The position numbers and the translations under genes were made by a program. Under the pieces are notes generated by a model. It was not told the origin of the DNA and searched no databases. It saw only the letters and a program-made list of their open reading frames with translations. Of a DNA stretch of 54,859 nucleotides, positions 1-54,859 are shown piece by piece. Positions within the stretch are counted from its first letter, which is position 1, and every line of letters begins with the position of its first letter. Source of the DNA: a virus (taxonomy: Duplodnaviria; Caudoviricetes); IMG/VR virus record IMGVR_UViG_3300044971_000858, positions 1-54,859 of that record, one strand, 5' to 3'.

Positions 1-86
1 GCATCGCCTGCCTAAGAGCAAGAACCTCTATGGTTCCTGCTGCCCAGTTCAGAGCTACATCGTTCCTGAGAACAATCAGGACTGCT
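1..86. repeat. 86-bp direct terminal repeat (copy 1), assembly circularisation overlap
   Basis: Identical to 54774-54859; lies inside an open reading frame. Confidence 0.95.
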
Positions 87-127
87 ATAGCTGCGCTGGC
101 GTGGGTGACATCGTTGTGCCTTCCTAA
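1..127 (+). CDS. C-terminal end of major capsid protein (continues from 53488 across the junction)
   Basis: Frame from base 2 reads HRLPKSKNLYGSCC...DIVVPS, TAA at 125-127; in frame with the ORF from 53488. Confidence 0.85.
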   Translation, partial: HRLPKSKNLYGSCCPVQSYIVPENNQDCYSCAGVGDIVVPS

Positions 128-135
128 GTTAAATA

Positions 136-162
136 GGGGAGGGGCTATTAAAGCCTCTCCCC
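136..162 (+). terminator. GC-rich hairpin after capsid gene (terminator or processing site, weak U-tract)
   Basis: GGGGAGGGGCT pairs with AGCCTCTCCCC. Confidence 0.5.
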
Positions 163-186
163 GTAACCTTAAATAAAATACAAAAT

Positions 187-801
187 ATGTCTAATAAACG
201 ACCACTCGCTTATGATCGCGTCAACCTTTTCGGCCCTGTCGCAATCAACCTTCTCGCTTCTGGAGACGCTGACCTCTTGGTTCTTAACGACCAAGACACC
301 AAGTTCTTTCCAACAAGCATCGTTCTGGAAACTGCCTACGCTCGCGGAACTACTGCCACCGATCCAGTTGTGATCGTTGATAACGGAACCACTGGCGAAA
401 ACGTCACTTCCTCGCTGACCATCACGGACGCTCTTGATAACCAAGGCCGCTTCAATCCTCTTGCGATTGCTGCTAATCCTTACGTCATCACTGGCTCTCG
501 CAAACTCCGCTTGCTGAAAAGCACAGTTGGTGCTGGTCAAGCTACCGCAACTGTTGCTCGCGCTTCGGGCGTTGCTACAATCGTTACTGCCGCCGCTCAT
601 GGTTTTGCCACGGGTGACGTCATCACGATTGCCAGCATGACCGATAGTTCGTTCAACGATGTGCAGGCTGAAGTTACTGTTGTTGACTCCACCACGTTCA
701 CCTATGCGAACGCTGGCGTTGATGTCGCATCTGGTGCTGACACTGCTGGACGTGTTGGCGCACTCTACGTGAATGCCTACATTGTCGGTATCTACTACTA
801 A
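187..801 (+). CDS. Virion/capsid accessory protein with FCCH-like beta domain
   Basis: Follows MCP; motif ATIVTAAAHGFATGDVITI...VVDSTTFTY. Confidence 0.6.
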   Translation: MSNKRPLAYDRVNLFGPVAINLLASGDADLLVLNDQDTKFFPTSIVLETAYARGTTATDPVVIVDNGTTGENVTSSLTITDALDNQGRFNPLAIAANPYVITGSRKLRLLKSTVGAGQATATVARASGVATIVTAAAHGFATGDVITIASMTDSSFNDVQAEVTVVDSTTFTYANAGVDVASGADTAGRVGALYVNAYIVGIYY

Positions 802-812
802 ACCTCAACCTT

Positions 813-850
813 GGGTGGGGAGGTCAATTCCTCCTCACCCTAACCCCTTT
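813..850 (+). terminator. Intrinsic terminator-like hairpin
   Basis: GGGTGGGGAGG pairs with CCTCCTCACCC, followed by a pyrimidine-rich run. Confidence 0.55.
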
Positions 851-857
851 TCATTTT

Positions 858-1115
858 ATGGCTTGCTTCACATCTCTTCCTTACCGCGATAAAACTTATC
901 CTTTCGTTCAAACAATCGCCGCTGCCGCCGGCATTGATCCAACTTCTTTCGGTTGCTATGATGCAGCAAGTGATGCTGCCAAGCTCTACCAATTCTATGT
1001 TGGACTCGCAACAATTGGTGGTCTATCCCCAGTTACTGAAAACTGCTTTGTGCAAAAAACTGAAGACCAGCAATACTTCCTCACTAACGAAGCTCTTGCT
1101 TCGGCTCTTGCTTAA
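858..1115 (+). CDS. Small putative virion protein
   Basis: 85 aa in structural operon; CFTSL motif resembles CFTDL in next gene. Confidence 0.6.
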   Translation: MACFTSLPYRDKTYPFVQTIAAAAGIDPTSFGCYDAASDAAKLYQFYVGLATIGGLSPVTENCFVQKTEDQQYFLTNEALASALA

Positions 1116-1137
1116 TTATCGTAACCGATAAAATCTT

Positions 1138-1404
1138 ATGGCACTCTCTCAACCCTGCTTTACCGATCTAACTCAAGATCAACAGAACTACAATATCTAC
1201 GAATCTTTGAAAGAAATCGCAGGATTTGAGATTCCTGCATACGATCAGATTGATATTAGTTACTATGGTTCGACTAACAATATTGCCACAGTGCAATATC
1301 TGAAAGACGGAACTCCAGTTGCAACACTAACTCTTACCTATGCTATTCAACCTCCAGTTGCCAACGACGCTAATCTGACAACTGTGTCTGTAGCTTACCC
1401 ATAA
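1138..1404 (+). CDS. Small putative virion protein
   Basis: 88 aa, beta-rich C-terminus, tight spacing. Confidence 0.6.
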   Translation: MALSQPCFTDLTQDQQNYNIYESLKEIAGFEIPAYDQIDISYYGSTNNIATVQYLKDGTPVATLTLTYAIQPPVANDANLTTVSVAYP

Positions 1405-1407
1405 AAT

Positions 1408-3921
1408 ATGGCACTTACATTTAATCCTTTTACTGGTAAACTTGATTTTATCGGAAGTTCAGCAACCGCTGGAATTGGCGCAACAGGCGCGACAGGCCCC
1501 TCTGGCGGCCCTACAGGAGCTACGGGAGCAACGGGCGAAGCAGGCGCAACAGGCTCTGGAAGCACCGGGGCAACTGGTTTAGTTGGCGCGACAGGGGCTA
1601 CGGGATTAAGTGTAACAGGAGCAACAGGAGCAACAGGAGTTGGATCGACTGGTGCAACGGGCGTTGCGGGTGGGCAAGGCTCCACAGGTGCTACAGGAAT
1701 CGCTGGAACTGATGGCGCAACAGGTGCTACAGGAACCTCTGGTGGACAAGGTAGCACAGGAGCCACTGGTTTGTCTGGCAATGACGGAGCTACAGGAAGC
1801 ACAGGCGCGACTGGGTTAAGTGGAAACGATGGTGCGACTGGAGCCACGGGTATTGCTGGGGCAGATGGAGCGACTGGAGCTACAGGAACACAAGGTGATG
1901 TCGGGGCAACTGGAGCGACTGGAGTTGGTGAAGCAGGAGCTACAGGTGCTACGGGCGTTGATGGTGCTACTGGAGCTACTGGAATCCAAGGCTCCACAGG
2001 GTCTACTGGTGCGACTGGAACTGCTGGCGTTGATGGGGCGACAGGGGCAACGGGAGTTGACGGAGCCACAGGCGCGACTGGGGTAGCTGGAAACGATGGA
2101 GCCACAGGAGCAACTGGTATTACTGGCGCGGACGGCTCTACAGGAGCTACGGGCGTTCAAGGGGATGTTGGTTCTACTGGCGCAACTGGAATAGCAGGAG
2201 CAGACGGCTCGACAGGGGCAACAGGTCTGGAAGGCGCGACTGGAGCGACTGGTATCGGAGCTACAGGAGCCACTGGCCCTCAAGGAACTCCGGGACAATC
2301 GGCATCATTTTTCGACTATAAAGCAAAAACGACGATCACAACTAGCGACCCAACCCCAACGCATCTAATTTGGAATAATGCGACTCAAGTATCCGCTACG
2401 CAAATCAATGTCTCGCACATTGACAAAAACAATGTCGATGTCGATGTGTTTCTGGAACTCATAAAGCAAGGGGACACGCTCATTCTGCAAGACGCAACCA
2501 ATAGTAACAACTACCAAAAATGGACTGTTTCTGCACCCCCAGTTCCGCAAACTGGTTATGTTGAGTATCCAGTCACATTAGTTACCTCGGCTGGGACAGG
2601 CACAACTAATTTTGCGAACAACCATGACCTTGCATTCATTGTATTCTCGGCAGGTATCGCTGGGGCAACTGGAGCAACTGGTGTAGGCGCAACTGGCGCG
2701 ACAGGCGTTGCGGGAGCGGATGGTGCGACTGGCGCGACTGGTTTAGAAGGAGCGACTGGAGCCACGGGAATCGGAGCTACGGGTGCAACGGGCGTTGCTG
2801 GAAATGACGGGGCGACTGGCGCGACAGGTATTGCTGGTAACGATGGAGCCACAGGAAGCACAGGCGCAACCGGAATAGGCGCAAGCGGAGCAACTGGTGC
2901 AACGGGATCATCCGCAGCAATTACACCGGGAATAGTTGATAATGCAATAGTTCGTGCAGATGGAACTGGAAATAATGCAATTCAAGGTTCTGATATTAAC
3001 ATTGATGATGCTACAACTTCTACACAAGCGAATATTGCTCTCACGAACCAGCATAGTGGACAAACTAACTCCGCGCTTGTCATCACACCAAAAGGCACAG
3101 GGGCGTTGATCGTTGGCCCAAAACCAGATGGAACTGCAACTGGAGGAAATGCAAGGGGCGCAAATGCGGTTGATTTGCAAACGAAACGATTCGCTGCAAA
3201 CAATGTAGCGTCTGGAGCAAGTGCAGTTGCGATTGGGGAAAGCAATGTTTCGTCAGCAACAAATTCAGTTGCGATTGGCGTTGAGAATATAGCTTCTTCA
3301 AATTATGCAACTTGCTTTGGGATCGGAAATACAGCGTCTACAGGTGCGCAGTCATCTGTTTTAGGCGGTCGTTCAAATATTGCAAATGCGACTGGCAGCG
3401 TAGTAGTTGGAGGAGGGGCAACTAATTTCGGGAACCAAGCCTCAGGCGATTATAGCTTAACATTAGCTGGTCGGCGGGCACTGGCGGATAGGTCAGCAAT
3501 GTTGGCTCAGGCAAACGGTTCATTCAGCGCACTAGGTGATGCCCAACGCGCACGCTTCGTCCTTCGTTGCAAGACTACGACAAATACTGGAGTTGAAATG
3601 GCATTGGACGGAGCAGCGACATATCTTGGAATTCCATCTGGAAAGATCATTGCCTGCACAATTAACATTACTGGAAGCAAATCAGATGGAACTGCCGTTG
3701 CTCACTACTTGCGCCAATACTGCGTGAAAAATGTCGGTGGAACCTCTTCACAAGTTTACGCTCCAGTGACTATCGGAACCGATAACGCCGCAGGAACAAC
3801 GATTGCGCTTTCTGCAAATAACGCTGATGATACACTTCGCATCTTGGTTACTGGTATTACTTCTGAAACATGGCGTTGGGTAGCTTCTGTAGATGCAGTA
3901 GAAGTGGCTTACGGAACATAA
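1408..3921 (+). CDS. Collagen-like fibre protein (G-A-T triplets) with globular and YadA-head-like domains
   Basis: Long Gly-X-Thr runs; SxAIG repeats; N-terminal FNPFTGKLD. Confidence 0.85.
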
Positions 3922-3926
3922 TTACT

Positions 3927-4169
3927 ATGCTTAAAACATACGGACTCATATTTCCAAACGGAGAAAAATATCTCTCCAGTGTTGTGCTGGACGATGAAGG
4001 CAATCCACGGATTGACACCATTCGACCATATCCAGTGCCAGAAGATTGGGTTGATCCAACGCTTGTAGAACTAATCAAAGCTGATCCTCCCGGCCCAGAA
4101 ACGGAATGGGAAAGCTACCTTGAATGGTTCCCTGATAAGGTAGAAGTGCATTGGAAACAAATATCGTAA
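3927..4169 (+). CDS. Small fibre-associated protein
   Basis: ATG 5 nt after the fibre stop; 80 aa. Confidence 0.6.
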   Translation: MLKTYGLIFPNGEKYLSSVVLDDEGNPRIDTIRPYPVPEDWVDPTLVELIKADPPGPETEWESYLEWFPDKVEVHWKQIS

Positions 4170-4181
4170 ACGATAAATCCC

Positions 4182-5999
4182 ATGAGCAATTGCTGTAACG
4201 AAACAATCATTGTAGCTTCTTACGCGAGATCAGCAAAAGAAAGCGCAGCGAGTGCCGCGCATTCGGCTTGCTTGGCAATGCAGGCAATCGGAGCCAGCGG
4301 AGCAACTGGTGCTACTGGCGTTGGAGCTACGGGTGCGACTGGACTCACGGGCGCAACTGGGCCAAGCGGTGGGCCTACCGGAGCAACTGGAGCCACAGGC
4401 GAAGGTGCAACTGGAGCCACAGGATTATCGGGAATTAACGGAACTACAGGTGCTACAGGATTGCGCGGAGCTACTGGCAGCACAGGCGCGACAGGAAACC
4501 AAGGCGCAACTGGGCCGCAAGGTTCTACTGGCATCGGCGCAAGCGGAGCAACGGGAGCCACTGGTCAACAAGGGCCAATCGGCCCACAAGGTTCCACCGG
4601 AAGTATCGGCCCTCGCGGAGCAACTGGATTAGATGGGCCAATTGGAGCCACGGGGCCAAGTGGCGGCCCTACTGGTGCTACGGGATTAACTGGCTCAACT
4701 GGGGCTACTGGCATCGGCGCAACTGGACTTCAAGGTTCTACGGGCGCAACAGGTATTCAAGGAATTCAAGGTAATGTTGGTTCTACCGGAGCCACTGGAA
4801 TCCAAGGATCAACTGGTCTTACAGGAGCAACAGGATCAAGCGGGATTCAAGGAGCTACAGGATCGACTGGTGAGATTGGAAGCACGGGTGCTACAGGAAC
4901 CGCTGGCATTGATGGAGCAACTGGAGCCACCGGAATCCAAGGCGTTCAAGGCGCAACAGGAGCCACAGGAGTTGCAGGCGAACAAGGCAGCACAGGTGCA
5001 ACGGGCGTTGCTGGTTCTACAGGAGCGACAGGCGCGACTGGAATTCAAGGTTCTACAGGAGCAACAGGGTTGACTGGCTCTACAGGCGCAACTGGCGTTG
5101 CAGGAAGCAATGGTGCTACTGGTTCGACAGGCGCGACTGGAATTGCTGGTTTAGATGGAGCTACCGGAGCTACTGGTGTGGGTGCGACTGGTGCGACAGG
5201 AGCGACTGGCGGCATGGCGGTAGCAGATGTCCAAGTATTCTTGGCAAGCGGAACTTGGACTAAACCAGTTGGTGCAAAATCCGTTGAAGTTCAAGTTGTC
5301 GGCGGTGGTGGTGGCGGGGGCAGTGGACGCAAAGGAGCAGTTGCATCGGTGCGTGGCGGTGGCGGAGGGGGTGCAGGTGCTGGAACAAGCATTATTTCAT
5401 TCGACGCATCATCTTTAGGAGCAACTGTATCGGTTATAGTTGGCGCAGGTGGTGCAGGGGGAGCATCTGTAACCGCTGCTAGTGGAAACGGAAGCGCAGG
5501 AGCGGCAGGTGGCGATTCTCTTTTTGGAATTTTTCGAGGCCGTGGAGGTGGAGGCGGCTCTGGTGGATTCGTCGCCACGGCAAATGGTGGCACAGCAGGA
5601 TCGGGGCAGTTTAATGGAACGGCAGGCGGGGCAGGCGCGGCAACAACCGCCGCAGTAAATGCCGCCGGAGCAACATTTGTCTCTGGCGCGGGTGGTGGTG
5701 GGGGAATTGATTCTGCGAACACGCTATTCGCTGCTTCTAACGGTGGCGCAATCAACTCAACAAACCTCGCTGGCACAGGAGTCAACACATCGCCAACTCC
5801 GCACGGTCTTATCACCGCACTTGGGCAAGGAGGTGGCGGTGGCAGTGCTTCCGCTACTGGAAATGCAAACTCTGGAGGAAATGGTGGACTCTATGGAGGC
5901 GGGGGTGGAGGAGGAGGCGCATCCACTGAAGCTGTTGGAAACTCTGGTGCTGGCGGAACTGGTGGTCAAGGAATCGTCATCGTAACAACATACTTCTAA
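4182..5999 (+). CDS. Collagen-like fibre protein with glycine-rich C-terminal domain
   Basis: GAT/GST triplets, then [12 protein letters not shown]...GGGGGG...GIVIV domain. Confidence 0.85.
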
Positions 6000-6002
6000 T
6001 CT

Positions 6003-6416
6003 ATGGTTCAAAGATACGTCATTTTAGATAAAGTAGGTGGATGGTTGGATAATGTTATTCTGTGGGATGGGAACTTGCAGACATGGCAACCTCCAGTTGG
6101 AACGATTGTTAAACTTGAAAGCAAAATTGATTACGCAACGCTTCCTGTAAATCCAAATTCAATCGTGCTATATACCGCAGAGCAGTGGCTAACAAATCAA
6201 GGATATGACGCTACGCAACTCGTAACCTTTGCAGATGTTGAAAGACAACTTGTTCTCGCTGGTAAGGCATCATTCTTGATGGATGCGGTGCGAGCATGGG
6301 CAAATAGTATCCTTGCAGAATATGTGGCAACCCCAGTCAGTAAATCAGATTGGCCTGTTGCTCCATATACTTTCAACGAAGCAATCACAGATGGATTTAA
6401 CATTCTCAACTCATAA
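6003..6416 (+). CDS. Putative tail fibre assembly/associated protein
   Basis: Directly follows fibre gene; 137 aa. Confidence 0.55.
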   Translation: MVQRYVILDKVGGWLDNVILWDGNLQTWQPPVGTIVKLESKIDYATLPVNPNSIVLYTAEQWLTNQGYDATQLVTFADVERQLVLAGKASFLMDAVRAWANSILAEYVATPVSKSDWPVAPYTFNEAITDGFNILNS

Positions 6417-6595
6417 TGGACACGCACTCATTTAACGCAGGCATGGCAGGAGTTCTTGCTACGGCAACATCAGTTGGTATTTCATTGCTGCCAGAAGTTG
6501 AGGCATGGCTACGCATTGTATCTCTTCTTGTGGGTATCGCAGTAGGTATCGGGTCACTTATCGTTCTTGCTCGTAACTGGAATAAAAACAAATGA
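6416..6595 (+). CDS. Small two-TM membrane protein (holin/antiholin candidate)
   Basis: Hand translation MDTHSFNAGMAGVLATATSVGISLLPEVEAWLRIVSLLVGIAVGIGSLIVLARNWNKNK; TAATG coupling; not in ORF track. Confidence 0.65.
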   Translation: MDTHSFNAGMAGVLATATSVGISLLPEVEAWLRIVSLLVGIAVGIGSLIVLARNWNKNK

Positions 6596-6750
6596 ACCCT
6601 AAACAAATCGCACTTGGTCTTATCATCATCTCGCTTGCATTTCTCGCAATGGCATTTTTGACGGGGTGCGAGACACTTGGAATTTCCCTACAGACACAAT
6701 ACGGAAGTTTTACTTATGAACTTCCAGAACCAAAAGGAACAAAGAAATGA
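6592..6750 (+). CDS. Small lipoprotein (spanin-like candidate)
   Basis: MNPKQIALGLIIISLAFLAMAFLTGC..., lipobox LTGC; ATGA overlap. Confidence 0.65.
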   Translation: MNPKQIALGLIIISLAFLAMAFLTGCETLGISLQTQYGSFTYELPEPKGTKK

Positions 6751-6917
6751 AAATCGTAAATATACTACTTCAACGCTTGAGTGAAAATAGCACTTGGCGC
6801 GGATTGATTCTGATTGCTACGGCAGTCGGAGTGAAGATCGAACCAGAACTTCAAGAAGCTATTCTTGTCGCTGGACTCGGCCTCGTCGGACTAATCAATG
6901 TAATCCGTAAGGGCTAA
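6747..6917 (+). CDS. Holin-like protein
   Basis: MKIVNILLQRLSENSTWRGLILIATAVG...VAGLGLVGLINVIRKG; two hydrophobic segments; precedes endolysin candidate. Confidence 0.7.
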   Translation: MKIVNILLQRLSENSTWRGLILIATAVGVKIEPELQEAILVAGLGLVGLINVIRKG

Positions 6918-6919
6918 TC

Positions 6920-7459
6920 ATGGTTCCTAATTCCAGACCGCAACAAGCGAAAGAGAAGACCCTTGCTATGGTAATCAAAGCAGGAATTGAAGATCGCGTT
7001 GCGCTGGTAGGAATAAGGGGATATTACTCTGAAACATTCGCGCCATCTGGAAACCAAAGGGGCATCTACGACGATGCGATTATACTACTATCTCCTTCTG
7101 TTCATGCTACTTTCAACGCCAATACTGATCCATCAGTTTTTAAGAAAGGTATCGCGGTTCTTAAAACGGGCGTTCACAGGTATCGTAAGGGCAATCATGG
7201 TATCTCTAAACCCGGAGGCGGCTACCCAGCGTTGCGACCTGCTAACGGAAAAGAAGAACTCCCTGTTACGCGAGATGGCGAAGGTGATTCGATGGGAGTA
7301 GCAATCAACATCCATAAGGGCGGGTATAACACAACATCGTCATTGGGATGCCAAACGATCTATCCACCACAATGGGACGGGTTCATAAATCTAGTCTACT
7401 CGGAAATGAGTAGATATAACCAAAAGACAATTCCATATTTACTTGTGGAAAACGCTTGA
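6920..7459 (+). CDS. Putative endolysin with L,D-transpeptidase (YkuD)-like catalytic motif
   Basis: INIHKG...TSSLGCQ (His and S-x-G-C); position after holins. Confidence 0.65.
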   Translation: MVPNSRPQQAKEKTLAMVIKAGIEDRVALVGIRGYYSETFAPSGNQRGIYDDAIILLSPSVHATFNANTDPSVFKKGIAVLKTGVHRYRKGNHGISKPGGGYPALRPANGKEELPVTRDGEGDSMGVAINIHKGGYNTTSSLGCQTIYPPQWDGFINLVYSEMSRYNQKTIPYLLVENA

Positions 7460-7491
7460 CTTAACCTAAACTATCGTTAACGATAAAAACT

Positions 7492-9372
7492 ATGAGTTGC
7501 GGAAATTCCAGAAGTTCTAAATGCAATCCATGCGGCCCAAGTGAGGCTGCAATGAATGAGATTGCCAACAAGGCTGCATACTACGCAAGAATTGCTCAAT
7601 ATGCCTCAGATGGATTCAGCCAAGTTTATCTTGGCGCAAAAGAAACTGCGCCTACCACTGACAATAATGGGAATCCTCTAATTGAAGGAGCATTATATTT
7701 TAATACTACAGATAATCTATTGTATGTGTGGGATGGGTCTGTATGGTATGCTTCAGCTTTTGATGAAACAACACCATTCTTGTCCACATCATCAAATACA
7801 GGAATATCATTAGAAGATAGGTTTGCATATTTTTCAAATGTAAAAGATTTTGGAGCAGTTGGAGATGGTGTTGCAAATGATTCAGCCGCATTTGATGCCG
7901 CAATAGCAAGCCCAACATTAGGCCCAGTTTTTGTTCCAAAAGGAGATTACAATGCTGGATATAAAACATGGATTGAAAGAGGGGTTGTATCTTTAGCTGA
8001 CGGAAATAGCAAACAAGAGTGGCTTGTCAGTAGAAAAATGACTGGCAACCAAGGGGAAAGAGGAGGCGGAACATTTGGTGGATTTAGCCCCGGAGCATAT
8101 TTTGTTGACTTGACAGAAGATGTATCTGTTGGAACAGCAACTGGATTTGCAAGTTTTGTTGGAACAACATTTAGACATAGATACCTTGGAGGAAACACAA
8201 GTAATGGCAGCAGGGGGAATGTTTTAAGTTCACTTGAAGTTTTAGGAAAATCAACTCTTAATACTCAACCAGAATTTGTTGCTTTTGCTGCAAATACAAC
8301 TGGGAATACAGATCAAAATGGAATAGATACTACAATTGCTGGATCAAAAGGTTCATATTTTGGAGGAAATACAAATGTTTATTTGTCTGGTGATGCTAAA
8401 AATCTAAAAAATGTTTGCGGGCTTGAAGCGAACATTCAAGCTACTGGAGTTGGTCATTCTTCATGTTATCAAGCAGGTATTGATATTGCTTGCAACTATA
8501 AAAGTAGAGGAGCAGTAACGGATGCCGCGCTTGGAATTTCTGGATATGGGTCAGGTCACATTGGGTATGGTGCTGGAATTTTGTTTTCTTCAAAAAATGG
8601 AGGACAACCATTTGCATCTGATAGCACAATTATTAAAGTAATCGCAGGGCCAAATAATACAAGTGGTATAACTCCGTCTGTTTTTAGGGGAATTGATTTT
8701 TCTGAATACAACATAACAAACTCTATCATAAAAGGAGCGCAATCAAATCTAACAGAAAGCTCTTTAACTATTGGAGATGATTCTGGATTTGCACTTCTTC
8801 AGGGTGGATCACAATCAATAAATGCAACTCTTCGTATCAGGCCAAAAGGAACCGGAGTTGTTAGTATTCAGAGTTCAGATGGATCGCAAGATATAGCACG
8901 ATTTGATGCGAATATTAATGTTTGCACATTGCAAAACACAAGGCCAGATGCGGATGCTACAAGAGTATTAGGAGATGCATCGCGTAGGTGGTCACAAGTA
9001 TACGCCGCATCTGGAACAATCAATACTTCTGATGCAAGAGAGAAGACATTTTTTCAAATTGAGGATGTTGAAAAATTAGCTGCACTTGAAATAAAACAAA
9101 ATCTTCGTAAGTTTAAATTCAATTCATCTATTGAAGAAAAAGGTGATAATGCACGAATTCATTTTGGCGCATCCGCTCAACAAATTGGTGATATAATGAA
9201 GTCGCATGGCCTTGATCCTAATAAATATGGATTTTATTGCTACGATGAATGGAATGAAATTGAAGAACAAAAGGACAATGAAGGAAATGTTATTGAACCA
9301 TATCGTGCATCTGGTAATAGATATGGAGTAAGATATGAAGAACTTTTATCCTTTATTGTTTCAGCACTATGA
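7492..9372 (+). CDS. Tailspike/fibre with C-terminal intramolecular chaperone (peptidase S74 type)
   Basis: NVKDFGAVGDGVANDSAAF start of beta-helix region; TSDAREK autocleavage motif; GVRYEEL end. Confidence 0.85.
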   Translation: MSCGNSRSSKCNPCGPSEAAMNEIANKAAYYARIAQYASDGFSQVYLGAKETAPTTDNNGNPLIEGALYFNTTDNLLYVWDGSVWYASAFDETTPFLSTSSNTGISLEDRFAYFSNVKDFGAVGDGVANDSAAFDAAIASPTLGPVFVPKGDYNAGYKTWIERGVVSLADGNSKQEWLVSRKMTGNQGERGGGTFGGFSPGAYFVDLTEDVSVGTATGFASFVGTTFRHRYLGGNTSNGSRGNVLSSLEVLGKSTLNTQPEFVAFAANTTGNTDQNGIDTTIAGSKGSYFGGNTNVYLSGDAKNLKNVCGLEANIQATGVGHSSCYQAGIDIACNYKSRGAVTDAALGISGYGSGHIGYGAGILFSSKNGGQPFASDSTIIKVIAGPNNTSGITPSVFRGIDFSEYNITNSIIKGAQSNLTESSLTIGDDSGFALLQGGSQSINATLRIRPKGTGVVSIQSSDGSQDIARFDANINVCTLQNTRPDADATRVLGDASRRWSQVYAASGTINTSDAREKTFFQIEDVEKLAALEIKQNLRKFKFNSSIEEKGDNARIHFGASAQQIGDIMKSHGLDPNKYGFYCYDEWNEIEEQKDNEGNVIEPYRASGNRYGVRYEELLSFIVSAL

Positions 9373-9536
9373 AAATTGAATTCAACGATCAACAATTGCA
9401 AGTATTGAGTGCGGCATTGGTAGAGTTGCCATACCGAGTATCTGCACCATTGATTAATCATATTAACCAACAAATCCAAGAGCAACGCGCTTTGGAGTTT
9501 GACGCTCGCAGAGAAAAAGCAGAAAATAATATATGA
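9369..9536 (+). CDS. Small helical protein (55 aa)
   Basis: MKIEFNDQQLQVLSAALVELPYRVSAPLI...; ATGA overlaps at both ends; not in ORF track. Confidence 0.65.
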   Translation: MKIEFNDQQLQVLSAALVELPYRVSAPLINHINQQIQEQRALEFDARREKAENNI

Positions 9537-10351
9537 GCCACTGCACACCATGCCCACCATGCGACACAAACTTTCCGTTGTTGTGTGAACCACTCGAAAC
9601 AACTGCCAATGGTAAACGATTGGTGGTAGAAGACTCCGCTGCTTGTCAGAAAACGATTCAGACTCCAACATCTAAACAAGTCGTCAATTCAAACAATGGA
9701 AATGTTGAGTTTGCTACGATCAATAGTGTTCTTCAATCTGGCCCAGTTGATCTTGGTAGCCAACCATTGACTACTACTGGATTAGTTAATTGCAAATCAA
9801 TTAATGTAAATGGCAATACAACAACTGGATTTATTGAAGTAAGTGGAACAAATAATGCTTACATTGATCTTAAAATACCAACATCAGACGACTTTGATTT
9901 AAGGATTTTAACATCTGGATCAGGTGGTTCTATTCAAACAGGTAATAATCAAAATATTATTTTAAATCCGGGAACTGGAAATGTTGGGGTTGGAACCGCA
10001 TCGCCAACTCAAAAACTTCACGTTGCAGGATCGTTTATTTGTGATAACAATATTAAAGGAAATTCACTTGATATAGAAAACACAACAGGACAAGGATCTA
10101 TTGAGTTAAGCGGAACAACTGGAGCGTTTATTGATTTAAAATCCCCAACATCAGATGACTATGATTTAAGGATTTTAACAAACGGAACTAATGCTGCTAT
10201 CCGATCAAATGCTATTTCATTAGAACCAACTACTGTGCTACAGATTAGTAATGTTCCTACTTATGCGGACAATACAGCGGCAGTAGCTGGAGGACTTGCA
10301 GCGAATACAGTTTACAAAACGGCAACTGGTGACCTTCGTATTGTTTACTAA
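9533..10351 (+). CDS. Tail fibre-like protein with internal duplication
   Basis: IDLKIPTSDDFDLRILT / IDLKSPTSDDYDLRILT; GNVGVGTASPTQKLHVAG fibre motif. Confidence 0.75.
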   Translation: MSHCTPCPPCDTNFPLLCEPLETTANGKRLVVEDSAACQKTIQTPTSKQVVNSNNGNVEFATINSVLQSGPVDLGSQPLTTTGLVNCKSINVNGNTTTGFIEVSGTNNAYIDLKIPTSDDFDLRILTSGSGGSIQTGNNQNIILNPGTGNVGVGTASPTQKLHVAGSFICDNNIKGNSLDIENTTGQGSIELSGTTGAFIDLKSPTSDDYDLRILTNGTNAAIRSNAISLEPTTVLQISNVPTYADNTAAVAGGLAANTVYKTATGDLRIVY

Positions 10352-12369
10352 TGCCAGCAGAAGGATCAGTCTTTGATGGATTCACAAGTATCATCGCGCA
10401 AGACGCAGATACTCATCCATCGTATTTACCAGAGTCTGTAGTATCAGAGTCGGTAAACAGGACATTCCGAGGTGGCATCAACCGAACAAGGCCGAGCATT
10501 CGGAACATCCCGATTATCGCTGGAGCAGACCAACCAGAGACTATCGTTAACGATATTCTTGGTGGTAGCTTCCAAGGTGCGTATCCATATCGTGCAACTA
10601 ACTTTAGAACAAGCGATGGTATTCTGCTATCTGTATCTGGGATTATCTACTTTCTCAAGATCGTAAACAACCGAGCATTTGCCTACAAGGTCATTGAAGG
10701 CAACGATCCGGGCATGATGCACACATGGTTCGTGCAAGCTGAAGATCGGGCATACATCCAAAATGGCTACCAAAATGCTATAGCATGGGATGGAGTATTA
10801 GGAACGCTGACTGCAAGTGAAATCCAGAATGGAGACTACTGCGAGATTGTTTCGCTTGGAGTTGGAACTACAACTACAAACTTCACTCTGATCGGCGCAC
10901 CATCCAATACGATTGGAGTTAAGTTCACAGCAGTCATTACAGATACTCAAAGGGGAACTGGGACAGGGACAGTTAAGCTACCTGCCTACCGACTAAATCC
11001 ATACTTGGCAAAGATGCCGATTGGAACGATCATGGAGTATGCCTTCGGGAGAGTATTCGTAGCTGATAAGTTCAACCAAATCTACGCTTCTGACATCATC
11101 TATGGTGGTGGATTTACCGACACCAAGAATACCGAGAACTTCACAGAGATAGGATACTGGGCAGAGGGCGGGGCGTTCTCAACTCCAGCCATGATGGGGA
11201 ATATCACAGGGATGAAAGTCATGCCACAGATTGGAACTAACCTTCGCGGTCAAGGTGAGCTTGTAGTCCTTACTGGCAATGGAGCATTCTCGATGGATGT
11301 GTCTATCCCAAGAAGCCAATGGAATACATCGAACATCCAACGCATCTCACTCCTTGGGCGCGGATGCACATCGCCATACCTTGGACTCGCCAACTCTGAG
11401 CTTTGGTTTAGATCACACGATGGTTGGGCATTCTATTCTAATAGCCAATCTGAGTTTGCCAGATACTTCTCACTTCGTAAACTATCGAGGGAAGTGAACA
11501 AGTGGGTCGAGAATGATACTCCTTGGCTGAAGCAATTCGCTTCTACGATGTTTTTTGATAACTACATCATCAGCACAGTATCTCCACAGACCTACCGAGC
11601 AGAAGGTGTAGAAGGACTGAATAGGTATCATAGGGGCATGGTAGTTCTCGACCTCGATCAATCTTCTTCACCTGCACCAGACGCACAACTTTCTTTCCGT
11701 TGGAATGGAATTTGGACAGGCATTAGACCAACTCAACTACTGACTGCATTGATCCAAGGTGAGAAGCGCGGATTCGGATTCTCATTCGACGCAGACAACA
11801 AGAACCGACTTTACGAGTTCACAATAGCCCAAGGCGACGACTACGGGCCTAATGGAAGCAGGCAGATTGAATCCTTCTTCACAACTGGCAGGTATGATTT
11901 CAACCGAAGCGGGGCTACCAACAAGTTCCTCCGTAAAAAAATCACTGGTGGAGAAATGTGGATGAGTGAGATTAAGGGACAAGTAGAAAGTGATGTTGAG
12001 TTCCGCGCCGACTCTAATCCTTGCTGGTCAGAACTGAAAGTGCCTACGACATTCGGGTGTGATCCATGCTCGCCTAAAGTAACTGAATGCTTCCCACAAC
12101 GAGGTGGTAATCGCTACAAACGCTACAAGTTTAACACGCCAGACCCAAGCGAGTGCAATGACTTGGCAGGCATCCCATCAGTAGAAGGAAGCGAGTTCCA
12201 GATCAAAGTAAACCTAACTGGAGCAGCTACAGTTGACCGAGTAAGGTTGATGGCAAATATCAAGAACAACGATGACTCTCCAGTAGGAGATTGCCCCGAA
12301 GAAAATCAAGAGTGTGAACCATTTTTGTGTTGCCAAGAGAAATATTGGGAATATAATATCGTAAATTAA
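10351..12369 (+). CDS. Tail nozzle / head-stabilisation protein candidate (T7 gp12 / P22 gp10-like)
   Basis: 672 aa, beta-rich, synteny in podovirus tail module. Confidence 0.6.
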   Translation: MPAEGSVFDGFTSIIAQDADTHPSYLPESVVSESVNRTFRGGINRTRPSIRNIPIIAGADQPETIVNDILGGSFQGAYPYRATNFRTSDGILLSVSGIIYFLKIVNNRAFAYKVIEGNDPGMMHTWFVQAEDRAYIQNGYQNAIAWDGVLGTLTASEIQNGDYCEIVSLGVGTTTTNFTLIGAPSNTIGVKFTAVITDTQRGTGTGTVKLPAYRLNPYLAKMPIGTIMEYAFGRVFVADKFNQIYASDIIYGGGFTDTKNTENFTEIGYWAEGGAFSTPAMMGNITGMKVMPQIGTNLRGQGELVVLTGNGAFSMDVSIPRSQWNTSNIQRISLLGRGCTSPYLGLANSELWFRSHDGWAFYSNSQSEFARYFSLRKLSREVNKWVENDTPWLKQFASTMFFDNYIISTVSPQTYRAEGVEGLNRYHRGMVVLDLDQSSSPAPDAQLSFRWNGIWTGIRPTQLLTALIQGEKRGFGFSFDADNKNRLYEFTIAQGDDYGPNGSRQIESFFTTGRYDFNRSGATNKFLRKKITGGEMWMSEIKGQVESDVEFRADSNPCWSELKVPTTFGCDPCSPKVTECFPQRGGNRYKRYKFNTPDPSECNDLAGIPSVEGSEFQIKVNLTGAATVDRVRLMANIKNNDDSPVGDCPEENQECEPFLCCQEKYWEYNIVN

Positions 12370-12374
12370 ACGCT

Positions 12375-12875
12375 ATGGACAATCAATCTTCGTCTCCAGC
12401 ACTTACATTCCCAAATGTTCCAGATGACTTCTGTCCAACTGGTAACTGGCAAAGTGTATTTCAGCAGTTCATTGATGAGGTTCTTACTAACGGAACTATC
12501 AATGTGCCGGGACTTGGCGATGTAACTCCAGCGCAAGTTGCTCAAATCAACGAAGACCTTGCTGACCAGCAAACGCAGATAACCGCACTTGATACGCGAG
12601 TCGATGCTTTAGAGCCAGCGGTAAAAGTAAGAAGAGGGGTAATACCCGGAGTTCCTCCAGATGACTCAATTCAGACAGTTTCTTTTACTGCACTTCCGGA
12701 TGCAAATTATGCAGTATCAATTACTCCAATCTGCGGAACAAATATTTCAACATCAGCTACTCCATTATTTTCTTTGAATTCTGGAAGCAAAACAACAGCG
12801 GGTTTTTCAATCCGTGTTGAAAACAACATTTCTCAAATAACAAGTATTGAATGGATGGCAGTTCATACTTCGTAA
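12375..12875 (+). CDS. Putative virion protein (short coiled coil plus beta domain)
   Basis: ORF in structural operon. Confidence 0.55.
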   Translation: MDNQSSSPALTFPNVPDDFCPTGNWQSVFQQFIDEVLTNGTINVPGLGDVTPAQVAQINEDLADQQTQITALDTRVDALEPAVKVRRGVIPGVPPDDSIQTVSFTALPDANYAVSITPICGTNISTSATPLFSLNSGSKTTAGFSIRVENNISQITSIEWMAVHTS

Positions 12876-12903
12876 TCAACAAAGCCATAAAGAAAATAAA
12901 CAT

Positions 12904-13068
12904 ATGACACCACTAAAAGGAACTGATCCGAAACTCGTTAGCGGCGGCGCACCTACTCGCGGCATGATCCGTGAAGGTATGGGAAACATGAATCCGCCTA
13001 ACACTGGTAAGAACCCATACTCCAGCGCACCGCTTCCTAAATCTGGAAAGCCCGTTGGCGGAAAATAA
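12904..13068 (+). CDS. Small Pro/Gly/Lys-rich protein
   Basis: A-rich leader, 54 aa. Confidence 0.5.
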   Translation: MTPLKGTDPKLVSGGAPTRGMIREGMGNMNPPNTGKNPYSSAPLPKSGKPVGGK

Positions 13069-13089
13069 TTATCGGAAACGATAATCCCT

Positions 13090-13803
13090 ATGGTAGCTTT
13101 CAACGATAGTTGTTGCTCATCTTCTTTGGATCGCAAGCTCAAGCGCGGCGACACCAGAGAGGATGGCTATCGTTTTAGTAAATTTTATAGAAAGAAAACC
13201 AAATCTGGTGAAGTTAAAACTTACGAGAAATGGTTATCTCCTGCTGCTTGGAAAAAAGAAATAGATAATGTAAGCATTCGTTCTCGTGAGTATAAGTTAA
13301 AAAATAAAAATAACCCAGAATACAGGGCGAGAAAAAAAGCCACAGCTGCAAAATCAAGAAACAAGGAGTCAGCAAAGATTAAACAAGCTGAATACTTTAA
13401 AAGTTACTATCAAAATCCAGAAAAAATAGAGAATAGACGAAAGTATATGCGTAACTATCTTGATAGAAAGAAAAACTATCTAAATAGATTAAAGCATAAT
13501 ATTGGAACTCTAATAAGAATATCTATTAAAACAAAAGGCTTTAACAAGGATACCAAAACAGAAGAAATACTTGGATGTTCTTGGAGCTTTTTTAAATCAT
13601 ATATTGAAGCCAGATTCCAAGAAGGACAGGGTTGGCACAACAGGGACTTGTGGGATATTGACCACATCAAACCTATCAAGTCAGCAAAGACAAAAAAAGA
13701 AGTAATGGCATTAAATCATTATTCAAATCTTCGCCCTCTTTGGAGGAAGGAGAATAGAGCAAAATGGTATAATCCACTTGAGGAACAATTAAACTTAATC
13801 TAA
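13090..13803 (+). CDS. HNH-type homing endonuclease
   Basis: ILGCS...WDIDHIKPI...LNHYSNLRPLWRKENRAK; AT-rich. Confidence 0.8.
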   Translation: MVAFNDSCCSSSLDRKLKRGDTREDGYRFSKFYRKKTKSGEVKTYEKWLSPAAWKKEIDNVSIRSREYKLKNKNNPEYRARKKATAAKSRNKESAKIKQAEYFKSYYQNPEKIENRRKYMRNYLDRKKNYLNRLKHNIGTLIRISIKTKGFNKDTKTEEILGCSWSFFKSYIEARFQEGQGWHNRDLWDIDHIKPIKSAKTKKEVMALNHYSNLRPLWRKENRAKWYNPLEEQLNLI

Positions 13804-13805
13804 AT

Positions 13806-14768
13806 ATGGCTGACACATTAGAAGAAATGGTTGAGATTGTTAAAGGATTTGTGGGTGATTCTGGTGTATGTTCTTATGATAGAGCTGTTAAGGCTGTTAA
13901 TCAAGCTCGTAGATTGTTGTGGAATAAGCGTGCTTGGTCAAGCCAAGAAGAGTATGTCCAGATTTGCTGCGTGAACGATTGCTTCACGCTTCCAGCCCGT
14001 TATGAGCAAATCAAACTTGCTTGGATCGGAAATGAATCTGCCAGTCTCGGGGATGAGTGGTTCAATGCGACCAACGCTTTTGCTCTCCATGCGGATCACT
14101 CATGCCATAGAGGGATCGTAGAAGTAGGAGGACTCCATGTCCTCTTCCGTGACTACACAACGCATCCCTACCAAATCGGAGTAATGGCCGAGGAAGCTGA
14201 AGACATCGGCGTAGAGTTGATGTTTGAAGCGCAAGACCAGTATGACACCTACCACAAGGTTAAGGTAGCCACTGCCAATCCTCCAACGCTGGCAAAGTCT
14301 GATCTCCTTGTGAAAGGAATTCGGTCAGTAACCAAGCCAGTAACTAAAGGTAGGATTCGGGTGTATGCCTACGATACCGCATTGGAAGCAAAGACGCTGA
14401 TAGCAATCTATCAACCGAACGATGCTAACCCAACCTTCCGTAGGTTCAAAGCACCCAAGACCTGCGAGTGTATTACGCTTTACGCATCGAAGAAATACTT
14501 TGATTTGACCGACCCGAAAGAGTTGGTTGAGTTCATCCCAGATGCAATGATCTATGCGGTTCTTGCATTGAACTCGCGTGAGAATCGTAAGGCGCAAGAG
14601 TTCTTGAGTAACCTTGCTTTGGCCGTGCAAGAACAAGAGAAGGAGATGGAAGGCTTAGAAATTCCAACTTGCGCTCCATTGCGGATAGCAAACTATAGTC
14701 GGGCAGACAACCTAATCGGTGCTGATATATTGTCACCAACGCCAAACGATTATTTCCTCTACCGATGA
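13806..14768 (+). CDS. Tail adaptor / tubular protein A candidate
   Basis: 320 aa, synteny, AVNQARRLL N-terminal helix. Confidence 0.5.
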   Translation: MADTLEEMVEIVKGFVGDSGVCSYDRAVKAVNQARRLLWNKRAWSSQEEYVQICCVNDCFTLPARYEQIKLAWIGNESASLGDEWFNATNAFALHADHSCHRGIVEVGGLHVLFRDYTTHPYQIGVMAEEAEDIGVELMFEAQDQYDTYHKVKVATANPPTLAKSDLLVKGIRSVTKPVTKGRIRVYAYDTALEAKTLIAIYQPNDANPTFRRFKAPKTCECITLYASKKYFDLTDPKELVEFIPDAMIYAVLALNSRENRKAQEFLSNLALAVQEQEKEMEGLEIPTCAPLRIANYSRADNLIGADILSPTPNDYFLYR

Positions 14769-15253
14769 CGCTGACAATTCCAGACAAGATTGAAGCAAAG
14801 AGCGTAATTGGATATGGCGATCCAAACTACGAGCTAAACTTGATGGACTTGGAGATTCTGAAACTACCTCCAAGAGAATGTCCGCTGGTGCATAGGTTCA
14901 CTCCGGGTATGTATATTCGGGAAATCTATATGCCGAAGGATACGATTCTCACAACTTTGCTCCATCTGACAACGCATCCATTCTTCATAATGAAGGGTGA
15001 TGTGACTGTCTGGTATCATGGCATCCCTGCCCACCGCTACAAAACAGGCTACAGCGGCATTACAGAAGCTGGAACAAGGCGTATGCTCTACACTCATAGA
15101 GACACAATCTGGACTACTTGCCATGTCACAGACTTGACTGATCCAGACGAAATTATTGACACGATCACTTCAAGAGACTTTAATCCTCACATCGCCAAGG
15201 AAGACCCAAGGGTGCAGAAGTGGCGGCATAACCGAACCGACTTAATCAAATGA
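14765..15253 (+). CDS. Cupin-fold protein
   Basis: HRFTPGMYIRE...LHLTTHPFFIMKG. Confidence 0.6.
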   Translation: MTLTIPDKIEAKSVIGYGDPNYELNLMDLEILKLPPRECPLVHRFTPGMYIREIYMPKDTILTTLLHLTTHPFFIMKGDVTVWYHGIPAHRYKTGYSGITEAGTRRMLYTHRDTIWTTCHVTDLTDPDEIIDTITSRDFNPHIAKEDPRVQKWRHNRTDLIK

Positions 15254-16398
15254 GATTTCTTCTACCAAACCCATTAGGCAACGATAAACATTCTCAGATG
15301 TTTCACTCCAGCGGATTCGCTATTGCTGCTGGCGTGGTAGCTGTAGGTGCAGCAGCGGGTTCGGCGGCTATCTCAATGTCGGCAGCAGATAGGGCAAAGA
15401 AGGGTCAAGGCGCAGCGGCAGGAGCATTTAAGAAACAACAGAGAGAAGCCGTTGCTGGATACGAACAAGGCCAACAACAAGTCAGTAAAATGATTCAAGG
15501 TGTTCAAGCACCACAATATAATTTAGAAGATCAAGAAGTAGTTACTGAAAAAGTTAGATGGGTTGGTAAAGGCAAAAACAAAAGAAAAGTTGTTGATAAA
15601 ATTGTTACCAAAAAACCCGGCATGATTAGTCAAGCTGGCAAGATTTCAGATTACTATCTTCAACAACTTGAGCAATTCCAGCCCGGAGCAGCACAACAAC
15701 GTCAGCAAGCGCAAGCGCAAATCGGGCAAGCGATGGATGTTATTTCCAACTATCTTCGTGGCGATATACCACAAGATGTTAAGGAACAGATCACGCGTAA
15801 TGTTGCCGAGAGTGCAGGAGCGGGATTCAATCCAGCAACAGCAGGGCAAGCTGGAGGATTCCAAGCGGCACAAGGGCAAATGGCGCGTAACCTTGGTTTA
15901 ACTTCATTACAGATTCAACAGACTGGATTGGCAGCAATGCCATCAGTTCAAAACACGGCAATGAACTGGCAGCAGTTGGCGAGGGCATTCACAGCAGAAC
16001 CACTTGATGTAGGAAGACTGCAACTTGGCTACCAAACAGCAGCAGCAGAGGTTGGATTGCAGAAAGCTAAGATGACATCTGATATGTTCTCTAACATCTA
16101 CAATGCTCAGTCTGGTCTTGCTACGCAAATCTACGGAGCGAATAAAGAAAACATCGCCGCAAGTTATGCTGCACAGCAAGCAGTCGGTCAAGGTGTATCT
16201 GACATTGGCAAGGCTACTTCTGGCGCATTGTTTAGTGGGGCAAAGATTAGTGCAGCCAATCAAGGATTAGATATAGGAAGTAACCCTTATGGTGGACAAG
16301 CGGCAGCACAACTTGGTGGATACGGAAGTTTCCCAGAAGCGAAGAAAGTAGCATCAGCATATACACCAGAACGATCAATAGGAAGTATGATTTACTAA
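15250..16398 (+). CDS. Internal virion / ejection protein
   Basis: Ala/Gly/Gln-rich with hydrophobic N-terminus; first of three proteins of increasing size. Confidence 0.6.
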   Translation: MRFLLPNPLGNDKHSQMFHSSGFAIAAGVVAVGAAAGSAAISMSAADRAKKGQGAAAGAFKKQQREAVAGYEQGQQQVSKMIQGVQAPQYNLEDQEVVTEKVRWVGKGKNKRKVVDKIVTKKPGMISQAGKISDYYLQQLEQFQPGAAQQRQQAQAQIGQAMDVISNYLRGDIPQDVKEQITRNVAESAGAGFNPATAGQAGGFQAAQGQMARNLGLTSLQIQQTGLAAMPSVQNTAMNWQQLARAFTAEPLDVGRLQLGYQTAAAEVGLQKAKMTSDMFSNIYNAQSGLATQIYGANKENIAASYAAQQAVGQGVSDIGKATSGALFSGAKISAANQGLDIGSNPYGGQAAAQLGGYGSFPEAKKVASAYTPERSIGSMIY

Positions 16399-16399
16399 T

Positions 16400-18118
16400 A
16401 TGTCTATCGCAGAACTCATAATGACAGGAACCAATCGCGCATCGGAATCTACCGCATGGGTTGGAGATTCTTTGGCTAAACTTGGTCAGAATGTGGGACA
16501 GGCTTTAGCTCAACGCGAGCAGCAGAAGCAAGCGCAGGAGATGCTACCATTCTTGCAGCAGAGTATGCAGGAGTCGATGACACTTGCTGGACAAGGACAG
16601 ACTGGTGAGGCGTATGCGAAGTTGATGCCGTTTATTACAAACCCATCGGTGATAAATAATCCAAATTTGTTGCTGCCAATAGAAACGGCACTAAAGTTAA
16701 ATGAAAAAGCAGCGAATGACTTCTTGAGGCAGAGACAAATTAACGCATATCAAAGTCGTTCTTCAAGAAAATCGGCAGGTGGATTTGAAGTTCCTTCATT
16801 TGAAGAAATGGATGATTCTACTTCATTGGTTGATGTGAATGCGCCAGTCGAAGTAGATACAACTGTTGGCGGCTCTTATGATATTTTAGATCAACAAAAT
16901 TCAGAAAATCTTCCTGTAAATAAACCTCAAAGATTTAGTGCTGGGTTATCAGATCAACAAACTCCATTTTCGTTTGGAATGGAAACTGGCAACGCATCAT
17001 TATATATTGCTGATGAGGAAACAAAAAATAAAGCTGTATCTGCAATTCAAGACTATAAAGCATATACACCAGATCAAAAATCTGAAGTTGTAGGAAAAAT
17101 TGTTGATACAAGTAATCAACCTCCAGCAGATAATATTAGGGTAGACATACCGGGATTCGGGCAAGGCTTTATTACTGGGCCATCAATGGCAAGAGCGCAA
17201 GAGGTTACTGGAGTTAAACGAACTCAAAAAGTTTCTCAAAAATCTGGGCTTGAAAGACAAGAAGAAAAAACATACGGCCAAAAAGAAAAGACTCAAGATC
17301 AACTTGCATTTGAAGGGTTTGCTCAAAACATTGGTGTAGCCTCATCAATGTTCAAACAAAATAAACAACTCCGTGATATTATGGAGATGGCTGGTGGTGA
17401 TATTACGCAAATCACAACTGACGATGATGTGGTTGAAGATGTAAATGGAAAACAAGTTGCAGTTAAAAGAATATTTGTTAAAGGTCAAGATGCTGGAATG
17501 CTTTCTATGGAAAGACCAATGGGTGCTGATGGCAAGCCAGACCCTCGTAGAATGAGTGAAGCACAAGCTGTTGAAACTATTATTGATGCGCCGGGATTGA
17601 TTGAGCGATTTGGATGGAAATTCTACCCACAACAAGGCGAAAAACCCGCCGCAACAGAAACTCCCTCGCAAACTCAAGGTGGACTGCCAGCAACTCAATT
17701 TACTACTACCGCTCCTCAAATCCCAGAAGAGGCGATGGCTCTACAAAAAATAGTTGAGCAAGGACAAGCCGCTAAAGCTGGAGAAACAGCCAAGAATGTT
17801 GAAGCGCGGATTAAGGATATTGACGCACAAATCAAGCGGTTGGGTTCTACAACTATTGAAAGAGGCGGTCGCCTTGCATCTGAAGGAAATATACCTGCAA
17901 GAAGTAAAACATCAGAAGAAGCTCAAGCTGATATTCAAAAGATTACAAATCTAAAAACTGAAAGAGAATTGCTATTTGCCAAAACAGAAAAAGCATATAA
18001 CGCTGCAAAATCTGAAGGTCGTGTATTTCAAAATGCTGACGAAGTGAAATCCAGCAAAAAGAAATTTCCTGCTGGAACGATTATTTATATTGGCAGAGAG
18101 CCAGCAAAAGTGAAATAA
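16400..18118 (+). CDS. Internal virion / ejection protein
   Basis: Gln-rich helical N-terminus; synteny. Confidence 0.55.
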   Translation: MSIAELIMTGTNRASESTAWVGDSLAKLGQNVGQALAQREQQKQAQEMLPFLQQSMQESMTLAGQGQTGEAYAKLMPFITNPSVINNPNLLLPIETALKLNEKAANDFLRQRQINAYQSRSSRKSAGGFEVPSFEEMDDSTSLVDVNAPVEVDTTVGGSYDILDQQNSENLPVNKPQRFSAGLSDQQTPFSFGMETGNASLYIADEETKNKAVSAIQDYKAYTPDQKSEVVGKIVDTSNQPPADNIRVDIPGFGQGFITGPSMARAQEVTGVKRTQKVSQKSGLERQEEKTYGQKEKTQDQLAFEGFAQNIGVASSMFKQNKQLRDIMEMAGGDITQITTDDDVVEDVNGKQVAVKRIFVKGQDAGMLSMERPMGADGKPDPRRMSEAQAVETIIDAPGLIERFGWKFYPQQGEKPAATETPSQTQGGLPATQFTTTAPQIPEEAMALQKIVEQGQAAKAGETAKNVEARIKDIDAQIKRLGSTTIERGGRLASEGNIPARSKTSEEAQADIQKITNLKTERELLFAKTEKAYNAAKSEGRVFQNADEVKSSKKKFPAGTIIYIGREPAKVK

Positions 18119-18125
18119 TCAACCT

Positions 18126-21100
18126 ATGGAATTTGAATTTCTTGGTGAAGTTAGTGGCAAGTCTGAAAAACCATCTACGACAAAACCGAATGATTCTGGA
18201 ATTGAGTTTGAATTTTTAGATGAAGTTACAGAGCAACCATCTGGACTCTTGCGTCAAGCGGCTGATATACCTATTCAGTTTGCCAAGGGTGTAGGTAGTG
18301 CGGTGAGGGGATACACGGATTTGTTTGGCGCGGATAATGAAGTATCCAAATCCATCGCTGGTTATGAGGACTACATGGATAGCATACTCTCTGCTGAATC
18401 AAAGAAAGATTCCAAGCGAGTATCAGAGCTTCTACAGAAGGCTAAAGATGGTGGATTCTTAGATAAGGTTGCGGCGGGATTTGAAGCATTCGCATCTGCA
18501 CCAGCAGAGATGACTGCAAATACTTTGGGGTATATGGTTCCTCAATTAGTGTTTGGTGTGGCAGGCAAGGCCGCGCAGTTGTCTAAAGCCGCGCAGGTTG
18601 GTCTTACTATAGGAACTGGATTTGCCCAAGGTGTAGGTATGGGTAAGGGGAATATCTACCAAGGCACGAAAGACTATCTTCGTGAGCAAGGTGTCCCAGA
18701 AGATCAGATTGAGCCTATCGCTTCACGGGCGCAAGCGTATAATGGCAAAAACTTGGATCAACTTCTTCTCAGCGGTGGACTAAACGCTCTCGCTGCATCT
18801 ACGGGTGCTGAAGCTATCTTGACTCGCGTTCTTTCCAAACAAGGCAAGGATGTTGGTGAAGATATTATCAAAGGCATCTTGAAGGGTGCTGGCGCGGAAG
18901 CTCCAATCGAAGGTGTCCAAAGCGCACAGGAAGCGATTGCTCCTAACATAGCACTACAAAGAGAAGGCTTTAATGTCCCGACATTCCAAGGCGCAATTGA
19001 AAGTGCTACAACTGGAATTGTTGCTGGTGGTCTTATCGGTGGCGCAGCGGGTGCTATCGAAGCTGCGAGTCCAGAGCAGAAGGCTCTTACCGATATTGAG
19101 AAGGAAGCTAACCGCAGGATGCGCGACTTGGAATCTGATAATCCAGCGGCGCAAGCACTCTCTACAGAGATTACAAGGCTGGAGCGGGGCATTGATAACA
19201 AACGACAAGACTTGGATGCACTTGAATCTACTTCACCAGAAGCAAATAGCTTGAGGTTGGACATTGCGGCAGACCAAAAGAAGTTGGCTACACTTAAAAC
19301 TGAAGCTGCCAAGTTTGGATTATCGGAAACGATAACTACGATAGAAGAACAACAGGCAGCGTTAGCAAAAACGATTACCGCACCCGCTGAACCAAAACCA
19401 CTACCGACTGATGTATTGCCCACCGAAACACTGGGCGCAACCTATGGCAGAGAAGAACAAGTCTATGATGTATTCGGAGAGATAACGCGCAAGCCAGTAT
19501 CTATACCTAAACCTGCTGAATTGCCCGCCGCGCCTACGATTGAAGAACAAACCGCAGAGGGAACCTACGGAGGACAGACTGGAGTGTTTGATGTATTCGC
19601 TGGAGCAAGAAGGAAGCCAGTAGTCACCGAGCAAGCTGCACCAGCAGAAGCTCCCGCGCCAGAGATTGCGCCAATTGCAGAACCTACTGTTAAAATTTCC
19701 CGTGGAGAAAATTTCTCTATGGATGGAGAATACAATGTGTCGATTGGGGATAAAAAATATAGGATTTTCAAAGATTCAGAAAGTGGATACTGGTATGATG
19801 CTGGCGTTCGAGAAGATGCTGTAACTCAAGGGAAGGCAATTCAAGGAATGCCTTGGTTGGGACTTCTATCAACGGAAACGCGCAAAGACGCTATCGCTGA
19901 ACTTGTAAATAAATACAAGAAAGAGCCAATCACCCCCGCAGTATCGGAAACGATAACGGAGCCAGTCTCAGTTGAAAATGTAGTCGGCAAGAAGGTGACT
20001 GATTCAATGGGTGCATTGCCTCAAAAGGCAACCAAAGCGAGGGAAGCATTGCAGGGATACACGCCTATTTTCAAGATAGGAGACTTCTATGAATTTATTG
20101 GTGAAGAAGCAGGGCTATCTGGATCAACTGTTGTTGGCACTGGAAAGTCGGCGAGGTCATCACTTCCATATCATCAAGTATCAAAGCTACAAGAAATAGC
20201 AAACAAGACGGGGAAACCTATCGCTATTATCGCAAATACAAAGGTAGCTGAAGTCATTACCCCCGCAGTATCGGAAACGATAACGGAACCAGTAACCCCA
20301 ACCGAAGTTAAGACAACTACAGAACCAACCAAGACATCTCCCGTGGCATCGACAAGTAAGGCTGCTGGTGATGTTGTGAATGAGATTGAAAGGGTAGTTG
20401 ACATCAAGGGTGTAAGAGCAGCAAAACAAATCTTTGATAAAGTAATCCAAACATTAGAGAGTTTAGTCGAGGAATCAAAAGCATCCGCTGGATTTCAAAC
20501 CGTTGAGTTTCGTCCATCCGCGCAAAAGAAATATGGTCTTGGCACAATATTTATTGACGGAGAATATGTAGCTTCAGTTGGAAAATATGGAGATGTTCGA
20601 CCTAATGAGGAATATGAACTAAAAAAAGAACTCCCATCAAGTTTTGATATTCGTGACTTATCTCCTGCGAAACTAAAGCAAAGCATTGAACTTGGGGTTG
20701 CTTCAAAAATAGCAAGAAGGAATAATAAGAATCAAAAGTATATTGTTCACATTCCGGGTGATGGAACTTTTAAGATTGAATCAAATCCAATTGCTGTGGC
20801 TGAAGTTGTTCGCAGAATCAAAACTAACGGGCCTTCAGCGTGGAAGGGAATTTATGAACCAAAACTCGGAGAAAAAGGCGGCGTTCTAATCCCCACCAAA
20901 GAAGACTTCATCCAAGCAGGACAGAACATCTACGAGGCTGGCATGGAGTTTGGTGCTTGGGCTAAACAGATGATCCAGCGATTCGGTGATGCGGTGAGAG
21001 AGTTTCTTGGGGAAGTATGGCAAGCAGTAAGTGGTGCGCCAGCGAAGTTGAATGAACTGATGGGGTATCTTCCAAAGAAGGGTGAGGCAGGTGCAGTCAA

Positions 21101-24100
21101 TGTAGGTAAGGGTAAGATAGGTGAGAAAGCTAAAGCCGCAGAAAAGCCAGCAGAACCTACTCCAGAACAACCAACGCCTACACCAGAAAAGCCAACTAAA
21201 CCTGTAACAGAAGCCCCATCAGCAGCCCGCAAAAAAATAATGGGCGAAGAGATTGGTGAGTTGAAAGACACACCAAAAAACATCATAGCTAAAACCAAGG
21301 CATTACTTCGTGAAAGAGTATTTGATCCTACCAAAGTAACCGAACAGAATACGATTGAAGCATTCCGTGCGCTTGGAAAGCTGACTGGCAACAAGCAAGA
21401 AAGAAGGGATTTTGCTGATGAACTCAATGATATTGCTGCGATTGTAGAAGATACTGGTGCGGCTTCTGAAGTAAGCATGGGTGCTGCATTGTTCGTCAAT
21501 GACCTCTTTGAGTATGCTGTAAGGCTGGCAGCGGAAGGGCAGAAGATGATGCTTGGCATAATGATGACCAATATCAATCGGTTGCCAACAGGAACAGAAG
21601 GCCGAAGTGATGCTGGTAGGGCATTGCGAGCAGCAAGGGAGATGAAAGATACCTTCCTTACTATGGCGCAAGCCGAGCAGGATGCCTTCATCAACTACGC
21701 TGCTGAGTTTGTTTACGGCCCAAACCCAACCAAAGAACAAGTTGACTCTATCCAGATCGGATACGATGCGGTAGAGAAAGTTGAAGAACCAACTGCTGAA
21801 GAATTGACTGATGAGCTTGATGAAGTAGGCAAGAAGACAGGCACAGATTTGGTAGCAAAGATTGAAGATGAGATTGCTCAGGCTACATCACCTACTAAAG
21901 ACCCAATTGTATCTACCATACTTACATTGCAGAAGCTCTATGGTGGAACTATTGAAACGAGATACCTTGAGGCGCGGGAGTCGGCGCAGAAGATTAAGGA
22001 AGGCGTAAAGAAAATCCTTACTGGCGGCATCACAAACTACCGAGGAAAAATGGTTGAGGGTGCGGCTTCTGGATTGGAGTCTGGATTCTGGAAGACACTT
22101 GCTAATACGGAGAATAAACCCGGCCCACTTGGAGAACTTGATAATGCACAGAACCGAGAGCTTGGGAGCATTGTAAAGAGTATGCTTATATCTCTTGGTT
22201 TAAAGGGAACTCCACCCAATACCAAGATGGACATCTATGAGCAAGTAGCCAGCATCCTTGGGGAGAAGCCACTTTCTAACGACAAAATCAAACTTGCTGA
22301 TGAAAAGATTAGGGATGAGATCAATCGCAAGCGGGAAAAAGAACTTTCAGAAACTGAAGATCAAGATGCTCAAGATGCCATCAATCTGAAGTATAATGGC
22401 ATAGAGAACGCTTGGGATCAGTCGATGGCGCGGCAGTTGGATATACCAATAAGTGATGCAATGCTTCGCCGCCTTATCTTCAATGAACTCAAAGAAGAAA
22501 AGACGAGTATTACTGATCTTGCTAAACTGATGAACGAAGAACCTGTTATTGGATCAAGCAGGCAGGATCGTTTGGTTAATTCTATCATCAGCAAGATTGC
22601 TGGAGTAACATTTGAAGGACAGAATCCTGCTGACTATTCTGCACTCAAAGAATACTTAGGTAATCAACTTGAATCATTGATCCAAGAGAAGCAGTTGAAG
22701 TCCAATGCCGCTAAAGCTAAAGCGCAATTAGCCAAAGATGCTAAAGGAAGCGTTGAGTTGCAGGCAGAAAAGGCAGAGAACGAAGCTCAATCGCAGATCG
22801 AAAGATTGGCTAAGATTCAATCAGATACTCCTTCATTCCCCGGAGAAGCGCAAATGAATCCTGTCCATGAGGCAGTAAAGAATGCCTTGAAGTTGAATCT
22901 GAATAGGATGTTTGATCCAAGTCAATCTGCTGAAATCATATCTAACTTCAAGAAATCATTCGTGAAAGAACTCATGGGATTTGGGGTGAAAGAACAGCCA
23001 GCAACTATTCTCGCTGATGTTGTAGGAAGGCAGATTGAAATCAACTCTTTAAACAACCAACTTAAATCCATTGATCGTGCGATTGAGAAAGGATCAATCT
23101 CGGAAATCGTCAAAGCAATCAAAGATACTCCGCTTGAAGAACAGCAGAAGCCAAATTGGAGATACGAAGTCATGCGCGACTACCTCCGCAAAGCAGGATT
23201 GAATGTCGCCCAGTCTGAAAGGATTGCGAAGTTGATGGACATCTCGCTCCAGAAACGCTTCACACAGGCTAAAGAGCAAGCGTTCACGGATGCCGTCAGC
23301 AAGACCGCGCCTTGGAAGGATGGCAATGTCCGTAGTAAACGAGCATTCCAGCAAGTTCTCCAAGCAATCCGTTCTGGTGCGCTTGATCCATCTCGCAACA
23401 TGGCAAGTGATATTGCCGCACTCAATGGATGGACTGGATTCACAGCAGACCAATACAAGAACCTACTCAAGAACGACACTATCCTTGCTGACCCAAAATC
23501 CAGTGATCTTGAAAAATCAGAAGCCTACAAAGCAATCCAAGACATCATTTCAAAATCCAAGTTGCCAATCAGAGCAAGGGATGTCATCGGACAATACTAC
23601 GATGCACAAGCATTGAGTGGTATCCCTACATTGACTGTGAACTCATTTTCACCAATCGCATTTGCTATGCGGAATGCTATCATTGAGATTGGATCGGGAA
23701 CACTCAAAGGTAATCCAAAGGCTATCACCAATGCGGCGACTGCCTTTGTGGATTCGATCAAATCGTGGGCGAATACAGTTGCCTTCTCTTTCAAGAACAA
23801 TGTCACAGTTTATTCAAATGTGGATTACATCGTGAACGATGACAATCTTCTTAGGCTTTATCGTCGCGGAGTAGATCAGTTCAAAGGTGGCAAGACACCA
23901 AGAGAACGAGCGGACGGAGTAAAGAACATGATGATTGGTATGATGGATTATGTTCGTCGTATCTTGAATGCTCTCGACTACGGCGCGATTGCCTCACTTC
24001 AGAACCAGAACATCAGCAAGTATGCGATGGCAGTAATGAAGAACAAGGGGATGAATAACAAGCAGGCTAATGAAGTCTTCGCTGCCATGATGAAAGAGAA

Positions 24101-25583
24101 GAATGATTTCTACCTTAATCAAATCGCTATCGGAACCGATAAAAACAAGGCGAGCATTCTCGCGGATGAGTATTACATTTCATCTTGGAAAAAATCTTTG
24201 GAGAAAGAAGGCGTTGGAGCAGGAGAAATCAAATCTGCAATGGATGCCGCTATCAACGATGCCTTGTCTTCAGTAGGTAGGAACAGGCAATCCCTCGACG
24301 CATTCAAAGAAGAAGCGACAAATTTAAAAGACGCTGGATTGGCATCCTCTCCTGCATTGTGGTTGTTGGAGTCTGTAGCTAACGCTGCTAATAGAAGCGA
24401 TAGCCAATTCATTAAGGTATTTAGCCGGGTGATCTATGGATTCGCCATCGTCCCTGCTCGCGTGATTCGTGAGACTGCATGGTTCTCGCCTTATGGATTC
24501 GTTCGCCTTGCGGTAGACAAAGCAATGCGTGGAAAAAATATGGACTCTCGTTATGCTCAATCCTTGGGAAGTGACTTCCAACGCCAGCAAAGATTCAATG
24601 AAGCGGTTGCTGGAACTGTAGCATTGATTGCGCTTGCCTCACTTCGCGGAAGTTCAACTGACGAACCAGAGGAAGATGAGTTCAAGATAGTATTTACTGG
24701 TAATGGGCCACAAAGGAAAGATGACGCTCAATTTTACGACTCTTGGTATAAGGCAGGCAATAAGCCAAACTCAATGATCGTGTCGTTTGGGAAAACCAAA
24801 TTTACTTTGAACATGATGAGGGGATTTGAGGCGTTCACTTGGCCTGCTATGATGCTTGGCGCGGTGGATGACCTTGAGATTCGCAAGAAGCAAAAGCGTG
24901 ATGCAAATACAGGAACTCAATTGGAAGATGCGAGCATCGTTGCAGGGTTTGTATTTGACGCAGCACTTCGCCGTGGGCCGTATGCCTTCACCACAAAATC
25001 ACTCTTCGGAACCTACGGAGACATCGGTGTAGAGGGCGTTGCCAAGGGGTTGACCTTCCCTGCAAAGACTCTGATTCCAGTATTAGGAACAAGTCTTGCA
25101 AGTAACCTATCGAACTTCATCAACGATCCGATTGATAGACGCACTCTGGATGGCGCGGTATGGTCAAACATCCCATTCATCGGGCCTGCCGTAGCACCGA
25201 AATCCTTAAATGCTTTTGGTGAACCATCGCTATCAACTGACTTCGCAAGCAAGATGTTTAAGCTCGGAGTTCCGATTGTCTATGACATCCCGACTGACAG
25301 AGAATCAATCATGCTTCATGAGTTAGTCTTGAGTAAGGGTGGCGGGCCAAGCATACCGACTCGGAATCAGCTTGCACAAAGGCTCGATAGGCAACCAACC
25401 AACAAGGAATACGAGATGTTCGTGAAGGAATATGGTGCGGTTCTCACGAAGTCCATGAAGAAGAATTACGAGAAACTTTCTGCGATGAAACCGGAGGCTT
25501 ACACCAAGGTTGTTGAGCGAATCGGTAATCGTGCAAGGGACATCGCAGAGAACAAAGTTAGGGTTGCTGCGAAAAAGCCTTGA
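18126..25583 (+). CDS. Very large internal virion (polyvalent-type) protein with MutS-domain-I-like motif
   Basis: 2485 aa; FKIGDFYEF; Pro/Glu linkers; ends the structural operon. Confidence 0.7.
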   Translation: MEFEFLGEVSGKSEKPSTTKPNDSGIEFEFLDEVTEQPSGLLRQAADIPIQFAKGVGSAVRGYTDLFGADNEVSKSIAGYEDYMDSILSAESKKDSKRVSELLQKAKDGGFLDKVAAGFEAFASAPAEMTANTLGYMVPQLVFGVAGKAAQLSKAAQVGLTIGTGFAQGVGMGKGNIYQGTKDYLREQGVPEDQIEPIASRAQAYNGKNLDQLLLSGGLNALAASTGAEAILTRVLSKQGKDVGEDIIKGILKGAGAEAPIEGVQSAQEAIAPNIALQREGFNVPTFQGAIESATTGIVAGGLIGGAAGAIEAASPEQKALTDIEKEANRRMRDLESDNPAAQALSTEITRLERGIDNKRQDLDALESTSPEANSLRLDIAADQKKLATLKTEAAKFGLSETITTIEEQQAALAKTITAPAEPKPLPTDVLPTETLGATYGREEQVYDVFGEITRKPVSIPKPAELPAAPTIEEQTAEGTYGGQTGVFDVFAGARRKPVVTEQAAPAEAPAPEIAPIAEPTVKISRGENFSMDGEYNVSIGDKKYRIFKDSESGYWYDAGVREDAVTQGKAIQGMPWLGLLSTETRKDAIAELVNKYKKEPITPAVSETITEPVSVENVVGKKVTDSMGALPQKATKAREALQGYTPIFKIGDFYEFIGEEAGLSGSTVVGTGKSARSSLPYHQVSKLQEIANKTGKPIAIIANTKVAEVITPAVSETITEPVTPTEVKTTTEPTKTSPVASTSKAAGDVVNEIERVVDIKGVRAAKQIFDKVIQTLESLVEESKASAGFQTVEFRPSAQKKYGLGTIFIDGEYVASVGKYGDVRPNEEYELKKELPSSFDIRDLSPAKLKQSIELGVASKIARRNNKNQKYIVHIPGDGTFKIESNPIAVAEVVRRIKTNGPSAWKGIYEPKLGEKGGVLIPTKEDFIQAGQNIYEAGMEFGAWAKQMIQRFGDAVREFLGEVWQAVSGAPAKLNELMGYLPKKGEAGAVNVGKGKIGEKAKAAEKPAEPTPEQPTPTPEKPTKPVTEAPSAARKKIMGEEIGELKDTPKNIIAKTKALLRERVFDPTKVTEQNTIEAFRALGKLTGNKQERRDFADELNDIAAIVEDTGAASEVSMGAALFVNDLFEYAVRLAAEGQKMMLGIMMTNINRLPTGTEGRSDAGRALRAAREMKDTFLTMAQAEQDAFINYAAEFVYGPNPTKEQVDSIQIGYDAVEKVEEPTAEELTDELDEVGKKTGTDLVAKIEDEIAQATSPTKDPIVSTILTLQKLYGGTIETRYLEARESAQKIKEGVKKILTGGITNYRGKMVEGAASGLESGFWKTLANTENKPGPLGELDNAQNRELGSIVKSMLISLGLKGTPPNTKMDIYEQVASILGEKPLSNDKIKLADEKIRDEINRKREKELSETEDQDAQDAINLKYNGIENAWDQSMARQLDIPISDAMLRRLIFNELKEEKTSITDLAKLMNEEPVIGSSRQDRLVNSIISKIAGVTFEGQNPADYSALKEYLGNQLESLIQEKQLKSNAAKAKAQLAKDAKGSVELQAEKAENEAQSQIERLAKIQSDTPSFPGEAQMNPVHEAVKNALKLNLNRMFDPSQSAEIISNFKKSFVKELMGFGVKEQPATILADVVGRQIEINSLNNQLKSIDRAIEKGSISEIVKAIKDTPLEEQQKPNWRYEVMRDYLRKAGLNVAQSERIAKLMDISLQKRFTQAKEQAFTDAVSKTAPWKDGNVRSKRAFQQVLQAIRSGALDPSRNMASDIAALNGWTGFTADQYKNLLKNDTILADPKSSDLEKSEAYKAIQDIISKSKLPIRARDVIGQYYDAQALSGIPTLTVNSFSPIAFAMRNAIIEIGSGTLKGNPKAITNAATAFVDSIKSWANTVAFSFKNNVTVYSNVDYIVNDDNLLRLYRRGVDQFKGGKTPRERADGVKNMMIGMMDYVRRILNALDYGAIASLQNQNISKYAMAVMKNKGMNNKQANEVFAAMMKEKNDFYLNQIAIGTDKNKASILADEYYISSWKKSLEKEGVGAGEIKSAMDAAINDALSSVGRNRQSLDAFKEEATNLKDAGLASSPALWLLESVANAANRSDSQFIKVFSRVIYGFAIVPARVIRETAWFSPYGFVRLAVDKAMRGKNMDSRYAQSLGSDFQRQQRFNEAVAGTVALIALASLRGSSTDEPEEDEFKIVFTGNGPQRKDDAQFYDSWYKAGNKPNSMIVSFGKTKFTLNMMRGFEAFTWPAMMLGAVDDLEIRKKQKRDANTGTQLEDASIVAGFVFDAALRRGPYAFTTKSLFGTYGDIGVEGVAKGLTFPAKTLIPVLGTSLASNLSNFINDPIDRRTLDGAVWSNIPFIGPAVAPKSLNAFGEPSLSTDFASKMFKLGVPIVYDIPTDRESIMLHELVLSKGGGPSIPTRNQLAQRLDRQPTNKEYEMFVKEYGAVLTKSMKKNYEKLSAMKPEAYTKVVERIGNRARDIAENKVRVAAKKP
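19932..20287 (+). repeat. 29-bp direct repeat pair (19932-19960, 20259-20287)
   Basis: ACCCCCGCAGTATCGGAAACGATAACGGA twice, 327 bp apart. Confidence 0.9.
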
Positions 25584-25607
25584 CACCCGCAGAGGCTGAT
25601 GTAGATT
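25580..25607 (+). promoter_or_regulatory. Sigma70-like promoter
   Basis: TTGACA-N16-TAGATT. Confidence 0.55.
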
Positions 25608-25612
25608 GGTTC

Positions 25613-25686
25613 TGCAAACTGCATTGGGTTTGTTTCATGTTATTCATTAGGGGACGCACCTCGGAGAAATCTGGGGTGCGTTTTCT
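25613..25686 (+). ncRNA. Candidate ~75-nt small RNA ending in an intrinsic terminator
   Basis: Promoter upstream; hairpin GACGCACCTCGGA-GAAA-TCTGGGGTGCGTTTT; no ORF. Confidence 0.45.
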
Positions 25687-25733
25687 GTTATCGGAACCGA
25701 TAAAAATATTTTCTAAAAAGTATTAAAAAAATG

Positions 25734-25761
25734 TTGACACGATAATCGTAGTCTGTAGATT
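25734..25761 (+). promoter_or_regulatory. Sigma70-like promoter for recombination operon
   Basis: TTGACA-N16-TAGATT with AT-rich upstream region. Confidence 0.65.
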
Positions 25762-25800
25762 TGCCTTGTGAACGGCACAACCTCCGTCCATAAAAACCTA

Positions 25801-26010
25801 ATGAAAGACACACCAACAGTAAAAAAAGAAGTAGCAGAAAAACCAGCAGTGAACTCCGAACTCCAGCGTGACATCTATCTCCGCTTGGTATCATCGGCAG
25901 CAGCAGACGGACGATTCCTTCTCGGCAATCTTCCCAATGCACAGGCAGTAGTCAAGCAGGGCGACCACCTCAAAGGTGTGGCTGAAATTCTTGCCAAGTG
26001 CTACGAGTAA
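25801..26010 (+). CDS. Hypothetical protein
   Basis: ATG after AAAAACCTA leader; 69 aa. Confidence 0.6.
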   Translation: MKDTPTVKKEVAEKPAVNSELQRDIYLRLVSSAAADGRFLLGNLPNAQAVVKQGDHLKGVAEILAKCYE

Positions 26011-26147
26011 TGGAAGACGATTACGACTTGAGCAGTGAGATTGAGGAGGAGCGGCAAGAAAGGCACGACCAAGAATGCGCTCGACTCGATTGGAAACAAG
26101 GAATCCGCCGACCATTTGACGAACCTGACGATGACGATCACGAATAA
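26010..26147 (+). CDS. Small highly acidic protein (45 aa)
   Basis: MEDDYDLSSEIEEERQERHDQECARLDWKQGIRRPFDEPDDDDHE; TAATG coupling. Confidence 0.55.
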   Translation: MEDDYDLSSEIEEERQERHDQECARLDWKQGIRRPFDEPDDDDHE

Positions 26148-26994
26148 CTTTTTTCTCCCAGCACCCATGTATCGGGCGTTGGCACATGATGGTTATATGG
26201 CAGGTCAAAGGAAGGCTGACATCTCAGTGACTACCTTGATCGGGCCACCGAAGATCAACCAACTCAAGAAACGCTACTCTGACCAGATCGTAGAAGACGC
26301 ATCCGATAGGGTGTGGGCATTGCTTGGTCAGTCAGTGCATAAGGTTCTTGAGTTGGCAGGAGGAGAAGATGAGATGACTGAGAAGCGTCTTTACAAAGAG
26401 ATCAATGGATGGACGCTGACCGGACAGACTGACTTGTATGAAGTAGAGAAGGGAATCCTTTCTGACTTCAAGGTAACTTCAGTCTTCTCATTTCTTCTCG
26501 GACAAAAATCTGAGTGGGTAGCCCAACTCAACTGCAACGCCCTACTTTGGAGAGAGTATGGGTATTCCCCAAAGAAACTCCAGATCGTCGCCATCCTCCG
26601 TGACTGGCAGGCAAGTAAGGCAGAGTTTGATAAAGAGTATCCTCAGTGTGCAGTTCACATTGTTGACATACCTCTTTGGGATAACGAAGAGTGCATCGCC
26701 TACGCAGCAGAGCGGATCAAACTCCACCAAGCGGCGGCAGCAATGCCAGACGATACCATCCCTGCTTGTGATCCAAAGGAACGCTGGGCTAAACCAGATA
26801 CATTTGCCATTAAAAAAGATGGCAATAAGAGAGCAGCTAAAGTGTGCGAGACATTGGAGGAGGCGCAAAACTTACTTCCTACCTATGGAGCGAAACACTC
26901 AATCGAAAAACGAAGCGGAGGGGATATGCGTTGCGAGCGTTACTGCTCAGTAGCCCCCTTCTGCCACTACTACAAAACAACCTATAAAGAATAA
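26131..26994 (+). CDS. Cas4-like PD-(D/E)XK exonuclease
   Basis: GQSVH...E...GQTD...SDFK...QLN; C-terminal CERYC...FC. Confidence 0.8.
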   Translation: MTITNNFFLPAPMYRALAHDGYMAGQRKADISVTTLIGPPKINQLKKRYSDQIVEDASDRVWALLGQSVHKVLELAGGEDEMTEKRLYKEINGWTLTGQTDLYEVEKGILSDFKVTSVFSFLLGQKSEWVAQLNCNALLWREYGYSPKKLQIVAILRDWQASKAEFDKEYPQCAVHIVDIPLWDNEECIAYAAERIKLHQAAAAMPDDTIPACDPKERWAKPDTFAIKKDGNKRAAKVCETLEEAQNLLPTYGAKHSIEKRSGGDMRCERYCSVAPFCHYYKTTYKE

Positions 26995-27001
26995 CAAATA
27001 T

Positions 27002-27391
27002 ATGAATAACCTAATAGTTGAAAATATCACAAAAATTGATCCAAATATTGGATGTCACGAAACCCATTACGCAGCAATTGCACACATCCAAGAAGCAGGC
27101 GGGTTGTGCGCGTTGATAGACTTGACCAACGGACTTGACGTGGAAAGAGCCAAAGAGTTTGGCGTAAACTTCGATGAGTTACTGGTATCAAAAGCGGATA
27201 CAGCATATGAAGCATCAATGGTAGTCCGAACCCTAATTGCAGGAGGAGTTGATTTGATTGAGATTAACACCTGTAAATTCGTTTATGATCCAGAGAAGGA
27301 GGCGGCAGCAAAAGTTAAATCAGACAAATTCCACGCTGAACTCAGAGAGCATTTGTTGAAACGAAAAGAAGGAGTGAAATCAAATGAATAA
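27002..27391 (+). CDS. Truncated RecA-derived protein, catalytic motifs absent
   Basis: CALIDLTNGLDVERAKEFGVNFDELLVSKADT aligns with RecA [32 protein letters not shown]. Confidence 0.75.
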   Translation: MNNLIVENITKIDPNIGCHETHYAAIAHIQEAGGLCALIDLTNGLDVERAKEFGVNFDELLVSKADTAYEASMVVRTLIAGGVDLIEINTCKFVYDPEKEAAAKVKSDKFHAELREHLLKRKEGVKSNE

Positions 27392-27644
27392 CTTTAGAGC
27401 AGAATTAAAGCCCAGTGAACAAGTTGAAATCGGGGCATCTGATGCAGCTTATTTTTGGGAAAAAGCAACACACATATTGCAATGGGAAGTAAATAAAGAA
27501 TTCCATAAAGATCATCCTATGGTTGTTGCTAAATTAGCTGAAATTCAAGCAAGTTTATACACAAATAAAGCGATCACTACAGCTATTCAAGACTTGGCAA
27601 GTTCAATTAACTTTTTAGCTGAAGTAGTTAAATGCCGCGAATAA
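27384..27644 (+). CDS. Hypothetical protein
   Basis: 86 aa, coupled to upstream gene. Confidence 0.6.
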   Translation: MNNFRAELKPSEQVEIGASDAAYFWEKATHILQWEVNKEFHKDHPMVVAKLAEIQASLYTNKAITTAIQDLASSINFLAEVVKCRE

Positions 27645-27652
27645 TAAACCAA

Positions 27653-27889
27653 ATGAATAGTAAGCTGCTACCACCTATCGAAAGACTGGCGATGCTGCCA
27701 GAAGAGAATAGGCAAGAGGCATTAGACTGGATGGCAAACCAACCTCCAGCAAGGATAGATGATACTGTTGATCCAATCAGCCGATGGGAAATCCGCATTA
27801 GCTTGGGAGGATTAGGAGACTTCTATCGTATCTACGACAAAGCAACCAAAGAAATCAAAGAACTGGAAGTAAACGAAGACAACTGGTAA
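27653..27889 (+). CDS. Hypothetical protein
   Basis: 78 aa in operon (alternative start 27632). Confidence 0.55.
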   Translation: MNSKLLPPIERLAMLPEENRQEALDWMANQPPARIDDTVDPISRWEIRISLGGLGDFYRIYDKATKEIKELEVNEDNW

Positions 27890-27896
27890 ATAAATT

Positions 27897-28721
27897 ATGA
27901 GTAACCAATTAGAAGGAATCGAACAGAAAGACATCATCAAACGGGTGACTGGCAAGGTCACTAAATTGTGGGAACCTAAGACATTCAACGGCCCGAAAGG
28001 TGAGTTTGTCATCCAAGGTGGAGACATTGAGATCGACGGGCAGACCTACGGCCTCAAGTTCTTTAACAATACACAGGAGCAAAGCATCAAAGGTAATGTA
28101 GTCACACTCTCATCAGTCCGTGGCAAGCATGGTTTGACTGGAGTATCCTTGGAGCATGAATCCTACGAAGGTAAGAACGGCAAGGTAGATCGTGACATCA
28201 TCAAGGTCACAGCTACTGGCAAGGTTGAGTTTGACCGACCAAGCGAAGAGCCTGCCCGTGTTACATCAGCACCCAAGGTTATCGTAACCGATAATCCAGA
28301 GAAGGCACTCGATGAGATCGTGGAGATGCACCAATACATCGACTCCTTGGTTCGCATGGCATACCTTGGCAAGATCACAGACGAAGAGACTCTTCGCTCT
28401 TATGTCTCCTCGGTCTTCATCGAAGCTAACCGCAAGGGTATCCACTACTCGACCAAGACCGAAGCACCAAAGAAGGAAGAACCAAAGGAAGAGCTTAATC
28501 CCGACGACTGGGGTTCAGCAATCGTTCCAGAAGGACATCCTAAGTTCAAAGAACTTGGCGGCAAGAAGCTGGCTGAGATCGGCAAGCCTGCCCTCACTAA
28601 ACTCTACGAGTATTTCTTGGAGAAAGGATTCACAACTCCATTCGCTAAGTGCGTAGAGAAAGCAGCAGAAGACCTCAACCTCGATGCTCCAGTAGAAGAA
28701 GCAGACGAAATCCCTTGGTAA
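27897..28721 (+). CDS. Probable ssDNA-binding protein
   Basis: OB-fold-like N-terminus (VTGKVTKLWEPKTF); acidic tail EEADEIPW. Confidence 0.55.
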   Translation: MSNQLEGIEQKDIIKRVTGKVTKLWEPKTFNGPKGEFVIQGGDIEIDGQTYGLKFFNNTQEQSIKGNVVTLSSVRGKHGLTGVSLEHESYEGKNGKVDRDIIKVTATGKVEFDRPSEEPARVTSAPKVIVTDNPEKALDEIVEMHQYIDSLVRMAYLGKITDEETLRSYVSSVFIEANRKGIHYSTKTEAPKKEEPKEELNPDDWGSAIVPEGHPKFKELGGKKLAEIGKPALTKLYEYFLEKGFTTPFAKCVEKAAEDLNLDAPVEEADEIPW

Positions 28722-28763
28722 TCCTGTTCTCCCCAGAACACCTAACCTAAACCTAAACACAAC

Positions 28764-29741
28764 ATGAAAAAGAAAGAATTAGAATTGTTCAGCCCAACTC
28801 AAGAGGGAATCATCGTTCCTCTGTCAAAGTATCTCAAGCAAATGGTCGAGTTTGCTAAATCGGAATGGCCCGGAGTAGCGATTACAGACTCCAAGGTGAA
28901 AGAAGTGTGGAAACTGGTAGCCTCCAACAGCTACATTGATGATGACCAACCAAATGAGGTTGCCGAAATGTTTGAGAAGATGTCCGCTGACTTGGATATG
29001 GCCGAGGAAATGGAAGAGGAACGCCTTGCCATGCCAGCAGTAGCAGAAGAAGTTGAGGTCGAACTTACCGAAGATGAACCAGTCAATGAATCCCTCGCTC
29101 TTGTGCAGAGTGTGAAGGATGGATTGGAACTTTCTTCGTTCACTCAGAAGTTCGACATTGGATCGGGGATGACTCAGTGCGTTCCCAAAGGTAAGGTAGA
29201 GATGAAGGATTGGGTAGCAGCATTTGCATTCGGTCTGACTCTGGAGTCGGGCGCACAATGGATCATCGGTGATTCGGTTGTAGCCTTGGAGAACGCAGGG
29301 CATGAGGATGTAGTCAACCAACTCTGCTCTAACTTCAAGAAGTCTTATCCAACTGTCTCCGGTTATGCCCGTGCTTGCCGTGCATTCCCTGCCGATAAGC
29401 GCGATCCAGCCCTTCCATTCACAGTCTATCGTGAGATTGGCAATGCTAACTTTGGTGACAACAGCACCAAGAAACAGCAGGAACTTCTTGAAGCAGCGAA
29501 GACTGAGAAGCTATCTTCAACTGAAGTAAGGAACCGAGTGCGGCATGAGCAGGGTAAAGAAGTAGATAAACCATCCGGTCATCGTTTTCTTCTTCTCAAT
29601 GTAGGTAACTTCTCCAACTCTGAAGTCCTCCGCTCAATGCCCGAAGAAGTGCAAGAACACCAACTCCTAATTGATTTAGGTGACAAGTCATGGTTTGATC
29701 CAGCCGAAGGAGAATGGTTGAAATTCTTGAAAGAACAATAA
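28764..29741 (+). CDS. Putative DNA-binding protein with LmbU/ParB-C-like helical HTH domain
   Basis: QWIIGD...YARACRAFP..KR..LPFTVYREI...LLEAA...LSSTEVR pattern. Confidence 0.5.
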   Translation: MKKKELELFSPTQEGIIVPLSKYLKQMVEFAKSEWPGVAITDSKVKEVWKLVASNSYIDDDQPNEVAEMFEKMSADLDMAEEMEEERLAMPAVAEEVEVELTEDEPVNESLALVQSVKDGLELSSFTQKFDIGSGMTQCVPKGKVEMKDWVAAFAFGLTLESGAQWIIGDSVVALENAGHEDVVNQLCSNFKKSYPTVSGYARACRAFPADKRDPALPFTVYREIGNANFGDNSTKKQQELLEAAKTEKLSSTEVRNRVRHEQGKEVDKPSGHRFLLLNVGNFSNSEVLRSMPEEVQEHQLLIDLGDKSWFDPAEGEWLKFLKEQ

Positions 29742-29744
29742 TTT

Positions 29745-30023
29745 ATGTCAGAACCAACACAACAAAACGAAACCTCGAAAGCAGTCCTTGAAGCGTTCAC
29801 GTTCATCAAGTCAGCCGACGAGACACTAAACGAACGAGTTCATGCAATGGCCAGCCTGTTGCATACAGCAGCGATGATGGTCATCAAATCTGAATCCCGC
29901 AAGGGTGAAGGGTTTGAAGCTATCAAGTATCTGGAACTTGCATTCATGTATTATCAAAACTCTCAGTTCCGCAAACGCTTCGATAAGGAAGAGGAAGAGG
30001 AAGCCCCTCGGATTATCAGCTAA
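29745..30023 (+). CDS. Hypothetical protein
   Basis: 92 aa, last in operon. Confidence 0.6.
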   Translation: MSEPTQQNETSKAVLEAFTFIKSADETLNERVHAMASLLHTAAMMVIKSESRKGEGFEAIKYLELAFMYYQNSQFRKRFDKEEEEEAPRIIS

Positions 30024-30048
30024 AGTATCGTAACCGATAAAAAAGTAT

Positions 30049-30076
30049 TTGACATTAGCTTTCGATTCGCTAGAGT
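30049..30076 (+). promoter_or_regulatory. Sigma70-like promoter
   Basis: TTGACA-N16-TAGAGT, directly after a palindrome copy. Confidence 0.6.
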
Positions 30077-30089
30077 GCTTGTATCCAAT

Positions 30090-30177
30090 CAAGTTCTAGC
30101 CGACTTGGGAGACTAATTTTCAAATTGAAAAAATGGGTCTGTTGTAGTCGGCTAGCTACGACAGGCCCAATTTTTTT
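30090..30177 (+). promoter_or_regulatory. Two-hairpin leader with complementary loops and terminator
   Basis: CTAGCCGACT (30096-30105) complements AGTCGGCTAG (30146-30155) in the terminator hairpin. Confidence 0.6.
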
Positions 30178-30179
30178 GC

Positions 30180-30535
30180 CACCATTGGATCGTGTAGCCA
30201 GCGGGGATGCGTGTAGGACGCACCGAGAGTAGTCTGCTAAATACTGGTGAAGGAGTGGAGTTGGAATGGCTGCTGAGACTGTTATCCTGCCAACTTAATG
30301 CTGTCCTTCGGGACGACTTGCAATTAGTCAACGAGATTAGACTAGCCTAGGTAAAGGAAGACCGCTGGGCGTGGATTGTTAAGCGAAAGGTGACAACACC
30401 CATACTGAAACGTATGATTCATTCGGCAAGTTTTCCCAAATTCCTTGGGAGACTTGTCGCTCTGGTTCTGCCCCGCCAGAAACGCAGGAGATTCATTGAT
30501 CTCCGAGTAGAATATATTCTGAATAGTTTCAGAAA
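30180..30535 (+). ncRNA. Candidate ~350-nt structured ncRNA
   Basis: Many stems, e.g. CCAGCGG/CCGCTGG, GTCC-TTCG-GGAC, CGGCAAGTTTTCCCAA/TTGGGAGACTTGTCG; no credible ORF. Confidence 0.5.
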
Positions 30536-30548
30536 TAGTTTAGAAAAC

Positions 30549-30586
30549 AAAAAAACCAGAAAGGAATTTTTTCCAATCTGGTTTTT
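30549..30586. terminator. Bidirectional terminator-like hairpin
   Basis: A-run, CCAGA..GGAA/TTCC..TCTGG, T-run between convergent units. Confidence 0.55.
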
Positions 30587-30606
30587 AAGTTTAAGTGAAA
30601 CTGGTT

Positions 30607-32238
30607 TTAAATCAGATTCTCTTCTTCTTCTTTTGGTGCGAGTGAGATGGTAGGGTCGATGGCCCCGTCATTCAAAAGATCGAGACGCTTTAACTTCTCG
30701 TCTAACTTCTCGCAAATGGATTCTTCGATTGGAACACCCGCTGCGTAAACCAAAAACTGGATACTTTTGGATTTCCCACCTGCTCTATGCACCCGACCCA
30801 ACACTTGGCGGGTGTCGAAAATCGAAGGGCATGGCATGATTAGCGCGACTCTCGGATGATTGCCGTTGAGATCGTGGAGGTTTAGACCCTCGCGGCAGGC
30901 TTGTATCACTCCAATGATGACTCTCGACTTATCATTCTGGAACGAATCAATCTTGCCTCTTCGGTCAATCTCGTTCTGACCTCCGAATATGGCGCAATCG
31001 GTCTTGAGTTCTTCCATGAGCCATTCACGGGTTTCAGTGTAGTTGACTGCGATGAAGATAGAATTACCTTCTTCGATCAAGTCGCGCGCCATTGCTGCCA
31101 CCGCTGGAGCTTTGAGCATTTCGATCCTTTGTCTTGCTCTGGTCTGTTCTGCCAGAACATTAGCGGAGAAGTTTTCCTGCATCCGTAGTTCCTCAATACG
31201 ATTACAGAGATCATCATACTCACCAGCAATCTTCTTTGCGTTGTCCATGTCGAAGGCTTTAGCTTTGATAAGCGTCTCAGGAAATGCGTCACCCAAGTCT
31301 GAGTGGCGCAACCGATTCCCCTTCTCTGGATAGATTCGGCTATGCAATCTCTTTAGGACAGAATTGCCTCCGGTGAACTGCATTCCGAAGCGGGTTTTCC
31401 TGCATCCGTTCTGACTAAGAAACCGGAAGTAGTCTTTGCCGCCTTGGTGCAGTCCGAGGAACTGACCGATTGCCCAGAGCTTCGTCGGGTCGTCGGCGAT
31501 GGTTGCAGACAATGCAATTGCAGGGATATTCTGGACTACTGAATCCCGAACGAGGAAAGAGTTCTGAGAACTTCCTTCAGCCTTTCCACGATGGACTTCA
31601 TCTATTATAAGTATAACATCATCAGGCAAATAATAACGGAACTCTTTCTTTTTATCATCTGTCCAGCGTCCCATTTTAGATTTACCAGTTCTGACCCATT
31701 CCCAATTTGTGACTTCAAATGTTTCCACTTTCATCATCTTAGCGGCACGATGCCAATCAGTTAAGATTGCTTTTGGAGCCATGACCGCAATGCGTTTACC
31801 TAACTCTCTGGCAATACCCAAGGCGCAAAAGGTTTTTCCTACGCCTGTGGAGTGTCCGAGAAGCACGCGATTGTATTTGTTCATTGAGGCAACGCCCATC
31901 TGAACGCTCGTTTGCTGATACTCAAACAAGCCTTCGGGGTGGAGTAGCGGAATCAGATCAAGCTCTGGCACTGCCTCAACAGAATTATCGGAAACGATTA
32001 TCTGCTTAAACTTGAGTTGATCGTCTGACCAATGGGTGAGCTGCCATTCCTCGCGGAACTTGCCAAGCTGGATGCCAGCATCGGCCATCTGCTTTTTGAA
32101 TAGCTCTTTGTCTTCTCCGTAAACCTTCCAGAATTGCTGAGTGATTGGAGCTTTCTTGAGGAGTCTGACCCCTCGCTTTGTATTGAGTTGAATGGGGTGC
32201 GACCACTCAACTGTTGCCATCAAGTCATGGATGTTCAT
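30607..32238 (-). CDS. Superfamily 2 helicase
   Basis: GHSTGVGKT, IIDEVH, SAT, QVLGRVHR. Confidence 0.9.
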   Translation of the reverse strand: MNIHDLMATVEWSHPIQLNTKRGVRLLKKAPITQQFWKVYGEDKELFKKQMADAGIQLGKFREEWQLTHWSDDQLKFKQIIVSDNSVEAVPELDLIPLLHPEGLFEYQQTSVQMGVASMNKYNRVLLGHSTGVGKTFCALGIARELGKRIAVMAPKAILTDWHRAAKMMKVETFEVTNWEWVRTGKSKMGRWTDDKKKEFRYYLPDDVILIIDEVHRGKAEGSSQNSFLVRDSVVQNIPAIALSATIADDPTKLWAIGQFLGLHQGGKDYFRFLSQNGCRKTRFGMQFTGGNSVLKRLHSRIYPEKGNRLRHSDLGDAFPETLIKAKAFDMDNAKKIAGEYDDLCNRIEELRMQENFSANVLAEQTRARQRIEMLKAPAVAAMARDLIEEGNSIFIAVNYTETREWLMEELKTDCAIFGGQNEIDRRGKIDSFQNDKSRVIIGVIQACREGLNLHDLNGNHPRVALIMPCPSIFDTRQVLGRVHRAGGKSKSIQFLVYAAGVPIEESICEKLDEKLKRLDLLNDGAIDPTISLAPKEEEENLI

Positions 32239-32426
32239 CGGCCATTCCTCCTCGCGTTATCCAAGGCGCGGCGGCACTGCATCATTAAGAGCGTGTCACC
32301 ATCACCATAAGCATCCAGAACGGCTTCCAAGGCTTCCATCATTTCCCTCTTCACTGACTCCCCACTAAGTGGAGAGTCTTTGTAACGGAACAAGGGCTTC
32401 TGTTTGTGCATGGTAAAGGTTCTCAT
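32235..32426 (-). CDS. Hypothetical protein
   Basis: ATG after A/C-rich leader; ATGA overlap with helicase. Confidence 0.55.
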   Translation of the reverse strand: MRTFTMHKQKPLFRYKDSPLSGESVKREMMEALEAVLDAYGDGDTLLMMQCRRALDNARRNGR

Positions 32427-32564
32427 TTTGTCTTTTTGGTTGGTTGAGGTTTTGGGTAAACCGAAGAACGAAACTTCGGCACATTGTTTTCGCAATGGCG
32501 AATGATGCGGATGTATGCCTCCGGTGGAAGACAAGTTGGTTGGTTTTTCTCTGTTGCACTCATT

Positions 32565-32849
32565 TTAGTATTTAACCTCGGTTAAGATTATTGTTTCGTT
32601 GAGTTCGTCTATCCATTCGCCTGATATTCTCCCTTCGTCGTCAGGCGGGAGATATTTGTCGATTTTTCTTAAAAGCGCACGGACTCCCTTTAAATCTTCA
32701 AGCATTCGCTTCATTAAAGCAACGGCATCTTCACAGGTTTTGGCGGCTATACCTTCCCCGTTGTGTTCGTCATCGTTGTATTGCGCGTGTTCGTGCATGA
32801 TGTTTACGGCATCTTTCAGATGTTCGATTATGTTTTGTTGTGTGTTCAT
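32565..32849 (-). CDS. Hypothetical protein
   Basis: 94 aa with AACCTA leader. Confidence 0.65.
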   Translation of the reverse strand: MNTQQNIIEHLKDAVNIMHEHAQYNDDEHNGEGIAAKTCEDAVALMKRMLEDLKGVRALLRKIDKYLPPDDEGRISGEWIDELNETIILTEVKY

Positions 32850-32935
32850 GTTGTGTATTTTAGGTTTTGTTTGTTGTGTTGTGTTGTGGAGGGAAATTTA
32901 TTGACAAGCAAAATGGTATGGAATAAGTAACCTGC

Positions 32936-33499
32936 ATGAAGCAGGAATACAACGCCGAGACACTCGGAACGAGAAGGCGCAAATGGGATGTTGCGAAGAT
33001 AGAGCAATTATACATGGCAGGCGCGGAGTTGGGTGACATTCTCAAAACACCGGAGTTTTCCAAGTTGTCGAAGAACTATCTCAAAAATTTGATGGTGCAA
33101 GGGAAGTGGATCGCAAAGCGAATCAAGTTGCGTGAAGAGGTTGCCAATACGCTTGCGCCAAAAATGGAAGATGTGATGCGGAGGGAAACGGAAAACCATT
33201 ACAACTTCATGCTCACTCAAATTGCGGAGGAGAGAAAGCAGATTGAGATTAGGAACAAAAGCGGGAACATTAAAGACCAGTCCGCTCGCCTCGATGTATT
33301 GGCGCAATACGAGAAAATGGCAACCAGAGCGTTGGGACTGGATGAAAATAACCTTCACGATAGGAAGGGTTTAAATATAAATGCCATGATCTCGCTCCAT
33401 GTGGAAGGCCCAAAGAAGGCAGTCGATATTGATGTTGTTCCTGTGGAATGTTCCGCCCCTGTGGAGGGTAACTTTGAACCCGTGGAGCGGCAACAATAG
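32936..33499 (+). CDS. Terminase small subunit candidate
   Basis: N-terminal HTH-like WDVAKIEQLYMAG..., central helices, ending ALGLD; 187 aa. Confidence 0.5.
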   Translation: MKQEYNAETLGTRRRKWDVAKIEQLYMAGAELGDILKTPEFSKLSKNYLKNLMVQGKWIAKRIKLREEVANTLAPKMEDVMRRETENHYNFMLTQIAEERKQIEIRNKSGNIKDQSARLDVLAQYEKMATRALGLDENNLHDRKGLNINAMISLHVEGPKKAVDIDVVPVECSAPVEGNFEPVERQQ

Positions 33500-33538
33500 G
33501 TTAGTGAAAAGTATGTCACAAAAATCTGTGGACAAAGA

Positions 33539-33564
33539 GCAGAATAGGAATTGACCTATTCTGC
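33539..33564. terminator. Hairpin between convergent genes
   Basis: GCAGAATAGG / CCTATTCTGC. Confidence 0.5.
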
Positions 33565-33577
33565 CCCTTGTGGAGGG

Positions 33578-33808
33578 TTATTTATAGACCGGGCCGAGGC
33601 TTTCCAGATAGCGATACATGGGAGTTCCGATAGGTATGCGGCGGTGAACACCGTCCCGGCGAACCCATTCGCAATCGTAGATTTTTCCTTCACCCGTGAA
33701 CCACGCCGAGCAATGGCCCGTGAAGTATGGGGAGGTTACTTTGTGGAGGGCGAAACTACCCTTGGCGAATATCCCGCCAGCGGGGAAGGTTACTTTTTGG
33801 ATTTTCAT
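33578..33808 (-). CDS. Small early protein
   Basis: 76 aa, ATGA coupling. Confidence 0.6.
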   Translation of the reverse strand: MKIQKVTFPAGGIFAKGSFALHKVTSPYFTGHCSAWFTGEGKIYDCEWVRRDGVHRRIPIGTPMYRYLESLGPVYK

Positions 33809-34053
33809 GCTTCCCCCTTTGCTTTGCGGAGGGCAGCGCGGGCAGCATCAGGAACCGCCCCAACATAATCGTGCAAGTCACAGAGTAGAACATAATCCGC
33901 TACTACTTGGAGTAAATCCGGTGCGGAGGCTATAAGGTGTGCGTTGGCAATGTTTCCGCTGTGGAGAGCGCAAATCTCAGTTTTGCCATATTTGATTATG
34001 CCCCATGTGGAATCATGTTTCCAAGGGGCAGGTGTGTGGAGTGTATTATTCAT
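33805..34053 (-). CDS. Small early protein (HTPxPW...ANAHLIASAPDLL type)
   Basis: Recurrent phage motif. Confidence 0.75.
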   Translation of the reverse strand: MNNTLHTPAPWKHDSTWGIIKYGKTEICALHSGNIANAHLIASAPDLLQVVADYVLLCDLHDYVGAVPDAARAALRKAKGEA

Positions 34054-34069
34054 TTTTGTGTTGAGTGTT

Positions 34070-34273
34070 TTATTTTACTTTTCCGCCATTTTTGCCACAT
34101 TTTCCATCAATATAATCAAGCCAGCGTTCCCGATTAAAAGCGGGATTCTGATTCGCGCAAAAATCCGCAAGCTCAAGAATTGCGGAGCGTGAAAACGTCC
34201 CTTGTGAGGAACGGTCTTGTGGAGCGGAGGCAATGATAATATCAGCCAATGCGATTAGGGTTTTTTTAGTCAT
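34070..34273 (-). CDS. Small early protein
   Basis: MTKK...LADF...NPAFNRERW, recurrent phage motif. Confidence 0.7.
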   Translation of the reverse strand: MTKKTLIALADIIIASAPQDRSSQGTFSRSAILELADFCANQNPAFNRERWLDYIDGKCGKNGGKVK

Positions 34274-34480
34274 ATTATTTATTAGGTTTTTGGTTTTTGT
34301 TTGGTGTTCTGTGGAGGGGAAAATCTTGTGGAGGGATTATCGGAAACGATCACTCCCCAAGGAATGCGCGAAAGAAAAGAGGAATGGCATAGTAGCGGAG
34401 AGACAGGAAAAACGCGAATACGGGGCGAATAGAGCAAAGCGGGATCGGATCGGACGAAGCCCGCATAGTGTGGGAGGGGA

Positions 34481-34717
34481 TTAAAACAAAATGAAGGAAT
34501 AATTCACTTCACTTTCAACGGGATTCATTTTCTCCCATGTTTTCTTGCCACAAGTAAGAGTTTTCGCCTTTTCGTTGAAAACTACAGTGTGGAGGGAAAT
34601 CAATCCCCCATTTGAAGCGGGGACTGTTTCGCATTTTTTAACGAACCCACGCCGATTGCCAACGCGAACCGGAGTTTTTGGCGAAAGAATATCACTTGAA
34701 CCAATTTTCCTATTCAT
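34481..34717 (-). CDS. Small early protein
   Basis: 78 aa. Confidence 0.55.
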   Translation of the reverse strand: MNRKIGSSDILSPKTPVRVGNRRGFVKKCETVPASNGGLISLHTVVFNEKAKTLTCGKKTWEKMNPVESEVNYSFILF

Positions 34718-34824
34718 AGAATGGTGAAGATTAAAATTGCGCCGATTGTGGAAAGGACAAGCAAAAGACCGAAAAAGCGGGACTTTGCGCGGTTGTATTG
34801 AAGGGTGGAATGAATTTTTGACAT
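34714..34824 (-). CDS. 36-aa single-TM peptide
   Basis: MSKIHSTLQYNRAKSRFFGLLLVLSTIGAILIFTIL; ATGA overlap. Confidence 0.45.
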   Translation of the reverse strand: MSKIHSTLQYNRAKSRFFGLLLVLSTIGAILIFTIL

Positions 34825-34832
34825 AAGATGAG

Positions 34833-34864
34833 AAAAGAAAAGCGGGAGGGATCGAACATCCCGC
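34833..34864 (-). terminator. Intrinsic terminator inside early operon
   Basis: GCGGGA...TCCCGC then TTTTCTTTT on - strand. Confidence 0.6.
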
Positions 34865-34873
34865 ATGGTTTAA

Positions 34874-35224
34874 TCAGAATGAGGAAACGATCACGCCGCC
34901 TTCAAATTCGATGAGTTGCCCGTGGTCTTGAATATATTCGCGTATTTTGTCGTCAGTCTCTTCATCTTCGCAATCTTCGCATCCAATGATTGATCGCCAA
35001 TCAGCATCAGTGCCAAAATAATCTCCTGCCCATTCTACAAGGGAATCCCATTCGGAGAAGTCGCAACGAATGGCGACATAATCAAATTCAAGCTCTTCTC
35101 CTGTGCTTTCCTCATACTCTTCCAGATATTCAGCCAAGGCACGCGCTCCAGCGTAAGACCAATTAGCGTTTTTATCGTTGAATAGGATGTCCGCCGCTTC
35201 TGAAGTGGATAATGTTGTTTTCAT
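34874..35224 (-). CDS. Acidic early protein
   Basis: 116 aa, very D/E-rich. Confidence 0.75.
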   Translation of the reverse strand: MKTTLSTSEAADILFNDKNANWSYAGARALAEYLEEYEESTGEELEFDYVAIRCDFSEWDSLVEWAGDYFGTDADWRSIIGCEDCEDEETDDKIREYIQDHGQLIEFEGGVIVSSF

Positions 35225-35280
35225 GTTGTTAGGTTTTTCTATTGTGTTTTAGGTTTAGGTTTAGGTTATAGGGGGAAATC

Positions 35281-35550
35281 TCAGCCAGCGTATGCAGATT
35301 CGATGCGTTTGCCAGAATGATCGCAAGTAAGCTCGCCGTCTTCCCAGTTCGCGTCACAGCCGACAACCCGCCAGCCGTCATTGACTTCGTTTTTAATAGA
35401 CCAAAGGACGGAGCGAAAATTCTCCTTCACGCTATCAAAAGAAAGCGCGGCCCCGTCTGAAGTGATAAAGAATAAGGGATAGCAACCGGGGAAGCTATAA
35501 GCTCCCGAACGAATCGCGTTTTTCAAGTCTGTAGTATTTGTGATATTCAT
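35281..35550 (-). CDS. Small early protein
   Basis: 89 aa; GCYPLFF...CDHSGKRIESAY recurrent phage motif. Confidence 0.75.
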   Translation of the reverse strand: MNITNTTDLKNAIRSGAYSFPGCYPLFFITSDGAALSFDSVKENFRSVLWSIKNEVNDGWRVVGCDANWEDGELTCDHSGKRIESAYAG

Positions 35551-35649
35551 TTTTTCTTTTGTTCGAGTTGTTGGATTTTTAGTCTGAGCGCATGGATTTT
35601 TTTTGCGTCCGTCATAGAAGCAAGTTTGATCCTTAACGCATAGGTTTGT

Positions 35650-35919
35650 TTATTCACAAGATTCAATGTCTGCATTCACGCACGCTTCACAGTATCCGCC
35701 TTCATTCAAAAGGCGCACTGGATACTTTACTCGGCATTCCGTGCATTTAATCTCAAAGCCGCTGATGCGACGGTCAACGCACATGGCAGCGATTCCGATT
35801 GGAATGATTCCGCCATCCACAGAAAGGAAGCGTTCACCGTCTTTGTTTTTCATTGGTATAATTGTCATATAGGGTTTTTCTATTTGTAGCGGCATGATAG
35901 CCGCCAAGTTTATTTGCAT
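35650..35919 (-). CDS. Small Zn-finger protein (start uncertain)
   Basis: CTEC...CEAC. Confidence 0.5.
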   Translation of the reverse strand: MQINLAAIMPLQIEKPYMTIIPMKNKDGERFLSVDGGIIPIGIAAMCVDRRISGFEIKCTECRVKYPVRLLNEGGYCEACVNADIESCE

Positions 35920-35959
35920 GATTCCGACGCTGGCAGTACCAGCACGAAAAGTTTTTTTG

Positions 35960-35971
35960 TTTCAAAGAGCG
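35960..35971 (-). promoter_or_regulatory. boxA-like antitermination element
   Basis: CGCTCTTTGAAA after a hairpin, about 60 nt downstream of promoter. Confidence 0.45.
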
Positions 35972-36029
35972 TTTGTGCATTTACTCGCTCAGCCTCATTC
36001 AGAGCCACTGAGCAGGTAGCACGGGAAAC

Positions 36030-36057
36030 AAGATACTACATTGTGCGAATATGTCAA
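36030..36057 (-). promoter_or_regulatory. Early sigma70-like promoter
   Basis: TTGACA-N16-TATCTT on - strand. Confidence 0.65.
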
Positions 36058-36764
36058 CACCTGATTATTGATTTTTTTTACATAGGGAAAACACGGCGAT
36101 TATTTCAAGAGAATATCGGTGTATCGTTATATCGCTATATAGCGATGAAAGAATATTGCCAGCAACTCTCATTCCACGGATTGCATTTCATGAATAATTA
36201 TTCCTGACACATTATTCATGACAAATTTGTCAGGTATTTTCTGTCATGACAAAATCACTCTTCCGGCCATCACTCGAAAATGCGATTGCTCCCAAAATCC
36301 GGCAATGTCATCATATCACCCCGCCAATAAAAACACGATAGCGGCCAACGTCGCGCAAAGATTATTGCAAGTTGGTTGCATTATGTCATCCTGCTAATGA
36401 GACTGGTAGCTTCTGATAATATCAGTAATAAGTCCCGACGCTTTTTGAGTCTCAATAAGCCAGACATCATTGGCAATCGGCTCGGCTTGTCATCACTCAT
36501 CATATATACTATGCACCACGCTGCACGCTGCCACGCTGTGAGACTGTACTAAGCAGGGGCGCTGTGAGCATAGGCGGGCCGCGGGACTCCAAGGAATCTC
36601 TTTTCTTATGGAGGCGCGACGCCCTTACCCCTCTACCCCATGCACCCCGTGCGCGTAGCTCCCAACGCGGAAACCCCTCTCCTTAGAAAAACTGGATTTT
36701 TGCCCTATGCTGCCTCTCCCCATAAAAACTGCCTTTTTGTATGTCAATATAGTCTATTGATAGA

Positions 36765-36905
36765 GCAAGCTAAGTTCAAGCTAAAATCCAAGCTAAACTA
36801 AGCTAATGTCGTATGGTTAGCTTGGTTCTTATGCAATGTCTTATAATAATGTCCCATGCTATTGTCTTATGCTTTGCTCTAATGTCGTATGCTAATGTCG
36901 TATGT
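36765..36905 (+). repeat. Degenerate tandem repeats (AAGCTAA x4, AATGTCNTATG-like x~6)
   Basis: Read directly; within the longest non-coding region. Confidence 0.75.
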
Positions 36906-36929
36906 ATTATCGTTACCGATAACCATCCT

Positions 36930-37475
36930 TTAGTTTTCGCAGGAGTAGATGGTATCTTGGAGTTTGAGTTTTGGGAGGGTGGGTAGGGTGTAGGAGTTAT
37001 CTTGGAAGGTTATTCTATTGGTTGGTTGGATGGTTAGTCTTCCGTTGGTGAGTTCTATGAAGATGAATTCTTTGTCTTGGTCTGGGCTATCTGACCAGCC
37101 GTCGTTTAGGTGGGTGGTGGAGAAGAGGTAGGTTCCCTTTAGTATGTTTGGGCCTATCTTGGTTGTTACTGGCATTCCTCTTAGGATTGGGTTTTGGAGT
37201 ATGGTGAAGTTGTATGAGTAGCAGTCCCAGAGTTGGCTTTCTTCTATACGCCAGTTTTCGAGTGCTTGTTCTTTGAATCTTACTGCGTTTGGTGGGATGT
37301 TTCTGTAGAGTGCGCCGCCTTCTCTGAGTATTACATTTATTCCCCATGCTCTGCTTGGTATACTTGTTAGTCCTATCCACATAGCTTCTACTGGCCCGAT
37401 TGGGTTTTCGTGGGTATATTCGCTATCTATCCAGATGTAGCGATGGGTTGGTAGTGCGCCGATTTTTGTATTCAT
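36930..37475 (-). CDS. Hypothetical protein with extreme A/C third-position bias
   Basis: 181 aa; QLWDC...YLFST...PTNRI. Confidence 0.75.
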   Translation of the reverse strand: MNTKIGALPTHRYIWIDSEYTHENPIGPVEAMWIGLTSIPSRAWGINVILREGGALYRNIPPNAVRFKEQALENWRIEESQLWDCYSYNFTILQNPILRGMPVTTKIGPNILKGTYLFSTTHLNDGWSDSPDQDKEFIFIELTNGRLTIQPTNRITFQDNSYTLPTLPKLKLQDTIYSCEN

Positions 37476-37601
37476 TGGTTATCGTTACCGATAGTGAGAG
37501 TCCCAGTTTTATGTGATTACTGGAATGGTATGGAATCCTAACCAGAGGTAGACCCGCCAAGGTTTATCCCCCGCCACAATACCACGTTATTGCTCTCGTA
37601 A

Positions 37602-37685
37602 TTACCTTCTGGTTGTTGTTTCTATGATGAAGCAGGCTACTACTATGCTCCATGCTAAGATTATTGCTGCTATCTGGTCATTCAT
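37602..37685 (-). CDS. 27-aa hydrophobic peptide
   Basis: MNDQIAAIILAWSIVVACFIIETTTRR; ATGA overlap. Confidence 0.35.
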   Translation of the reverse strand: MNDQIAAIILAWSIVVACFIIETTTRR

Positions 37686-38194
37686 AGTCCGAGTATCTTT
37701 GCCCCGTTTGGGTAGGTTCCGCGATAGATTTCCGTCTGTGCTTTCCTTACCACAAATACAGATGGTTTTCCGCTATGATCCCAGTAGGAGGTTAGTGGTT
37801 CTTTCTTAAATTGGACTACTGTGACTCCCATTTTTTCTGCTATCTCTAAGGCTATTGGGTCGGATTTGTAGATTTCTTTGTAGAGGACTCTCTTTATTTT
37901 ATATGCGGCTATGGTCTTTAGGCAGTCTCTACATGGGAGTAGGGTGGATACCAGTGTCTTTCCTTCGCCGGGTTGTGTATACCTCAAGGCATTCTGTTCT
38001 GCGTGGATTACGAACTTTGATCTCTCTTCTCTTGATGACCAGTCTTCTTCTACACCTTGAGGGAATCCGTTATACCCTACTGATGCTATGGAGTTGTCTT
38101 CTCTTAGGATCACCGCGCCAACTTTATGCCACGGGTCTTTTGACTTCTTGGCTACTACTTCAGCTATACTCATTGCATATTCGTCCCAGTTCAT
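37682..38194 (-). CDS. dCMP deaminase
   Basis: SKDP..KVGA, GYNG, HAEQNA, PCRDC. Confidence 0.9.
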   Translation of the reverse strand: MNWDEYAMSIAEVVAKKSKDPWHKVGAVILREDNSIASVGYNGFPQGVEEDWSSREERSKFVIHAEQNALRYTQPGEGKTLVSTLLPCRDCLKTIAAYKIKRVLYKEIYKSDPIALEIAEKMGVTVVQFKKEPLTSYWDHSGKPSVFVVRKAQTEIYRGTYPNGAKILGL

Positions 38195-39318
38195 GGATAG
38201 TATCTGTTCATTGCTTCGATGTCGTTTCCTTTGGCATACCATCCGTCTCCGGTGTAAACATCCATAACATCTGCGAAGTATTTCTCATACATGGGTGCTA
38301 CCCGCTCTAAGGTGAAGTTCTTTCCAAATCGGTGGCAGTCGTATGGGCAGATTCGGTCGATGTTCTTAATCGCATCTACGTAGTCACCCATAGTCCGGCA
38401 GCGGAATCCTGTATAACCATGTAGGTTATTTTCGGTGAAGCTACCCCAGTCGGAGGTAATTGTTGGAGTGCCAGAGAGTAGGTTTTCGATTTGGACTCCA
38501 CCGAATGGTTCTACATACTGACTTGGCAGGAATGATGCTTTAGCCCTCGACATGAGCCTCTTTCTGGTAGGAACATCAGCGTATCCTACATAGTGAACAT
38601 GGTCTGGTAGCTTGTAACCTTCCTCTTTTTGGCCTGCGATAACCAATTTTACCCCTGCTCGGTAGGTAGCTTCAATGGCAATATCTACACCTTTCCCAGA
38701 GTATACCCTACCCAGATACAGAAAGTAATCTTCTTTCTGGCCACAGAAGTCGAAGTCTTCTTTATCGAAGTAGTTTGGGATTACCACCGCATAGTTATCT
38801 TGCTGGCATTGTCCTACTGCCTGCATTCCGCAAAACGCATGGTAGATTGCGTAGGATTCAAATACCTTCCACCTCGCCCAGTGTCCACCTGCATATCCAA
38901 TACCCGGCTCAACTGTGATTAGGTCTGGATGCGCGTCACAGATTGGACGAACGCCACTTCCCCAAAATGGGAGAATGAAGTCATTCTTCTTCTTGCGCTG
39001 CCCAATTGCCTTAATAGCGTTTCGATAGAAGGTTTGATAGGCATGGTCATTCGTATCAAACTTGAAGAATGTTTTCCTCCAGTCATGTGATCCATAGCTT
39101 TTATTGAAGTCATCGTTGGTTAGGACAGGCACGTGTTCTGTGCAGATTAAGTCTGAATCTTCGTGTCCGTAGTGGATTACTTCATGGCCGCGCTGGGTCA
39201 TCATCTTCCCGAACTTCACTACCTTTTGGGTATAAGCGCAGGCGTTGAACTCTTTGGAGCTAACTGTGTGAGGTAAGCCAAGGCAATGGAATCTAAATTT
39301 ATCGTTTACGATACTCAT
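38191..39318 (-). CDS. Glycosyltransferase (GT-B fold, GT4-like)
   Basis: YLGRVYSGKG, EPFGGVQIE (EX7E), GTPTI. Confidence 0.9.
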   Translation of the reverse strand: MSIVNDKFRFHCLGLPHTVSSKEFNACAYTQKVVKFGKMMTQRGHEVIHYGHEDSDLICTEHVPVLTNDDFNKSYGSHDWRKTFFKFDTNDHAYQTFYRNAIKAIGQRKKKNDFILPFWGSGVRPICDAHPDLITVEPGIGYAGGHWARWKVFESYAIYHAFCGMQAVGQCQQDNYAVVIPNYFDKEDFDFCGQKEDYFLYLGRVYSGKGVDIAIEATYRAGVKLVIAGQKEEGYKLPDHVHYVGYADVPTRKRLMSRAKASFLPSQYVEPFGGVQIENLLSGTPTITSDWGSFTENNLHGYTGFRCRTMGDYVDAIKNIDRICPYDCHRFGKNFTLERVAPMYEKYFADVMDVYTGDGWYAKGNDIEAMNRYYP

Positions 39319-39521
39319 GGTTTTTTGAACTGAATTTCATCTAACATATCTGATGGGTCTTGATCGCCATTTGCTATAGCTTCAATCCATGTCGCGGGGT
39401 TGATGGTTGCGGTGTGCGCCCATCCTTCACTTGTTAATTTTTCTCCGTGCGCTTCATCTACTGTTAAACATTTTATCTTACCTTCTTTAGCATAGATAAA
39501 AAGGAATTGTGGGATATTCAT
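39315..39521 (-). CDS. Hypothetical protein
   Basis: ATGA coupled on both sides. Confidence 0.6.
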   Translation of the reverse strand: MNIPQFLFIYAKEGKIKCLTVDEAHGEKLTSEGWAHTATINPATWIEAIANGDQDPSDMLDEIQFKKP

Positions 39522-39775
39522 AGGTCTAATAATATCTTTCTCGCCCATGCAGGCGTGTTGTCATCTACTGATATTGTCCAGTTACCATTTGCAGATTGGC
39601 TCATAGACAGAGGTTGAATAAACTTTCTTTCGTAAACTCCTTTTTTAAGTTGAACGATTACTTCGTTGGTAGTGAATCTTTCTCCACACTCACAAGCTCT
39701 TCTCCTCCTTACTCCTGCCTCTTTCTTCCTACTGTCTATTACTGATGTTGCTTTATTGCACTTAGGACAATTCAT
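39518..39775 (-). CDS. NrdR-like Zn-ribbon protein without ATP cone
   Basis: CPKC...VIDSR...RRRRACECGERFTTNE. Confidence 0.75.
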   Translation of the reverse strand: MNCPKCNKATSVIDSRKKEAGVRRRRACECGERFTTNEVIVQLKKGVYERKFIQPLSMSQSANGNWTISVDDNTPAWARKILLDL

Positions 39776-39936
39776 TTCTTTTCTTGTCCAGTAAGCGTAA
39801 ACCGCTTCATTCCGCGCTTCTTGAAGAAGTCTTCACAGGCTTTAGCAATCTGCTTGGAGTTGAGTGGATACTTCCACCCTACTCTGGCATCATCTTGGTC
39901 AACATTACCCTCTGTATCTTTGCCGTTGATCTTCAT
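39772..39936 (-). CDS. Hypothetical protein (54 aa)
   Basis: MKINGKDTEG...; ATGA overlaps; not in ORF track. Confidence 0.55.
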   Translation of the reverse strand: MKINGKDTEGNVDQDDARVGWKYPLNSKQIAKACEDFFKKRGMKRFTLTGQEKK

Positions 39937-40175
39937 TTCATTGACTTACTTCCTCGGCACTTCCACTTCTTGCGCGAGAGATTATTCGGGGAGTTAGGAT
40001 CAGATTTCCAATCGCCTTTAATTTTGGCTGAACGGGCGCAATAGGCATCACCTTTGGCCGTGCCGGGGCGAATACGATCACCACCATCTTTAGCCTTACC
40101 AGCTTGACCATACTTCACAGTCTTAGTCCTGCCAGTCTTTGGGTTCTTAACTACTTTAGTAAATCGCTTTTCCAT
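39933..40175 (-). CDS. Small basic phage protein
   Basis: YGQAG...KGDAYCARS...SRKKWKC recurrent motif. Confidence 0.7.
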   Translation of the reverse strand: MEKRFTKVVKNPKTGRTKTVKYGQAGKAKDGGDRIRPGTAKGDAYCARSAKIKGDWKSDPNSPNNLSRKKWKCRGSKSMK

Positions 40176-40330
40176 TACTTTTTCTTTGCAGTTTTTGCTG
40201 ATTGTTTGAATGCCTTTGCAGTTGGTGCGCCTTTGCTTCCAACCTTCCGCATCTTCTCGCCACTACCAGCGGCGATGCGTTTGCGTTTAGCGTTGATGTT
40301 AGCGTAGAGTCCCTTTGGTTTTTTGTTCAT
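40175..40330 (-). CDS. Small basic phage protein (51 aa)
   Basis: GLYANINAKRKRIAAGSGEKMRK..GAPTAKAF; TAATG coupling; not in ORF track. Confidence 0.7.
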   Translation of the reverse strand: MNKKPKGLYANINAKRKRIAAGSGEKMRKVGSKGAPTAKAFKQSAKTAKKK

Positions 40331-40372
40331 ATTTGTATTGCTTTGTTAAAAACGATGGCTATGATTGATTAC

Positions 40373-40915
40373 ATGAAAAATAAAAACTGCTCACACTGCG
40401 AAAAAGAATTTACTCCTCGTCGCAATTCCCAAAAATTTTGTTCTCATAGATGCGCTGCATTTGATGTTGCAAAACGTTTTAGCAAACAAAGAGGAGAGAA
40501 AAAAAGAAATGGAATAACAAAAATTTGCAAGATTTGCTCCACATCTTTTTATGTTCCTAAATATAGAATTCCTACAGCCCTTTATTGCTCTCGCAGATGC
40601 ACATCTATTGCCAATCCTGAAAATACAAAAAAAGCAAGAGATGTCAGTCCACTTATGGCAAGGGCTGGCAAGTGCGCTCCAAGAATATACAATTACATCA
40701 CCATTAATGGCGAAAGAATTAGAGAACACAGGCATATCATGCAATGTTATCTTGGAAGAAAACTTGAAACATGGGAACACGTGCATCATATAAATGGAAA
40801 CGGACTTGATAATAGAATAGAAAATCTACAAGTTTTGAGTAATTCTGAACATCAAAAATTAGAATTAAGTTTAGTTACTTCTTCTTTGGAACTCCAGAAG
40901 AGCGAAGAGCAATAG
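40373..40915 (+). CDS. HNH endonuclease with Zn-finger repeats
   Basis: CxxC...CSxxC twice; EHR...VHHING...DNRIENL. Confidence 0.85.
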   Translation: MKNKNCSHCEKEFTPRRNSQKFCSHRCAAFDVAKRFSKQRGEKKRNGITKICKICSTSFYVPKYRIPTALYCSRRCTSIANPENTKKARDVSPLMARAGKCAPRIYNYITINGERIREHRHIMQCYLGRKLETWEHVHHINGNGLDNRIENLQVLSNSEHQKLELSLVTSSLELQKSEEQ

Positions 40916-41060
40916 CCAATGCTTGTTTGCGGCTCTTAGCCATAGGTGCTTTCTTTGGGCCTTTAGGGTTCACGCCAGCCTTAAGAGTTCCACGCTTGTA
41001 TTCACCCATTGTTTTTGCCACTTTCGCGGCCTTACCTGCTTTTGTTGTTGGTTTTTTCAT
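40875..41060 (-). CDS. Small basic phage protein
   Basis: KVAKTMGEYKRGTL...SRKQALAIAL. Confidence 0.7.
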   Translation of the reverse strand: MKKPTTKAGKAAKVAKTMGEYKRGTLKAGVNPKGPKKAPMAKSRKQALAIALRSSGVPKKK

Positions 41061-41386
41061 AATGATTCCATTCCATCCCTAAGTAGTTTGAAGAACAGGT
41101 CGGCAGGGATTGTTACCTTCCAGTTCTTATTATTTTTCTTGTGAGCTACTGCCCACGCAATGCCTTTAGCATCCCGCTCGGCCTGCTCGCAAGCCTTATC
41201 TAAATTCAAGTTCTGAACGTGCTTCACTTCAAAGTGGAGTTTACCTTTCAGTTCTTCGCAGATAACATCCGGCGAGTCTTGACCTCCCGCGAATTGCTGC
41301 CCTCGTTTAGCAGTGAATCCTTGGGCGCGGAGTTCATCCCGCCATTGGCGTTCGGCTCTTGCTCCTTTAGCTCTGGAGTTTATCAT
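41057..41386 (-). CDS. Holliday junction resolvase-like PD-(D/E)XK nuclease
   Basis: NSRAKGARAER...SPDV...FEVK. Confidence 0.8.
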   Translation of the reverse strand: MINSRAKGARAERQWRDELRAQGFTAKRGQQFAGGQDSPDVICEELKGKLHFEVKHVQNLNLDKACEQAERDAKGIAWAVAHKKNNKNWKVTIPADLFFKLLRDGMESL

Positions 41387-41787
41387 TTCACGCCCTCCAT
41401 CAGTTGGTCGAGTTCGGCACGCAGTTTGGCATTTTGCTCCATCGCCTCGTCTCGCTCGCGCAAAGCTCTTGTAAGCGGAGTTCCACACGCATGGTTGGTT
41501 GCGCCTTCTAACACGCAAATGCGTTCTGCTTGGTTTTTAATTTTCTCCCGCGCATCAATGAGCTGTTGCGCGAACTTTTGATTTATGTGCGCGTTTATTT
41601 CTGCGCCTCTATTTGCATCGCGCAAATGTTTCCTCGCCTCGTCGCGCTCGCGTTCCAGTTTGCGGGCTACCTCTGCATGAACAAATGGGCCGCTTCGATC
41701 CATTTGCAGATAGCTCCCTTCAATCCGTCCATAATGACTAGACAGAGCATAGCCACGACTTGCATCCGTTTCAGGTGTGTCACTCAT
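41383..41787 (-). CDS. Coiled-coil protein (SDTPETDA...LERERDEAR type)
   Basis: Recurrent phage motif. Confidence 0.7.
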   Translation of the reverse strand: MSDTPETDASRGYALSSHYGRIEGSYLQMDRSGPFVHAEVARKLERERDEARKHLRDANRGAEINAHINQKFAQQLIDAREKIKNQAERICVLEGATNHACGTPLTRALRERDEAMEQNAKLRAELDQLMEGVK

Positions 41788-41978
41788 GGCAGCATACTAT
41801 CTACATCTTGTGGTTCTATCAATACTTTTGTTTCAGAAAAGTATTGGTTCATGATCTTGAGTCCTTCGTTGTGATAGTTCTCTGCGATACAATATCTTTC
41901 CTTGTCTTGAGCTTCCCAGATTGCGTTTGCCGCCTCCAGATACTTCAACGCTTTTCCGTATGCTTGGTCGATTGTCAT
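41784..41978 (-). CDS. Hypothetical protein
   Basis: 64 aa, coupled. Confidence 0.6.
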   Translation of the reverse strand: MTIDQAYGKALKYLEAANAIWEAQDKERYCIAENYHNEGLKIMNQYFSETKVLIEPQDVDSMLP

Positions 41979-43210
41979 TAGTATACCTCCTCAAGTCTTG
42001 AGATGTCACCACGCATGATGATTTCCGTAGAATAGTTCCTCTGACCACGGCGGTTTTTCTTGATCGTCAACCTACTCTTGTCCCCCTTGTGTTCGATATA
42101 CACAACTTGGTCAGAGTGCATTCCGATTGCCCGTGATTCGCGCAGTCTTCCTTCGTCGTTTAACTGAGAAGCTGTAAGCATGATCGAGTTATTCTTGAGC
42201 GCAGCTACCTTTAAGCGTCTTGCTATCTCGGAAATCTGGCTTTCCCTGCCTTCTGCACCATCAAATGCGATGATTTGGAGGTAATCTACCACGATAATAT
42301 CTGCCCGATTTTCCAATGTATACCGATTTATATGGCACTCTATCTCGTCAATTTCGGCTATTCCATCCACGATTTCGATGGGTAACTGGTGTAATTTCAA
42401 CAATGCGCCACTGATTGCTTGTAGTTCATTCTTGTTTGCTGTCTTGTAATCCTCTGGTTCACGCACGGGATAGCCTGCGATGTTACAAGCCATACGAGTT
42501 AGGATGTCTTTTGCTTTCATTTCGAGACTGAAGAACAAAACTGACTTTCCTTCCAAGAGATTTGCGAGTGCCGCTTGGACGAGGTAGATAGATTTTCCTC
42601 CACCTGTCTCTGATGCTACTGTCATCATCTCGCCTTTGTGCATTCCACCCTTGAGCGCACGATCTACTTTCAGTAATCCAGTAGGAAAGAAATCCTTTAC
42701 TGCTTTTCCTTCCATCTCATCAATGATTTCGATGATGAGGTCTTTGACTGGTTTTACTTTCGTCGTCCGATCTTCGGCCAAACTCATTATCGTTTCCGAT
42801 AATTCCTTCAGATTTGCTTTGCCTGTCCGTAGGTTTGGTTCCTCCTTCTCCATAAGGATCAGAACATCGCGGTATGCCTTCGTGCGGTGTAGGTGCTTCC
42901 GGTAGTCATCTGCCATGTCTTGGCAAACCTTTCCAGAAGCTACCTTCATCGTAGCGAACATTTCGTGAATTGCATCCTCGCCACCCGCTGCTTCTAACTG
43001 ACCAGTTGCCTCAAGCTCTGCAATGGCAGAAAATGGGCAGCAAGAGCCTGTCCGCTGGTGAACCCCTTGGAGTGCATTAAAAACGATTCTGTGAGCTGGT
43101 ATGGCGAAATAATCGCTATCCCATGTTTGTTGGGAAAGGATATTTCTGTCGATTGCGATGAGCGACAACACTGCCACTTCACTCTTTCGTGCTATTGGGA
43201 CTTTTTTCAT
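41978..43210 (-). CDS. dnaB: DnaB-like replicative helicase
   Basis: TGGGKS, FSLEM, VVDYLQ, ASQLN, LRES, KNRRG. Confidence 0.9.
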   Translation of the reverse strand: MKKVPIARKSEVAVLSLIAIDRNILSQQTWDSDYFAIPAHRIVFNALQGVHQRTGSCCPFSAIAELEATGQLEAAGGEDAIHEMFATMKVASGKVCQDMADDYRKHLHRTKAYRDVLILMEKEEPNLRTGKANLKELSETIMSLAEDRTTKVKPVKDLIIEIIDEMEGKAVKDFFPTGLLKVDRALKGGMHKGEMMTVASETGGGKSIYLVQAALANLLEGKSVLFFSLEMKAKDILTRMACNIAGYPVREPEDYKTANKNELQAISGALLKLHQLPIEIVDGIAEIDEIECHINRYTLENRADIIVVDYLQIIAFDGAEGRESQISEIARRLKVAALKNNSIMLTASQLNDEGRLRESRAIGMHSDQVVYIEHKGDKSRLTIKKNRRGQRNYSTEIIMRGDISRLEEVY

Positions 43211-43216
43211 GTTAGG

Positions 43217-44059
43217 TTAAAGTGTCGTTGGTTTCCAGTCTTCTTCTGGCGGTAGCTTGTCCACTACTCGGTTGATCCAGTTACTCACAAATGCGCGGCT
43301 CTTTTCGCGGCCCTTGTTTGCGAGAAGCCAGTTGTCCATCTTCCGTAGTTCAGTATCGAAATCAACTCTTGGGTTTGCTTTCCTAAGCAGGTCGATGAAC
43401 GCATCGTCGGCAAGTTTGGTTGCTCGCGGTTTTTTAGTTCGTGGGGGGGCGAGCGGCATTGGGGGGGTCGTTCCTCTGCCATCGGCAGATTTCAGTTCGG
43501 CGGTAGCTGAACCCGAAGCGTGAGCTTCATTTGGGTTAGTCGAGAATAGATTAGTTTGATTCAATTCAACTGAGGAATGCGAGGCCATTGCCGAGCTTTC
43601 CCTTGATGGTTCTATTTTCGGTTCCTTATGATGGTTCATTATAGGGAGACTAACTTTAGTTACCCCCACTACCATCTGCACTGGGTTAACCTCCCCCACA
43701 TTAACCGCAGTTACCCCCTTGAATGTTTTCAATCGGCTTGGTGAAGTAACTTGGTTAATGACATCTTGCGTTATTTCATCATCACCGATCTTATCAACAA
43801 TGATCGTGTAAAGGTTCGATGTTTGTCTTCCAGAAAAGTCTTCGCGTTCATCTCGCGTGATAACTCCAATCTGGATTAAAGCATTCAGATACTTTTTCGT
43901 GATAGGTTCTGAGATGTTTGCTTTCTCTGCAATCTTACGGATGGACGGCCAGCAACTGGCATCGTCGTTGCATGAGTCTGCTAAAGACAAAAGAACCAAC
44001 CTCGCGTTACCTTGAGTCTTACTACGCTCAAAAACCTCTGACATTATTCGGACGCTCAT
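43217..44059 (-). CDS. Replication initiator (lambda O-like, N-terminal wHTH)
   Basis: LVLLSLAD...CWPSIRKIA...SNLY; upstream of dnaB. Confidence 0.8.
   Translation of the reverse strand: MSVRIMSEVFERSKTQGNARLVLLSLADSCNDDASCWPSIRKIAEKANISEPITKKYLNALIQIGVITRDEREDFSGRQTSNLYTIIVDKIGDDEITQDVINQVTSPSRLKTFKGVTAVNVGEVNPVQMVVGVTKVSLPIMNHHKEPKIEPSRESSAMASHSSVELNQTNLFSTNPNEAHASGSATAELKSADGRGTTPPMPLAPPRTKKPRATKLADDAFIDLLRKANPRVDFDTELRKMDNWLLANKGREKSRAFVSNWINRVVDKLPPEEDWKPTTL
43651..43758. repeat. Iteron-like repeats, candidate origin
   Basis: TAAC-N4-GTTACCCCC at 43651 and 43702; degenerate copies near 43678 and 43747. Confidence 0.5.
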
Positions 44060-44337
44060 CTTGATCCTTCCTGCCAGTTTGCATCTTCATTCAATACCCA
44101 CTTTATGGCGTTATTCAGTTTTAAGAACCGAAGTCCAACCAATGTCATAAAAGCGTTGTGAGCTTGCGTCTCTGTAATGCCAATTATGTCGGCGACAGAT
44201 TTGATGTCTTTTGCGTCAAAGCCGCCATCGTAATTATCAATGACTGCGAATACTTGCTTCTTCTTATCGTCGATAATCGACAATCTGATTATTTCCTTAC
44301 GAACGAAGATGCCTCCGTTCTTTTCTAATGGGTTCAT
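44056..44337 (-). CDS. Small wHTH-like protein
   Basis: 93 aa, helix-turn-helix-like segment. Confidence 0.55.
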   Translation of the reverse strand: MNPLEKNGGIFVRKEIIRLSIIDDKKKQVFAVIDNYDGGFDAKDIKSVADIIGITETQAHNAFMTLVGLRFLKLNNAIKWVLNEDANWQEGSR

Positions 44338-44340
44338 TTT

Positions 44341-44480
44341 ATAAAAGGCGGCTGCTTGCAGTGGCAGAATAAACTGGCGAACTGACAGATGAGAGTGGTT
44401 AGACCACTACAAGCAACCATATATTTATTGTTCAATTTATTTTTATTCTTTTCCTATTTACTTCGGCTCTCACCCCGAAG
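44341..44480 (-). promoter_or_regulatory. Two-hairpin leader with complementary loops and terminator-like stem
   Basis: Loop GTGAGAG pairs with CTCTCAT in the loop of a 15-bp stem followed by TTTT. Confidence 0.55.
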
Positions 44481-44502
44481 GCACGATTTCTCGCACGACT
44501 GA

Positions 44503-44531
44503 AAACTACTATAGGTTGTGTTCGATGTCAA
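44503..44531 (-). promoter_or_regulatory. Sigma70-like promoter of replication operon
   Basis: TTGACA-N17-TAGTTT. Confidence 0.55.
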
Positions 44532-44567
44532 GCACCATTTTCGTGACGCTACGAAATTGGTTATCGG

Positions 44568-44945
44568 TTACGATAACCAGTCCATTTCAACCTGCTCAAC
44601 TTCACCTTTTGACCACTCATACATTTTGTCGTTGAGTAGTTCCCAGATTTGATCGGCATCTTCTGGAGTTTCGCACTGGAAGATGGAGCGGCGTTCACCG
44701 ATACCTTCGTTTGTTATGATAATATCTGCCTTGATGACAGTATTACTGTTATTGCCAGTTGCCGCAAGAATAGCTGTGTTGTTAGCTCTCAGTGCCATGA
44801 CGAGAATGCCGTCATCATTTTCGTAGGTAGCCATGAACGGGGTCTCCAGCGCGGCGGCTAAAGACATATTCGTAACCATGACAGTTTGCCTTACTCCAGC
44901 AAGTAATTTTTCTGCGTTGTCTTTGATTTTGTTAGTGTTATCCAT
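44568..44945 (-). CDS. Hypothetical protein
   Basis: 125 aa. Confidence 0.65.
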   Translation of the reverse strand: MDNTNKIKDNAEKLLAGVRQTVMVTNMSLAAALETPFMATYENDDGILVMALRANNTAILAATGNNSNTVIKADIIITNEGIGERRSIFQCETPEDADQIWELLNDKMYEWSKGEVEQVEMDWLS

Positions 44946-44968
44946 AAGCAACCATAGTAACAAAAAAG

Positions 44969-45000
44969 TATTGACTTGTCAATAGTTCTGGTTTATTTTT
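44969..45000. promoter_or_regulatory. Back-to-back -35 elements of divergent promoters
   Basis: TATTGACTTGTCAATA: TTGACT (+) abuts TTGACA (-). Confidence 0.5.
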
Positions 45001-45008
45001 TCTCTGAA

Positions 45009-45365
45009 ATGAAACATCCATTAGAAACTGCCTATGAAACTTGCATGAGTGCCTACGAGCAATCACGCACAGTTCGTTCTCTTGGACGCAAGACTTTCGC
45101 TAACCAACTCCGCGAGACACGGCGAGCATTGAAATTGACTGTCCGTGAACTTGGTGACAAGATCGGCGTTACTGGATCACTCATCAACCAGATCGAAGTA
45201 AACTCCAAAAGCATTTTAAAGAAAGAACAAGTAGATAAGGTCATCGAATTATGCACGTCTTCATTGAAGCCGAAGAGGGCTTATACGTTCTCAAAGTCAG
45301 TCCCTACGCAGCAGGAAGACCAACTGCCATGCACGAACGAGGAAAACCTTTCCCCGTCAAATTAG
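45009..45365 (+). CDS. XRE-family HTH regulator
   Basis: LRETRRALKLTVRELGDKIGVTGSLINQIE. Confidence 0.8.
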   Translation: MKHPLETAYETCMSAYEQSRTVRSLGRKTFANQLRETRRALKLTVRELGDKIGVTGSLINQIEVNSKSILKKEQVDKVIELCTSSLKPKRAYTFSKSVPTQQEDQLPCTNEENLSPSN

Positions 45366-45487
45366 AATACGACAATCCGATTGACGCTGCCAAAGGGTTA
45401 AAAGAGCTAACTGAATACTTTCGATGCTACGAAGAAAAACGCCACTTAAAGCCAAAACGGGGTTCAAAAAACGAGGAGGCAAGTTAA
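45251..45487 (+). CDS. Hypothetical protein overlapping both neighbours
   Basis: 78 aa. Confidence 0.5.
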   Translation: MHVFIEAEEGLYVLKVSPYAAGRPTAMHERGKPFPVKLEYDNPIDAAKGLKELTEYFRCYEEKRHLKPKRGSKNEEAS

Positions 45488-45741
45488 AAGCAGTATCAGG
45501 TTCAAGGAAGGTTAAGAATGCAGACTACGAAAAAGCTAAGGCAGAATACTTCCAAGAGAAGAACTACCAATGTGAAATATGCAACCAAGCCGCAAGCGAC
45601 CTGCATCACAAAAAAGGGAGGGGTAAATTCCTGTGTGATAAGTCCTCTTTCATGGCTCTTTGCCGTCCGTGCCACAACCGCTGCCACCAAGAAGTAGGGT
45701 GGGCAAGAGAGAATGGATACATAATTTATGACTACAAATAA
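45424..45741 (+). CDS. HNH/Zn-finger nuclease-like protein
   Basis: CEIC...DLHH...LCRPCH. Confidence 0.75.
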   Translation: MLRRKTPLKAKTGFKKRGGKLKAVSGSRKVKNADYEKAKAEYFQEKNYQCEICNQAASDLHHKKGRGKFLCDKSSFMALCRPCHNRCHQEVGWARENGYIIYDYK

Positions 45742-45955
45742 CACGTTTGAATCCCGCATCATCTGCGAGGGAACTGAAGTAACCAACACACCGGAGAAGA
45801 TTCTGTTTCGTCAGAAGTTCAATCAATGCTGGGTTAAGAAGAAAGACATCCGACTTAACGAGCAGCTTGGTTATCTTGACGGAGAGAAAGTAATCCGTAT
45901 TGTAGTTCCAGAAGAGGTAGCAAATACTTTGGAACTTGAAGGAATGTTGGATTGA
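45728..45955 (+). CDS. Hypothetical protein
   Basis: 75 aa. Confidence 0.6.
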   Translation: MTTNNTFESRIICEGTEVTNTPEKILFRQKFNQCWVKKKDIRLNEQLGYLDGEKVIRIVVPEEVANTLELEGMLD

Positions 45956-45962
45956 TTTATAT

Positions 45963-46265
45963 GGTCGGCGGGTGAGATAAAAACTATATCTGGGTTTTCC
46001 CTCGGAGTAGTTTCAATAATACCGAGTTAACCCGGCCTCCATTTTACTGGGAAGCATGGAGTCATGCAGCTAAGTTGCGAGCTTTGAAGCAACCTTGCTT
46101 GAGTGGCAAAAAGAGCCAAACGGCAATACATGGGGCCGTCACTAAAACCATGACCAAGAGTAACGCCTTGGCCCAGTATTAATTTTATATGGTCGGCGGA
46201 TGAGATGCAAGCGACAGAAACGATCACCTGTGGGCATCAATAATGCTGAGTTAACCCGGCCACCC
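45963..46265 (+). ncRNA. Array of three candidate structured RNAs (two paralogous tRNA-like elements around a multibranch element)
   Basis: Duplicated GGTCGGCGGRTGAGAT...TCAATAATRCYGAGTTAACCCGGCC; central TACTGGG/CCCAGTA element. Confidence 0.55.
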
Positions 46266-46266
46266 T

Positions 46267-48117
46267 TTACCAATCTCCATTATCGTCTGATCCGTAGTCA
46301 TCGTCTGGAGTGGTATCAATTGATACTTCATCCCGCGCCCAAAATCGGTTAGTTGGAACTGGTTTATCGTTTCCGATAAAAACGAGTCCATTACGTCGCG
46401 CCATTTCTAAAGCATAAACTAAACTATCACTCAAGTCAGGAGAATAACCTGTTCTACCTTTAAGTTCATCTTTAGTCTCAATTGCGATCTTTTTTGATTT
46501 GATTGTGTAGCGGCGAAGGCAAAGCTCCCTCGCTAAATCAGAGGCTGGATCAACGCCAAAAATAACGCGACTTTTGAATGCGTGATAAAGGCTATAATAG
46601 TATTCAGAAACAAGTCTATCGTAAACATCCTTACACGGGCGTTTATCAACCTCTGCCGCGATTCGGTCAGTAGGTTTACCCATAGATGAGATAAGAGCGA
46701 TTGCCGCGCCTCCAGCATCAAAGCGTAGCCACTCACGAATAATAGCCTGCCCGACTCGCCCACCATCACCGGACACGTCCATACCAAACTTAGATGGCTG
46801 AACGCCAGCAGCCCTACAGAATCCAACAACTTCAGTAGCCAGTTGTATTTCAAACTCAGCGGCAGCGTTAGCGGATAACTGGATTACCTTCTGATCTTCC
46901 AACCACATTACACGATTACGAGTTCCGCGCACATACCCCAACTTAGCAATAGTCAGAACGCACCTATCCCCACCAACTGTAAACGCGGTATCAAATCCAG
47001 CGACCTTGGTAAATCCTTCTGAATCCCATAGTGGTTCCTCGTTGGTATCAGCGTTGCGAATCAAATCAGCGGTAAGAATAGTCTGAGCAAATCCAGATTT
47101 CGGCCACCAACCAATAGCGTTACGCACATAGTCGATAGCATTCTCGTCTCCATAGCACAACTTGAGCATTTCCTGCTGCTTTTCCCGATCCATAAGGAAT
47201 GGAAATGGAGATGGTTCATTGGCAGGCGCGGCGAAGTTAGGGCTACGCATACCATTGTAAAACAAACAAACGCCAGTTTCAGTTTCCCACTTATCCATGT
47301 CTGGAGAAACAGAATCAAAGTTAGAACAACCTTTAGGCATAGCCCAACGGGTGTGTGGATTGTCACCAGCGGATGGGTTGCCGATACCTATGAATGTCTT
47401 GTCATTGTTTGATGCTAAATTTGTTCTTGCAGTAATCGCGCCCAGTTCCATTTCGGGCAACTCATCAAGTGCAAGTCGAACTCGTTCATTCTTACGACCA
47501 CGGGTGGTATCAATAGCCTTCTGACCTTCATTACCAGATTGGAAAGCGAGAGCTTTTATCGCATTACGATAATCTTTATCCTCATCGTTAGACGCGCCAC
47601 CCCAAACAATCATATGGCGATAGTCAACAAGTTTACCTATTTGAACGCGAGCGCACTTCCATAGTTTAGATATGATACCCCAGATACGATCTTCGGACGC
47701 GCCCAATGTAGTAGTAGCAACCCAAGACGAAGTGCAATGCGGGGCAGCGCACCAATCAAGGTAAATCCAAAGACCAACAGGAAACGACTTACCCATCGAA
47801 GCGGCTCCGGCTAAGCAAATGTCAGTATTGTTGCAGAGTTCTTCAAGAGTCCTCAACAATTGGGTATTGGTATAACCACGATTAACAATAGAAACTTCAG
47901 TCGGCCATTGAAGTTTGACGGCATTGATGAAGTGTTCGTGTGGTGAGAGTAACTTAAAATCAGAAAGATTTATGTTATGTCTAATGCAATAAGTTCTACC
48001 ATATTTGCCGCGAGTTATTGCATAGCAAAATAATTCAATACCAAGATCGTCCATGTTTTCTGAAAACTGCATTCCATAACGACGAATACCTTTGTTTGAA
48101 GAAAAAACTCTTGACAT
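46267..48117 (-). CDS. terL: Terminase large subunit
   Basis: GAASMGKS, LALDE, GNP, AGFDTA, SPDLSDS. Confidence 0.85.
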   Translation of the reverse strand: MSRVFSSNKGIRRYGMQFSENMDDLGIELFCYAITRGKYGRTYCIRHNINLSDFKLLSPHEHFINAVKLQWPTEVSIVNRGYTNTQLLRTLEELCNNTDICLAGAASMGKSFPVGLWIYLDWCAAPHCTSSWVATTTLGASEDRIWGIISKLWKCARVQIGKLVDYRHMIVWGGASNDEDKDYRNAIKALAFQSGNEGQKAIDTTRGRKNERVRLALDELPEMELGAITARTNLASNNDKTFIGIGNPSAGDNPHTRWAMPKGCSNFDSVSPDMDKWETETGVCLFYNGMRSPNFAAPANEPSPFPFLMDREKQQEMLKLCYGDENAIDYVRNAIGWWPKSGFAQTILTADLIRNADTNEEPLWDSEGFTKVAGFDTAFTVGGDRCVLTIAKLGYVRGTRNRVMWLEDQKVIQLSANAAAEFEIQLATEVVGFCRAAGVQPSKFGMDVSGDGGRVGQAIIREWLRFDAGGAAIALISSMGKPTDRIAAEVDKRPCKDVYDRLVSEYYYSLYHAFKSRVIFGVDPASDLARELCLRRYTIKSKKIAIETKDELKGRTGYSPDLSDSLVYALEMARRNGLVFIGNDKPVPTNRFWARDEVSIDTTPDDDYGSDDNGDW

Positions 48118-48138
48118 ATCAATAAGAAAATATATTTT
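48111..48138 (+). promoter_or_regulatory. Sigma70-like promoter for portal operon, overlapping terL start
   Basis: TTGACA-N16-TATTTT. Confidence 0.5.
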
Positions 48139-48153
48139 CCGACGAAAGGCAAG

Positions 48154-48531
48154 ATGAAACTGAAAAACAAAAACCTCGCACCAGTCGGTGGCTTTTACTG
48201 GAAGTATGAGATCAAGCGCGATAAACTCACATTTCCTGCGATTGTTTACGGAAGCACATGGAGCGGGTTGATGCAGAACATCCAGAAAGACTATCGCTCA
48301 AACGGAGTTGAGCTTCCTGCTAACATTGAGCAGATGGTCGAAGATCAAATCTGCCAACGCCAACCAAGTGATCGTTGTTGGTATAGCGATGGACTCGGAG
48401 ATAAGATTGCACAGGTTATTCACACAGTAGCCAAGACTACTGACAAAGTTTTGGGAACTAAACTTGAGCATAAAGCTCGCGGATGTTCTTCTTGCAATAA
48501 GCGCAGGAACATTTTGAATAAATTATCGTAA
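48154..48531 (+). CDS. Cys-containing phage protein
   Basis: GLGD...CSSCNKRRNILN. Confidence 0.7.
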   Translation: MKLKNKNLAPVGGFYWKYEIKRDKLTFPAIVYGSTWSGLMQNIQKDYRSNGVELPANIEQMVEDQICQRQPSDRCWYSDGLGDKIAQVIHTVAKTTDKVLGTKLEHKARGCSSCNKRRNILNKLS

Positions 48532-48539
48532 ACGATAAA

Positions 48540-49106
48540 ATGGAAACTGTTCAAAAATACAAGATGGGCGATGTCCGCGAGGACGGGATGGTATTTATTG
48601 AATACAAGTGGAAGCGCAAGAATCCAGAGTATTGGTCAACTCCAGAGCAATATGCAAAAAGACTTGAGAAGGCTAAAATCAAAAGACTTGCTTGGGTGAA
48701 GGCAAATAAAGAAAAAGATAAAGAACTTCAAAAATCTTATAGAAGTAAAAATAAAGATAAAATAAATAAATATTATAGAGATCGAAGAAAAACTGATTCG
48801 ATTTACAAGAGCAAACAAGATGTTAGAAACTTTATTGGGGCTTCATTTAAAAGAAGGAAGTTTTCCAAAAAAAATAAAACAGAAAACATTTTAGGTTGCA
48901 CATACTCTGAATTCTTTACTCACATTGAATCTCAATTCAAAGATGGGATGTCTTGGGACAATCGTTCAAAATGGGAAATTGATCACATTATTCCATTAGC
49001 AACAGCTAACACGGAAGAAGAAATTTTACGCTTGAATCATTATACCAATCTGCGACCATTGTGGATGATAGAAAACAGAACAAAAGGAAGCAAAATATTA
49101 TGTTAA
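48540..49106 (+). CDS. HNH-type homing endonuclease (paralogue of 13090-13803)
   Basis: GDVREDG...ILGC...WEIDHIIPL...LNHYTNLRPLW. Confidence 0.8.
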   Translation: METVQKYKMGDVREDGMVFIEYKWKRKNPEYWSTPEQYAKRLEKAKIKRLAWVKANKEKDKELQKSYRSKNKDKINKYYRDRRKTDSIYKSKQDVRNFIGASFKRRKFSKKNKTENILGCTYSEFFTHIESQFKDGMSWDNRSKWEIDHIIPLATANTEEEILRLNHYTNLRPLWMIENRTKGSKILC

Positions 49107-51610
49107 GTATCGGGAATGATAATTTCAGTTTAGCCACACTTGATCAAGATGGTAATCCTCCAGCCACAAGAATAAGCAATGCAAACCATTGCTGGAATAT
49201 AGCAAACCATTTAAGGTTAGCTAATATTGGTAGGGAAAATAAGAGGTTGAGAATTTACAAAGCCTATAAAAACTTCCCACCTACAGGATACAGCAAGCTC
49301 GCGGAGAAACGCCTTCCTTGGCAATCTGATGTAAACTACGGACAGCTTGGGTTCATCGTAGATAACCAGAAGTCCAGCTACTACGATGTAATTACGGAGC
49401 GTCAGGCTTGTTGCACAATCAAGACCAAATATGGAAACGAAAAAGAACGACTCGTTAACTCCGAAAACATTTCCATCGCATTCGATCAAGCAATCCGCGA
49501 ATGGCCCGGATACCTCTACAATACAGAGCAAGACCTTGAGGAAATGTTGTTGTATGGAAAAGGAATCGGAATGTGGGACTCGCCTATGGGATGGATGCCG
49601 GAACACGTATTCCTATCCGACCTTCTCTTTCCAGACGACATTAGGATCGACTTCTGCAACCTTGAGGAATTTGTTCGCCGTGTCCGTTTGACACCATACG
49701 AACTCTACAAGAAGATTGAGAATCGTGCGGCGGCAGAAGCAATGGGCTGGAATGTGGATGCAGCAATTGACGCTATCCGATTCCACCGTGCATTCAGCAA
49801 CCACCGCAAGACCCGCGAAGACTTCTTTCGCACGATCAGCGAGGCAGGATTCAACTGGTCATTGTCCGTAAACCAAAAGATCGACCTATACGAAGTATAC
49901 TGGAGGGAGTTTGACGGCAAGATCAGTAAGGCAATCATACTCCAAGACTACCAACCAATCTCCGACTACATTAACTCCAATATCAAAGGAGCAGGCAAGA
50001 TCAGCGAAGATGACATCAGAACTCAACATGGGTTTATGATGCTTAAGGTAGGACTCTTTAACTCATGGGATGAGATCATGTATATGCTCACCGATTCGGT
50101 GGGAAGCGGACTCTTTCAAGACATCAAGAGCCAAGCGGAATCGGCGTTCGTCGCCTGCCGCCAGTATGACTTCACAATGAACTCGCTGGTTGATGCCGTG
50201 CGCCTCAACTCTATGCTGATGATCGAAGGTCAAGGCCCAGACGCAACCAAGATGTTGAAGCAGATGGAATGGTTGCCAATCAGCGTGATGCCAGATGGAG
50301 CGAAGTTCATTCAGAACCGCTTCCAACTCCCAGTAGCAGAGAGCATGAGCTTCATGCAGTTTTTCATGGGAGATATGTATAGGGGCATGGGTCAGTATCG
50401 CATCAACGCACCTACCGCTGGAGGCAAACAACGCACGAAAGGTGAAGCAGAATTGGATGCCGCTGAGTCTGCTAAACTATCTGGGACTCAGATTCGTCGA
50501 TTCAACGAGTGTCAAACTCTCTACTTCAAGCAACTCTACAAACGCTTCGTAAACGCAAAGTCCAGCGATGATGGATACGAGTATGTTAAGAAGTTCTATG
50601 AGGTTCTGGAAGAACTCGGAACTCCTAAGGAAGCTGCTGCTTGGAAGAATGTCACCAGCATCCGTTCCAACCTCATCAATGGCGCAGGTAGCCCATCGTT
50701 CAAGCTCATCACAGCAGAGAAGTTGCTGAACATCACGGCAATCACTCCAGCCAACGAAGGACAAGAGAACGCAGTTAAGGACGCAATTGCGGCACTCTCT
50801 GGACGAGACAACGTAGCTCGTTACCGGAATACTAAAGTCAGCAAGATTGACGATACTGCCCGTATCATTGGATTTGAGAATGCTGGTATGACTGATGCGT
50901 TCGTCAACCCTGCAAACTTCCCTGTGCTGCCAACCGATCCGCACATCGAACACGCGCAAGGTCACTTCCAAGATTTGGTCATGCAGTTGCAGATGAATAT
51001 GCAGTCCGTGCAGCAAGGCCAACCAGAGTTTGCTGAAATCTCGAAAGCGGTTCGTGCAATCAAATTCAAGGGTGGTCACATCATGGCGCACGTTGAGTAT
51101 ATCAGCAAAGACCAATCCAAGCAGGACTTCTTGAAACAATTCATGCAGGGAATGAACGAGGCTCAGAAGATGGCCGACGAACTTCAGCAAGTTTACGTCC
51201 AGATGGCAGAAGCCGAAGCTCAGAAATCTGGTCAGCCAAACTCCGAGGAAGACATCAAACTTCAATACCTCGCCGCTAAGTCTGGCATCGAAATCGACAC
51301 CAAGAAGAAACTCGCCGACATCTCAATTGGAAAGGCTTCTATCAGTCACGCTCAACGCACAGAGCAGCGCAAAGAACAAGGCATCACTCAACTCGCGCTT
51401 CAGAAAGCAAAGGCTCGCGCCGAGATTCAGAAGGAGAAAGCAAAGCAAGCAGCAATGCAAAGCAAGCAAGCTCCAGAGATGGAACAGCCAGAAATGGAAG
51501 AAGAGGAGCCAGAGGAAATGGAGGAAGAAGAAACCGAAGAGGTTGAGACTCCAGAAGGAACTGAAGAAGTTGAGATGGAGAATAATATCACACCAATGAC
51601 ACCACAATGA
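49100..51610 (+). CDS. Portal protein
   Basis: 836 aa before scaffold/MCP; YGKGI; RTKGEA; Gln-rich barrel and acidic tail. Confidence 0.75.
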   Translation: MLSIGNDNFSLATLDQDGNPPATRISNANHCWNIANHLRLANIGRENKRLRIYKAYKNFPPTGYSKLAEKRLPWQSDVNYGQLGFIVDNQKSSYYDVITERQACCTIKTKYGNEKERLVNSENISIAFDQAIREWPGYLYNTEQDLEEMLLYGKGIGMWDSPMGWMPEHVFLSDLLFPDDIRIDFCNLEEFVRRVRLTPYELYKKIENRAAAEAMGWNVDAAIDAIRFHRAFSNHRKTREDFFRTISEAGFNWSLSVNQKIDLYEVYWREFDGKISKAIILQDYQPISDYINSNIKGAGKISEDDIRTQHGFMMLKVGLFNSWDEIMYMLTDSVGSGLFQDIKSQAESAFVACRQYDFTMNSLVDAVRLNSMLMIEGQGPDATKMLKQMEWLPISVMPDGAKFIQNRFQLPVAESMSFMQFFMGDMYRGMGQYRINAPTAGGKQRTKGEAELDAAESAKLSGTQIRRFNECQTLYFKQLYKRFVNAKSSDDGYEYVKKFYEVLEELGTPKEAAAWKNVTSIRSNLINGAGSPSFKLITAEKLLNITAITPANEGQENAVKDAIAALSGRDNVARYRNTKVSKIDDTARIIGFENAGMTDAFVNPANFPVLPTDPHIEHAQGHFQDLVMQLQMNMQSVQQGQPEFAEISKAVRAIKFKGGHIMAHVEYISKDQSKQDFLKQFMQGMNEAQKMADELQQVYVQMAEAEAQKSGQPNSEEDIKLQYLAAKSGIEIDTKKKLADISIGKASISHAQRTEQRKEQGITQLALQKAKARAEIQKEKAKQAAMQSKQAPEMEQPEMEEEEPEEMEEEETEEVETPEGTEEVEMENNITPMTPQ

Positions 51611-51852
51611 CAACCGAAAAAATAAAATCCCTATGCGCGGCAATAACCTCACACGAAGACTGGAACAAACTACAGGCGTATTTACTACTTAATGTAAACC
51701 CACCAGAAGGAGTAACCACACTTATCCATGCAATCAAAGCTATTGATGCTATTGGAACGGAAGAGCAAGGAGCATTCAAAAAAACAAAAGCTACTGCAAA
51801 GCATAAAGAGCCTGCGGATAGCGCGGTTGATCCAGACCTCGACGAAATCTAA
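51607..51852 (+). CDS. Hypothetical protein
   Basis: 81 aa, ATGA overlap. Confidence 0.65.
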   Translation: MTTEKIKSLCAAITSHEDWNKLQAYLLLNVNPPEGVTTLIHAIKAIDAIGTEEQGAFKKTKATAKHKEPADSAVDPDLDEI

Positions 51853-51855
51853 TTT

Positions 51856-53139
51856 ATGGCAGACACAAACGACACAGCAGACGTAATCGCGGAACTGAAA
51901 TCCAAACCTCAAGTCCCGATTAAAGGTAACACATCTGACTTCCTCAAGAAGTTCAGCAAACAACAAGCCGACGAAGGTAAGCCAAGTGCAACGAATGTTG
52001 GTGATCCTAACCTTGGAATAGCAAAATACAATGAAGAAGAACCGCCAGAAGAAGTGGAGAGAATTACCGAAGCTGAAATCACATCTGACCGAACAGGAAA
52101 AAAGAAAGGTTTCGTTGAGCGACAGATCGAAGAGAACCGAAAGCTCAAAGAAGAGTTGGAAAAATACAAGAAAGATGAAATCCCCAAGTTTGAAACAAAA
52201 ATCCAAGAACTTGAGCGATTGGTATCCGAGTCAAAATCGACGGCAGAAACCAACCACTACCAAGAGCAACTCAACAAAGCCAACCAAGAGAAGCTGGAAG
52301 TTGAGCAACAACTATCAGAGCAAATCAAGGAACTCCGAGGTAAACTGGACTTCCATGACATTACAAGTAATCCAGACTTCAAAAAGAATTACCTCGATCC
52401 TATCAAAAGCACCTACGATACTGCGAGACAGTTGTTATCGAATGATCCAACGCTTCTTTCAACCTTCTCTCGTGCTGTCAATGCAAATGCCTCCATCTTC
52501 AATGCGGCATCCGAAGAGGATCGTCGAGCGGCGGAAGCCGACCGCGACCAAGCGTTCGAGGAAATCACGAACTCGCTTTCGCAATTCAAGCAGTATCAAT
52601 TCGCAGAGCAAGTCAACAGCTTCATCAAAGCAACTCAAAACCACCATTCAGCCCTCGTCAACTTTGAGGAAACCAAGCAGAACATCCTTCAAACAGCAAA
52701 ACAACGGGAGCAAGAAGGTAGGAACAAGTATCTGAATCAGTGGCGTGAAGGCTACAAGAATACTCAGCAGGAGATTGATCGGGCTACTGAAATCCCAGAT
52801 ACGATTGCTGATTACATGAAGGAGAAGGGAATCAAGTATGACATCTCCCGTGACGAGGCTATTGCTCTGGCAGCTACACAGCAGACCAACGAGCAGGCAT
52901 CAGTTGAAGACATGAACCGACTGATCCACCAAGGCCGCGCCTATCAGAAGATTCAAGCACAACTGAAAGCATACCAAGAGATGGTAAAAGAAAAAGATGA
53001 GTATATCGCGCAACTGAAAGGTTCGTCGCGCATCTCGTCATCATCAAGTGCATCGGATTCCCAGAAACCAAGAATGAGCATTACGGAAGGACTGGCTGCT
53101 AAACTTGCGAAATTCTCGCCGCAAGCACGAACAGCATAA
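51856..53139 (+). CDS. Capsid scaffolding protein candidate
   Basis: Charged coiled coil between portal and MCP. Confidence 0.7.
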   Translation: MADTNDTADVIAELKSKPQVPIKGNTSDFLKKFSKQQADEGKPSATNVGDPNLGIAKYNEEEPPEEVERITEAEITSDRTGKKKGFVERQIEENRKLKEELEKYKKDEIPKFETKIQELERLVSESKSTAETNHYQEQLNKANQEKLEVEQQLSEQIKELRGKLDFHDITSNPDFKKNYLDPIKSTYDTARQLLSNDPTLLSTFSRAVNANASIFNAASEEDRRAAEADRDQAFEEITNSLSQFKQYQFAEQVNSFIKATQNHHSALVNFEETKQNILQTAKQREQEGRNKYLNQWREGYKNTQQEIDRATEIPDTIADYMKEKGIKYDISRDEAIALAATQQTNEQASVEDMNRLIHQGRAYQKIQAQLKAYQEMVKEKDEYIAQLKGSSRISSSSSASDSQKPRMSITEGLAAKLAKFSPQARTA

Positions 53140-53169
53140 GCCTTACATTCTGAAAGTCTGGTCATAGAC

Positions 53170-53210
53170 GGGGGAGGTAGTTAGCGTTCTACCTCCCCCA
53201 ATTTTTTTTT
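53170..53210 (+). terminator. Intrinsic terminator
   Basis: GGGGAGGTAG / CTACCTCCCC followed by T9. Confidence 0.8.
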
Positions 53211-53220
53211 AAAAAAACTC

Positions 53221-53250
53221 TTGACATAGTAAATAGGTGATTGCAATGTC
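53221..53250 (+). promoter_or_regulatory. Candidate capsid-gene promoter
   Basis: TTGACA right after terminator; weak -10. Confidence 0.4.
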
Positions 53251-53487
53251 CCTCGCAACGGGATAGACGAAATTATCGGAAACGATAAAATTAGTGCGTG
53301 GGCGAACCCGGCCTTGGAGTTATAGGTCTCCAATTAAAAACTATTCCGGACTGGTCTTGCAAAAGACACCGAGGGTTGAACTCCGGCTCGAAAACAACAA
53401 GCATTCGCTTGGGGCTTTCGAGCCTTTTGCGTTTGCGAACCAAACTAAAACCAAAACCAAAAATCAAACTCAAACAAACTAAATATT

Positions 53488-54859
53488 ATGGCATCAGATC
53501 AGCTATATTTCAATTCGTGTGCTGAGATTGACAGTTTCTTCCGCGAGGGCCGCGAGTATTTCAACGACCTCTATGTGAAGAAGCTCGTCACCAACTCTGC
53601 ATATTTCACCCGTTTCGAGGAGCAAGCATGGCCCTTGAACCACACAACCGAACAGAAAGCCTTCCGCTTTGGCCGTGGATTCCACGATCCTTGCGCTCCT
53701 TTCCGTCAGATCACTGACACCTACTGCGAGACTGATTCTTGCGATAGCAAACCCGAAGTCATTCAGCGTCCCGGAACTGAGAGCTACACTTTCGAGCTTC
53801 TCCGTAAAGAGATGACCACTGACTGGATTTGCGTTGAGAGCCTTCTTTATCGCCTCTTCCCTGCTGAAGAGATTCTCCAGTTTGAAGAGTCGAATGCCCG
53901 TATCACCAAGAACGTCCACGAAGAGTTCCTTCGCAGCAACTACATCGGTGGTTCTGGACACAAATGGATGGGTGTTACCACTGATGACGGAACCTACTGC
54001 GGACTGGTCGACGACCAATCTTGGTTCGTTCCCGAACACACTCTCAACAACGAAGCTGGCTATGACCTCTGCGCTCTTCGCGTCAAGATGGCTCCCGCCG
54101 ACCTCAACAAGATCGCTTATCTCTCGCTGGATATGCTCGACGATGCTCTCGTTGACCTCCAAGACGAAGATGACGCTTTCCGCCTTGATCTTCAAGACGC
54201 GACTGGTCAGCCTCTGCTCGACATCGTTATCCCTGATCCTCAAGTTGGCCGTGCGCTTTACTTCCAAGCCAAGCGCAATAATGGCTACTGGGATGCTAAC
54301 ACGGACTTCGATGAGCGTCTCACCCGTCTGAAGCTCGGCATCAATCGTATCATCGGCGACTACGCTTTCGGTTACGACATCAACGCCGCTCGCTTCAACG
54401 CTGACACTGCCTTCAACGCAAGCCTCGCTCCATTCAATGAAGCTGACCCTGCGACATGGGCGCGTCTCGTCCGCGTTCCTCGCTACATCAAAGTGGTGAT
54501 GGAAAACGGCTGCTCGTATGTTCCTAACAAAGCCTACCGCAATGCCGACTTCGGTATCTCGGTTGCTATGGTCAACAAAGCAATGTGCAAATGGACAATG
54601 CCATCCTCGACTGGATACGGCCAAGCCCAACAGATGACCCAGAACTACGCTGGTGATTGGGAATGGAAGAACCCAGATTGGGAGTGCAACCGCTGGCGCA
54701 AATCGGGCTTCTATCAAGCCCAGTTCCGTCTCGCCGCACAGGTCAAAGACCCAACCATCATGCACTCGTTCCTGCATCGCCTGCCTAAGAGCAAGAACCT
54801 CTATGGTTCCTGCTGCCCAGTTCAGAGCTACATCGTTCCTGAGAACAATCAGGACTGCT
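53488..54859 (+). CDS. Major capsid protein (470 aa, ends at 127 after the junction)
   Basis: ATG 53488, MASDQLYFNSCAEID...; open to the window end; strong codon bias; follows scaffold. Confidence 0.8.
   Translation, partial: MASDQLYFNSCAEIDSFFREGREYFNDLYVKKLVTNSAYFTRFEEQAWPLNHTTEQKAFRFGRGFHDPCAPFRQITDTYCETDSCDSKPEVIQRPGTESYTFELLRKEMTTDWICVESLLYRLFPAEEILQFEESNARITKNVHEEFLRSNYIGGSGHKWMGVTTDDGTYCGLVDDQSWFVPEHTLNNEAGYDLCALRVKMAPADLNKIAYLSLDMLDDALVDLQDEDDAFRLDLQDATGQPLLDIVIPDPQVGRALYFQAKRNNGYWDANTDFDERLTRLKLGINRIIGDYAFGYDINAARFNADTAFNASLAPFNEADPATWARLVRVPRYIKVVMENGCSYVPNKAYRNADFGISVAMVNKAMCKWTMPSSTGYGQAQQMTQNYAGDWEWKNPDWECNRWRKSGFYQAQFRLAAQVKDPTIMHSFLHRLPKSKNLYGSCCPVQSYIVPENNQDC
54774..54859. 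repeat. 86-bp direct terminal repeat (copy 2)
   Basis: Identical to 1-86. Confidence 0.95.

Follow-up and report, generated by a model that had tools for sequence, protein, structure and literature searches.

A short RecA-derived protein encoded by an optional cassette in an uncultured lake phage, a candidate mimic of the RecA filament tip

The window (the whole stretch of 54,859 bp that was analysed) is the complete genome of a lake-water phage with direct terminal repeats, and an open reading frame that runs from an ATG at 27002 to a TAA at 27389-27391 was found to be the sole RecA-like sequence in it (Table 1). The gene, referred to here as mini-RecA, has the clean start and the length of 129 aa that were given in an earlier note on this DNA. 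The gene directly upstream encodes a PD-(D/E)XK (Cas4-like) exonuclease; its start is probably the Met of MTITNN, and at its longest the ORF would start at 26035. Downstream are two small genes, orf86 and orf85, and a conserved gene for a protein of 274 aa. The coupling to the next gene described in the earlier note was also seen, as the mini-RecA stop codon overlaps the following ATG. Overlaps of this kind are, however, general at the junctions of the slot: in relatives devoid of mini-RecA, one joins the nuclease gene directly to the 274-aa gene.

The likely transcription unit that includes mini-RecA begins with a sigma-70-like site (25734-25761; a twin is at 25580-25607) and ends with a strong terminator-like hairpin (30134-30169), but these promoter-like sites come from a consensus scan only and their number was not above that in shuffled sequences. 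PHROG scans of 37 ORFs of the phage identified a RusA-like resolvase, an O-like initiator and DnaB; no recombinase of the Erf, RecT, Rad52, Sak4 or Gp2.5 type and no polymerase was matched among these ORFs. The 274-aa protein had no match in Pfam, PHROG, NCBIfam or the PDB sequences, and calling it SSB-like is a guess from its acidic C-terminal tip alone. For the neighbouring genes, searches of the PDB sequences gave no match, and the ESM Atlas returned only unnamed viral clusters.

Table 1. Features of the mini-RecA locus and of the encoded protein (window coordinates)
Feature	Coordinates	Strand	Basis or remark
Likely transcription unit with the cassette	25734..30169	+	Consensus scan
PD-(D/E)XK (Cas4-like) exonuclease gene, directly upstream	26137..26994	+	phrog_2139, E 2.8e-52
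mini-RecA CDS (129 aa, stop included)	27002..27391	+	ORF list; Pfam RecA, 47.3 bits; 13 homologue clusters
Variable N-terminal 17 residues, possible vestige of RecA strand beta1 and P-loop	27002..27052	+	Alignments
Conserved RecA-homologous core, residues 18-100 (~E. coli RecA 72-156)	27053..27301	+	phmmer, hhalign, model, omega
Cys18 codon (Walker A Lys72 column)	27053..27055	+	Alignment column counts
Thr42 codon (catalytic Glu96 column)	27125..27127	+	Alignment column counts
Most conserved block, residues 53-67 (~RecA 107-121)	27158..27202	+	Entropy, pairwise differences
Asp84 codon (RecA Asp139 column)	27251..27253	+	Alignment column counts
Asn89 codon (Walker B Asp144 column)	27266..27268	+	Alignment column counts
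Charged C-terminal tail, residues 101-129, predicted helical	27302..27388	+	Model helix at residues 97-126
ATGAATAA, 8-nt stop/start overlap of mini-RecA and the ATG of the next gene	27384..27391	+	Sequence
orf86, small variable slot gene	27384-27644	+	
orf85, small variable slot gene	27632-27889	+	
Conserved 274-aa gene closing the slot	27897..28721	+	Present in 40/40 nuclease loci

Mini-RecA matched the Pfam RecA family (PF00154; E 2.4e-12; 47.3 bits, cut-off 27), with residues 23-107 corresponding to positions 70-154 of the 262 in the profile. RecA was the only Pfam family matched at E<=1, and no match to the PsiB, RecX or DinI families was therefore seen at this threshold. A phmmer search of the PDB sequences yielded 23 distinct matches at E<=1, 22 of them RecA (E 1.7e-41 to 7.8e-6), and placed residues 25-101 on chain positions 80-156 of E. 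coli RecA, and a profile-profile comparison with 17 full-length RecAs using hhalign gave 99.3 % probability (E 2e-20) over residues 22-103. An AlphaFold2 model, built from an alignment that included RecA rows, reached a pLDDT of 87.4 and could be superposed on E. coli RecA (1xmv) with a Z score of 11.1 and an rmsd of 2.3 A over 81 residues, with model residues 12-93 equivalent to chain positions 66-148. The model obtained from mini-RecA family sequences alone was poor (pLDDT 56), and, with only 3 core strands left out of 8, the fragment may be unable to fold by itself.

Judged by these comparisons, mini-RecA is homologous to the RecA core, approximately residues 66-150 of E. coli RecA, in good agreement with the region of about 75-145 that had been proposed. 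The core is predicted to run in the order helix, strand, helix, strand, helix, strand. The score of full-length RecA was not reached (43.2 bits with the RecA equivalog model TIGR02012, cut-off 325.3), and the only PHROG match was to phrog_97 (UvsX-like), with an E value of 0.01. The alignments with RecA stop at residue 103 or before (~RecA 164 in P0150 numbering), and residues 101-129, which had been described as a new helical tail, are predicted to be helical and are not detectably RecA-like by hhalign or structural alignment. A MAFFT alignment and some HMMER stretches hinted that the tail might correspond to L1 and helix F of RecA; this was rejected, as hhalign ends at 103 and the structural alignments at 93-99. 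The earlier note took the fragment to be captured from the host, but the donor could be a host RecA or equally a phage RecA, and no RecA in the cultured-phage search was more than ~45 % identical to mini-RecA over the shared part.

The catalytic motifs of RecA have been lost, as the earlier note had read from the sequence. No GxxxxGK[ST] Walker A motif is present, and the column of its Lys residue, occupied by Lys in 58 of 71 RecA rows, contains Cys in 10 and Met in 4 of the 14 members of the mini-RecA family. In the alignment, IDAEH of RecA is replaced by IDLTN and VVDS by EINT. The Glu96 column (Glu in 70/71 RecAs) is Thr in 12 members and Gly in 2, and the Asp144 column (Asp in 69/71 RecAs) is Asn in 12 members, the one in this genome included, and Asp in 2. 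The buried Val residue of the Walker B strand (Val in 65/71 RecAs) is Glu, Gln, Ala or Gly in the family, and substitution at this position fits adaptation to a truncated, solvent-exposed fold.

The DNA-binding loops are likewise absent, again as had been claimed, since the protein ends before L2 and the position of L1 is taken by unrelated sequence that is predicted to be helical. The C-terminal domain is missing, and, as mini-RecA begins at the equivalent of strand beta1, so is the N-terminal arm (RecA-NT). When a profile of 23 RecA arms was searched against all six frames of the phage genome, no RecA-NT-like arm was found (best E = 4), and any partner bearing a RecA-NT motif would thus be host-derived.

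Homologues of mini-RecA were found in 13 same-length protein clusters (113-162 aa) with 60-95 % identity. In addition there are the shorter variants P0013, a cluster of 10 sequences of 113-114 aa on contigs of up to 31.7 kb, and P0014. For the core, dN/dS (omega) was 0.06-0.35 (binomial p 4e-3 to 1e-10) with synonymous divergence of up to ~0.68, and none of the 8 distinct DNA copies examined had a broken frame. Mini-RecA is a genuine gene family under purifying selection and is not decaying. Neutral decay without homologues, the outcome that the earlier note had set against its own proposal, is contradicted by the same-length clusters and by the low omega of the core. The remainder of the protein is under less constraint, with omega of 0.5-1.1 (not significant) in the tail and near-neutral values also in the N-terminal 17 residues (mean entropy 1.0 bit; dN/dS not <1), a part that is missing from the P0013 (113 aa) and P0014 (90 aa) variants.

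These near-neutral ends would be in keeping with a functionless relic or hitch-hiker, a RecA fragment sitting in a recombination-prone slot with no gain for the phage, as would the optional and patchy occurrence of the gene among relatives. In one RNA-library run, no depth was found over 27140-27755 and a contig joined the end of the nuclease gene to the 274-aa gene; as it joins them directly, this contig is from a relative without the mini-RecA cassette, and it is the only RNA-library contig that reaches the slot. A Shine-Dalgarno-like motif is also missing in front of mini-RecA, though it is a feature of only 7 of the 34 genes in this genome. However, the intact frame in the DNA copies and protein clusters, the constraint on the core, the length kept across variants and the exchange of buried residues for polar ones all argue against a relic, which is considered very improbable.

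The strongest conservation was found in the block at residues 53-67, in which 10 of 15 columns are invariant (mean entropy 0.17 bit) and each pair of sequences has 1-2 non-synonymous versus 3-5 synonymous differences. Within the core, conservation is lowest in what was the Walker B strand (0.88 bit), and the Asp139 column, Asp in 66/71 RecAs, is acidic in all 14 family members (Asp in 12, Glu in 2). The block holds the counterparts of RecA residues D112, N113, L114, L115 and S117, part of the 3'-tip oligomerisation surface. According to PMC4374754, residues 112-117 of RecA are accessible at the filament's 3'-proximal end, adjoin residues 28-30 of the neighbouring subunit and contact UmuC, and PMC6511836 gives the RecA-NT motif as the basis of RecA-RecA, UmuC-RecA and ImuB-ImuA binding, with a salt bridge between Lys6 and Asp139 of the neighbouring subunit. 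The view in the earlier note that part of the filament interface is retained is borne out, and the most conserved block lies there (PMC4374754, PMC6511836). However, as part of the fold the block also supplies a core strand and a turn, and its conservation could therefore be structural rather than due to the interface; in RecA itself it is conserved on both counts.

The genetic context of mini-RecA was examined in related phages. Relatives of the nuclease gene are present in 186 phage records, and among 40 related IMG/VR nuclease loci mini-RecA was present in 3 and absent from 37, with orf85 alone in the slot in 16 and the nuclease gene joined directly to the 274-aa gene in 17. None of the 5 complete relatives contains a RecA-like sequence. 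The nuclease gene adjoins mini-RecA in all 10 loci that carry it, and the gene downstream of mini-RecA differs among relatives (orf86 in 4, orf85 in 4 and neither in 2). The cassette is 98 % identical between backbones in which the nuclease is only 83 % identical. The slot between the nuclease gene and the 274-aa gene is variable, and mini-RecA is a cassette that may or may not occupy it and that appears to move between diverged backbones. An accessory role in modulating the host suits a cassette that is optional, mobile and missing from most relatives better than a core role in recombination does. Being optional and mobile is typical of phage genes that modulate the host. Because it is optional and moves horizontally among lake phages, mini-RecA is a candidate counter-defence or host-range gene.

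The constant position next to the nuclease gene (10/10 loci) and the overlap of the mini-RecA stop codon with the next start could instead indicate a re-used scaffold that acts on a protein from the same operon (the nuclease, the 274-aa protein, orf86 or orf85) or on an unrelated host protein, with RecA ancestry being uninformative about function. An acidic core (pI 4.5) joined to a basic tail (pI 9.7) would suit contacts with proteins or nucleic acids. However, the partner downstream is not constant, the nuclease and the 274-aa gene manage without mini-RecA in most relatives, and the strongest constraint falls exactly on the RecA oligomerisation surface, so a re-used scaffold appears unlikely.

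The neighbourhood could also point to a positive role, in which the protein, by binding as a mimic of the filament tip, seeds or stabilises host RecA filaments on phage ssDNA and so helps a phage without its own recombinase, acting as a 5' cap in the manner of Rad51 paralogues or a mediator of the lambda Orf type. Mini-RecA lies beside the exonuclease in a recombination/replication operon, and the phage has a resolvase, an O-like initiator and DnaB, yet no recombinase among the 37 ORFs scanned with PHROG. A Planktothrix phage has a homologous nuclease two genes from an Erf recombinase, and PMC11841131 lists lambda Orf as a recombination mediator encoded by a phage. However, the gene is dispensable, being absent from 37 of 40 loci, with no RecA-like sequence in 5 of 5 complete relatives, and mini-RecA has neither DNA-binding loops nor an evident tether to ssDNA. 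A seeding role is thus regarded as distinctly unlikely.

The family is narrow, being confined to a single group of freshwater phages, all uncultured. No member turned up in 50,697 records of cultured phages, where a tblastn search with mini-RecA returned 36 records, all of <60 % identity, with a maximum of 44.9 % among the matches listed, and the annotated ones among these were RecA/UvsX-type recombinases. Cultured phages also gave no match in a blastn search with 26000-30100 or in searches with the terminase and the 274-aa protein. A pattern-limited scan of representative prokaryote genomes identified 2 loci, with 43 % and 31 % identity to mini-RecA, and no prophage copy was seen in the genomes scanned in this way. 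Scans of viral contigs with P0014 and P0125 gave no further variants, and the scan with P0013 recovered already known loci only. Given this narrow family, any function of mini-RecA may be very host-specific.

The reading preferred here, held tentatively and at rather less than even probability, is that mini-RecA is a non-extendable mimic of the RecA filament tip, which binds the RecA-NT of host RecA or of TLS polymerases. The protein is an enzymatically dead piece of the RecA core that stands alone; it consists of three strands and three helices (~72-156) and a charged helical tail, and can bind neither ATP nor DNA. The face kept under the strongest constraint is the one that a RecA subunit shows at the 3' end of the filament, where the N-terminal arm of the next RecA docks, as do the RecA-NT-like tails of Y-family polymerases of the UmuC type. 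Mini-RecA would thus bind RecA-NT motifs of the host, most likely those of free RecA or of the 5'-terminal subunit of a filament, and possibly those of TLS polymerases. It cannot polymerise because the N-terminal arm is missing, and, as no arm is offered, a complex with RecA would be a dead end. The predicted outcome during infection is reduced growth of RecA filaments and reduced RecA-dependent signalling, including SOS, prophage induction and RecA-dependent defences. The earlier note had suggested a filament cap, SOS inhibitor or decoy, any of which mini-RecA may be; in the tip-mimic reading, RecA-NT binding is inferred, and so are the protein targeted and the direction in which it would be affected. 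When the complex of mini-RecA with E. coli RecA 1-270, a stand-in and not the cognate host protein, was predicted, scores of 0.15 and 0.17 were obtained (mark 0.32), which weigh neither for nor against binding.

A more specific version, in which an 85-residue pseudo-ATPase serves as a minimal RecA-derived 'RecA-NT trap' that shows just the 3'-tip face, sequesters the N-terminal arms of host RecA and perhaps the RecA-NT tails of TLS polymerases, thereby blocks filament extension, SOS and mutasome assembly during infection, and spreads as a swappable anti-host cassette, is somewhat doubtful. Inhibitors of RecA or SOS carried on mobile elements include PsiB, RamT/RamA and GIL01 gp7, which PMC11841131 presents as small accessory proteins that damp RecA filaments or SOS. 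In this they resemble the proposed role of mini-RecA, but none is described as RecA-derived, whereas mini-RecA would mimic the interface of a RecA subunit.

The closest known analogue of mini-RecA is ImuA, though by sequence mini-RecA is not a member of the ImuA family. The NCBIfam models for ImuA and ImuA' have 181 and 153 positions; mini-RecA scored 15.9 bits with the ImuA' model NF058630 (cut-off 65) and did not match NF033429 at E<=0.01. ImuA is likewise RecA-derived, and is described in PMC6511836 as lacking the Walker A/B ATPase site, the C-terminal domain and self-association. It accepts the RecA-NT motif of ImuB (PMC6511836, PMC11791113), and acceptance of a RecA-NT motif is likewise proposed for mini-RecA; binding of the RecA homologue ImuA' to the ImuB motif is reported as an experimental result in PMC11791113. 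However, ImuA retains the whole core, whereas mini-RecA (113-130 aa) has less than half of it, and ImuA belongs to a chromosomal, SOS-regulated cassette, whereas the cassette of mini-RecA is carried by a phage and has neither imuB nor dnaE2 close by.

Sak4, also a shortened RecA-superfamily protein encoded by phages in recombination modules, has been called a 'mini-RecA' (PMC2896510). However, Sak4 is an ssDNA-annealing protein of ~245 aa in which Walker A and B are preserved (PMC2896510), whereas the protein described here is half that size, has no DNA-binding loops or Walker motifs and resembles bona fide RecA most closely. The likeness to bacterial RecA consists in the clear homology over residues 22-103 and the structural match of the core, but all functional elements other than the oligomerisation acceptor face are missing. 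The chromosomal RecA regulators RecX and DinI and the BRC repeats of BRCA2 are comparable in that each controls a recombinase filament by way of the filament ends or the interface between subunits. The RAD51 oligomerisation motif is mimicked by BRC repeats; they imitate the arm and bind the core, whereas mini-RecA would imitate the core and bind the arm. RecX is described as a natural inhibitor of RecA (PMC5766188). In the literature searched on truncated or mini-RecA proteins in phages, phage inhibitors of RecA, dominant-negative RecA fragments and RecA mimics, decoys or paralogues, no such protein was described.

The dynamics of RecA filaments govern recombination, SOS induction, prophage induction and stress-induced mutagenesis, and drugs that block the RecA-RecA and RecA-polymerase interface have been suggested as a way to curb evolvability (PMC6511836). 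If mini-RecA is a filament-tip mimic, a selected domain of ~85 residues that keeps only the interface would define a minimal acceptor site, and, according to which way its effect goes, the protein could yield either a genetically encodable inhibitor of RecA and SOS or a nucleator. It would also illustrate a phage route from host protein to decoy, in which the protein is truncated, the enzyme is killed and one interface is kept. Should the trap version hold, mini-RecA would be the first natural RecA-derived antagonist of RecA, and the smallest known unit with a RecA oligomerisation acceptor site.

No tRNA genes were found in the phage genome, and the product of orf325 gave a weak match to the LmbU family (29 bits, cut-off 125). 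A glycosyltransferase gene of the phage matched 51 records, all of them from Synechococcus phages, and this one gene hints that the host is picocyanobacterial.

The 129-aa product of the ORF, referred to here as mini-RecA, matched RecA as its sole Pfam family (47.3 bits, E 2.4e-12), with residues 23-107 corresponding to positions 70-154 of the 262 in the profile. A phmmer search of PDB sequences matched 22 RecA sequences and aligned residues 25-101 with chain positions 80-156 of E. coli RecA, and profile-profile comparison with 17 full-length RecAs gave 99.3 % probability over residues 22-103. Mini-RecA spans under half of the RecA core and lacks the N-terminal oligomerisation arm, the L2 loop and the C-terminal domain, and in the L1 position it has a charged stretch of unrelated sequence with a helix prediction. 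A PD-(D/E)XK exonuclease gene (phrog_2139, E 2.8e-52) stops 7 nt before the start of the mini-RecA gene, whose own stop overlaps the start of the small ORF that follows within 8 nt (ATGAATAA). No second RecA-like sequence was found in the window genome. This virus record of 54,859 bp is complete (estimate 100 %), has a G+C content of 45 % and carries direct terminal repeats of 86 bp; no recombinase or DNA polymerase was recognisable among 37 window ORFs scanned against PHROGs.

Motif columns of 14 family members were set against those of 71 RecA rows. The Walker A Lys72 column (Lys in 58 RecAs) holds Cys in 10 family members and Met in four, the Glu96 column (Glu in 70) holds Thr in 12 and Gly in two, and the Asp144 column (Asp in 69) holds Asn in 12 and Asp in two. 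A Walker B strand Val that is usually buried (65 of 71 RecAs) is replaced by Glu, Gln, Ala or Gly, and alignment with E. coli RecA showed that the motif changes read in the earlier note, IDAEH to IDLTN and VVDS to EINT, were exact. Judged from its sequence, mini-RecA can neither hydrolyse ATP nor bind DNA nor polymerise as a subunit. It scored 43 bits against the NCBIfam RecA model (cut-off 325) and 16 bits against the ImuA' model (cut-off 65). By analogy, its closest functional counterpart would be ImuA, a dead homologue of RecA accepting the N-terminal oligomerisation arm motif of RecA (RecA-NT), but the membership tests place it outside ImuA. It is also not Sak4, a protein described as a 'mini-RecA' in PMC2896510, which is of ~245 aa and has Walker motifs. 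Literature searches, covering article texts, turned up no account of a RecA fragment that is phage-encoded and motif-dead.

The earlier note had proposed a search for same-length homologues and a dN/dS analysis as checks. The length-restricted search recovered 13 clusters (113-162 aa, 60-95 % identity), and a profile search without length restriction, over 1.84 billion representatives, gave 1,571 matches at E<=1e-3 and 12 at E<=1e-10. The best three of the latter were shorter variants, of which P0013 (113 aa; its cluster has 10 members, 113-114 aa long, from contigs of up to 31.7 kb) and P0014 (90 aa) begin directly past the former P-loop; P0015 (82 aa) has the same start, and its sequence departs after ~residue 57. 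No fused or longer form was present among the rows opened from the profile search. P0017, a 2,928-aa representative from outside those rows, has 18 separate RecA-like stretches and is possibly an artefact of assembly or design. Nei-Gojobori counts on DNA copies from viral and metagenome contigs gave an omega of 0.06-0.35 for the core (residues 18-100) at a synonymous divergence of ~0.46-0.68, and binomial tests against neutrality gave p values from 4e-3 to 1e-10. The adjoining genes, compared between the window and locus L005, gave 0.05-0.15. The tail (residues 101-129) gave 0.5-1.1, which was not significant, and the first 17 residues showed no constraint. Mini-RecA is a real, constrained family; that it is a functionless relic, as its ends taken by themselves might allow, is very improbable beside the constraint on the core.

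AlphaFold2 run on family sequences only gave a pLDDT of 56, and addition of the singleton P0021 together with 71 RecA rows gave a pLDDT of 87.4 and a pTM of 0.74. The model has strands at 36-40, 60-64 and 85-89 and helices at 20-31, 47-53 and 68-80, with a further, long helix at 97-126. As the model leans on the RecA alignment rows, this also applies to the Foldseek result, in which the best 50 of 65 matches (E<=0.001) were all RecA, and to the VIA-align superposition of residues 12-93 on 66-148 of the E. coli RecA chain 1xmv (Z 11.1, rmsd 2.3 A, 81 residues). The sole match in a viral structure library at E<=0.001 was a 333-aa RecA-like recombinase. Since neither profile-profile comparison nor VIA-align aligned the tail to RecA, the new helical tail of the earlier note stands.

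Per-segment entropy in 15 sequences identified residues 53-67 as the most conserved segment (10 of 15 columns invariant, mean 0.17 bit); within the core, conservation was lowest in the former Walker B strand (0.88 bit). Residues 58-63 are the counterparts of RecA D112, N113, L114, L115 and S117, and Asp84, the counterpart of RecA Asp139, is Asp or Glu in all 14 members. RecA residues 112-117 are described as exposed at the 3'-proximal filament end, adjoining residues 28-30 of the neighbouring subunit and contacting UmuC (PMC4374754). RecA-RecA binding is reported to run via RecA-NT, with a Lys6-Asp139 salt bridge, and the acceptor surface to be exposed on the 3'-end subunit only; UmuC and ImuB carry RecA-NT homologues proposed to bind RecA or ImuA likewise (PMC6511836), and binding of the ImuB motif by ImuA', a RecA homologue, has been reported experimentally (PMC11791113). 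The phage itself encodes no RecA-NT-like arm (best E = 4).

On these correspondences, the feature preserved by selection is the putative RecA-NT acceptor face. With ATPase, DNA-binding and polymerising roles excluded, the most economical reading, which we hold tentatively, is that mini-RecA is a non-extendable filament-tip mimic that binds RecA-NT motifs. Its target would be the N-terminal arm of host RecA, on the free protein or the 5'-terminal filament subunit, or alternatively the RecA-NT tails of TLS polymerases, and the complex could not be extended. A re-used scaffold with a partner other than RecA is unlikely given the conserved tip, and a positive use of the same binding, in which mini-RecA would seed nucleation or cap the 5' end, is somewhat less likely still. 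Mini-RecA is placed among RecA-derived pseudo-enzymes and putative mobile-element RecA modulators.

Mini-RecA lies directly 3' of the nuclease in 10 of 10 loci bearing it, followed by the small variable gene orf86 in four, by another, orf85, in four and by neither in two; both are present in the window. When public contigs were mapped onto 25600-30200, a joint from the nuclease end to a 274-aa gene (26988 to 27897) was found in an RNA-library contig and a DNA run, and another (26981 to 27897) had a depth of 39.9. In one lake run, depth was 6-8 over mini-RecA versus 41-600 over most flanking bins. As the joint sides were short (21-34 nt), 40 IMG/VR loci encoding the nuclease (75-97 % identity) were examined as an independent check. 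Mini-RecA was present in three, all already-known contigs, orf85 alone filled the slot in 16, the nuclease and 274-aa gene were 5-8 nt apart in 17, and other short inserts were found in four. None of five such relatives, each rated 100 % complete, had a RecA-like match. Between the window and locus L002, mini-RecA is 98 % identical and the nucleases only 83 %, whereas the window nuclease is 96-97 % identical to those of cassette-less genomes; because these identities disagree, cassette and flanks have separate histories. An overlapping stop/start motif is common to slot gene junctions and the last three residues of the nuclease in cassette-less genomes are those of mini-RecA, suggesting recombination at these junctions. 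The slot (window 26989-27897, L023-L062) was noted as a gene-exchange hot spot, being empty or holding orf85, orf86, mini-RecA or other short inserts, every arrangement joined by similar overlaps of the type ATGA(A/G)TAA. The optional, horizontally exchanged status of mini-RecA is closer to that of host-modulating and counter-defence phage genes than to that of genes for core recombination. Inhibitors of RecA/SOS with unrelated folds are reported on mobile elements (PMC11841131).

The region was detected in 24 public runs, spread over 20 coded studies and labelled without exception as lake-water, freshwater or plain metagenome, and seven runs contained half or more of the words sampled. No cultured phage relatives were found at the DNA level or via the terminase. 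A group-1 glycosyltransferase (phrog_3408, E 9e-188) matched 51 phage records, all Synechococcus phages (49 at 60-80 % identity), a lead to a picocyanobacterial host. Ferredoxin-like and dCMP deaminase genes adjoin it. A Shine-Dalgarno-like motif precedes only 7 of 34 window genes.

Coordinates of features in the window
Feature	Position	Strand	Remark
Mini-RecA ORF	27002-27391	+	129 aa
Single ORF	18126-25583	+	2,485 aa; follows tail-fibre genes
Collagen-like fibre genes	1408-3921, 4182-5999		
Conserved gene	28764-29741	+	325 aa; weak match to the LmbU family of transcription regulators (29 bits against a cut-off of 125, E 8e-7)
Ferredoxin-like gene	36930-37475		
dCMP deaminase gene	37682-38242		
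Glycosyltransferase gene	38191-39318	-	
Two endonuclease VII-like genes (phrog_1035), HNH endonuclease, RusA-like resolvase	13090-13803, 48540-49106, 40202-40915, 41057-41518 (-)		
TATCGNWAACGATAA palindrome	e.g. 4162-4176, 7472-7486, 13070-13084, 25689-25703, 30026-30040, 48524-48538		~22 window sites

The palindromic 15-mer TATCGNWAACGATAA occurs 30 times over both strands with <=1 mismatch (0.03 expected from shuffles), many copies lying 5-25 nt 5' of gene starts and several within the 2,485-aa gene; a regulator of the phage may use it as an operator or promoter element. The 325-aa product, with Atlas leads to ParB-HTH-like families, is possibly a regulator that binds DNA.

Further metagenomic RecA-like proteins without Walker A and/or Glu96 were noted (P0125, P0117, P0021, P0063, P0042, P0097 and P0020), some very short (101-138 aa); as most are singletons, they may stem from truncated contigs. 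P0125 has an additional N-terminal segment before the RecA-like core, and P0042 and P0097 (~210 aa) gave weak ImuA matches. In the 107-kb viral contig L006 (5734-7491), an 87-aa ORF and spacer interrupt a full RecA gene, leaving a 227-aa N-terminal and a 186-aa C-terminal part; the insert may be an intron or homing element.
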